In this document: positions 1-32,162 of the stretch, in pieces | Position numbering within the stretch: the first letter of the stretch is position 1 | How the letters are laid out: the number at the start of each line of letters is the position of its first letter | Assembly (NCBI GenBank): GCA_964503685.1 | Contig: CAZDAW010000036.1 | Coordinates: forward strand, 1 to 32,162 | Length of the DNA: 32,162 nucleotides | DNA from: an uncultured Anaerolineaceae bacterium | GTDB lineage: Bacteria > Chloroflexota > Anaerolineae > Anaerolineales > Anaerolineaceae | Direction: 5' to 3' | Translations under genes and position numbers: made by a program | The notes under the pieces: model-generated | Told to the model about the DNA's origin: nothing | The model's input: only the letters and a program-made list of their open reading frames with translations | Databases searched by the model: none

Positions 1-465
1 TATAAGTAGATTCAAAAAAGCCAACAGGTTCAGATAAAGTAAAATTACGCCGATTAAGCGTTCAATTGCCATCTGGGGTAAACGCTCAATACGCCGTAAA
101 ATTAACCAGAAACCAACGACGATCAAACCAATGGGTAAAATATAAATTCCCCAGCCCACAAGATGATCCAGAAATCGCGCCCATGCCCCCATTGCATCTT
201 CAGTTCCCACTGAGAGCAAACTGATAAAGGTTAAAAAGCCCACCAGAACCAGCATAATTCCCAGGATATCCAGTTGCCGTTCGGGAGAGATCGATATGTT
301 TTTAATGTTAAGACGTGGATTGACTCCCGATCTTCCTCGCGAAACCGCCCGGTTGTGGGAGGAAATGGTTGATCTACCAGAAGGTCTGGCTTTGCTTGAA
401 TCCCGCCTGCCGCCGCTTGAACTGGTTCTTGCTGATTTTGGATGTCCAGGTGTCGATTTTGGCAC
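1..465 (-). CDS. Partial CDS (N-terminal part; continues past window start): FtsK/SpoIIIE-like DNA translocase N-terminal membrane region
   Basis: Minus-strand reading frame is open from a stop at ~472-474 to position 1 and was not listed in the ORF track because it has no stop inside the window. Translation: Ser/Arg/Lys-rich cytoplasmic head (..PKSTPGHPKSARTSSSGGRRDSSKARPSGRS..) followed by hydrophobic helices ..ERQLDILGIMLVLVGFLTFISLLS..GAWARFLDHLVGWGIYILPIGLIVVGFWLIL.., resembling the FtsK/SpoIIIE N-terminus. Start codon uncertain: GTG ~465 (gives the basic tail) or ATG ~255. A TGcTATAAT extended -10 lies on the minus strand at ~515-523. Confidence 0.4.
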   Translation of the reverse strand, partial: MPKSTPGHPKSARTSSSGGRRDSSKARPSGRSTISSHNRAVSRGRSGVNPRLNIKNISISPERQLDILGIMLVLVGFLTFISLLSVGTEDAMGAWARFLDHLVGWGIYILPIGLIVVGFWLILRRIERLPQMAIERLIGVILLYLNLLAFLNLLI

Positions 466-561
466 GATAGATTAATTTACGTTTGATCGCGAATAGTAAC
501 GCTTTACTCCATAAAATTATAGCACAGATAATCTAATCTCGATTTGCACAAGCATTCATGT

Positions 562-2427
562 TTATTTCAGGGCCGCCTGAATTAATTCCTGGATACGCCC
601 GATCATGCTGGCCGGGTCAGGGTGCAGACCTTCGATCAATAACGCATCTTCATAAATTTGTTCGATGATGGCTTTGCTTAGCGCTTCATCTTGCAATCCG
701 GCGCCTAGTTTGACAATGATTGGGTGGCGCGGGTTCAGTTCCAATACTTTCTTCGGAGCTTCGAATTCGCGCTCCAAGAGACGGTATAAGCGTTGCATCT
801 CCTGTCCATGCGACCCTTCGGGGTCTACCAGGCGGGCAGGCGAATCGGATAATCGTTCAGTCATGCGGACATCCGTCACTCGTTCGCCCAATTGCGCTTT
901 GAATTGATTGACAAGACCTTCCGAGGCTGTATCTTGCAAAACTGGCTTCTCTTCTGCCTGATCTGCAAGATCAGGCAACTTCAGGTCGCTGGCGGCTACA
1001 TTTGCCAGCTCAATGTCATGATATTTTTTGAGTCCCAATAACATAAAAGAATCGATGGGGTCAGTCAATACCAAAACATCGAAGTCAGCCTTACGGAAAT
1101 AATCCAGGTGCGGGCTGTGGGAAACCGAACGAACGTCATCGCCCAGGATGTAATAGATTTTATCCTGCCCTTCTTTCTTCTTTTCGAGATACTGATCCAA
1201 TGAATGCCATTTTTCAGGATCATGGAGAGTTCGGAAACGAAGTAATGGATAGAGCGACTCGGCTGAGGCCGGATCCATGGCAATTCCTTCTTTTATATAT
1301 CGTCCGAAAGCCTGCCAGAACGTATTATATTTTTCTTCATCTTCCTTCGCCAGTGTGGCTAACATATCCGTCACTTTTGTGGTGATGATTTTCTTCAACT
1401 GCGCCATGATTTTATTGGACTGTACGGTTTCACGCGAGACATTCAAGGGCAAATCTTCGGAATCTACAACGCCCTGTACAAAACGGAAATACTCGGGGAG
1501 GAGGTCCTTGCAATATTCCTGGATCAATACCTTGCGCGCGTAGAGCTTTAACCCATCCTCCCGGCGGAGTGAGAAAAGGCCGCGTTCCTTGTTAGAGGGT
1601 ATGTATAGCAAGGCAAACAATTGCACAGGCGCATCCACCGCCAGGTGGGCGTGAATCAGGGGTTTTTCTGCATCCAGGGTCAGTTGTTTGTAGAATTCCT
1701 CGTACTCGTTCTCTTTCACCTCGCGGGGTTGCTGGCGCCAGAGAGCCGTCTGATGATTGACCTGTTCTTTTGAATCTCCGAGGTATATTGGGAATGCGAT
1801 ATAGTCGGAATGTTTATGTAAAATCTGGCGCAGGCGGAATTCTTCCAGAAACTCGGTCGCATCCTCTTTTAATTTGATGATAACTGTTGTACCTCGATCT
1901 GCTTTCTCTGCGGGCTCAATTGAGAATGTATCCGTTCCGGTAGAGAACCAGCTAACTGCTTCGGCTTCCGGACGGTAAGAACGCGAAATGACTTTGATCG
2001 ACTCAGCCACCATGAAGGCTGAATAAAAACCCACCCCAAACTGCCCGATGATATCTGCCAGACGGTTGACATTTTCCTTGCTGGCCTCGATGAATGCTCT
2101 CGCGCCTGAATGGGCAATCGTTCCTAAATTCTCCACCATTTCATCGCTGGTCATGCCAAGGCCGCTGTCGCGAATTGTAAGAGTTTTTTCATCCTTGTTA
2201 GCTTCAATATGGATTTCCAGGGGTAATTCGGGATCAAGTACGTCGCGGTTGACCAGCATCTCGAAATTCAACCGGGCAAGTGCATCGGAGGCGTTCGAAA
2301 CGAGTTCGCGCAGGAAGATTTCGCGCTCAGTGTAGAGTGAATGGATCAGAATATCCAATAACTGACGGGTTTCTGCTTTGAAGGCCATTGATTGCGCTTT
2401 TTTGGTGGGGTCTATGTCATTGTTCAT
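562..2427 (-). CDS. htpG: Molecular chaperone HtpG (Hsp90 family)
   Basis: 621-aa ORF; N-terminal GHKL ATPase signature ..ETRQLLDILIHSLYTEREIFLRELVSNASDALARL.. and the middle/C-terminal domains are typical of bacterial HtpG. AAGAGGA Shine-Dalgarno 7-8 nt upstream of the ATG on the minus strand. Confidence 0.95.
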   Translation of the reverse strand: MNNDIDPTKKAQSMAFKAETRQLLDILIHSLYTEREIFLRELVSNASDALARLNFEMLVNRDVLDPELPLEIHIEANKDEKTLTIRDSGLGMTSDEMVENLGTIAHSGARAFIEASKENVNRLADIIGQFGVGFYSAFMVAESIKVISRSYRPEAEAVSWFSTGTDTFSIEPAEKADRGTTVIIKLKEDATEFLEEFRLRQILHKHSDYIAFPIYLGDSKEQVNHQTALWRQQPREVKENEYEEFYKQLTLDAEKPLIHAHLAVDAPVQLFALLYIPSNKERGLFSLRREDGLKLYARKVLIQEYCKDLLPEYFRFVQGVVDSEDLPLNVSRETVQSNKIMAQLKKIITTKVTDMLATLAKEDEEKYNTFWQAFGRYIKEGIAMDPASAESLYPLLRFRTLHDPEKWHSLDQYLEKKKEGQDKIYYILGDDVRSVSHSPHLDYFRKADFDVLVLTDPIDSFMLLGLKKYHDIELANVAASDLKLPDLADQAEEKPVLQDTASEGLVNQFKAQLGERVTDVRMTERLSDSPARLVDPEGSHGQEMQRLYRLLEREFEAPKKVLELNPRHPIIVKLGAGLQDEALSKAIIEQIYEDALLIEGLHPDPASMIGRIQELIQAALK

Positions 2428-2596
2428 AAGCCATCCTCTTTTGAATAAATAATCAAAGATAACAAAATTATATTACACCGGTTTTGTAAAAAAAGCATCA
2501 GAGCAATCGATAATCTGTCGGGCTATAAAATAGGGTAAAATAGGCATGTTTAACTGGGGAATTGCAAGATATCGACCAGTTGGAAAGGATATCCTC

Positions 2597-3514
2597 TTGT
2601 TTGAAATCGTATTCCTTGGCACCTCCGCTTCCGCGCCATCTGCCCGGCGTGGCCTTTCAGCGCAGGTGGTCAAGCATGATGAACACCGCTTCCTGATCGA
2701 TTGCGGCGAAGGCACCCAACGACAAATTCTGCAATCCGGGATTGGTTTCAAACACCTGGATAAAATCCTTATTACCCACGGACACCTGGATCATATCCTG
2801 GGACTGGCGGGGCTGCTTTCTACTTTCCTCCGATGGGAGGCAATAGATAGGATGGAGATTTACGGCGGGAGTTGGGCTTTACAGCGGGTGAAGGACCTGC
2901 TCTATAACATTGTGTTGCGTGGCGCCACGCCGCCGATGACTATCCTGTTTAACGAGATAAAATCTGGCGTTTTTTTTGAGGGGGAAGATTTTAGCGTATC
3001 TGCATTTCCTGTATCGCACCGGGGCCCCGATTGCCTGGGTTTTCTTTTTGAAGAAAAGGGGCATCGTCCGTTCCTGCCAGAAAAGGCAGATGCGCTGGGA
3101 ATTCCTCCCGGCCCCTGGCGGCGCGACCTTGTCAAAGGGATGGCAGTCACCTTGCCTGATGGGCGGGTAATTTCTCCGGAGGATGTACTGGGGCCTTTTA
3201 AACCCGGAACACGCTTGGTGCATGTTGGCGACGTCGGCAAGGTCGATGATCTGGTCGCTATCTGTAAGGATGCAGATGCGCTTGTTATCGAGTCAACTTA
3301 TATGGAGGAAGAGATTGATCTGGCGCAACAATTCGCGCACCTGACTGCCCGGCAGGCTGCCACGCTGGCGGTAAAGGCCGGTATCAAGCAATTAATTCTT
3401 ACACATATCTCTCGCCGTTACCGCGAAAAAGATGTGCTGACAGAGGCGCAAGCGGTTTTCCCTAACACGGTTGTGGCCCGCGATTTCGATACTTTTCAGA
3501 TCAAGCACGAATAG
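2597..3514 (+). CDS. rnz: Ribonuclease Z (tRNA 3' endonuclease, metallo-beta-lactamase fold)
   Basis: HxHxDH motif (ITHGHLDHILGL). The N-terminus ..FEIVFLGTSASAPS.. aligns with the canonical RNase Z start MELIFLGTSAGVP. Proposed start is the in-frame TTG at 2597, preceded by GGAAAGGA with a 6-nt spacing. The ORF-track ATG at 2546 would add 17 non-conserved residues and has no SD. Confidence 0.8.
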   Translation: MFEIVFLGTSASAPSARRGLSAQVVKHDEHRFLIDCGEGTQRQILQSGIGFKHLDKILITHGHLDHILGLAGLLSTFLRWEAIDRMEIYGGSWALQRVKDLLYNIVLRGATPPMTILFNEIKSGVFFEGEDFSVSAFPVSHRGPDCLGFLFEEKGHRPFLPEKADALGIPPGPWRRDLVKGMAVTLPDGRVISPEDVLGPFKPGTRLVHVGDVGKVDDLVAICKDADALVIESTYMEEEIDLAQQFAHLTARQAATLAVKAGIKQLILTHISRRYREKDVLTEAQAVFPNTVVARDFDTFQIKHE

Positions 3515-3543
3515 TACAACTACATCGTAAGTAATCATTAACT

Positions 3544-3560
3544 AATTGCATAAAGAATAT
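3544..3560. repeat. Left copy of an imperfect ~17-18 bp direct repeat (AATTGCATAAAGAATAT) flanking the AT-rich islet
   Basis: Compare with AATTCGCATAAGAATTAT at ~5518-5535 (15 matches, 2 single-base indels). The two copies bracket a ~2 kb lower-GC segment. Confidence 0.3.
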
Positions 3561-3602
3561 GTGCATATTTGCAGCATAATTGTAAATATGCAAGGAGAAC
3601 CG

Positions 3603-4823
3603 ATGACCGTTGATTTCATCCCTCGACGACTTGGTTTAGTTGTACGCAAGGCTGTGACTGAATTTCCCGCTACTGTATTGGTTGGTCCGCGCCAGTCGGG
3701 TAAAACCACATTACTGAGATATCATTTTGGGGAACAATATTCACTTGTCTCTCTTGACTCACCAGATGTGCGTCTTGCCGCACAGACTGATCCACGTGGA
3801 TTTCTCGATTTATATCCTCCCCCTGTTATTTTGGATGAAATCCAATACGCACCAGAGCTGTTACCCTATATCAAAGAGAAAATTGATAATAATCGCAGCC
3901 AATTCGGACAATATATTTTGACCGCCTCACAAAACCTGTTATTAATGCAGCAGGTGACGGAAAGCCTTGCTGGACGCGCTGCAGTGCTAAAACTGATGCC
4001 GCTTTCGCGTGGTGAGGTTAATCGAAACCCTGAAAGATGTTTCATCTGGGAGGATTCGTCAATTTCCAGCCTGCCAGATCAGACCCCCGTCGAATTGTGG
4101 AAACAAATATTGCGAGGCGCTTATCCTGAACTTGTTGCCCATCCTGAGCGGGATGCACATTTATGGCTGTCAAGTTATATTCAGACATACCTGGAACGTG
4201 ATGTACGTAACTTGCGAGTGCTGGGTAGCTTGACCCAATTCCAGGTTTTTTTGCGCGCTCTGGCTGCTCGTAGTGCTCAGATATTGAACTTGAGTGAACT
4301 TGCCCGTGATGTGGGTGTTGCTGTCAATACGATCAAAGATTGGATTTCTATTTTGGAAGCCAGTTTTCAGATTTTTACCTTGCGTCCATATTATGCCAAT
4401 ATTGGTAAACGGTTGATTAAATCGCCGAAGATTTATTTCTTCGATACGGGTTTATTGTGCTATCTGGTCGGATTGCGCGATATCGAACATGCTGCTCGTG
4501 GACCTATGGGTGGTGCAATTTTTGAAAATTTTGTGATTGCTGATCTATTCAAAACACACCTGCATCGGGGCGAAGAACCGGCTCTGTATTATTGGCGTAC
4601 GGCTGCCGGTTCTGAGGTGGATGTAATTATCGAAACGCAAGCCGGATTGATTCCAATCGAAATCAAACTATCCGCAACACCTCGGCCAGAAATGGCAAAA
4701 GAGTTGGTTTCCTTTCGGCGCGACTTCAAAGAAAGAACTTTGCCTGGATATGTAATTCATACTGGTAAGATGACTCTTCCACTTGGACAGGGTATTATTG
4801 CTCTGCCATTAAGTAGGCTTTAA
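3603..4823 (+). CDS. AAA+ ATPase of the AAA_14 + DUF4143 architecture
   Basis: Walker A VGPRQSGKTTLL close to the N-terminus and Walker B-like ..VILDEIQ..; ~400 aa length and C-terminal region typical of DUF4143-family ATPases. Start moved to the ATG at 3603 (M20 of the track ORF), immediately after AAGGAG. Local GC is visibly lower than in the flanking genes. Confidence 0.75.
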   Translation: MTVDFIPRRLGLVVRKAVTEFPATVLVGPRQSGKTTLLRYHFGEQYSLVSLDSPDVRLAAQTDPRGFLDLYPPPVILDEIQYAPELLPYIKEKIDNNRSQFGQYILTASQNLLLMQQVTESLAGRAAVLKLMPLSRGEVNRNPERCFIWEDSSISSLPDQTPVELWKQILRGAYPELVAHPERDAHLWLSSYIQTYLERDVRNLRVLGSLTQFQVFLRALAARSAQILNLSELARDVGVAVNTIKDWISILEASFQIFTLRPYYANIGKRLIKSPKIYFFDTGLLCYLVGLRDIEHAARGPMGGAIFENFVIADLFKTHLHRGEEPALYYWRTAAGSEVDVIIETQAGLIPIEIKLSATPRPEMAKELVSFRRDFKERTLPGYVIHTGKMTLPLGQGIIALPLSRL

Positions 4824-4863
4824 TGCGGATAGTATTTACTACAGAATCAGAGGATATATATCT

Positions 4864-4926
4864 ATGAGTAAGAAAAAGAACAAGGGGGTCTCGTCCTCTA
4901 CCAAGGCTAAATCGGCAAATTCCTAA
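4864..4926 (+). CDS. Possible small ORF (20 aa, MSKKKNKGVSSSTKAKSANS), Lys/Ser-rich
   Basis: ATG preceded by GAGGA at ~10 nt. Ends 16 nt upstream of the next ORF, in a different frame. Too short to call with confidence; no recognisable family. Confidence 0.2.
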   Translation: MSKKKNKGVSSSTKAKSANS

Positions 4927-4942
4927 TTCGTTAATTCGTCCG

Positions 4943-5509
4943 ATGACAGCAATTGGACAAAATCCTTATTTATTAAATGCCCGGGAATACCCATTTTACG
5001 GTTGTTGGATCATGGCTGGTTGGAAAGAATCTGGCATCACGCCGATTGTGGTCGCGCGTGAACAGGAGCCTGGCAGGATTATGTTCGGAATCTATGAGGT
5101 GGATTTGTATTGTTTGGGTATTAAAGATGTTTTCACCAGAGTGGATTATTCCTTGAATAGATTCAGGCGCGACTTACCGAAGTTTTGTGCAGGATATCCA
5201 GAACAATGCCCGATAGAACTGGCGCACGAGATAATTTATGGTGCGCTCGAATATGCAGAAAAACTTGGGTTTCAGCCACATCCCGATTTCAAAAATCAAT
5301 TGGCAGACCTGATGCTTGCTCCTGCGGATGCTTATTTACGTACGAATCAAGTTACATTTGGTAAAGATGGCAAACCATTATTTGTGGCTGGCCCGTATGA
5401 TGATGAGCGAAGATGTAGGTTCGTGATTAATACATTGATAAATTCTTGCGGAGAAGGAAATTTTGATTACCTTATAAATTTAGATGGAATGTTTAGCGAA
5501 GGTGAATGA
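4943..5509 (+). CDS. Hypothetical protein (188 aa), no recognisable family
   Basis: Clean ORF with no alternative upstream start in frame (frame opens at a TGA at ~4865). AT-rich codon usage like the preceding ATPase gene. No SD; possibly coupled to the small upstream ORF. Confidence 0.5.
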   Translation: MTAIGQNPYLLNAREYPFYGCWIMAGWKESGITPIVVAREQEPGRIMFGIYEVDLYCLGIKDVFTRVDYSLNRFRRDLPKFCAGYPEQCPIELAHEIIYGALEYAEKLGFQPHPDFKNQLADLMLAPADAYLRTNQVTFGKDGKPLFVAGPYDDERRCRFVINTLINSCGEGNFDYLINLDGMFSEGE

Positions 5510-5517
5510 AAATTATC

Positions 5518-5535
5518 AATTCGCATAAGAATTAT
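5518..5535. repeat. Right copy of the imperfect direct repeat (AATTCGCATAAGAATTAT)
   Basis: See the left copy at 3544-3560. Confidence 0.3.
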
Positions 5536-5555
5536 ATTAATATTCTGAATAGTTG

Positions 5556-5585
5556 ATTGACTCTATAGTTGACCTGTGTTATCAT
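5556..5585 (+). promoter_or_regulatory. Candidate sigma70-type promoter for the metK riboswitch transcript (-35 TTGACT, 18-nt spacer, extended -10 TGtTATCAT)
   Basis: Sequence ..TTGACTctatagttgacctgTGtTATCAT.. about 30 nt upstream of the riboswitch. Overlaps an inverted repeat GTTGAC-N12-GTCAAC (~5568-5591). Confidence 0.3.
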
Positions 5586-5616
5586 GTCAACAATAACTGA
5601 ATAGCCCCTTACGGCA

Positions 5617-5747
5617 CTCTTATCCAGAGAGGTGGAGGGAACGGCCCTGTGAAACCTCGGCAACCAGAGACATACTGAAGTCCATAATGGACAGATAGTT
5701 CTTAATGGTGCCAATTCCGTCAGGAACAATTTCTGGAAGATGAGAGG
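5617..5747 (+). promoter_or_regulatory. SAM-I (S-box) riboswitch aptamer
   Basis: CTCTTATCCAGAGAGGTGGAGGGAACGGCCCTGTGAAACCTCGGCAACC...GGTGCCAATTCCGTCAGG...GAAGATGAGAGG matches the S-box consensus: P1 CTCTTATC/GATGAGAG, kink-turn GA, GGTGGAGGGA, GCAACC, GGTGCCAATTCC. Located directly upstream of metK. Confidence 0.85.
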
Positions 5748-5766
5748 GCAGCCGCCACATCTGTGA

Positions 5767-5807
5767 TTGCCCCCTCTTGATAACCAGAAGGGGCAATTTT
5801 CATTTTT
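5767..5807 (+). terminator. Intrinsic terminator of the riboswitch expression platform
   Basis: TTGCCCC-N15-GGGGCAA hairpin followed by TTTTCATTTTT. The 5' arm can alternatively pair with the aptamer 3' side (antiterminator logic). Sits between the aptamer and the metK RBS (GGAGG at ~5816). Confidence 0.7.
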
Positions 5808-5830
5808 CTAAAAACTGGAGGCAAAAAATA

Positions 5831-7066
5831 ATGAATACAAGTTTTATGGACTCGCCCGAATATCTCTTCACTTCCGAGTCCGTCACCGAGGGCCACCCTG
5901 ATAAAATTTGCGATCAGGTCAGCGATGCTGTGCTAGATGCCTGCCTTGAGCAGGATCGTTTTTCGCGTGTGGCTTGCGAAACCGCCACGAAAACCGGATT
6001 TATCATGTTGCTGGGTGAGATCACGACCAATGCGACGCTTTTCTATGATCAACTTGTCCGCAAGGTCGTAACCGAAATTGGCTATGATGACAGCGCTAAA
6101 GGGTTTGACGGTAATTCCTGCGGTGTTCAGGTAGCCATTGCCCGCCAGTCAGGTGATATTGCGATGGGTGTGGATAAGGCCTTTGAGGCTAAAGCTGGCG
6201 AAATGACCGAGAGCGAAATCGAAGCTGTTGGCGCCGGCGACCAGGGAATGATGTTCGGGTTTGCCTGTAACGAAACCCCTGTTTTAATGCCCATGCCCAT
6301 TTACCTGGCGCATAAACTTGCCCGGCGTTTGAGCGCGGTTCGCAAAGATGGGACTTTGCCCTGGCTGCGGCCGGATGGGAAGACACAGGTGACGATCGAG
6401 TATCGATACGGTCGCCCTTATCGTGTCCATACGGTATTGGTCAGCACTCAGCACCACCCGGATAAAAGCCAGAAGGAAATCTTCGATGCTGTTATCGAAC
6501 ATGTCGTCAAGCCTACTATTCCTGCCGATTTGATTCATGGTGATATCAAGTATTTTGTTAACCCGACCGGGCGTTTTGCTATCGGCGGTCCAATGGGCGA
6601 CGCGGGGGTAACCGGGCGGAAAATTATCGTTGACACTTACGGCGGTATGGGACGTCACGGCGGCGGCGCGTTCAGCGGCAAAGACCCCACTAAAGTGGAT
6701 CGTTCTGCAGCCTACGCTGCGCGCTGGGTTGCCAAGAATGTCGTTGCTGCTGGCCTGGCCGAGCGCTGCGAAATTCAGGTCGCTTACGCCATCGGCGTGG
6801 CGCATCCATTGAGCGTCAATGTGGAAACATTTGGCACTGGCGTTATCGCCGATGATCAAATTTCCAAACTGATCACTCAGTATTTTGATCTGCGTCCTGG
6901 CGCCATCATTCGCGACCTTGACTTACGCCGTCCAATCTTCCGTCAGGTGGCCGCCTACGGTCATTTTGGTCGGGATGATCTGGATCTGAGCTGGGAGAAA
7001 ACCGATAAAGCCGATTTATTGCGCGAGGCTGCCGGCGTGAAAGAAAAAGCTGGCGTTGGCGCATAA
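5831..7066 (+). CDS. metK: S-adenosylmethionine synthetase
   Basis: ..[29 protein letters not shown].. with GGAG motifs and the GAGDQG loop; full-length MAT. Start set to the ATG at 5831 (M19 of the track ORF), downstream of GGAGG. The track ATG at 5777 lies inside the terminator hairpin. Confidence 0.95.
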
Positions 7067-7100
7067 TTAGCCCTGCCTCTAACTTCATTACTTAATATAT

Positions 7101-7140
7101 GGGACTGCCCGGATATCCAAGTCGGCAGTCCCTTTTTGTT
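7101..7140. terminator. Bidirectional intrinsic terminator between convergent metK and the beta-lactamase-fold gene
   Basis: GGGACTGCC-N14-GGCAGTCCC hairpin followed by TTTTTGTTTT on the plus strand; A-rich on the other side. Confidence 0.6.
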
Positions 7141-7173
7141 TTGATTTTTGAATTGTGAAATTGTTAACGACAA

Positions 7174-8241
7174 TTATTGCCCGGTGAAGAACTCGTAAGT
7201 GAGTTGTGAGACCATTGTAATTAATTGTTCTGCTTCTTTGAAATTTTTTTGTGGAACTTTATTGGCAATCACGGCGATCAGGTAAGCAGTATCTGATGTT
7301 TCAACCAGAGCAACATCGCCAATAGCATTTCCATCAGGTAAAAAGTCCTGCCCTATCTTGTGCGCCATGCAGATATTTTCGTCTGCTGCCAGACCTTTGC
7401 CAATTCGGATCATGTCGTCTGGCGAAGCCGTATGCAGTATCGAAAGCATTTTCTTTGTATCATCGTATGATAGAATTTGCCCAAAGTAGAGTTTTTCAAG
7501 TAAACCTGCCAGATCAGCCGGCGAAGAAAGCCATGGTTGAAGCGTTGTCTGATCTGCTTCCCATGAATCGAGCAAGGCTTCTGGATCCAGATCTGTTTGA
7601 TTGGATAAGAAATTGGACAGGGCGCGGGTTGCGTCTTCTGAGGATATGATCAGCATATCTCTTAATAGCTGATCAAAGGATTGTTTGGTTCCTGGAACTT
7701 CATCCGTCAGCCGAACATTGCGGTTGTGCTCGAGATAATATAGTATCTCAAATCCGATGGCCAGCTTGATTGTGGATGCTGGTTTATAGACTTCATCGGC
7801 TGCAACGGCAACTGTTTCCCCCGTGAATATATTTTTGATATAAATACCCCAATTGCCTGGAACGGTTTGCGCCATTGTTTCAATTTTTTGGGTAAAAAGT
7901 GTATCGGTTTTTCTTTCTTTCTGGATTGGTAAATTAATTGGTTTCCATGCTGCCTGGCAGCTGGTGACCTCTAATTTATAGTCATTGGCGTCAATATTAA
8001 TATCCTGCGCGGCGACAGGCGAATCGGTAGGTTGGATAACAGTTGGAGAGGGGAGCAGCGTTGTAGCGGTGCTTTTAAAAGTCGGTGTTTGAAATTCTGA
8101 CCGGGTCGGCGTTATGGTTATAACTGGCGAAGGAATCACTGTTACGCTATCTGACGGCTTGATTCTTGCTATGAGCAGCCCGCCTGTGCATATAAATATT
8201 AACGCGAACAGAGTACCATAAATGGCTTTTCTAGTCATCAT
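7174..8241 (-). CDS. Membrane-anchored class A beta-lactamase-fold (PenP-like) serine hydrolase family protein, paralog 1
   Basis: N-terminal TM (IYGTLFALIFICTGGLLIA), Pro/Thr/Ser-rich linker, then the beta-lactamase class A fold with S-x-x-K (ASTIK). The SDN loop is replaced by SED and KTG by KIG. The start was moved to M58/M59 of the track ORF because the longer ORF overlaps the upstream paralog by 86 nt. Confidence 0.65.
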   Translation of the reverse strand: MMTRKAIYGTLFALIFICTGGLLIARIKPSDSVTVIPSPVITITPTRSEFQTPTFKSTATTLLPSPTVIQPTDSPVAAQDINIDANDYKLEVTSCQAAWKPINLPIQKERKTDTLFTQKIETMAQTVPGNWGIYIKNIFTGETVAVAADEVYKPASTIKLAIGFEILYYLEHNRNVRLTDEVPGTKQSFDQLLRDMLIISSEDATRALSNFLSNQTDLDPEALLDSWEADQTTLQPWLSSPADLAGLLEKLYFGQILSYDDTKKMLSILHTASPDDMIRIGKGLAADENICMAHKIGQDFLPDGNAIGDVALVETSDTAYLIAVIANKVPQKNFKEAEQLITMVSQLTYEFFTGQ

Positions 8242-8326
8242 TGGATCAATATCTCGTTTGGATGATATGCAACTGACTGGAACCTGCGTGTATCTTTTGT
8301 CAACATTGCTGGCCTGGGTTAACTGT

Positions 8327-9391
8327 CTATTGCGTGAAATGCTTGTATGCCAGACGGGAGATGTCGGAGATGAGCATTTTTGCTTCCGTCCATTTTGAAT
8401 AATTGATGTCATTTACCAGGGCAACGATGATATAAGCCGTGTCGGGCGTCTCAACAATACCGATATCGCCTAACACACCCAGGCCATCGTTTCCGACGCC
8501 AGCTTCGATCGAACCTGTTTTATGCGCCAGACAGATGTTTGGATCTTTGGGCAATCCTCCTCCAATTCTATCTTGGTCGCTCTTTTTGGGAATGTGCATG
8601 ATATCCAGCATCTTGTGGGTGGATTGGGGCGAGAGAATTTGACCACGGTAGAATTTTTCCAACAGTAACGCCAGGTCAGCCGGAGTAGAGCGGCGAGGAG
8701 ATGTGGTGGTGTGAACTGCTCCCCATTCGTGAATCTTTGTGTCGAGGTTAAAACCTTTCTGGCTGTTGACAAATTCACTGACGGTATCCGTTGCGATTTC
8801 TTCTGAATCTTTTAGCATAGCCACCAGAAGTTGCTCGTAAGAGCGTTTGTTGGGCTGGATGCCGTTGGATAATTTTACAGAAGGGTTTTGTTCCAGCCAG
8901 GAAAATAAATCCATAGCGATGGCGACTTTTATCGTCGAAGCGGGATGGAAAATCTCGTCGCCGGAGATTGTGTAGGTCTCACCCGTCCTGAGGTCCTTCA
9001 AATAAACTCCCCATTTACCTGGTATTGTTTTGACTAACGCTTCCAATTCTTCTTGAAAAGCGGCATCTGCTGTCCAGTTCTCGACTACTGGTTCCGGGAA
9101 TGGATCCCACTCTTCCTGACAACTCGTGCCTGATTTGCGAAATTTACCCATCACTAATTCACGATTCACCCCGGTCGGCGAAGGTAATGGCGTTGGGGTA
9201 TTGGGCAGCATGGTTGCAGTGGGAGATGGTGTGTTTAGAACACCTGTTGCCTGTGTGGGGAAGATGATGTTTGATTTGGAGGCGGAATTTTTTTGCGCTA
9301 ACCTGACAGAATCATACACGACGTAAATAACGCCGACAATAACAAAAAGGCTGAGTAAAACGGTTGAAAAGGTTGATCGCTGAAATTTCAT
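8327..9391 (-). CDS. Membrane-anchored class A beta-lactamase-fold serine hydrolase family protein, paralog 2
   Basis: N-terminal TM (VLLSLFVIVGVIYVVY), P/T-rich linker, ASTIK (S-x-x-K) and KTG (HKTGS) motifs; the SDN position reads SEE. Same architecture as the downstream paralog. Confidence 0.7.
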   Translation of the reverse strand: MKFQRSTFSTVLLSLFVIVGVIYVVYDSVRLAQKNSASKSNIIFPTQATGVLNTPSPTATMLPNTPTPLPSPTGVNRELVMGKFRKSGTSCQEEWDPFPEPVVENWTADAAFQEELEALVKTIPGKWGVYLKDLRTGETYTISGDEIFHPASTIKVAIAMDLFSWLEQNPSVKLSNGIQPNKRSYEQLLVAMLKDSEEIATDTVSEFVNSQKGFNLDTKIHEWGAVHTTTSPRRSTPADLALLLEKFYRGQILSPQSTHKMLDIMHIPKKSDQDRIGGGLPKDPNICLAHKTGSIEAGVGNDGLGVLGDIGIVETPDTAYIIVALVNDINYSKWTEAKMLISDISRLAYKHFTQ

Positions 9392-9514
9392 TATAAAAAC
9401 GGCTCAGTCGATTATTCTTATGGTGATCATGAGTTGATACCAATTATATCAATAAATTATCCGGTTATATTTTGTTGCAATATTACAAGATATAAATGGT
9501 CTAAAAAGGCATAA

Positions 9515-9543
9515 TTGACAACTGCTTCCCTTTATGGTAAACT
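9515..9543 (+). promoter_or_regulatory. Candidate promoter for the metH riboswitch transcript (-35 TTGACA, 17-nt spacer, -10 TAAACT)
   Basis: TTGACAactgcttccctttatggTAAACT about 45 nt upstream of the second S-box, in an AT-rich divergent intergenic region. Confidence 0.3.
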
Positions 9544-9587
9544 TTTGCAATCTAAATTGAAATGATCCGGGTGGCTAACGCCAACCA

Positions 9588-9706
9588 CTCATCCAGAGAG
9601 GCGGAGGGACCGGCCCTGCGAAGCCTCGGCAACCTTTACAGAAATGTCTGTGGTGCCAAATCCGGCAGAACCTGGTTGATAACCAGGTGATCTGGAAGAT
9701 GAGAGT
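9588..9706 (+). promoter_or_regulatory. SAM-I (S-box) riboswitch aptamer (second copy)
   Basis: CTCATCCAGAGAGGCGGAGGGACCGGCCCTGCGAAGCCTCGGCAACC...GGTGCCAAATCCGGCAG...GAAGATGAGAG; same conserved blocks as the metK copy. Directly upstream of metH. Confidence 0.85.
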
Positions 9707-9727
9707 TTCGCCTGCATTTTGAATCAA

Positions 9728-9757
9728 ACCTCTCTTCTTTTAGAGAGGTATTTTGTT
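9728..9757 (+). terminator. Candidate terminator of the metH riboswitch expression platform
   Basis: ACCTCTC-TTCTTTTA-GAGAGGT, 7-bp stem, followed by ATTTTGTT. Lies between the aptamer and the proposed metH start. Confidence 0.5.
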
Positions 9758-9779
9758 AATAAGGGAATTTATTGTTGGC

Positions 9780-12700
9780 ATGACAAACAACTATACCAAC
9801 TCCAAATTTTTAGAAGCTGTTCGCAAACGAGTGCTGGTTTTTGATGGGGCAATGGGAACGAACCTGCAAAAGATGAACTTGAGAACTGAGCATTTTGGCG
9901 GTGAGCGTTATTTGGGGTGTAATGATCATCTGGTTATTTCATACCCTGAAGCGGTTGAAGCTGTCCATCGCTCATTTCTCGATGTTGGCGCCGACGTCAT
10001 TGAGACCTGTACATTCCGGGCAAACCGCATCACATTGGGGGAATACGGGCTGCAAGAGAGGACGCTTGAGATCAACCAGGCAGCTGCTCAACTTGGCCGC
10101 CGGCTGGTTGATCAGTACAGCGCGCCTGATCACCCGCGTTACCTCGCTGGTTCGATTGGCCCAAGCGGAAAATTGCCCTCGGCGGACGATCCTGAACTTT
10201 CCAATATCAGTTTTGATGAACTGGCAGATGTCTTTCGCGAGCAGGCGAGCGGCTTGCTTCGCGGCGGTGTGGATCTTATCGTGATCGAAACTTCACAGGA
10301 TTTGCTGGAGGTCAAAGCTGCAATTATTGGCGTGCAATCTGCTTTTGAGGAAACGGGTATCGTTGTTCCTATTCAAGCGCAAGTGACGCTGGATACAACC
10401 GGGCGCATGTTACTGGGCACCGATATCGCTGCGGCGCTGGCAACCCTCGAAGGATTGCCCATCGAAGTCATTGGATTGAACTGCTCGACCGGTCCGGAGC
10501 ACATGCGTGAACCCATTCGCTATTTGGGTGAACAGGCCTGCCTGCCTGTTTCCTGCATTCCCAATGCAGGTTTACCCCTCAATATTGACGGTCAGGCAGT
10601 TTATCCGCTTGAGCCGGAGCCATTTGCATCTGAATTGGTCGAATTTGTTGAAAAGTATAATATCAATATTGTTGGTGGGTGCTGCGGTACGACGCCGGCG
10701 CACATCAAGTTACTGGTTGAGAAGCTCCATAACCGACCCAGCCCGGCGCGACCCGGCTCCAGCGTGCAGCGGTTATCATCTGCCATGCAAGCCATGCCGA
10801 TGACGCAGGAGCCTAAACCTTTATTGATCGGGGAAAGGTTGAATTCACAGGGTAGCCGCCAGTTCAAACGCCTCTTGCTGGCGGAAGACTATGACGCGAT
10901 TTTAGAGATTGCCCGTCAGCAGGTAGCCGGCGGCGCGCATACATTGGATATCTGTGTTGCAGTCACTGAGCGCGGCGACGAAGGCGAACTGATGCGACGG
11001 GTTGTGAAGAAAGTTGCTTCGGGTGTAGAGGTGCCTCTGGTGATCGATACGACCGAACCTGATGTCATGGAAATTGCGCTCAAAACCACGCCGGGGCGCT
11101 GCCTGATCAACTCTACGAACCTGGAAGGCGGGCGGACAAAGGCAGACCGTGTTTTGAAATTGGCGAAGATGCATAACGCCGCGGTGATTTTGCTGACTAT
11201 TGATGAACAGGGCATGGCAAAGACAGCCGATCGGAAAGTTGAGATTGCCCGCCGTTTGTACCACATTGCCGTAGATGAATTTGGTTTACGACCTGGCGAC
11301 CTGGTTTTTGATGCGCTCACTTTCACTCTGGCAACCGGCGAAGCGGAATTCAGCCGCTCGGCGCTCGAAACCTTTGAGGGTATTCGCCGGATAAAGCAGG
11401 AATTCCCAGGCGTTTTTACCTCTTTGGGCGTCAGTAATTCATCGTTTGGCCTTAGCCCGGCGGCCCGTCCGGTTTTAAACAGCGTCATGCTCTATCATGC
11501 TGTGCAGGCCGGATTGGATATGGCCATCGTCAACCCGGCGCAGATCATGCCTTATGCTGAAATTCCTGCCGAAGAACGCCAGCTTGCTGAAGATCTGATT
11601 TTCTGCCGCCATCCAAACGCTTTACAGCGCCTGATCGAACATTTTGAGAAAACAGGCAGCAGTCGAGAAGCGGCGGAAACTGTCGCCGATCCCACTGAAG
11701 GGATGACGCCTGAACAGCGCCTGCAATGGTGTATTCTCCACCGTCACAAAGACGGCGTGGAGAACAGCATCGATGAAATCCTGGCGCGTTCGCCCGCGGC
11801 AGAGAAATCCGTGAATGCGGTAAATATTCTGAACAACGTCTTGTTGCCGGCCATGAAAGATGTCGGCGATAAATTCGGAGCAGGCGAATTGATTTTGCCC
11901 TTCGTTCTGCAATCTGCTGAAGTGATGAAAAAATGCGTCTCTTACCTGGAACAGTTTTTGGAGAAGAAAGAGGGCATCAGTAAAGGATTGATTGTTTTGG
12001 CAACCGTTTACGGCGATGTGCACGACATCGGTAAGAATCTGGTCAAGACGATTCTCTCGAATAACGGCTATACGGTCATTGATCTGGGCAAACAGGTCCC
12101 GGCAGATGCAATCATCCAGAAAGCAGTCGAAGTTAAGGCCAACGCCATTGGCTTGAGCGCCCTGCTGGTAAGCACCAGCAAACAGATGCCGCTGATTGTC
12201 AATGAGTTGCAGCGGCGCGGATTGGAATTTCCGGTGCTGATCGGCGGCGCGGCCATTAACCAACGTTTTGGGCGACGGATTTTACTGACCGATAATGACC
12301 AGTATTACGAGCCGGGCGTCTTCTATTGTAAGGATGCCTTCGAAGGCCTGGCTACGATGGACAGCCTGTCGATCCCCGCCAAACGGGCTGAATTGCTCAG
12401 GCAAATCCAGCAAGAGGCCAGCATCGAACTCAACCGTCCTGTCGTTGCCGCCGGCGGGGAAACGGCCCGGCGAGAATCGATGATCCCGCCGGCTTCCTCG
12501 ATCCCTGTACCGTCGGCTTGGGGGGCGCGGGTTGTCAGGCAGATGCCGCTTCCACTGGTATTTGATTGTCTGGCGAAAAACGAGCTCTTTCGCTTATCCT
12601 GGGGAGCGAAAAATGCTCACGGTGAAGCATGGGAGAAATTGAAAGCAGAGTTCGAAGCGCGACTTTCTCGGATGGAGCAGGATGCTCAAAAAGAAGGGTG

Positions 12701-13295
12701 GTTGCGACCGCAGGGCGTGTATGGTTATTACCCGGCGCAATCTGCAGGCGAAGAATTAGTCGTTTATGACCCTGCCACCATTGACAGAAACTCGCCCGTT
12801 GAGATGATGCGCTTTTCCTTCCCTCGTCAGGTTTCCACGGAGAACATCTGTCTGGCCGATTATTTTGCCCCGGTCGAGAGCGGCAGAATGGACGTGGTTG
12901 CCTTTCAGGTCGTTACCGTCGGCGAACAGGCTACCGAGCGTTTTGATCGGTTGCAGGCCGCCGGCGACTACACCGAGGCTTATTTCACCCACGGTCTGGC
13001 AGTTCAAACTGCCGAGGCCGCGGCAGAATATTTGCATCGTCACATTCGCCGCGAGTTGGGGCTGCCTGCTAACCAGGGCAAACGTTATTCGTGGGGATAT
13101 CCGGCGATTCCTGAACTGACGGATCATGCCAAAGTCTTTCAGTTGCTTCCCGCCGAAAAAGAACTGGGTATGAGCCTGACATCGGCCTTCCAACTGGTGC
13201 CAGAGCAATCGACCGCGGCTATTATCATCCACCACCCCAAGGCTAAATATTTCAATGTCGGCGAGAGCCGCGTCGAACAAATTATGAAAGGTTGA
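9780..13295 (+). CDS. metH: Cobalamin-dependent methionine synthase (full four-module MetH)
   Basis: Modules in order: Hcy-binding (VLVFDGAMGTNLQ.., GLNCSTGP, GGCCGTTP), pterin-binding (LLIGERLNSQGSR..), B12-binding with the DxHxxG motif (GDVHDIGKNLV) and a C-terminal AdoMet/reactivation domain (..YPAIPELTDHAKVFQLL..). Start set to the ATG at 9780 (M10 of the track ORF) because the track start overlaps the terminator hairpin. Confidence 0.9.
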   Translation: MTNNYTNSKFLEAVRKRVLVFDGAMGTNLQKMNLRTEHFGGERYLGCNDHLVISYPEAVEAVHRSFLDVGADVIETCTFRANRITLGEYGLQERTLEINQAAAQLGRRLVDQYSAPDHPRYLAGSIGPSGKLPSADDPELSNISFDELADVFREQASGLLRGGVDLIVIETSQDLLEVKAAIIGVQSAFEETGIVVPIQAQVTLDTTGRMLLGTDIAAALATLEGLPIEVIGLNCSTGPEHMREPIRYLGEQACLPVSCIPNAGLPLNIDGQAVYPLEPEPFASELVEFVEKYNINIVGGCCGTTPAHIKLLVEKLHNRPSPARPGSSVQRLSSAMQAMPMTQEPKPLLIGERLNSQGSRQFKRLLLAEDYDAILEIARQQVAGGAHTLDICVAVTERGDEGELMRRVVKKVASGVEVPLVIDTTEPDVMEIALKTTPGRCLINSTNLEGGRTKADRVLKLAKMHNAAVILLTIDEQGMAKTADRKVEIARRLYHIAVDEFGLRPGDLVFDALTFTLATGEAEFSRSALETFEGIRRIKQEFPGVFTSLGVSNSSFGLSPAARPVLNSVMLYHAVQAGLDMAIVNPAQIMPYAEIPAEERQLAEDLIFCRHPNALQRLIEHFEKTGSSREAAETVADPTEGMTPEQRLQWCILHRHKDGVENSIDEILARSPAAEKSVNAVNILNNVLLPAMKDVGDKFGAGELILPFVLQSAEVMKKCVSYLEQFLEKKEGISKGLIVLATVYGDVHDIGKNLVKTILSNNGYTVIDLGKQVPADAIIQKAVEVKANAIGLSALLVSTSKQMPLIVNELQRRGLEFPVLIGGAAINQRFGRRILLTDNDQYYEPGVFYCKDAFEGLATMDSLSIPAKRAELLRQIQQEASIELNRPVVAAGGETARRESMIPPASSIPVPSAWGARVVRQMPLPLVFDCLAKNELFRLSWGAKNAHGEAWEKLKAEFEARLSRMEQDAQKEGWLRPQGVYGYYPAQSAGEELVVYDPATIDRNSPVEMMRFSFPRQVSTENICLADYFAPVESGRMDVVAFQVVTVGEQATERFDRLQAAGDYTEAYFTHGLAVQTAEAAAEYLHRHIRRELGLPANQGKRYSWGYPAIPELTDHAKVFQLLPAEKELGMSLTSAFQLVPEQSTAAIIIHHPKAKYFNVGESRVEQIMKG

Positions 13296-13296
13296 A

Positions 13297-15201
13297 ATGC
13301 AAGCCGCTGCTGACACAAAAAAGGATTTCCTTGCCGCTTTAAAAAATAATCGTCCGTTGGTAGCCGATGGGGCTATGGGGACGATGCTGCATAGCCGCGG
13401 GATCGGCATCAACGAGTGTTTCGACGAGCTTAATCTCACCCATCCTGCCCTGGTAGCCGAAATTCACCGCGACTACATCAACGCCGGGGCGCAAATCATT
13501 CAAACCAATACGTTCGGCGCCAACCGTTTCAAACTCGAAAAACATGGCCTGGAAGATAAACTGGTCGAGATTAACACGGCCGGCGTTGATCTGGCGCGCC
13601 GCTCTGTTCTCGCTTCCTTCAAGGAGGTTTGGATTGCCGGGGATGTTGGCCCGCTCGGTATCCATCTGTCGCCCTTCGGTAAAGTGCAGCCGGAACAGGC
13701 CCGGCAGGTTTTTGCCGAGCAGATTAACGCCCTGTGCAAGGCCGGCGTTGACCTGATTGCCATCGAGACGATCAGCGATACCCTGGAGGCCTGCGAGGCG
13801 GTTCGGGCAGCTCGCCAGGTATGCAGCCTGCCGGTCATGGCGTCGATGACCTTCACCCGCGACGATCGCACGATCCTGGGAGACGAGCCCGCAAAAGTTG
13901 CTCGCTTGCTCAAAGAAAGTGGGGTGGACGTTATCGGCGTCAATTGTTCGGGGGGGCCGGCTCAGATCCTGCGAATTCTAAAGAAAATGCGCCAGGCGTT
14001 TCCTGACGCTTTTTATCTGGTCAAACCCAATGCCGGCTGGCCAGAACAAATTGCCGGGCGCATCATGTACCCGGCCGCCCCCGAATACTTTGGCGATTAT
14101 GCGTTGGCATTCTGGCAGGCCGGCGCGAAGATCATAGGTGGTTGCTGCGGCACGACGCCTCAACATATTGCGGCAATCCGGCAGATGGTCGAATCGACTC
14201 GACCGGAACAGGTCGTCAGCGTTCAAGTTATTCCACAACCCGAAACATCCGAGACTCTTCTGGCCGCTGATCAACCCACTCAACTTGCCCAAAAGCTTTC
14301 TGCCGGCGAGTTTGTTATAGCAGTTGAGATGGACCCGCCGCGCGGACTTTCGATGCACAAATTACTGGCGGGCGCCAGCCTTTTGGCAGAGGTCGGCGTC
14401 GATGTAATCGACGTAGCTGACAGCCCGATGGCGCGCATGCGCATGAGTCCCTGGGCGGTTTGCAACCTGGTGCAACGTCAGGTGGGCGTCGAAACCGTGC
14501 TGCATTTTCCCACCCGCGGGCGTAATCTGTTGCGTGTGCAGGGCGATCTTTTGGCTGCCCATGCTCTGGGGGTGAGGAATATTTTTGTCGTCATGGGCGA
14601 CCCGACCGCCATCGGCGATTACCCGGAAGCGATGGATAATTATGACCTTGTTCCCTCCGGTTTGATTAAATTGATCAAACAGGGATTCAATGCCGGTGTG
14701 GATCATGCCGGATCGAATATTGGGCAGCCGACTTCCTTCTTCGTTGGCTGCGCCCTCAATTTAGACACCCCTGATTATGCCCAGGAAGTTAAAAATCTAC
14801 AACGAAAGCTCAAGGCTGGGGCAGATTTTGCCCTGACTCAGCCAATCTTTAACCCAAAAATTTTTGACAACTTCGTCAATCGGTACGAGTCAGATTTCGG
14901 TCCCCTTCCCATTCCGATTCTGGTAGGGATTTTGCCGTTATATAATTCACGCCATGCTGCCTTTTTGCATCATGAAGTGCCGGGCATTACGATACCAGAG
15001 ACCACGCGCCAGCGAATCGATCGGGCGGGTGAGAACAGCGCTCGTGAAGGCAGCAGAATTGCGATAGAATTGGCCCAACAGGTCAGATCTCACGCCGGCG
15101 GCATTTATCTGATGCCGGCCTTCAGCCGGTACGATATCGCGGCTGAAATCGTTGAAGCTGTAAAGCAGCCATTGGAGGTATCTGATGCTTCTCGTCATTG
15201 A
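13297..15201 (+). CDS. Bifunctional homocysteine S-methyltransferase / 5,10-methylenetetrahydrofolate reductase (YitJ-like)
   Basis: N-terminal ~300 aa are an Hcy S-methyltransferase domain (LVADGAMGTMLH.., GVNCSGGP, GGCCGTTP). The C-terminal ~300 aa are MetF-like MTHFR (..FVIAVEMDPPRG.., ..HFPTRGRNLL..). Starts 1 nt after the metH stop, so same operon. Architecture as B. subtilis yitJ, an S-box regulon member. Confidence 0.85.
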   Translation: MQAAADTKKDFLAALKNNRPLVADGAMGTMLHSRGIGINECFDELNLTHPALVAEIHRDYINAGAQIIQTNTFGANRFKLEKHGLEDKLVEINTAGVDLARRSVLASFKEVWIAGDVGPLGIHLSPFGKVQPEQARQVFAEQINALCKAGVDLIAIETISDTLEACEAVRAARQVCSLPVMASMTFTRDDRTILGDEPAKVARLLKESGVDVIGVNCSGGPAQILRILKKMRQAFPDAFYLVKPNAGWPEQIAGRIMYPAAPEYFGDYALAFWQAGAKIIGGCCGTTPQHIAAIRQMVESTRPEQVVSVQVIPQPETSETLLAADQPTQLAQKLSAGEFVIAVEMDPPRGLSMHKLLAGASLLAEVGVDVIDVADSPMARMRMSPWAVCNLVQRQVGVETVLHFPTRGRNLLRVQGDLLAAHALGVRNIFVVMGDPTAIGDYPEAMDNYDLVPSGLIKLIKQGFNAGVDHAGSNIGQPTSFFVGCALNLDTPDYAQEVKNLQRKLKAGADFALTQPIFNPKIFDNFVNRYESDFGPLPIPILVGILPLYNSRHAAFLHHEVPGITIPETTRQRIDRAGENSAREGSRIAIELAQQVRSHAGGIYLMPAFSRYDIAAEIVEAVKQPLEVSDASRH

Positions 15202-15949
15202 TATGGGTAACACGAATCTCACCCTGGGACTGTACCAGGGCGAAAAACTTATCTATCATTGGCGTCTGTCCACCGATCGGGAACGGATGCCGGATGAATA
15301 TGGGTTGCAGTTATTAGGCTTGCTGGAGCGAGTTAACTGTCCTCTGCGCGAAATCGAAGGCATTTGTCTTTCTTCGGTCGTTCCGCCTGTTACCGGGAGA
15401 ATCATCCAGGCCTGTCAGGAATATCTGGGACAAAAACCGCTCACGGTTGATGTCAGTTTGAAAACGGGGCTTAAGATATTGTATGAAGATCCCAAAGCGG
15501 TCGGAACAGATCGTATTGCCGATGCGGTCGCTGTGTTAACGCAGTACGGCGGTCCGGCCTGTGTGGTGGATTTCGGCACGGCGACGACGTTTAACGCCAT
15601 CGGCGCCGATTGCACCTATCGAGGCGGCGCTATTGCCCCCGGAATTGGCGTGGCCGCTGAAGCTCTGTTCCAGCATACATCCAAACTCACCCGTGTTGAC
15701 ATACAGCGCCCTCCCTCGGTGATCGGTCGTAACACCGTTCATGCCATGCAATCTGGTTTATTATTCGGCTACGTTTCAATGGTTGAGGGTATGGTCAATC
15801 GGTTCTGCGCCGAGTTGGGTGAAGAAACCAGAGTTGTGGCTACCGGTGGGCTGGCGGAAGTTGTTGCCAGCGAAACGAAAGTGATCCAGATTATTGCCCC
15901 ATGGCTGACTCTGGATGGTTTGAGAATTATCTGGGAATTAAACCGATAA
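15185..15949 (+). CDS. coaX: Type III pantothenate kinase
   Basis: MLLVIDMGNTNLTLGLY.. N-terminus and ~254 aa length are typical of CoaX (Bvg accessory factor family). The 5' end overlaps the preceding gene by 17 nt. Confidence 0.85.
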   Translation: MLLVIDMGNTNLTLGLYQGEKLIYHWRLSTDRERMPDEYGLQLLGLLERVNCPLREIEGICLSSVVPPVTGRIIQACQEYLGQKPLTVDVSLKTGLKILYEDPKAVGTDRIADAVAVLTQYGGPACVVDFGTATTFNAIGADCTYRGGAIAPGIGVAAEALFQHTSKLTRVDIQRPPSVIGRNTVHAMQSGLLFGYVSMVEGMVNRFCAELGEETRVVATGGLAEVVASETKVIQIIAPWLTLDGLRIIWELNR

Positions 15950-15979
15950 AACGATACAATTATCTGGGAAAACATTGTC

Positions 15980-17206
15980 ATGAGCAATCCTCTTCTCGAC
16001 AAACACATCGTACTTGGCGTCACCGGTTCGATTGCTGCTTATAAGGCGGTTGAACTGGCGTCCGCGTTAACCCAGGCCGGCGCATTGGTCGATGTTATTC
16101 TCACCCCATCGGCCGAAAAATTTGTCGCCCCGATCACTTTTTCTTCCGTAACCGGGCGCGGCGCTTATGTAGAAGCCGATTTATGGGGCGGCCAGGGACA
16201 CGTTTTACACATCGGATTGGGCCGGGCGGCTGATTTGATCGTTATTGCCCCAGCGACAGCGAATATTATGGCAAAGCTGGCGCATGGTATTGCCGATAAT
16301 TTGCTCAGTGTAACCACATTGGCTGCCGATTGTCCGATGATTATTGCACCGGCGATGGACGCCGGGATGTTCAGCCGGGAAGTCACCCAGAAAAACGTTG
16401 AGATTTTACAGAAACGAGGCGTCATTTTTGTCGGACCCGAAGAAGGGCATCTGGCCTCTGGTCTGATGGGTAAAGGGCGGCTGTCTGATCTGGCTGAAGT
16501 GATTGGAAATATCCGTTATGTTTTGGCGCAAGGAGGCCCCCTGACAGGCAAAAAAATCGTTGTCACAGCCGGAGGCACCCAGGAACCTATCGACCCGGTG
16601 CGCATGATTACCAACCGGTCTTCGGGCAAGCAGGGTTTTGCCATCGCTCAGGCAGCCGTTGACCAGGGCGCGCAGGTAGTTTTGATTGCCGCTCCGACGC
16701 AATTGACCACGCCTGTCGGCGCACAGCGTATTGATGTGCTGACTGCTGATGAGATGTTGGAGAAGGTGCTGGCTGAAACCGCAAACGCGGATGGGTTGAT
16801 TATGGCTGCTGCCGTTTCGGATTTCAAACCAGCGCGGGCGGCAAAACAAAAGATCAAAAAGACGGATGGAATACCTGAAATAACTCTGCAACGTACGCCT
16901 GATATTCTTGCCAATGTTGCCACCAAAAAACAGACCAATGGGCGCCCAAAGATTGTTGTTGGTTTTGCAGCCGAGAGCAACGATTTATTAGATAATGCCG
17001 GAGCGAAACTCACAGCAAAGCGCCTGGATTTTATTGTTGCCAATGATATTTCCAGTAAGGATGCAGGCTTTGAGGTTGACGATAATCGCATCACCATCCT
17101 GTATGCAAATGGGCAACAGGAGTCGTTTCCCTTGATGTCGAAAATTGAAGTAGCCAATCTTGTCATTGAACGTGTTATTAATTTACTCAACCCCGAAAAG
17201 AAATGA
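15980..17206 (+). CDS. coaBC: Bifunctional phosphopantothenoylcysteine decarboxylase / phosphopantothenate-cysteine ligase
   Basis: N-terminal flavoprotein domain (KHIVLGVTGSIAAYKAVELASAL..), C-terminal CoaB ligase domain, ~408 aa. Confidence 0.9.
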   Translation: MSNPLLDKHIVLGVTGSIAAYKAVELASALTQAGALVDVILTPSAEKFVAPITFSSVTGRGAYVEADLWGGQGHVLHIGLGRAADLIVIAPATANIMAKLAHGIADNLLSVTTLAADCPMIIAPAMDAGMFSREVTQKNVEILQKRGVIFVGPEEGHLASGLMGKGRLSDLAEVIGNIRYVLAQGGPLTGKKIVVTAGGTQEPIDPVRMITNRSSGKQGFAIAQAAVDQGAQVVLIAAPTQLTTPVGAQRIDVLTADEMLEKVLAETANADGLIMAAAVSDFKPARAAKQKIKKTDGIPEITLQRTPDILANVATKKQTNGRPKIVVGFAAESNDLLDNAGAKLTAKRLDFIVANDISSKDAGFEVDDNRITILYANGQQESFPLMSKIEVANLVIERVINLLNPEKK

Positions 17207-17247
17207 AGTCGGGTGAATGGATTCCTGGATCAAAGGGGTAACCTGCC

Positions 17248-17976
17248 ATGCGGATATTAATCCTCTCTGATATTCATGCAAACCTGGTAGCGCTGAAAGC
17301 TGTGTTGAAAGACGCTGGAGAGATCGATGGCGCCTGGTGTCTGGGAGATCTGGTCGGCTATGGGCCAGACCCCAATGAGTGCATCTCGTTGATGAAGACG
17401 CTTCCTGGCCTGGTATGCCTGCTGGGTAATCATGATGCGGCTGCTCTGGGTCAAATTGATATTCAGGCTTTCAATAATGATGCCAAAACATCGATTTACT
17501 GGTTGCAGAATGTATTGACGAACGATAGTTTTGCTTTCCTGATGAAGCAAACCGAAAAAGAGGTCATCGATACGGTAACGTTGGTGCATGGCAGCCCGCG
17601 CAATCCCGTCTGGGAATATATTCTGGATACTCACATGGCGGCTATCAATTTTCTGCATTTTCAGACGCAATTTTGCTTTGTGGGGCATACCCACATCCCT
17701 GTTATTTTCACTCAGAACGGCAATGAGAAACCGGTCAATATTACCTTTCCTACCCCTGGGGAGGAGATGGTTTTGCCGGCTCGCTCGATTGTCAATCCGG
17801 GTTCGGTTGGGCAACCGCGTGATCGCAATGCGCAGGCCGCATACGCTATCTTCGACACCGAAAATCTTACCTGGAAAAGTTGCAGAACCCCCTACGATAT
17901 CGCTGAAGTTCAGCAGCGCATTCTCAAGGCCGGGCTGCCGATACGCCACGCTCAGAGATTGGCCGAAGGCTGGTGA
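17248..17976 (+). CDS. Metallophosphoesterase (calcineurin-like, YfcE/MJ0936-type)
   Basis: MRILILSDIHAN.., GDLVGYGP, LGNHD and GHTH motifs. Confidence 0.8.
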   Translation: MRILILSDIHANLVALKAVLKDAGEIDGAWCLGDLVGYGPDPNECISLMKTLPGLVCLLGNHDAAALGQIDIQAFNNDAKTSIYWLQNVLTNDSFAFLMKQTEKEVIDTVTLVHGSPRNPVWEYILDTHMAAINFLHFQTQFCFVGHTHIPVIFTQNGNEKPVNITFPTPGEEMVLPARSIVNPGSVGQPRDRNAQAAYAIFDTENLTWKSCRTPYDIAEVQQRILKAGLPIRHAQRLAEGW

Positions 17977-18049
17977 TAGAGTGGAGGAACTTTCTGTTTG
18001 ATTTTAACGTCTATGGTGCATAAAATTGTGTTCCGTTGAAGGAGGAGAT

Positions 18050-19018
18050 ATGTATAAGCGTAAACTATTTTTATTGACGCTCCTGGTCATGTTATTGTGC
18101 GCTGCCTGTTCTTCTGCACGCCATGAGGCTCCAATTGCGAAGGAGATGGAGCAAGATGCAGCGCCGGCTATGGGGTTGCCTGCGCCGCAGGCGGATATGG
18201 CCGTGGCAGAAGAATCAAGAGTGTATAGCAATGAGGGTTATGCTGAACCAACCTCACAGGCCAAGGATGCCACCGGTAAACGTCTGGTGATCATGAACGC
18301 CGATTTGTCCATCGTTGTGGCTGATCCGCAAAAGAAGATGGATGAAGTTGCCAATATGGCTCAGGAACTGGGCGGATTCGTGGTAACATCCGGCCTGAAT
18401 AAAATGACCCTGGATAACGGCGTTGAGGTTCCTCACGCGTCTATTACCATCCGCGTTTTGGCAGAGAATTTCAATTCCGCTATTGAAAAAATCAAAGATG
18501 GCGCGATCGAAGTCAATTATGAGAACCGCACCGGACAGGATGTCACCAAGGAGTACACCGACCTTCAATCTCGTTTGCGCAGCCGGCAAGACGCCGAGGC
18601 TCGCCTGAAAGAGATTATGGCCTCTGCAACCAAAACTGAAGATGTGCTCAATGTGTTTAACCAGCTCACGCAGGTGCAGCAGGAGATTGAGGTGTTGAAA
18701 GGGCAGATCAAGTATTATGAAGAATCGGCTGCCTTATCGGCAATTTCTGTAGATATCAGTGCAGAAGCGTCTGTTCAACCGTTAAAGATCGGCGGCTGGC
18801 AGCCAGTTGGTGTGGCCCGTGACGCGGTCCAGGCGCTGATTTCGGCTCTTAAATTTGTCGTGAACGTTGTCATCTGGTTGATACTTTTCATCCTGCCGTT
18901 GGCGCTGGTTATCTACCTGCCGGCGCGCGGCATCTGGGTGTTGGTCAAACGCTGGCGTGCAAAACGCAAGGCAGCCAAGGGTGAGCTAATGACGCCCCCT
19001 GATCAGCCAAAGGTATAA
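18050..19018 (+). CDS. Lipoprotein, DUF4349-like (signal peptide with lipobox, coiled-coil, C-terminal TM anchor)
   Basis: Start set to the ATG at 18050 after AGGAGG. Lipobox LLCAAC. Central region (..DVTKEYTDLQSRLRSRQDAEARLKEIM..) and C-terminal hydrophobic helix match the DUF4349 pattern as remembered. Family assignment is from recall, not a search. Confidence 0.55.
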   Translation: MYKRKLFLLTLLVMLLCAACSSARHEAPIAKEMEQDAAPAMGLPAPQADMAVAEESRVYSNEGYAEPTSQAKDATGKRLVIMNADLSIVVADPQKKMDEVANMAQELGGFVVTSGLNKMTLDNGVEVPHASITIRVLAENFNSAIEKIKDGAIEVNYENRTGQDVTKEYTDLQSRLRSRQDAEARLKEIMASATKTEDVLNVFNQLTQVQQEIEVLKGQIKYYEESAALSAISVDISAEASVQPLKIGGWQPVGVARDAVQALISALKFVVNVVIWLILFILPLALVIYLPARGIWVLVKRWRAKRKAAKGELMTPPDQPKV

Positions 19019-19034
19019 TCATACAGCCTGATTA

Positions 19035-19070
19035 AAAACTCCCGAGACGAGCGTTTCGGGAGTTTTCTTT
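19035..19070. terminator. Bidirectional intrinsic terminator between the convergent DUF4349 gene and kinase gene
   Basis: CTCCCGA-N10-TCGGGAG hairpin followed by TTTTCTTT. Confidence 0.55.
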
Positions 19071-19087
19071 ATCTCAACCCAAATTTA

Positions 19088-21253
19088 TCAGGGCGTTTTG
19101 GGAAGAGGACGCCAGGCAGCGCCATAATCATTGTATTCATCGTTGGTTATGTTTTTCAGGCCTGTTCCCGATGTCATCATAATATAAATATCACGCACAT
19201 TGTCTTTGATGTGTTCATATGCCAGCCAGTCGCCGTCGGGAGAGTAATCGATGCCGTAAACAGGCGCCAGGCCTTCTTTGATCGCCTTGAAATCTTTGCC
19301 GACTGCATTAACTTTTTTTGAACCGATCTGCGGCATAGGGTCGCTGATGCTAAACATGATCGTTTCCTCTTTTGGCGACCAGGAAGGCATGAAGAAATGC
19401 GCCGTATCTCTGATCAAAGGACGTCGTTCTCCGCCCATGAGATCCATCGTGAAAACGTTGGGCGAACCCGTTTGCATTGTCGTAAATGCGAGTCGCTTGC
19501 CGTCAGGCGCCCATTCTGGATAAAAATCATCGCAGGTCAGCACTCGCGAAACCAGAGAGGTCTCTTTGCTGTTGATGTCATATAAGAAAATCCGGCTGAA
19601 ATCGATATCACGCACTGAGGTGAATGCGATTGTCGCGCCGTCTGGCGACCAGGCGGGGTCTGAATCACCTCCTGTCGATGAGAACAGAGGCCGGAGATTG
19701 CTTCCGTCGTAATTGATGACGAATAAAGCCGAATGGCTAAAAACGTTCTTGTGTTTGTACACTGCATTACGCTCGAAACCCTTTGGCGCAATACTTTCGC
19801 ACGGCGAACTGAAGACGATCTGGCTGCCGTCAGGCGACCAATCGGGCTGGCAGGCGCCATCCTGAACATCGGTGATCTGGCGTAATTGTTTACCGTCGGT
19901 GTTAATCACCCAGATTTGCGGTTTGCCTGAACGATCTGAAGCAAATGCAATTTCCCCGGTTCCGCCGCCCAGGCCAGGAGAAACGCCCGCGGTCGGGGTC
20001 TGCGTGGGCGCTTCTGTCGGGCCGGCTGTTGGGGAAATTTCTTCTGGTGGGGTAATAGTCATAATAGGTTCTGTTGTATCTGGCATGGGCGTGGACGTGA
20101 TATTTACTATGACATTCCCGGCATTTGCCTGGACGAGCGGCGTGGGCTCAGATGTTTCGAAAACGATGAACCCGGCATAATAGGCGACCCCAATCACGGC
20201 TGCCACGCCGATGATTCCCAGGATTAATATCCCCAGACCGCCCAATCCGAACAAGAGAGCTGTTTTGGCTTTAGGTCGTGTTTGACTGGCTGGTTGTGAT
20301 TTGGGCTGCGAAGCAGGTCGCGGCGTTGGCGTCCGACCTTCTAACCCTGCGCCTACCCCAATTACGGGGTTTGTCGGAATAGTTTGTGGGGGCGGCGGGG
20401 TGATAGTGATTGCGCTGTCATCAGCCGTCTTACGCCGGATGGTGGTATTGACTGCCAGGAGCGCCTGTTTGAATTCTGCCGCAGTCTGAAAGCGACTATT
20501 CTGCTCAATTGCCATTGCTTTCTCTATCACGTCTGCCAGGCCTTCTGATACTTCAGCGCCTGTTGCCCGCAAAGGAGTCAGTTCGGCTGTTTGCATGAGG
20601 CGCGATAAGCCATCTTCAGGCACCGCGCCGGATATTGCCGCATATAATGTTGCCCCCAATGAATAGATGTCTGATCTCTGATCAGTACCCTTGCCGTATT
20701 GTTCGGGCGGCGCAAAGCCAGGTGTATAAGCCTGCGCGCCGATGGTGGTTGCCTGGTTCGATTGAAATACTTTTGCCAGGCCAAAATCAACCAGGAATAC
20801 TTGACCGGTTGGAGTAATTTTGATATTACCGGGTTTGATATCCCGATGCAGGATTGGGGATGGAAGACTGTGCAGGTAATTTAGAGCGTCGCATATTGCT
20901 ATCCCGATCAATATCACGTCGCTTTCAGGCAGTTTTCCAAGGCGGGTCATACGCTGGCGTAAATCTTCACCGGCGATATAATCCATCACTAAATATTGCC
21001 CCTGGCCTTCGATAACAAAATGATCGGTGACACGCGGCAAATTGGAATGCCGCAGGCTGGCAAGGATGTTTGCTTCTTTATGAAACTGTCTGGAATACTC
21101 TTCGGTGGGATTCAGATTTTCTTTTACTGCTACTTCGACGCCTAGACTTTCATCTACCGCATGATAGATCGCGCCCATTCCGCCCTTGCCCAGAAGGCCA
21201 GCAATCCGGTAACGCGAATGCAATAAGGTACCCGCATCAAGCGTCATAATCAC
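19088..21253 (-). CDS. Ser/Thr protein kinase - TM - PD40/TolB-like beta-propeller receptor, paralog 1
   Basis: Hanks kinase domain (GKGGMGAIY, VAVK, HRDIKPGNI, DFGLAK, PE motif). P/T/Q-rich linker, one TM (LLFGLGGLGILILGIIGVAAVIGVAYYAGFIVF). Extracytoplasmic repeats of the PD40 type (DWSPDGSQIVFSS, AWSPDGATIAFTS, EWAPDGKRLAFTT, DYSPDGDWLAY). Confidence 0.85.
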   Translation of the reverse strand: MIMTLDAGTLLHSRYRIAGLLGKGGMGAIYHAVDESLGVEVAVKENLNPTEEYSRQFHKEANILASLRHSNLPRVTDHFVIEGQGQYLVMDYIAGEDLRQRMTRLGKLPESDVILIGIAICDALNYLHSLPSPILHRDIKPGNIKITPTGQVFLVDFGLAKVFQSNQATTIGAQAYTPGFAPPEQYGKGTDQRSDIYSLGATLYAAISGAVPEDGLSRLMQTAELTPLRATGAEVSEGLADVIEKAMAIEQNSRFQTAAEFKQALLAVNTTIRRKTADDSAITITPPPPQTIPTNPVIGVGAGLEGRTPTPRPASQPKSQPASQTRPKAKTALLFGLGGLGILILGIIGVAAVIGVAYYAGFIVFETSEPTPLVQANAGNVIVNITSTPMPDTTEPIMTITPPEEISPTAGPTEAPTQTPTAGVSPGLGGGTGEIAFASDRSGKPQIWVINTDGKQLRQITDVQDGACQPDWSPDGSQIVFSSPCESIAPKGFERNAVYKHKNVFSHSALFVINYDGSNLRPLFSSTGGDSDPAWSPDGATIAFTSVRDIDFSRIFLYDINSKETSLVSRVLTCDDFYPEWAPDGKRLAFTTMQTGSPNVFTMDLMGGERRPLIRDTAHFFMPSWSPKEETIMFSISDPMPQIGSKKVNAVGKDFKAIKEGLAPVYGIDYSPDGDWLAYEHIKDNVRDIYIMMTSGTGLKNITNDEYNDYGAAWRPLPKTP

Positions 21254-21352
21254 CCTTCCCTAAAAATAAGAATAAGAACATACTATTCTTTTATACATTT
21301 ATAAGGCATAAAGTGCAAGGAAAAATAAAAGCCTGTTTGTGTGATATCCTGA

Positions 21353-23455
21353 TTATGGACGCCAGGCTGGGCTGCTATCTGAACTGGGGTCGGTCGTGAG
21401 CCGCCGGATATTTGATCCGGTGGGCGTCATAACGTAAATATCGTGATTTCGGCCATCCGGCCAGCTTTCATAAGCCAGCCAGAATCCATCTGGCGAGAAG
21501 CTCACAAGCGCTACGGGCCCAAAATCTGATTTTGGACTTGCCGGTATCCGGTTTTCTTTATGGCTGAAGCGGTCTTCGTAGCGGATACTGGCTAAACGAG
21601 AAAATTTACCTTCCAGGCTCTGAACCACAAAGAAAATTGCCTGTCCATCGGGCGACCATACCGGGGTACTATTTTTAACATTTCCGCTTTGTGAAAGCAT
21701 CAACTCATTGTCTCCATTATCAGTCATGATCCAGACCTGGTAGTTGCCTTTCTTCCTTACAAACGCCAGTAGCGTCCCGGTTGGAGACCAGGCTGGGTAT
21801 CGCTCCGAGTAATCGTTATCAGACACATTTGTAGTTGTACGGTCAATAAGATTATAGATGTAAATTTGGGTGTGATTATCCCGTAAAGATGTAAAGGCAA
21901 TGCGGTTGCCGTCCGGCGACCAGGAAGGATCAAAGTCGCCGCCTGGTACAATGGGCAACGGCGTCAACCCCGAACCGTCATAGTTGATAATGTATAGGCT
22001 GGCGCCATTGTACTCATTCTCGTCTCCCCGGCAGGGAGAAACGAACACGAGTTGCATTCCATCCGGCGACCAGGCTGGCTGACAGGCGCCATCCGGTGTG
22101 TTTGTAATTTGGCGCTGGTTTGTACCATCGGCTCTCATAACGAAAATCTGGGGGGTGCCTGTGCGATTTGAGACGAAAGCAATTTCACCGACGCCGCCGC
22201 CCATCGGCGTTGCTGTCGGCGCCAGTGGTGTGGGCGTCTGGATAATTGTTTCTGGCGCAGCGGAGGTTTCATTGGCGGCTGTTGATAGCGGCGTCTGATG
22301 TACGGGGGTTGATAATGCTATTTCCGGGGTCACTCCCGTTTCAGCCATTGATACGAGCGGAGTCGGTGTGCTAAACACATTAAATATAGTGGCCCGGATA
22401 TTCTGAGTAAAATCTGGTAAAAAGTAATAGACAAGTCCTGCCGCGATCAGACCCGTAAAAACCATCGCTGTTTGCCAGATACGCCTGCGTTGTCTTTGCT
22501 TTGCAAGGCGACTCTTGGATATTGGCCTGACGATCTCTTTATCTGGGATATCTACATCGAGCGAGGCGTCATTAAAAGGAGATACGGGTTCTTGTTTTGT
22601 ATATGGCGCAGGAGCAATGGTGATATCTTCCATAATATGCCGGCTGCTATTACTGGCGTTTATCAAGGCGTATTTAAATTCAAGCGCTGATTGGTAACGT
22701 TCGTCAGCAGTTAAAGCCAGTCCTTTTTCAATTGTAACGGCAAGGCGGCGAGATATCTTGGGGTTGATCTTACGCAATGGAGTCAATTCGGCGTTGCCTG
22801 TTGCTCGCGCCAGGCTATCTTCAGGTATCACACCCGTCAGGGCAACATAGAGTGTTGCAGCAAGCGAATAGATGTCCGAGCGGGAATCTGTTCGCGCGGT
22901 TCCATATTGCTCAGGTGGGGAATATCCTGGCGTCATCGCTCTCGCGCCGGTCGTTGTTGTTTGAGATCCTGACATCACCTTCACCAGTCCAAAATCTACC
23001 AGCACAATCTGTCCGTCTGGGGTGATTTTGACGTTGCCAGGTTTTACGTCCCGGTGAACGATTGGAGATGAACGGGTATGTAAATAATTTAAACCTTCAC
23101 AGATCGCAATACCGATTCGAATGACATCTTCTTCAGGGAGTGTACCAACACGCTCCATTCGTTCCCGTAGATCTTCTCCGGCAATATAATCCATTACCAG
23201 GTATTGCCCCTGACCAGGAACGACAAAATAATCAATCACCCGCGGCAGGTTGGTAAAACGCAAGGTTGCCAGTACGGTTGCCTCACGGCGAAATTGTCGG
23301 GCGAATTCATCTGACAGGAACAGATTCTCTTTGACGGCGACATCGATTTCGAGGTTATCATCAATGGCGCGATAAACCGCGCCCATGCCTCCTTGTCCCA
23401 GGACATCGACGATTCGATACCGGTTATTGAGAATTGTCCCGTTCTCAAGCGTCAT
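21353..23455 (-). CDS. Ser/Thr protein kinase - TM - PD40/TolB-like beta-propeller receptor, paralog 2
   Basis: Same architecture: HRDVKPGNV, DFGLVK; TM MVFTGLIAAGLVYYF; PD40 repeats AWSPDGMQLVFVS, SWSPDGNRIAFTS, AWSPTGTLLAFV, VWSPDGQAIFFV, SFSPDGFWLAYES. Confidence 0.85.
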   Translation of the reverse strand: MTLENGTILNNRYRIVDVLGQGGMGAVYRAIDDNLEIDVAVKENLFLSDEFARQFRREATVLATLRFTNLPRVIDYFVVPGQGQYLVMDYIAGEDLRERMERVGTLPEEDVIRIGIAICEGLNYLHTRSSPIVHRDVKPGNVKITPDGQIVLVDFGLVKVMSGSQTTTTGARAMTPGYSPPEQYGTARTDSRSDIYSLAATLYVALTGVIPEDSLARATGNAELTPLRKINPKISRRLAVTIEKGLALTADERYQSALEFKYALINASNSSRHIMEDITIAPAPYTKQEPVSPFNDASLDVDIPDKEIVRPISKSRLAKQRQRRRIWQTAMVFTGLIAAGLVYYFLPDFTQNIRATIFNVFSTPTPLVSMAETGVTPEIALSTPVHQTPLSTAANETSAAPETIIQTPTPLAPTATPMGGGVGEIAFVSNRTGTPQIFVMRADGTNQRQITNTPDGACQPAWSPDGMQLVFVSPCRGDENEYNGASLYIINYDGSGLTPLPIVPGGDFDPSWSPDGNRIAFTSLRDNHTQIYIYNLIDRTTTNVSDNDYSERYPAWSPTGTLLAFVRKKGNYQVWIMTDNGDNELMLSQSGNVKNSTPVWSPDGQAIFFVVQSLEGKFSRLASIRYEDRFSHKENRIPASPKSDFGPVALVSFSPDGFWLAYESWPDGRNHDIYVMTPTGSNIRRLTTDPSSDSSPAWRP

Positions 23456-23689
23456 ATCAAATTGATTCCAATACTAAGATCGATTCTAACCCATGTCGCG
23501 TGTTTTGAAAGTAAATTACATCCAAAAAAAGATAGAATACCGGATTACCAGCTAATTTAATAAATTACTCTTGCATTATATCAAAACAATTAACCTTGAG
23601 GTATTGCAAATTGGCCGATGTTATGGATCAATTTTTTAAAATCAAGGCATGCTATAATTTCTGTAACACGCGCTTGCCGGGAAACCTTT

Positions 23690-24556
23690 ATGTATCTGGA
23701 TATTCATACGACTGTGCGAACCGCTTTTTTTTTGTCGTTAGCTGGCATCGTCATTTGTTTGATTGTCGGTGTTCGCTCGATACGCGGTGCACGTTATCTG
23801 CGATATTTCAAGATGCGCCGCGAGCAGGCGCTGTATGGCTGGCGGCTTATCCTGACTTCGCTCTTCCTGTGCGCCGTCGCTGTTCTTCTTAATTCCTATG
23901 CGGAGCCGCTCATTTATAAAGCTTTTCCGCCAACGGCAACGATTACGTTGACTCCTACCACTACATTGACGCCCACCATCACGCTGACGCCTACAGTAAC
24001 CCTGACGCCCACCATCACGCTGACGCCGGCTGTCAGCGATACACCAACTGCCACAGTCACACCTTCAATGCCGATGGCCATCGAAGCCAGCTTCAGCAGT
24101 ACAGTAACCCCAAATCCTGAGGCGATCTTCAGTCCTCTGCAATTTGCGCTCAGCCTGGATAGCTCTTATCAGGCGCAAAACGTGCAGGAGGTTTTCACGA
24201 TTCCTTTTAATCATATTTATGCTGTCTTTAGTTACGATAAAATGGTCGATGGCGCGCAGTGGTCAGCGATCTGGTACAGACAGGGCAAAATGGTTTATTT
24301 CGAGTCAAAGCCGTGGGATGGAGGAACAGGCGGTTACGGTTTTGCGGATTGGAGCCCCAAACCCGAAGATTTATACCCCGGGGAATATGAAGTTCAGATC
24401 TTTGTCGGGATGGATTGGAAAATAAGCGGGTTTTTCACCGTTGAGGGGAATCCACCGCAAATTTTGCCCACTCAAACTTTGACTCCAACGCCGGCTCAAA
24501 CTGCCGGAGGAACTCTGACTCCTCAACCGACTGCTGCGAAGAATTCACCCGAATAG
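23690..24556 (+). CDS. Hypothetical membrane protein with a (T-x-T-L-T-P)x5 linker and an uncharacterised C-terminal domain
   Basis: Start set to the ATG at 23690 (M25 of the track ORF), ~30 nt downstream of a TGcTATAAT extended -10 at ~23650-23658. Two N-terminal TM helices; C-terminal ~150 aa domain of unknown family; P/T-rich tail. Confidence 0.55.
   Translation: MYLDIHTTVRTAFFLSLAGIVICLIVGVRSIRGARYLRYFKMRREQALYGWRLILTSLFLCAVAVLLNSYAEPLIYKAFPPTATITLTPTTTLTPTITLTPTVTLTPTITLTPAVSDTPTATVTPSMPMAIEASFSSTVTPNPEAIFSPLQFALSLDSSYQAQNVQEVFTIPFNHIYAVFSYDKMVDGAQWSAIWYRQGKMVYFESKPWDGGTGGYGFADWSPKPEDLYPGEYEVQIFVGMDWKISGFFTVEGNPPQILPTQTLTPTPAQTAGGTLTPQPTAAKNSPE
23936..24028 (+). repeat. Five tandem 18-nt repeats encoding T(I/T/V)TLTP
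   Basis: Units acgattacgttgactcct / accactacattgacgccc / accatcacgctgacgcct / acagtaaccctgacgccc / accatcacgctgacgccg. Coordinates approximate. Confidence 0.7.
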
Positions 24557-24586
24557 CGATAGGTTCATTTATAAGAACAGGGATCG

Positions 24587-25753
24587 TTATCCTTCTATTG
24601 GTTTAAAAACAGCCATCACGACTCCCCAGATGGAAAATGATGTATCGCCGGCCTCAAACCGGCGTTCCTTGATATTCTCATCGCTGCTATGTGGCTTGAG
24701 AATGTGGGTGTTGCCCTCATACAGGTATTCTTTCAACAAGGCTTGTGAAACATCTTCGTCCTGAATTTCTGCCACAACGATGTCTCCATTCTTTACATTA
24801 CTCAGGTCGCACCGCCGAACGAGAACGCAGTCGTTATTGTTGATTCCAGTGAATCGGCCCAATTTATATTGATCCATGCTGACGCCATTGACTCGCAGCA
24901 CAGCCACTTCATCGCGCGCGGTGTTGATCAGGTTATCATCTTTACGGATACTCACAATCATGTGAGGAATTTCATTAATTACCACCTGACTGACCTGCAC
25001 ATAATCCAGCGGAACGGACTGGTCTCCAAAATACCTGGGAATGCCGGCTGATACCTTTTCGACCACGGGGTACAATTGCAACAGGTCTTCCCACAGAGCG
25101 AATAATGGCATGATGATATTCTGGCCTGTTTCACCGGTAGAACTTGCCTGATCGTCGTGCGGCCGAATGATTTCCGGTTCCTCTGATTCGTTTTTAGAAG
25201 GACTTGTCTCGATAGAAATGCTTTGAAATACCTGTTCATATTGGCGCGTCATTTCGCTTCGACAGGTTTCGTACCATTCCCGTTTTTCGGGTGAAGAGCA
25301 ATTGGCTTCTTGGGCGGTGATTGATTCGATACAGCGCCGCCACAGAACGGCTGCATCGTCTTGTTTGCCGTCGAGTTGCCAGAGAATGCACCCCATCATC
25401 CATTTGGCGATTGTGCTTTCATATTGATTGGGAAAAAATTTTATTACCGCTTCCCCTAATATTTTCCTGGCTTCCTCCATGCGCCCAATCCCATAGGCAG
25501 TTAACCCGCATTCCAGCAGGGTATATGCCTGTTCCATGCGGTCAGTGAACGTGAGACTGGTTTTGATCAGCCGTTTGATTAAAGCCATTTCGCGTTTGAA
25601 ATTGCTAATTCCATGTTTCCGATTATCATCAATGGCGTCTTGAATTTTGGTGAGAAGCTGTCGTGTTTCTGGCTGTGGGTAGCAATCGGCGTTGAAATGG
25701 TTTAACCATTCGTAGGCCAATTTCATCAAGTGAGTAAAATCGATTGCGTCCAT
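24587..25753 (-). CDS. TPR-like helical N-terminal domain fused to an S24 (LexA/UmuD/CI-type) serine autopeptidase domain
   Basis: C-terminal ~150 aa align residue by residue with the LexA C-terminal domain. Ala-Gly cleavage site in VEKVS-A236-G237-IPRY (LexA VGRVA-A-G-EPL). Ser nucleophile in LRVNGVS292M (LexA LRVSGMSM). General-base Lys in SQALLK341EY (LexA VTVKRL). No HTH in the N-terminus; instead ~220 aa of helical TPR-like repeats (..ECGLTAYGIGRMEEARKILGEAVIKF.., ..AKWMMGCILWQLDGKQDDAAVLWRRCIESI..). Start is 2 nt after the stop of the upstream SPFH gene. Confidence 0.7.
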   Translation of the reverse strand: MDAIDFTHLMKLAYEWLNHFNADCYPQPETRQLLTKIQDAIDDNRKHGISNFKREMALIKRLIKTSLTFTDRMEQAYTLLECGLTAYGIGRMEEARKILGEAVIKFFPNQYESTIAKWMMGCILWQLDGKQDDAAVLWRRCIESITAQEANCSSPEKREWYETCRSEMTRQYEQVFQSISIETSPSKNESEEPEIIRPHDDQASSTGETGQNIIMPLFALWEDLLQLYPVVEKVSAGIPRYFGDQSVPLDYVQVSQVVINEIPHMIVSIRKDDNLINTARDEVAVLRVNGVSMDQYKLGRFTGINNNDCVLVRRCDLSNVKNGDIVVAEIQDEDVSQALLKEYLYEGNTHILKPHSSDENIKERRFEAGDTSFSIWGVVMAVFKPIEG

Positions 25754-25755
25754 TT

Positions 25756-27282
25756 TTATCTCACTTCAGATCCATTTTTATCTTCCGGTTGAGCGTTATA
25801 CAAATCTTGATCGGCGCCGGTCTGGTTTTTCTCGGACATGACGTCCAATATTTGGGCCGTACGCAGCAGGATCAGATTGCGCAAGTTTTGACGATGGTCG
25901 CCTGTCAATCCAATCTCATCCAATCCTTCAACGATATTGGTCAATAAGTCTGCCTGGGCTTCTGCTCGCCCAAGTTCCTGATAGGCCAGGCGCTTGGCTT
26001 CTCCGGTTGCCCGTGTGATTGAAGCGTTGCCCATCCACTTTGCCTGCCAGGAGTGGATGCGTTCCAGGTCTATTTTGCTTTCGGGTATCTCAAATCGCCC
26101 GATATCAATCCAGACCAGTTCTGTTCCGACGTTGTTAAATGTTGATATGACCGGGCCAGAACGGAATTCATCCTTGATTTCCCGGCGGGGGTCTTTGCCG
26201 CCGGGGCCAGGCGCCGTCAGATCATCAATTCCATGTCTGTTGATATAGCGGGTGATCGTCGTTTTTACATTCTGCTGAATGGTTGACTGCCAGGATACCA
26301 GCCCTTCTTTATCTACATTGCGGTTGAAGGCCAGGTCGCGCAGCGCTTTTTCCGAAAATGGATAGGGATCTGACATGGATCGGTATCCCTGTTGCTCGGC
26401 TGGCGGCCTTAAGCGCAACCGGTAACGGAAACGGATATCGAGAACTTTGATCATAATCCCGTCTTTTGTCGTGGCCACCATGTTTTCAATGGAACCAGCC
26501 TGATCGCTCAAGCTGACAATCTCTCGAATCCGTTCAAAACGCAAAACAGGGTAGCGCCCTTCGTGGATAACTGGCAGATTGCTCCCTGCTTTTTCGACCA
26601 GAACGGCATAACCGGGCTCCACAACCAGATAACCGGGGCCGCCAAATATATCCAGGGGGTTCATCTCGTCTTCGACGAGAATCTTTTCTCCGCCTTTTAT
26701 TCTCAGGATGGGATAGCCCAGGCCAAACAGGCTGCTAAACAGATAGGATGCATTTTTCCGAATACCATCCAGATTATAAATATCCTGCAGGTTGTGGGCA
26801 GCTATTAACCAGACGATCACCAGCGCGGCAAAAGGCGCAATGGCATAGCGCAGGGTCTTCAGGGTGAGAAAGAATGCCATCGATTCGAGTAGAAAATCGG
26901 GGAATGTTTCCAGATTGGGGTTGTTTATTCGCCATTCAGCTACCGTAGCGGTTGTATCAACATCTTCAAAAAGCGCTCCACCCATAACGATCATGATAAA
27001 GAAAACGATGAGGGTTAATAGAAGGCGCAGGTTCGCCCAGCCAAAATCACCTGAGACCAATTTGCCAAATTGGGTGCTTAATCGGCGGTCAAAACCCTGC
27101 CGGCGATCGTCGGTTTGCCGGCGGTCAATACCGCTGCGCCGTTCGTAATTCCGCCGGTCTTTTCGTCCGGGAGGAAGTTCATTGCGCTGACGCCGATCGA
27201 TGCCGGAACGTCGTTCGACGCCCTGGCGCCGATCAAGATTTTGCCGGCGATCTTTTCCTCTTGGGCGGTACAAATGAAACAT
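25756..27282 (-). CDS. SPFH/band-7 (stomatin/HflK-like) membrane protein with an N-terminal Arg-rich DRRQ-repeat tail
   Basis: Residues 1-70 are repeats of (D/E)RR(Q/S): KDRRQNLDRRQGVERRSGIDRRQ...KDRRNYERRSGIDRRQTDDRRQGFDRR. Two hydrophobic helices follow. SPFH core: ..GGPGYLVVEPGYAVLVEKAG..ENMVATTKDGIMIKVLDIRFRYRL..LVWIDIGRFEIP... Ala/Glu-rich coiled-coil tail ..WQAKWMGNASITRATGEAKRLAYQELGRAEAQADLL... AGGA SD 6 nt upstream; 12 nt after the upstream gene's stop. Confidence 0.65.
   Translation of the reverse strand: MFHLYRPRGKDRRQNLDRRQGVERRSGIDRRQRNELPPGRKDRRNYERRSGIDRRQTDDRRQGFDRRLSTQFGKLVSGDFGWANLRLLLTLIVFFIMIVMGGALFEDVDTTATVAEWRINNPNLETFPDFLLESMAFFLTLKTLRYAIAPFAALVIVWLIAAHNLQDIYNLDGIRKNASYLFSSLFGLGYPILRIKGGEKILVEDEMNPLDIFGGPGYLVVEPGYAVLVEKAGSNLPVIHEGRYPVLRFERIREIVSLSDQAGSIENMVATTKDGIMIKVLDIRFRYRLRLRPPAEQQGYRSMSDPYPFSEKALRDLAFNRNVDKEGLVSWQSTIQQNVKTTITRYINRHGIDDLTAPGPGGKDPRREIKDEFRSGPVISTFNNVGTELVWIDIGRFEIPESKIDLERIHSWQAKWMGNASITRATGEAKRLAYQELGRAEAQADLLTNIVEGLDEIGLTGDHRQNLRNLILLRTAQILDVMSEKNQTGADQDLYNAQPEDKNGSEVR
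27100..27282 (-). repeat. Imperfect tandem nucleotide repeats encoding the DRRQ / ERRSGIDRRQ peptide repeats
   Basis: Plus strand shows repeated ccggcgRtc / gccgatcga / cgccggtc units. Protein-level repeat ERRSGIDRRQ occurs twice exactly plus degenerate DRRQ/DRRN copies. Confidence 0.5.
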
Positions 27283-27294
27283 TTTTTATCCTGT

Positions 27295-28917
27295 TTAGAT
27301 TAATCCCTGCATGTCCTCTTCTGAAGAAGCAGGTGGAGCGACGTCATCTTGCAGCAAGAGCTGGCGTAAAGTGCGTAAAAGATTTATTGTGTCGCGGGGT
27401 ATCATCCGCCGGGTGGCTGGATCTGCTGCGGCGGTCTCCAGGGCCTGAAACACACGCATGGCCATGGCTTCTTGTGAATAGGTCTTCCCTTCCAGTATTT
27501 GCGATAATGTGTACACCATCTCGCGTTGCGCCTGGGCACGCGCTCTGAAGCGGATCCGATTTGCCTGTAATTCACTGTCGGCCATTGTCTCTGAAAATTC
27601 ACGTTCCCATCGCGCGCTCCAGGTGTCCACGCGTTGTTTCTGAATTTCAGGGTTGACCGGTTTCAAATCCAGGAATCCGGCATGGATGATCTTGATTCCG
27701 TGATCACGCAGGAATTTTGAATTACGCAATTGCCGCACAGGAAATATTTGCAGTTTGCTTTCATCCCATACTTGCCCGACTGTAAAAGGTTTTCCAAAGG
27801 GGGGGCGAACATACTGATAGGATAATACACCGTTTGAACGGATAATCTTTCTGAATGAATCCTGGTAATTACCTAACGGAAAGCTTGTCGCATCGGTTGA
27901 GAAGAAGCTGTCGTATTTGACGCGCCCGATTAAATCCCGAAATACTCCGATGGCAAATTCCAGAGGAAATTCTGTCCAACTACGTAGTCTGCCGGTCTGA
28001 TCAAAGGCCTGAGACGAAACGGCTGCAAATACTCGTTCGGGGTCGTAGATCATGTAATCATTTATCCGTTGCCAGGTGGGCGTCTGAGGCGGATCGTTCA
28101 GATCGCGGATGATTTCTGCTTTATCCGCCTCATCAAGGTCATCCGCTGTTAAGCTTTGAATCACTTTACCGCCGTCTTTATCTTGTAAATTGATCACTCG
28201 CAGGCTGGAAACCGATGGGGCTCTTTCGATACAGGTTACATAGAGCACATCGGCTGGCTGGCCAAGGGTGAATAGAGTCAGAAGCACCGATTCTATTTCG
28301 ATCCCATCTGCTGTATAAGCCCGCACATTGGGCTGGACGCGAATCTGTTTACGTAAATCTACAACTCCCTGTATAACTTCATTTCCCCGGCTGAATGCGA
28401 TCCCTGGTCCGCAGGCGCGCATTTGAGAGCCCGGCGCTTTGCCTCTCTTTTTATTGCGTGGGTTTGTCTGGCTTAATACGCCGAATTGCTTTTTAAGCAC
28501 CAGGGCGCTGTTTTGGTCAATTAAAATCACGCCCGAACCGGAACGCTTTTCTTCATCTTCTGAAGCCAGCACACGCCCGTCTTTCACGTGTACGGCCAAG
28601 CCGTGCATGTGTAACATCTGTAAAATCATGCGTTTAACCAGCAAAAACCATTCATTAAAAGTTTTTATTGGCAGGACAAATGGTGATATTAAAAACATCC
28701 CCAATATCAGAAACGGAATGAAACCAATAAAGCAATTGAATGCGGTAATTTCTAATGCACGTAATTTTTGGTCCGGCGTACTGGCTTGCGAGCCGGTCAG
28801 TAAATGCAGGAATTGGTTATTTTCAGGCCAGAAACTATAGCATGAAAAAGACGCCAAAAACAGGGCGATCACAGCCAGCCAGAAGCGTTTTCTCAGATAA
28901 AATGGCTCCGAATCCAT
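27295..28917 (-). CDS. SPFH/band-7 membrane protein (paralog of the downstream gene)
   Basis: Two N-terminal hydrophobic helices (FWLAVIALFLASF..; FIGFIPFLILGMFLISPFVL). SPFH core ..GSGVILIDQNSALVLKKQFG..GPGIAFSRGNEVIQGVVDLRKQIRVQPNVRAYTADGIEIESVLLTLFTLGQP... Later ..HGIKIIHAGFLDLKPVNPEIQKQRVDTWSARWEREF..ANRIRFRARAQAQREM.. Shares the W-x-A-x-W / Ala-Glu-rich tail with the 508-aa paralog. Confidence 0.65.
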   Translation of the reverse strand: MDSEPFYLRKRFWLAVIALFLASFSCYSFWPENNQFLHLLTGSQASTPDQKLRALEITAFNCFIGFIPFLILGMFLISPFVLPIKTFNEWFLLVKRMILQMLHMHGLAVHVKDGRVLASEDEEKRSGSGVILIDQNSALVLKKQFGVLSQTNPRNKKRGKAPGSQMRACGPGIAFSRGNEVIQGVVDLRKQIRVQPNVRAYTADGIEIESVLLTLFTLGQPADVLYVTCIERAPSVSSLRVINLQDKDGGKVIQSLTADDLDEADKAEIIRDLNDPPQTPTWQRINDYMIYDPERVFAAVSSQAFDQTGRLRSWTEFPLEFAIGVFRDLIGRVKYDSFFSTDATSFPLGNYQDSFRKIIRSNGVLSYQYVRPPFGKPFTVGQVWDESKLQIFPVRQLRNSKFLRDHGIKIIHAGFLDLKPVNPEIQKQRVDTWSARWEREFSETMADSELQANRIRFRARAQAQREMVYTLSQILEGKTYSQEAMAMRVFQALETAAADPATRRMIPRDTINLLRTLRQLLLQDDVAPPASSEEDMQGLI

Positions 28918-29054
28918 TGCCGGATTTCAAATCCCTTCCAGGTATCTGGTTTCTCAAAAACAGCCCAACCCGATGTCTGTATTATTTCAACCGGGTAATA
29001 ACCGCATACGATTCAGTATAGACAGGCCTTCAATATTTGTCAAGAAAACTTAAA

Positions 29055-30092
29055 ATGACTTCCAACTCCCACCATCTCTTGATACAATCAAATATTATGA
29101 ATACAGCTTCACCGAAATCGTTATTGCGTAAGATCATGGTTGGCCTGCTGTTTGGTTTCCTGGTGTTTTTGGCGCTAGCCTTGATCGGGGACTTGCGTTT
29201 GGTCAGCCAGCAAATGGTATCTTTTCGTTGGTCGGCATTTCTGCTGGCGTTGGGGTTCACCCTGTTCAATTACACTTTGCGTTTCTTTAAATGGCATTTC
29301 TATCTCAAGCAAATTGGCGTCAATGATCTATCCATCCCGCGCAGCGCCCGTTTGTTTGTGGCCGGTTTTCCTCTGGCTGTGACTCCAGGCAAGGTTGGCG
29401 AGGCCTTGAAGGGGGTCTGGATCAATCAGGTCAGCGGTATCCCGGTCGGCAAGGGTATATCCGTTGTTGTTGCTGAACGGATCAGCGACGGCCTGGCCGT
29501 GTTGATCCTTTCGACTTTTGGATTGATCAATTACCCGCGCTACTACCCGGCTTTTTTTGCCATCCTTTCCATTCTGTTGATCTTACTGATCATTTCGCAG
29601 GTTCGCCCGGCTGCTTTATGGCTGCTGGGGATTGGCGAAAAGATCCCAGTGGTTAAACGTTTTGCCCACGGAATACGCGAGTTCTATGAAGGGAGCTATA
29701 CCCTCTTTCGCCCCGGCCCGACGCTGGTAGCCGTTGGGCTGGGGGCAGTCTCCTGGATGGGAGAAGGGATCGGCTTTTATCTGATTTTGTGCGGACTTGG
29801 CCTCGAACCTGGCCTTGATTTGCTGGTCAGCGCCGTTTCGATTCTGGCATTCTCAACGGTTGTTGGGGCGGCCTCGGCGCTGCCGGGCGGCCTGGGCGCA
29901 TCGGAGGCTTCGATTGCTGGTATGCTTGCTTTTGTCGTCGGCATTCACGCCGATACGGCGGCGGCTGCAACGCTCCTGATCCGCCTGGCGACGCTCTGGT
30001 TTGGCGTTGGATTAGGGCTGGTGACCTGGACGTTCTCGAAAGACCTTCTTGTTATTCCAGAAACGACGCAAACCGGACAAAAGACAACTTAA
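29055..30092 (+). CDS. Flippase-like polytopic membrane protein (UPF0104 / lysylphosphatidylglycerol-synthase TM-region family)
   Basis: At least 8 predicted TM helices; motifs ..LRFFKWHFYLKQIG.. and ..PGKVGEALKG.. fit the LPG_synthase_TM pattern. Start ambiguous: the track begins at TTG 29037, ATG candidates are 29055 (used) and 29097. No SD at any of them. Confidence 0.6.
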   Translation: MTSNSHHLLIQSNIMNTASPKSLLRKIMVGLLFGFLVFLALALIGDLRLVSQQMVSFRWSAFLLALGFTLFNYTLRFFKWHFYLKQIGVNDLSIPRSARLFVAGFPLAVTPGKVGEALKGVWINQVSGIPVGKGISVVVAERISDGLAVLILSTFGLINYPRYYPAFFAILSILLILLIISQVRPAALWLLGIGEKIPVVKRFAHGIREFYEGSYTLFRPGPTLVAVGLGAVSWMGEGIGFYLILCGLGLEPGLDLLVSAVSILAFSTVVGAASALPGGLGASEASIAGMLAFVVGIHADTAAAATLLIRLATLWFGVGLGLVTWTFSKDLLVIPETTQTGQKTT

Positions 30093-30209
30093 TTTTCCAA
30101 AGCGCTTTCATCTATTGTTATCAACGCAATTAATATTTTCCCTGCACTGATTGATAGAACAGGGGGTTATAATTACTCGCAGTGATTTTATTGACGCATC
30201 GGAGACGCT

Positions 30210-30872
30210 TTGAAAGATAAATTAATCGTAGAATTTCACTGTCATACCATTTATTCGGATGGACTGGCAACACCTGAAAAGTTACTGGAAATAAGCAGAC
30301 GAAAAGGGATCGACCGGCTTGTTATCACCGATCATAATACCATTCGGGGCGCCCTGCGTGCCAGGGAGCTTGACCCTGAACGGGTGATCGTCGGAGAAGA
30401 AATTCTCACCACCCAGGGTGAATTCCTGGCCGCCTTTGTTAAAGAGGAAATCCCCAAGCGCCTGACGCCTATGGAAACGATTCGGCGGCTTAAAGATCAG
30501 GGCGCGTTTATCAGCGTTTCGCACCCGTTTGACCGCCTGCGCTGTGGCTGGGAAACGAAGCAGCTTTTGGAAATTCTCCCATACGTGGATGCTATTGAAA
30601 CTTTCAACGCTCGCGCCTATCGCGCCGCTGTCAACCAGCAGGCGCAGGAATTTGCCCGGCAGCATAACCTGGCCGGCACGGCCGGGTCAGATGCTCACGC
30701 CAGTTTTGAGTTGGGCGCAGCGACCATGACCCTCCCTTATTTCACGGACTCTGCCAGTTTGCGGCAGGCGATGGCGCAGGTGGAATACCATACCCGCTAT
30801 TCCGGGTTCTGGGTGCACCTGGTTTCGCGTTTTGGCAACTGGATGAAGAAAATGATGCCCGAACAGGCTTGA
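30210..30872 (+). CDS. PHP-domain metal-dependent phosphoesterase
   Basis: ..VEFHCHTIYSDGLATPEKLLEISRRKGIDRLVITDHNTIRGAL.. (PHP motifs I-II), ..SHPFD.., ..GSDAHA... Starts at a TTG preceded by GGAGA. Confidence 0.8.
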   Translation: MKDKLIVEFHCHTIYSDGLATPEKLLEISRRKGIDRLVITDHNTIRGALRARELDPERVIVGEEILTTQGEFLAAFVKEEIPKRLTPMETIRRLKDQGAFISVSHPFDRLRCGWETKQLLEILPYVDAIETFNARAYRAAVNQQAQEFARQHNLAGTAGSDAHASFELGAATMTLPYFTDSASLRQAMAQVEYHTRYSGFWVHLVSRFGNWMKKMMPEQA

Positions 30873-30905
30873 CGGATTCAGCCCTTGAGGTAAAATACAA
30901 GGGAT

Positions 30906-30989
30906 GGGGCGGTGGCGGAATAGGCAGACGCAGTGGACTTAAAATCCCCCGGGCGCAAGCTCATGTGGGTTCGACCCCCACCCGCCCCA
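30906..30989 (+). tRNA. tRNA-Leu (anticodon UAA), type II with long variable arm
   Basis: Acceptor GGGGCGG/CCGCCCC with discriminator A. D-arm GCGG-AATAGGCAGA-CGC (Leu-like). Anticodon arm GTGGA-CTTAAAA-TCCCC with U33 and A37, and one U.C mismatch in the stem. ~15-nt variable arm. T-arm GTGGG-TTCGACC-CCCAC. CCA not encoded. Hand-folded only. Confidence 0.7.
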
Positions 30990-31016
30990 CTTTTGTTTTA
31001 ATGGGGACAACACAGC

Positions 31017-31604
31017 ATGAATAATTGCCCTCATTCTTATCGGTACATCACCTTCTATAAACCCTACGGCGTTCTCTCCAATTTCACCGATTCCGAAAAC
31101 CGCGAAACCCTCAAAGCGTATATCGACGTTCCCGGCGTTTATGCCGCCGGCCGGCTCGATTACGACAGCGAAGGCTTGCTGTTGCTCACCGATGACGGCG
31201 GCCTGATTCACCGCCTGACCGATCCGCGCCATCACCTGCCCAAAACTTATTGGGTGCAGGTCGAGGGTGAAATCAGCCCTGAGGCGATCGGGCAATTAAA
31301 AAAAGGGGTGTTGATTCAGGGAGAGATGACCCAGCGCTGCCAGGTAAGACTCATATCGGAGCCCGACCTGCCGCCGCGTCGCAAACCCATCACTCCTCAT
31401 AAGCCGCCCAGTTGGATTGAGATTATCCTGCACGAAGGCAAAAAGCGCCAGATACGCCACATGACCGCCGCTGTAGGCTTTCCGACCCTGCGCCTGGTGC
31501 GGGTAGCGATTGGCCCGCTCCGCCTGGGCGAGTTGAAACCGGGTGAGTGGCGGGCGCTGTCGGAGCAGGAGATTCACAAAATGATGAATTTTCATACTCC
31601 GTGA
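31017..31604 (+). CDS. rluE: 23S rRNA pseudouridine synthase, RluE-like (RsuA family, no S4 domain)
   Basis: Aligns along its length with E. coli RluE: ..YITFYKPYGVLSNFTDSENRETLKAYIDVPGVYAAGRLDYDSEGLLLLTDDG..YWVQVEGEIS..GFPTLRLVRVAIGPL... Catalytic Asp in GRLDYDSEGLLLLT. Confidence 0.85.
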   Translation: MNNCPHSYRYITFYKPYGVLSNFTDSENRETLKAYIDVPGVYAAGRLDYDSEGLLLLTDDGGLIHRLTDPRHHLPKTYWVQVEGEISPEAIGQLKKGVLIQGEMTQRCQVRLISEPDLPPRRKPITPHKPPSWIEIILHEGKKRQIRHMTAAVGFPTLRLVRVAIGPLRLGELKPGEWRALSEQEIHKMMNFHTP

Positions 31605-31655
31605 TATGAATATGATATGAGTAAATTTTTATTTGATATGGTTGGACTTGATTTG

Positions 31656-31920
31656 TTATTTGATCTTCCGATATCCCTGCATGATGCGTTCCACCGGCGC
31701 CCAGCCGATGTAACGGGGTGAAGTCCACCCTGGCGCCCCTTTTAACTGTTCGATAGCCAGGTAATTATCCTCGCGTACTTCCTCCAAATATCTCGATTTT
31801 GTTACTTTTCTCGTAGGCGTCTTCGACAAACGCCAGACAAAGAAACGTACATTTATCAGACCCAAGATGTTCTTCGCCCCATTCCACAGCGTTTTTGATA
31901 CAGGTTTGATAATTCATCAT
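31656..31920 (-). pseudogene. Small hypothetical gene, apparently frameshifted in an A-run (two overlapping ORFs, 31765-31977 and 31656-31865, that read as one ~88-aa product)
   Basis: Frame A ends ..FVEDAYEKSNKIEIFGGSTRG*; frame B continues ..RKVTKSRYLEEVREDNYLAIEQLKGAPGW.. The switch maps to gagaaaagtaacaaaatcg (~31805-31825). Proposed start is the ATGATG at ~31920/31917, which overlaps the TGA stop of the upstream MBL gene. No family recognised. Confidence 0.3.
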
Positions 31921-32162
31921 AGTTGTTCCCAAAGTTTCCCTCTCTCCGTCCACGTACCGTGCGCCGGACAGACCCAATTAAAAGGTAAGGGGGCTACTTT
32001 CCGGGCCGATTCTTTGACCTGCGCCATATCCCAGGTCATGATGGCTGGTGAAAGTTGCAACTTGTTTTTAGAGCCGATGACCAGGTCGCCGGCAAAGAGC
32101 ACATCCTTGTATAAAAAGCAGACGTGACCGGGAGTATGTCCGGGAGTGGGGATGATCTTTAT
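31917..32162 (-). CDS. Partial CDS (C-terminal part; N-terminus beyond window end): MBL-fold metallo-hydrolase
   Basis: Minus-strand translation at the window edge reads ..IKIIPTPGHTPGHVCFLYKDVLFAGDLVIGSKN...VCPAHG.., typical of MBL-fold hydrolases. Stop TGA at 31917-31919. Confidence 0.65.
   Translation of the reverse strand: MKIIPTPGHTPGHVCFLYKDVLFAGDLVIGSKNKLQLSPAIMTWDMAQVKESARKVAPLPFNWVCPAHGTWTERGKLWEQL

Follow-up and report, generated by a model that had tools for sequence, protein, structure and literature searches.

A conserved SPFH gene pair of Anaerolineae and its TPR-like partner, which may carry a LexA-type cleavage switch

Background

To our knowledge, SPFH scaffolds are universal, and in bacteria their roles and partners are mostly unknown beyond the HflK/HflC-FtsH and stomatin-NfeD systems. 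Several complexes built from two SPFH paralogs have been solved, namely HflK/C, prohibitin 1/2, erlin 1/2 and flotillin 1/2, and a long C-terminal coiled-coil region is typical of the SPFH proteins that form rings. HflK and HflC (SPFH3a/b) are the products of adjacent paralogous genes; each has one N-terminal transmembrane helix and a periplasmic SPFH domain, and their partner is the AAA+ protease FtsH. LexA, lambda CI and UmuD are two-domain proteins of the S24 type that are split by a Ser-Lys dyad at an internal Ala-Gly (or Cys-Gly) bond N-terminal to the catalytic core, and all the well-studied S24 autopeptidases that we know of have DNA-related outputs. In the stomatin-NfeD (STOPP) systems, exemplified by the stomatin operon of Pyrococcus horikoshii and by QmcA-YbbJ of Escherichia coli, an SPFH gene likewise has an operon partner, and in some subfamilies this NfeD partner includes a protease domain with a Ser-Lys dyad (PMC2636767). 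Two further paralogs, SPFH11a and SPFH11b, were reported in four of the eight Chloroflexi genomes then available, always adjacent in one operon (Hinderhofer 2009, PMC2636767). For the LexA-like protein IrvR of Streptococcus mutans, autocleavage independent of RecA has been described (PMC7101444).

Here we characterize three genes, A, B and C, from a 32,162-nucleotide stretch of DNA (the window) of an uncultured Anaerolineaceae bacterium. A preliminary description had considered an SPFH pair joined to an S24 autopeptidase an unrecognised arrangement, and indeed no description of the trio was found in the literature searched. We regard it as a new form of a known pairing, in which an SPFH scaffold is accompanied by its own protease.

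Results

Organization of the locus

The three open reading frames lie on the minus strand in the order A (540 aa, 27295..28917), B (508 aa, 25756..27282) and C (388 aa, 24587..25753), separated by 12 and 2 nt, so that the close packing first noted for these genes agrees with the ORF list. A promoter-like site, TTGACA-17-TATACT (29015..29043, minus strand), is located approximately 98 nt 5' of the gene A start codon. With 11 of 12 consensus positions matched it has the top score of the region, but it is a consensus match only, given that such sites are overall no more numerous than in shuffled sequence. Downstream of C no convincing intrinsic terminator was detected, with scan counts at shuffle level. 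The flanking genes encode an LPG_synthase_TM protein and a Pro/Thr-repeat protein, and ftsH is absent from the window neighbourhood.

Genes A and B encode divergent SPFH paralogs

B is a divergent SPFH protein, as judged from its Pfam Band_7 match (30.8 bits against a cutoff of 23.6) and from its predicted fold: in Foldseek searches the AlphaFold2 model (pLDDT 81.3) matched erlin1/2, HflK/C, stomatin, prohibitin, QmcA and flotillin with probability 1.0, and Band_7 is matched by 26 of 39 members of the B family. All its features are encoded on the minus strand. An Arg-rich tract at residues 11-67 (27082..27252) contains nine [DE]RR motifs at approximately hexapeptide spacing, is expected to be an unstructured cytoplasmic segment (pLDDT ~50), and is restricted to the window lineage (P0003 and P0004). 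It is followed by two hydrophobic segments (residues 87-105, 26968..27024, and 139-157, 26812..26868), by the SPFH domain at residues 220-402 (26077..26625), delimited from the Pfam match, the alpha/beta elements of the model and the fold matches, and by long C-terminal helices at residues 402-488 (25819..26079), modelled as helices 402-457 and 463-488.

The sequence of A from the window had no match in Pfam, and A appears to be an SPFH protein that is recognisable only at the level of the family or profile, an assignment that is supported indirectly. Among its homologs, of which 115 were found, Band_7 was matched by 9 of 36 family members (best E 3.7e-7), and the alignment of the A and B families with hhalign gave 99.5% and an E value of 3.9e-23. 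This profile comparison was needed to establish the paralogy, because a direct BLASTP of A against B returned a single 56-residue match (E 4e-4). Of the paralogous SPFH/band-7 pair originally proposed, therefore, B and the relationship between the two proteins stand, with the reservation that A itself has no Pfam match. A is predicted to consist of a two-helix membrane hairpin, an SPFH domain with large insertions and a C-terminal Ala/Arg/Gln-rich helix, in a region that aligns with the long C-terminal helices of B. Its hydrophobic segments comprise residues 12-30 (28828..28884, minus strand) and 64-82 (28672..28728, minus strand), with a 33-residue loop, predicted to be extracytoplasmic, ahead of the second; in large variants of A the hairpin loop holds an LVIVD beta-propeller of approximately 1000 aa.

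The Kyte-Doolittle scan thus bears out the two N-terminal hydrophobic segments previously noted in each protein, and both share the same order of parts, an N-terminal anchor, the SPFH domain and a coiled-coil helix. The charge bias around the segments places the SPFH domains of A and B in the cytoplasm by prediction; for instance, the loop between the segments of B (residues 106-138) has one Lys or Arg and seven Asp or Glu. No match was obtained when the PDB sequences were searched with the A and B family profiles. The C-terminal tails of the two proteins are variable, and no motif tied to the type of third gene, sought as a peptide that could bind the M module described below, was found in them.

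Gene C encodes a TPR-like module fused to a LexA-type S24 domain

C has no hydrophobic segment and is expected to be soluble. Its AlphaFold2 model (pLDDT 87.3, pTM 0.55) includes two domains whose mutual placement is undefined. The N-terminal module, M (residues 1-180; 25214..25753, minus strand), is modelled as an eight-helix TPR-like solenoid of helical hairpins, with W16, C82, W118, G121, W125 and W138 as conserved residues. Pfam TPR models did not match C at E values up to 1, and a faint TPR_12 mark was observed in one relative; the C family profile matched consensus TPR designs with an E value of 2.8e-6, with no single stretch passing alone. A linker at residues 181-222 (25088..25213, minus strand), acidic with Ser and Pro, is predicted to be disordered (pLDDT <55). 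Purifying selection acts on C as a whole (dN/dS 0.12 against a relative of 88% identity) and on the linker (0.19).

The C-terminal domain (residues 223-388; 24590..25087, minus strand) has the beta-fold of the S24 peptidases of the LexA/UmuD/CI type, and its nearest structural matches are the C-terminal domains of LexA; with the S24 region alone no match was obtained in a PDB sequence search. The predicted scissile bond, Ala236-Gly237 (codons GCC GGC, 25043..25048, minus strand), aligns to the IRAGE cleavage site of LexA, and in 81 diverged family sequences the alanine is kept in 79 and the glycine in 77. Ser292, the predicted nucleophile (codon AGC, 24878..24880, minus strand), lies in a G-x-S-M motif and is present in all 81 sequences, as is the Met that follows it; Lys341, the predicted general base (codon AAA, 24731..24733, minus strand), is present in 80. 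The S24 module is in consequence complete, as had been claimed, and the claim that C is devoid of a DNA-binding domain also holds, since neither a helix-turn-helix nor a winged helix was found in C and its first 180 residues form the TPR-like solenoid in the model. Of the TPR-like sensor domain that had been suggested, the fold is retained; the sensor role is without support, and an adaptor is the more economical reading of M.

In the source annotations the proteins of this module are labelled "hypothetical", "LexA" or "S24 family peptidase", and the JGI label of a protein 99% identical to C is "SOS-response transcriptional repressor LexA". If the LexA labels were right, C would be an ordinary LexA-type repressor that lies beside the SPFH genes incidentally. 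This explanation is effectively refuted by the solenoid that takes the place of a helix-turn-helix or winged helix, by the score of C against the LexA equivalog TIGR00498 (35.9 bits against a cutoff of 110.95, covering only model positions 112-201, in the C-terminal domain), and by the conserved linkage of C to A and B. A recurrent misannotation of C-type proteins as LexA repressors is corrected in this way.

Conservation of the gene order

Conservation was analyzed in 79 species-level genomes or loci, mostly labelled Anaerolineae or Chloroflexota. A lies upstream of B in every locus of this sample whose contig extends far enough upstream. The third gene encodes two M modules (M-M) at 29 loci, M-S24 at 19 and M alone at 9, and is missing at 22; the extra M of the M-M proteins is an N-terminal addition, and the S24 domain a C-terminal one. 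The cultured species Levilinea saccharolytica, Ornatilinea apprima and Anaerolinea thermolimosa have A and B followed by an M-M gene. Conversely, when 10 M-S24 genes were sampled independently, 8 of them were found directly 3' of a B gene. Together with the linkage in the 79-genome sample, this rules out the chance adjacency that had been considered for the three genes. A metagenome scan with a narrower alignment returned 12 loci. A word-indexed search with C recovered only two near-identical proteins, and C could have been taken for a one-off fusion; this was overturned by an exhaustive search, which gave 388 matches, with the M plus S24 architecture in approximately 98 of the best 149.

From these results, it is the TPR-like M module, and not the peptidase, that constantly accompanies the SPFH pair; the S24 domain, proposed at first as the partner, does keep its linkage, as one of several elaborations of M. 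The loci with M only (9) and with no third gene (22) show that the SPFH pair can dispense with S24, and perhaps also with M in cis. In turn, M-S24 proteins may have roles independent of SPFH, given that two M-S24 genes (L095 and L100) lie away from any A/B pair and that a related M-S24-S24 subfamily adjoins ECF sigma genes instead of A and B. In the M-M clade a double-AAA+ ATPase, a 465-aa protein, a radical-SAM protein and an ABC1 kinase are recurrent neighbours; they were considered as further components and put aside as probable clade synteny, since neither the window nor the M-S24 clade contains them.

Discussion

Comparison with described systems

A and B resemble HflK and HflC in the adjacency of their paralogous genes and in their fold and long coiled-coil helix, and by analogy they would be expected to form a hetero-oligomer in the membrane that is coupled to a protease. 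In contrast to HflK/HflC, A and B have two helices each and SPFH domains predicted to be cytoplasmic, they are not matched by the NCBIfam HflK and HflC models, and their partner is a soluble TPR-S24 protein and not an AAA+ protease. The arrangement of an SPFH gene with an operon partner is shared with stomatin-NfeD, and QmcA is one of the proteins that the B model matched in structure; however, the protease of those systems is a membrane-anchored, ClpP-like enzyme that has an OB-fold NfeD domain, whereas in C the S24 domain is borne by a soluble TPR-like adaptor and has its own conserved scissile bond, and no NfeD domain was detected with Pfam in the third gene. From LexA, CI and UmuD, whose fold, dyad and position of the Ala-Gly bond it shares and with which it would also share the splitting of a two-domain protein, C is set apart by its 180-residue TPR-like N-terminal part, its disordered linker of approximately 40 residues and a membrane scaffold as genomic partner; unlike LexA and CI it lacks a DNA-binding domain, and unlike UmuD it lacks a polymerase partner. 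With SPFH11a/b the comparison is by description only: no partner gene was described for that pair, and SPFH11b is said to lack a coiled coil, which both A and B have.

A scaffold-linked switch and its alternatives

The explanation that we favour, tentatively and at somewhat less than even chances, combines a cytoplasm-facing A/B scaffold, M as adaptor and S24 as a self-cleavage switch, and includes the vertical inheritance of A-B-C as a chromosomal three-gene module of Anaerolineae, suggested because synteny and the type of third gene track the B tree. A and B would be anchored by their two-helix hairpins, with the N-terminus and the SPFH and coiled-coil part in the cytoplasm, and would alternate in a hetero-oligomeric ring or cage on the inner membrane face, by analogy with the solved two-paralog complexes. 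The third gene, translationally coupled, would supply the soluble adaptor M that docks on this assembly; in the window lineage M would be joined through the flexible linker to the S24 domain, whose dimerisation, predicted from LexA, CI and UmuD, would bring two M modules together, and the M-M proteins of the sister clade likewise carry two. This bivalency argument is weakened because forms with M alone exist and because S24 and the extra M were added at opposite ends. On a signal, S24 would cleave itself between Ala236 and Gly237, with Ser292 and Lys341 as the catalytic residues, and the cut would irreversibly uncouple M from the dimerisation domain and alter the valency or stability of the adaptor on the scaffold. 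The outcome would be a one-shot post-translational switch that has no DNA-binding output.

A different role for the same catalytic residues is that S24 acts mainly in trans, as a processing protease that M brings to the SPFH assembly to clip the tails of A and B or clients of the scaffold. The internal Ala-Gly would then serve maturation or autoinhibition, as in the conversion of UmuD to UmuD'; the analogy is with the Ser-Lys protease of the NfeD/STOPP system of Pyrococcus. The pairing of SPFH with a serine protease from the same operon is an established pattern (Hinderhofer 2009, PMC2636767), and the Ser/Lys dyad is invariant in the C family. Nevertheless, within C the Ala-Gly bond and the dyad are conserved to the same degree, an indication that C is its own substrate. 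Among the nearly invariant columns in the family alignments of A and B, no conserved Ala-Gly or similar site is prominent, and the tails of both proteins are not conserved. LexA and UmuD are capable of intermolecular cleavage, but we know of no S24 enzyme with a dedicated foreign substrate, and we consider this reading unlikely.

As regards the trigger, the only point in which it departs from the favoured explanation, C could be an SOS effector in which DNA damage, through RecA*, leads to cleavage and remodelling of the scaffold. RecA* is the co-protease of all the classical S24 autopeptidases (PMC7101444), and the structural proximity of C to the LexA C-terminal domains agrees with this; even so, no SOS or DNA-repair genes are present in the window or recurrent beside related loci, C would reside at the membrane, apart from RecA filaments, and IrvR sets a precedent for RecA-independent, non-SOS triggers of LexA-like cleavage (PMC7101444), albeit in a DNA-binding transcription regulator with no link to a membrane scaffold. 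On balance an SOS trigger is distinctly unlikely. Still less probable, indeed very improbable, is a role in defence, which the preliminary description had raised as one option; the trio would then serve in conflict, against phage or otherwise, with a cleavage switch that arms a membrane effector. Defence systems often employ membrane effectors and switches armed by cleavage, and one related M-S24-S24 gene adjoins a HepT/MNT toxin-antitoxin pair, but the PADLOC models did not match A, B or C at E values up to 1, the B family had no match in viral contigs, and the matches of the M-S24 profile to phage repressor-like genes were confined to their S24 part. Moreover, the neighbours in the window are housekeeping genes, those of related loci are argG/argH, an ABC1 kinase, a pseudouridine kinase and glycosidase, and RNase Y, and the agreement of synteny and third-gene type with the B tree is what vertical inheritance predicts.

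Conclusions

The present analysis delineates an SPFH module of three components that is conserved, had not been annotated and includes a soluble TPR-like partner of its own. In approximately one quarter of the sampled species that partner carries, as judged from its sequence, a LexA-type autoprotease that appears functional. What S24 adds can be compared along a series that occurs naturally, M, M-M, M-S24 and M-M-S24. A further proposal, which we regard as somewhat unlikely, is that the M-S24 proteins represent the first self-cleaving switches of the LexA type to act without DNA and without RecA, reading the state of a cytoplasm-facing SPFH cage, for example membrane or envelope stress relayed by the A/B hairpin loop (a very large extracellular LVIVD propeller in some lineages), and remodelling the cage-adaptor complex by irreversible autoproteolysis. 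If true, A/B/M would constitute a new Anaerolineae-wide class of SPFH machine, and the S24 fold would gain a new role in signalling. The trio may thus be a LexA-style cleavage switch placed on a membrane scaffold instead of on DNA, and an S24 protein that is linked to such a scaffold and has no DNA-binding domain would extend the range of uses known for the S24 switch.

Identity and organization of the SPFH-S24 operon

The operon consists of three tightly packed minus-strand genes, as the preliminary description had it: gene A (27295-28917, 540 aa), gene B (25756-27282, 508 aa) and gene C (24587-25753, 388 aa), with gaps of 12 nt (A/B) and 2 nt (B/C). About 98 nt 5' of A lies a near-consensus promoter-like site, TTGACA-17-TATACT, that we take as a consensus match only, because the scan overall gave no excess of such sites over shuffles. 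Homolog searches returned diverged homologs for each of the three genes, and purifying selection acts on C; against one 88%-identical relative its dN/dS is 0.12 overall, and 0.10, 0.19 and 0.11 for the N-terminal module, the linker and the S24 (LexA/UmuD/CI-type peptidase) domain, respectively.

B had been described as an SPFH/band-7 protein, and this is borne out by a Pfam Band_7 match at residues 220-402 (30.8 bits; gathering threshold, 23.6 bits), which is also above threshold in 26 of 39 B-family members, and by a Foldseek search with its AlphaFold2 model (pLDDT 81.3) that retrieved erlin1/2, HflK/C, stomatin, prohibitin, QmcA and flotillin at probability 1.0 (E ~1e-9). The paralogy proposed for A and B stands at the profile level, although A of the window has itself no match in Pfam; BLASTP of A against B gives one 56-residue stretch and nothing more. 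Since the two family profiles align at 99.5% probability (E 3.9e-23, 324 columns) and Band_7 is reached by 9 of 36 A-family members, A and B are, by these profiles, old paralogs; the SPFH domain of A is interrupted by large insertions.

Near their N-termini A and B each have two hydrophobic segments; the 33-residue loop between these has few Lys/Arg, and the N-terminus of B has 26 K/R among 86 residues. By the positive-inside rule, the N-termini and the SPFH/coiled-coil parts are therefore predicted to be cytoplasmic and the hairpin loop extracytoplasmic. This topology is independently supported by long A variants (1,500-1,975 aa) from other genomes: both helices are retained in them, and the loop contains a LVIVD beta-propeller of about 1,000 residues. 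A-family proteins enlarged in this way span 825-1,975 aa (L024 2374-6921, L052 1049-6976, L044, L054, L073 8145-10622) and co-occur with M, with M-S24 or with no third gene; they suggest that this scaffold can bear a domain for sensing or binding outside the cell. In residues 11-67 of B (27082-27252, minus strand) a [DE]RR motif occurs nine times, spaced about six residues apart (e.g. ERRSGIDRRQ, twice); this tract is predicted to be disordered, and among 120 B homologs it is restricted to the lineage of the window (P0003, P0004).

Architecture of the C family

Protein C combines a TPR-like helical module (M, residues 1-180) with the S24 domain. A word-indexed search with C found two near-identical proteins only, and an exhaustive search found 388 relatives. 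Among the best 149 cluster representatives (50% identity), 98 have one M and one S24, 21 are M-M proteins (two M modules) lacking S24, 11 consist of M only, and a few carry two S24 domains; the M-S24 fusion is not a one-off. Its profile matches LexA at 4.4e-21 and UmuD at 7e-9, and the family motif IPAG lines up with the LexA cleavage site. When C is aligned with 80 M-S24 representatives, Ala at the scissile bond is kept in 79 of 81 sequences and Gly in 77, the catalytic Ser and the next Met in all 81, and the Lys in 80. The LexA-like self-cleavage module is complete, as had been noted. Such conservation of scissile and catalytic residues argues that the selected function of M-S24 is proteolysis at the internal Ala-Gly.

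Two forms downstream of B, a rare M-M-S24 protein (L102 535-2223 = P0287, 562 aa) and a protein with a partial M preceding M-S24 (L140 5983-7437 = P0239), look like intermediates between M-M and M-S24.

Linkage across genomes

Scanning species-representative genomes with the B profile, with ORFs classified by purpose-built HMMs, yielded 79 loci, whose record titles nearly all name Anaerolineae or unclassified Chloroflexota, with the cultured Levilinea, Ornatilinea and Anaerolinea among them. A is immediately 5' of B wherever the contig has sequence upstream of B. Directly after B there is an M-M gene (~330 aa) at 29 loci, M-S24 (~360-400 aa) at 19 and M alone (~170-200 aa) at 9; at the other 22, three of which are contigs ending without downstream sequence, no M gene follows, the rest having housekeeping genes there, e.g. 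those for pseudouridine kinase and glycosidase or for RNase Y. The converse test started from loci with M-S24 proteins: of the distinct cases, 8 have B directly 5' (the L086-90 group, L091, L093, L094, L098, L099, L102 and L140) and 2 do not (L095, L100). The trio thus recurs, clearly against the refuting condition of the preliminary description, under which the three genes would never co-occur. The picture changes in one respect, M being the constant partner of the SPFH pair and S24 a lineage-specific addition. The neighbour-joining tree of B separates a nearly pure M-M clade from a second clade, to which the window belongs and in which loci with M-S24, with M and with no M gene are mixed. 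The M of M-S24 is the counterpart of the second module of M-M in 31 of 33 cases. An M-S24-S24 subfamily (~550 aa, one M and two tandem S24; L139 5998-7656 and the P0316 contig) is not SPFH-linked; in these two contexts an ECF sigma factor and a ~370-390-aa gene with no Pfam domain on record come after it, and in one of them a HepT/MNT toxin-antitoxin pair is alongside.

Downstream of the operon, the M-M clade has a convergent double-AAA+ ATPase (~900 aa, AAA plus AAA_lid_6 twice) at 28 loci, e.g. L001 10003-12792, L004 9933-12638 and L069 9743-12403 (all minus strand), a 465-aa protein without Pfam match and a radical-SAM (Fer4_12) protein, and an ABC1 kinase is often upstream. These neighbours, none of which is present within the window, may represent clade synteny or further components. 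L097 is arranged differently: its M-S24 gene is separated by a 525-aa P-loop ATPase (464-2041; ORC/CDC6-like, ATPase_2) from a convergent A-B pair of greater divergence. A PHP/PHP_C phosphoesterase is directly 3' of M-S24 in 9 related loci (e.g. L023 9268-9918); that of the window (30210-30872, plus strand) is on the other side of the operon, past the LPG_synthase_TM gene, which suggests local rearrangement of a syntenic block.

Genomic surroundings

The window is ordinary chromosome, with genes for HtpG, MetK, MetH, MTHFR, CoaX, CoaBC, an LPG_synthase_TM protein, a PHP phosphoesterase and a pseudouridine synthase. With these housekeeping neighbours, no PADLOC match to defence-system models and no B-family member in viral contigs, the suggested defence module was not borne out; matches of the M-S24 profile in viral contigs are confined to the S24 part of phage repressor-like genes.

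Downstream of the operon and convergent with it is a gene for a 312-aa protein (23618-24556, plus strand) that has hydrophobic segments near its N-terminus and a Thr/Pro repeat of tandem TLTPT[IV] units. It has no Pfam match, and contig L005, 99% identical, also has it next to the operon. Close to the 3' end of the locus are two paralogous Ser/Thr kinases in tandem with C-terminal PD40 (TolB-like) beta-propellers (19088-21253 and 21353-23455, minus strand). MetH is a full-length cobalamin-dependent methionine synthase (9753-13295, plus strand), immediately followed by a homocysteine S-methyltransferase domain fused with MTHFR (13297-15201, plus strand). Two tandem Beta-lactamase2-family ORFs (7174-8412 and 8327-9391, minus strand) overlap as called by ~86 nt; probably the downstream ORF was given a wrong start codon.

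Discussion

The two-paralog SPFH systems HflK/C, prohibitin 1/2, erlin 1/2 and flotillin 1/2 have been solved as alternating hetero-oligomeric membrane rings or cages, and all are among the Foldseek matches of B. By analogy, A and B would form such a ring or cage on the cytoplasmic face of the membrane. Given that TPR-like folds typically bind peptides or helices, and that the third gene is tightly coupled, M is best read as an adaptor of this assembly; the sensor role once assigned to it is not supported. The S24 domain of LexA, CI and UmuD mediates dimerisation and is at the same time a latent protease, which cleaves its own Ala-Gly bond on deprotonation of the Lys or when a co-protease stabilises the cleavable conformer. 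An S24-driven dimer of C would then display M twice, the number that M-M proteins have in cis, and a cut at the predicted site A236-G237 would free M plus linker from the S24 dimer, changing adaptor valency irreversibly and possibly stability too.

The main rival is that S24 acts in trans on A/B or their clients, as an analogue of the stomatin-operon protease. No conserved candidate cleavage site was found in the A and B families, and the conserved Ala-Gly of C itself favours self-cleavage over this trans role. As to what would provoke self-cleavage, RecA* is the default trigger for the S24 family; no SOS-related genes are near the trio. IrvR provides a precedent for RecA-independent cleavage (PMC7101444).

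A 2009 survey of prokaryotic SPFH operons reported NfeD-type partners only (PMC2636767). It also described SPFH11a/b, in 4 of 8 Chloroflexi genomes, as a pair of adjacent paralogs for which no partner was given (PMC2636767), and which might correspond to A/B. A full-text literature search found no paper in which SPFH is combined with S24, LexA-like or Anaerolineae. The trio lies outside HflK/C, SPFH-NfeD operons and LexA proper, because it lacks defining features of each; as proposed, it would combine the workings of an SPFH partner-protease operon with those of a LexA-type switch. The earlier observation is thus confirmed and its interpretation partly supported, and the trio defines a widespread Anaerolineae module without prior annotation.

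Follow-up and report, generated by a model that had tools for sequence, protein, structure and literature searches.

What does a LexA-type self-cleaving peptidase do when its N-terminus is not a DNA-binding domain? LexA-type self-cleavage is understood almost entirely as the inactivation of a repressor or the activation of UmuD after DNA damage. Here the cleavage module is joined to a protein-binding domain and is genetically tied to membrane scaffolds across a deeply diverged family. The gene in question lies in a 32,162-nt stretch of DNA from an uncultured Anaerolineaceae bacterium ("the window" denotes the whole stretch that was analysed). The open reading frame list, Pfam and an AlphaFold2 (AF2) model of the product (mean pLDDT 86.8) define it as follows.

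24587..25753, minus strand: gene for a 388-aa TPR-linker-S24 protein (stop codon at 24587-24589)
25214..25753, minus strand: N-terminal TPR-like domain, aa 1-180, eight helices
25088..25213, minus strand: linker, aa 181-222, largely disordered and Ser/Glu/Pro-rich (pLDDT <50 over residues 197-220)
24590..25087, minus strand: S24 (LexA C-terminal-like) autopeptidase domain, aa 223-388
25043..25048, minus strand: A236-G237 codons, predicted scissile bond (VSA↓GIP; family consensus IPA↓G), aligning with LexA A84-G85
24878..24880, minus strand: S292 codon, predicted nucleophile (GVSM; GDSM in the family), aligning with LexA S119
24731..24733, minus strand: K341 codon, predicted general base (ALLKEY; ATLKRF in the family), aligning with LexA K156

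The reading frame is intact. A one-base disagreement with the ORF list near 25020/25021, raised by an earlier sequence-only reading of this DNA, is not a frameshift, since public data hold proteins of the same length at 99% and 88% identity. The surrounding genes, among them those for HtpG, MetK and CoaBC, are housekeeping genes, and the window is an ordinary chromosomal region rather than a mobile element. The product is a two-domain protein, in which a flexible linker connects the TPR domain to a LexA-type S24 domain with an intact dyad, and which we take to be cytoplasmic.

At the C-terminus, Pfam matched Peptidase_S24 over residues 229-380 (E=1.9e-12; score 47.4 bits, cut-off 23.3), and the family profile aligned with E. 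coli LexA by hhalign (98.4% probability, E=7.3e-15), pairing VSA236-G237 with VAA84-G85, GVS292M with GMS119M and LLK341E with TVK156R. The fold, the Ser/Lys dyad and the Ala-Gly site are common to LexA, lambda CI and UmuD (MEROPS S24), and the cleavage strand is homologous too, reading FPVxxxIPAG in the family and LPLVGRVAAG in LexA. A single-sequence phmmer alignment to a K156A mutant chain had placed K341 on LexA K159 and was overruled by the family and profile alignments, which place it on K156. Among 99 full-length relatives with only about 30% identity, A236 is retained in 92, G237 in 88, S292 in 93 and K341 in 92; in the broad family alignment (A1) S292 and K341 are invariant and all four residues are invariant or nearly so. 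Judged from these alignments, the protein belongs to S24 (LexA/UmuD type), with a genuine domain in which catalytic and cleavage-site residues are present, and A236, G237, S292 and K341 are under purifying selection. The sequence-only reading was thus right that the Ala-Gly bond, the Ser and the Lys are intact, and the last two do fall on the catalytic positions of LexA. It was mistaken in calling them correctly spaced relative to LexA and UmuD: the distance from Ala-Gly to Ser is 56 residues here versus 35 in LexA, and that from Ser to Lys 49 versus 37, because the whole family has about 20 residues inserted after the cleavage site and ahead of the Ser, to which the query adds insertions of its own. 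The cleavage loop is modelled with moderate confidence (pLDDT ~68-73).

Is the protein, then, an ordinary LexA/CI-type SOS or prophage repressor? Relatives in public data are named "SOS-response transcriptional repressor LexA" or "phage repressor protein C with HTH and peptidase S24 domain", and the S24 domain is indeed closest to LexA. However, the TIGR00498 lexA equivalog threshold was not reached (35.9 bits versus 110.95), the match covering residues 280-385 of the C-terminal domain only. Likewise, the UmuD model NF007621 stayed below its threshold (27.4 bits versus a cut-off of 110), and no Y-family polymerase was found among the Pfam matches of the scanned neighbour genes. The N-terminus also speaks against a repressor. 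Pfam found S24 and no TPR or other domain in the 388-aa protein, whereas TPR_12 matched 15 of 54 relatives; the N-domain family profile matched consensus TPR proteins in the PDB (E=2e-10 to 1e-5), followed by Ctr9, RapJ and RPN7, and no DNA-binding protein. Nor did Pfam, the profile comparison with the PDB or the fold search reveal an HTH in the N-terminus, in agreement with the sequence-only reading, which had seen none there. The N-domain is therefore a divergent TPR-like domain, the query itself having no Pfam TPR match; its identity as a TPR follows from the eight model helices, the family profile match and the TPR_12 matches in relatives. Residues W16, L17, C82, W118, G121, W125, W138, W160 and Y161 are conserved across the family. 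Helical repeats had been proposed for the first 220 residues; this holds for aa 1-180, which are helical and TPR-like, but aa 181-222 are the disordered linker, mostly unconserved in the family consensus. With a TPR N-terminus and no HTH, a LexA/CI-type repressor is refuted at the level of domain content, and we give this reading almost no credence.

The fold of the N-domain also matches the peptide-binding TPR domains of the RRNPP receptors (Rap, NprR, PlcR, ComR and Rgg), RapJ being matched by the sequence profile as well (E=5.5e-4). In contrast to these receptors, the N-domain has only about eight helices, there is neither an HTH nor a phosphatase module, and no sign of a signalling peptide was seen; the likeness goes no further than the TPR fold in general. 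With LexA, CI and UmuD, the protein shares the logic of an N-terminal module, a cleavable linker and a probably dimerising protease domain, but the N-terminal module is a TPR domain instead of the winged HTH of LexA and CI or the short arm of UmuD. Its partner genes also differ, encoding membrane SPFH proteins rather than SOS, phage or umuC functions, and no link to RecA or DNA damage was seen.

These partner genes lie immediately upstream on the same strand.

25756..27282, minus strand: upstream gene 2, SPFH_B, a 508-aa divergent SPFH protein (Pfam Band_7, AF2, Foldseek, hydropathy)
27295..28917, minus strand: upstream gene 1, A540, a 540-aa membrane protein and distant SPFH_B paralogue (hhalign, hydropathy)
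29015..29043, minus strand: candidate operon promoter, sigma-70-like TTGACA-17-TATACT, 11/12 (consensus scan), about 100 nt upstream of A540

The stop codon of SPFH_B lies 2 nt before the ATG of the S24 gene and 12 nt separate A540 from SPFH_B, making the TPR-S24 gene the last of a tight three-gene operon. The promoter and terminator scans gave no more sites in total than shuffled sequence did, and the sigma-70-like site is therefore only a candidate. Besides its SPFH domain, SPFH_B contains two predicted TM helices, a long coiled-coil helix and, at the N-terminus, an Arg-rich tail; it matched Pfam Band_7 with 30.8 bits (cut-off 23.6). Its AF2 model (pLDDT 80.8; the SPFH structure models were built from database proteins, not locus-derived sequences) matched HflK/C in Foldseek (7vhq, E=4.7e-10), and also erlin, prohibitin, stomatin, QmcA and flotillin (E 5e-10 to 1e-7). 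A540 likewise has two predicted TM helices and carries large insertions relative to SPFH_B. The copy in the window had no Pfam match, but a paralogous copy in locus L009 matched Band_7 (E=7.7e-5), and hhalign joined the A540 and SPFH_B families (A5 vs A6) at 99.3% and E=3.5e-20 over 321 columns. The two neighbours are thus paralogous, very divergent SPFH membrane proteins. Hydropathy places two hydrophobic helices at the N-terminus of both, with basic N-termini, suggesting that their SPFH domains most likely face the cytoplasm.

The arrangement resembles HflK/HflC with FtsH and prohibitin 1/2 with the m-AAA protease, where the two members of a paralogous SPFH pair are likewise anchored N-terminally and have a long coiled-coil helix; the best structural matches of SPFH_B, too, are HflK/C, erlin 1/2 and prohibitin. 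There are, however, three differences. The sequences are too divergent for either SPFH family profile to match the PDB, where identification came by fold search only; each protein has two TM helices and a predicted cytoplasmic orientation; and the partner is a soluble TPR-S24 protein rather than an AAA+ protease.

We asked how far this arrangement extends. An exhaustive HMMER search uncovered a TPR-S24 family with roughly 388 hits, whereas a word-indexed search with the single protein had returned two near-identical sequences only; at E<1e-10 the family comprises at least 165 clusters of sequences. The order A540-like, SPFH_B-like, TPR gene was found in L004, L006, L008-L012, L014 and L015, again in L018, L019, L021 and L023-L025, and partially in L003 and L007; it is present in every sufficiently long related locus examined, all from Chloroflexota/Anaerolineae. 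One locus search relied on the subset sharing DIVAAEIV (A3; 12 loci, all Chloroflexota), and the taxonomic range, possibly biased by this pattern, is therefore a lower bound. As the loci come from one phylum, the synteny could be partly inherited rather than selected, but the S24 proteins of related loci are only ~25-35% identical, which counts against mere inheritance. Domain architectures among 151 representatives were as follows.

N-S24 (N = TPR domain): 109
N-N: 22
N-S24-S24: 5
N only: 5
N-N-S24: 3

What stays constant beside the SPFH pair is the TPR domain, and variants without S24 show that the core function can do without the protease. One family member has a TIR domain between TPR and S24, with an IPAG site between TIR and S24; in another relative, trypsin, pentapeptide repeats and two S24 domains are fused. 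In L012, L014 and L015 the operon is immediately preceded by a gene for a KAP-family NTPase, weakly QatA-like.

The constant SPFH-pair context supports the suggestion of the sequence-only reading, which had seen neither the operon nor the family with its domain-swap variants, that what the cleavage module controls is an interaction between proteins and not an operator. The reading we prefer, by a small measure of belief over doubt, is that the protein is an adaptor docked on an SPFH assembly, with S24 as a self-cleaving and probably dimerising switch. The pairs HflK/C, prohibitin 1/2, erlin 1/2 and flotillin 1/2 form heteromeric ring or cage assemblies; we infer that A540 and SPFH_B may co-assemble in a similar way at the inner face of the membrane. 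The TPR domain would dock the 388-aa protein onto this assembly, as gene adjacency suggests, and S24, if it dimerises like the C-terminal domain of LexA, would make the adaptor bivalent. If S24 holds the functional unit together as a dimer, tandem N-N and N-S24-S24 proteins are forms to be expected. Upon a signal, probably not RecA-based, Ser292 and Lys341 would cut Ala236-Gly237, uncoupling the TPR from the dimerising domain and thereby changing the state of the complex; in variants, the cut might release an inserted effector such as TIR.

Alternatively, S24 could be a dimerisation module only, with no cleavage in vivo. TPR-TPR tandem variants could stand in for such a dimerising domain, and the motifs of the query are less canonical than those of the family (VSAG versus IPAG, GVSM versus GDSM, LLKEY versus TLKRF). 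However, at only ~30% overall identity, ~89-94% of relatives still have each of the Ser, the Lys and the Ala-Gly, a retention that is hard to explain without catalysis, and we regard this alternative as improbable.

A further question is whether the S24 domain would cut its own protein or other proteins. SPFH scaffolds are repeatedly paired with proteases, and a trans-acting S24 domain could cleave the SPFH proteins or clients held there, with the TPR domain recruiting the substrate. A parallel is the STOPP/NfeD-stomatin arrangement (P. horikoshii PH1510/PH1511; E. coli YbbJ-QmcA), where genes for an SPFH protein and a Ser-Lys protease share one operon. The archaeal Ser-Lys dyad protease 1510-N cuts the C-terminal region of the stomatin PH1511p, its operon partner (PMC3795559), and operon partners of SPFH subfamilies and their links to FtsH have been reviewed (PMC2636767). 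Here as in those operons, the scaffold has an accessory protein of its own (PMC3795559; PMC2636767), a likeness of function rather than of membership. The structural matches of SPFH_B include components of the HflK/C-FtsH and QmcA-YbbJ complexes as well as stomatin, and the Ser/Lys catalytic dyad is conserved. Nevertheless, the protease here has the S24 fold (clan SF), not a ClpP-like S49 fold; it has neither the NfeD OB-fold domain (absent by Pfam) nor a membrane anchor, it carries its own LexA-type cleavage site, and it accompanies two SPFH paralogues instead of one. The cleavage-site strand and Ala-Gly are kept as strongly as the dyad, the signature of self-processing, and 22 + 5 of the 151 representatives have a protease-less TPR gene beside the SPFH pair. 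To our knowledge, characterised members of MEROPS S24 cut their own family's Ala-Gly or Cys-Gly site, which also counts against a protease acting in trans. We therefore regard a trans-acting protease as a minority possibility, and keep the self-cleaving adaptor as the preferred reading.

What would trigger the switch? We tentatively consider a "membrane SOS switch", in which a cytoplasm-facing SPFH cage would serve as both platform and co-protease for a LexA-like autoprotease, independently of RecA. A change in the state of the membrane or cage would then lead to irreversible cleavage of the TPR adaptor, or to release of an effector (TIR) in variants. A rather unlikely alternative is that the operon belongs to an anti-phage or cell-suicide system, in which the SPFH pair would sense the membrane perturbation of infection and S24 cleavage would release or activate an effector. 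The TIR insertion, the KAP NTPase and the trypsin/pentapeptide-repeat/two-S24 fusion are in keeping with it. However, variants with TIR or KAP make up only a small minority, the 388-aa protein of the window lacks an effector domain, the surroundings are housekeeping genes and not a defence island, and a PADLOC-DB scan matched none of the three operon proteins at E<=0.1.

The three-gene SPFH-SPFH-TPR/S24 operon of Chloroflexota is undescribed. Among the papers listed in literature searches on S24/LexA with SPFH, TPR, flotillin, or TIR and conflict systems, none describes this combination in its title or abstract, and neither S24 nor TPR comes up in a 2009 survey of SPFH operons in prokaryotes (PMC2636767). 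The public names "LexA" and "phage repressor C with HTH" are wrong and could mislead predictions of SOS regulons and prophages in Chloroflexota. What SPFH proteins do in bacteria is a long-standing open question, and a soluble partner that is conserved and carries a predicted switch, irreversible and simple to assay, offers a direct experimental handle: the predicted cleavage could be followed by a gel band shift and disabled by S292A, K341A or G237 mutations. If the membrane SOS switch were true, the protein would be the first dedicated, genetically tractable partner of a bacterial SPFH pair beyond the FtsH and NfeD paradigms.

One further gene in the window, beyond the operon and on the opposite strand, has counterparts at related loci.

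30210..30872, plus strand: PHP/PHP_C phosphoesterase gene (Pfam; 56% identity to the L009 copy)

A PHP orthologue directly follows the S24 gene in six related loci, overlapping it by 4 nt in L009, and the phosphoesterase is possibly linked to the SPFH-TPR-S24 module.

The TPR-S24 gene lies immediately behind two membrane-protein genes on the minus strand of the window, and its product carries the predicted cleavage site and catalytic dyad of a LexA-like autopeptidase.

Operon genes and predicted functional residues of the TPR-S24 protein
27295..28917, minus: A540, upstream membrane protein, 540 aa
25756..27282, minus: SPFH_B, upstream membrane protein, 508 aa
24587..25753, minus: TPR-S24 gene, intact ORF, 388 aa
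A236-G237, motif VSAGIP: predicted scissile bond
S292, motif GVSM: predicted catalytic Ser
K341, motif ALLKEY: predicted catalytic Lys

The sequence-only reading had expressed a one-base doubt near 25020/25021; a frameshift there can be ruled out, since the ORF is intact and public metagenome proteins of the same length are 99% and 88% identical to the 388-aa query. Residues 229-380 match Peptidase_S24 of Pfam (E=1.9e-12, 47.4 bits, cut-off 23.3), and the NCBIfam LexA and UmuD models match the C-terminal 100 residues only, far under their cut-offs. When a profile of 54 family members was compared with E. coli LexA (98.4% probability, E=7.3e-15), A236-G237 fell on A84-G85, S292 on S119 and K341 on K156. 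The Ala-Gly site, Ser and Lys are thus conserved as in LexA, as had been proposed, with no misalignment of the dyad. A single-sequence alignment to the LexA K156A mutant chain had placed the Lys three positions off, which the profile and the family consensus ATLKRF overrule. The spacing, however, differs in detail from that of LexA, contrary to what had been claimed: 56 residues separate the Ala-Gly bond from the Ser (35 in LexA) and 49 the Ser from the Lys (37 in LexA). The extra residues come from an insertion that the whole family has after the cleavage site and from smaller ones specific to the query.

An AlphaFold2 model built from the 54-sequence alignment (mean pLDDT 86.8) has eight helices in residues 6-180, a mostly disordered linker (181-222; pLDDT <50 across 197-220) and a beta-rich domain (224-385); the A236-G237 loop is modelled with no more than moderate confidence. 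Foldseek matched the C-terminal domain to LexA of T. maritima (E=1.9e-6) and E. coli (E=2.7e-5); on all the sequence and fold criteria applied, the query belongs to the S24 family. For the N-terminal domain (N-domain), the family profile best matched consensus TPR proteins (E=2e-10 to 1e-5), followed by Ctr9, RapJ and RPN7, with no DNA-binding protein among its matches, and Pfam TPR_12 was detected in 15 of 54 relatives. The TPR-like N-terminus lacking an HTH is therefore borne out. The query is neither a LexA/CI repressor nor UmuD; its domain content, and a housekeeping context that includes htpG, metK, coaBC and similar genes, rule out a plain LexA or phage repressor.

HMMER, run exhaustively against 1.84 billion cluster representatives, returned 388 proteins at E<=1e-3, of which 165 reach E<=1e-10; the majority are of 360-390 aa, matched over their full length and about 25-34% identical to the query. 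Among 99 relatives, A236 is kept in 92, G237 in 88, S292 in 93 and K341 in 92; A236, S292, M293 and K341 are invariant in the 54-sequence alignment. The N-terminal half has a conserved signature of its own (W16, L17, C82, W118, G121, W125, W138, W160, Y161). Sources label some relatives 'TPR repeat protein' or hypothetical; others, P0001, P0272 and P0273 among them, are called 'SOS-response transcriptional repressor LexA' or 'phage repressor protein C with HTH and peptidase S24 domain'. Judging from sequence, these repressor names are a systematic misannotation, since the query N-domain that the proteins match is TPR-like and no HTH was found.

The operon genes are tightly packed, with gaps of 12 nt between A540 and SPFH_B and 2 nt between SPFH_B and the TPR-S24 gene (TAA-AA-ATG); the best candidate promoter-like site lies about 100 nt 5' of A540. 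SPFH_B scores above the Pfam Band_7 threshold. In its AlphaFold2 model (pLDDT 80.8) a 55-residue helix comes after the SPFH domain, and Foldseek matched the protein to HflK/C, erlin 1/2, prohibitin, stomatin, QmcA-YbbJ and flotillin (E=5e-10 to 1e-7). A540 has no Pfam match; its family profile aligns with that of SPFH_B over 321 columns (99.3% probability, E=3.5e-20), by which the two are distant paralogues. Each has a pair of hydrophobic helices near its N-terminus with basic residues in front of them, so that the positive-inside rule would place their SPFH domains in the cytoplasm. The N-terminal tail of SPFH_B (window ~27082-27255, aa 10-67) is rich in Arg and repeats DRRQ / ERRSGIDRRQ units; it is modelled with low confidence and absent from most orthologues in the SPFH family alignment.

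One genome per species was scanned for related loci with two peptide patterns, which gave 12 genome loci, all from Chloroflexota/Anaerolineae MAGs. Taxonomic range and synteny rest on these and on a dozen metagenome contigs; the identified organisms are all Chloroflexota. The order A540-like, SPFH_B-like, TPR-S24 is found in every locus with a two-domain third gene and a long enough flank (L006, L008-L012, L014, L015), and also in metagenome contigs L003, L004 and L007. Elsewhere the third gene varies.

Variant loci
L019, L023, L024, L025: after the SPFH pair, a 330-aa protein of two tandem N-domains, no S24
L021: after the SPFH pair, a 174-aa N-domain alone
L018: SPFH_B gene (contig begins within it), normal TPR-S24 gene, then TPR-TIR-S24 gene

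Architectures among the best 151 representatives of the family
N-S24: 109
N-N: 22
N-S24-S24: 5
N only: 5
N-N-S24: 3

From the variants without S24 and this census, the TPR-like domain is what consistently accompanies the SPFH pair, with S24 as a frequent regulatory appendage. The proteins with a TPR and two tandem S24 domains (P0070, P0076, P0081, P0083, P0093) have ~530-550 aa, and P0055 (761 aa) combines Trypsin_2, pentapeptide repeats and two S24 domains.

By analogy with the paralogue pairs among the SPFH_B fold matches, we infer that A540 and SPFH_B may come together as a heteromeric assembly at the membrane's cytoplasmic side, onto which the TPR domain would dock while the S24 domain dimerises. 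A signal would then cause the S24 domain to cut Ala236-Gly237, so that the TPR module would part from the domain that dimerises. If the working unit were a dimer normally held together by S24, the role that the C-terminal domain plays in LexA, the tandem N-N and S24-S24 forms would be expected. The main rival explanation has S24 cleaving the SPFH proteins in trans, much as the archaeal Ser-Lys protease 1510-N cleaves the stomatin from its own operon (PMC3795559). However, the LexA-type cleavage site is as strongly conserved as the dyad and protease-less variants occur, both of which argue against action in trans as the sole role.

In its architecture the protein is like LexA, with which it shares an N-terminal functional module, a predicted cleavable linker and a protease/dimer domain; its module is a TPR and its genetic partner an SPFH pair. 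The system is similar to NfeD/STOPP-stomatin operons in that a Ser-Lys protease goes with an SPFH scaffold, but this protease has another fold and there is no NfeD domain. Full-text searches of the literature and the 2009 survey of prokaryotic SPFH operons gave no account of an S24-SPFH or TPR-S24 system.

Only minority variants point to a role of the operon in defence: one has a TIR insertion, another a KAP NTPase gene next to it. PADLOC models gave no match to the operon proteins. The insertion is in L018, where the standard TPR-S24 gene (950-2056) is followed by a paralogue (2199-3713, P0073) in which TIR_2 comes after the TPR domain and ahead of the S24 cleavage site, an IPAG motif between TIR and S24; this architecture suggests that the S24 switch could gate an NADase-type effector. 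The KAP-family P-loop NTPase gene (L012 2539-3912) overlaps the start of the A540-like gene, and its product is weakly similar to QatA, an ATPase of anti-phage defence (at 68 bits, well short of the cut-off of 600). ORFs of similar size, matched by size and place alone, stand at its position in L014 (2515-3846) and L015 (2527-3846).

Neighbouring genes
Window 30210-30872, plus: PHP/PHP_C phosphoesterase, 220 aa
L007 1988-2650; L009 7948-8616; L010 3017-3685; L012 7998-8660; L014 7948-8598; L015 7926-8585: PHP/PHP_C orthologues
L009 2-2928; L011 9752-12855; L012 3-2257; L014 2-2325; L015 3-2341, minus: second SPFH pair
L019 4139-6766; L022 8392-10902; L023 9409-10893; L024/L025 9288-12077, minus: double-AAA (CDC48-like) ATPase
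Window 23618-24556, plus: 312-aa protein, convergent to the S24 gene

The PHP/PHP_C gene lies directly 3' of the TPR-S24 gene in six related loci, with a 4-nt overlap in L009; the window orthologue, 56% identical, is 1.3 kb off on the operon's other side and on the opposite strand. Since the linkage survives rearrangement, this phosphoesterase may be a fourth component. Five loci have a second, more divergent A540-like/SPFH_B-like pair near the main operon on the opposite strand, and thus the SPFH pair itself is duplicated in these genomes; ORFs adjoining it gave no match to a TPR or S24 domain. In L019 and L023-L025, whose third gene has the tandem TPR-TPR form, the large double-AAA ATPase gene comes next downstream in convergent orientation; in L022 it directly follows the SPFH pair, with no third gene called.

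Hydrophobic segments at the N-terminus and TLTPT repeats rich in Thr and Pro (18-nt tandem repeat at 23967-24027) mark the 312-aa protein, which has no Pfam or NCBIfam match. L001 (312 aa) and L002 (where the contig end truncates it) also have a convergent gene at this position. Further along the window, 19088-21253 and 21353-23455 (both minus) are adjacent paralogues that join a Ser/Thr protein kinase to PD40/WD40-like beta-propeller repeats. Two adjacent Beta-lactamase2-family ORFs, 7174-8412 and 8327-9391 (both minus), are listed with an 86-nt overlap, which probably stems from the choice of start codon in the mechanical ORF call.
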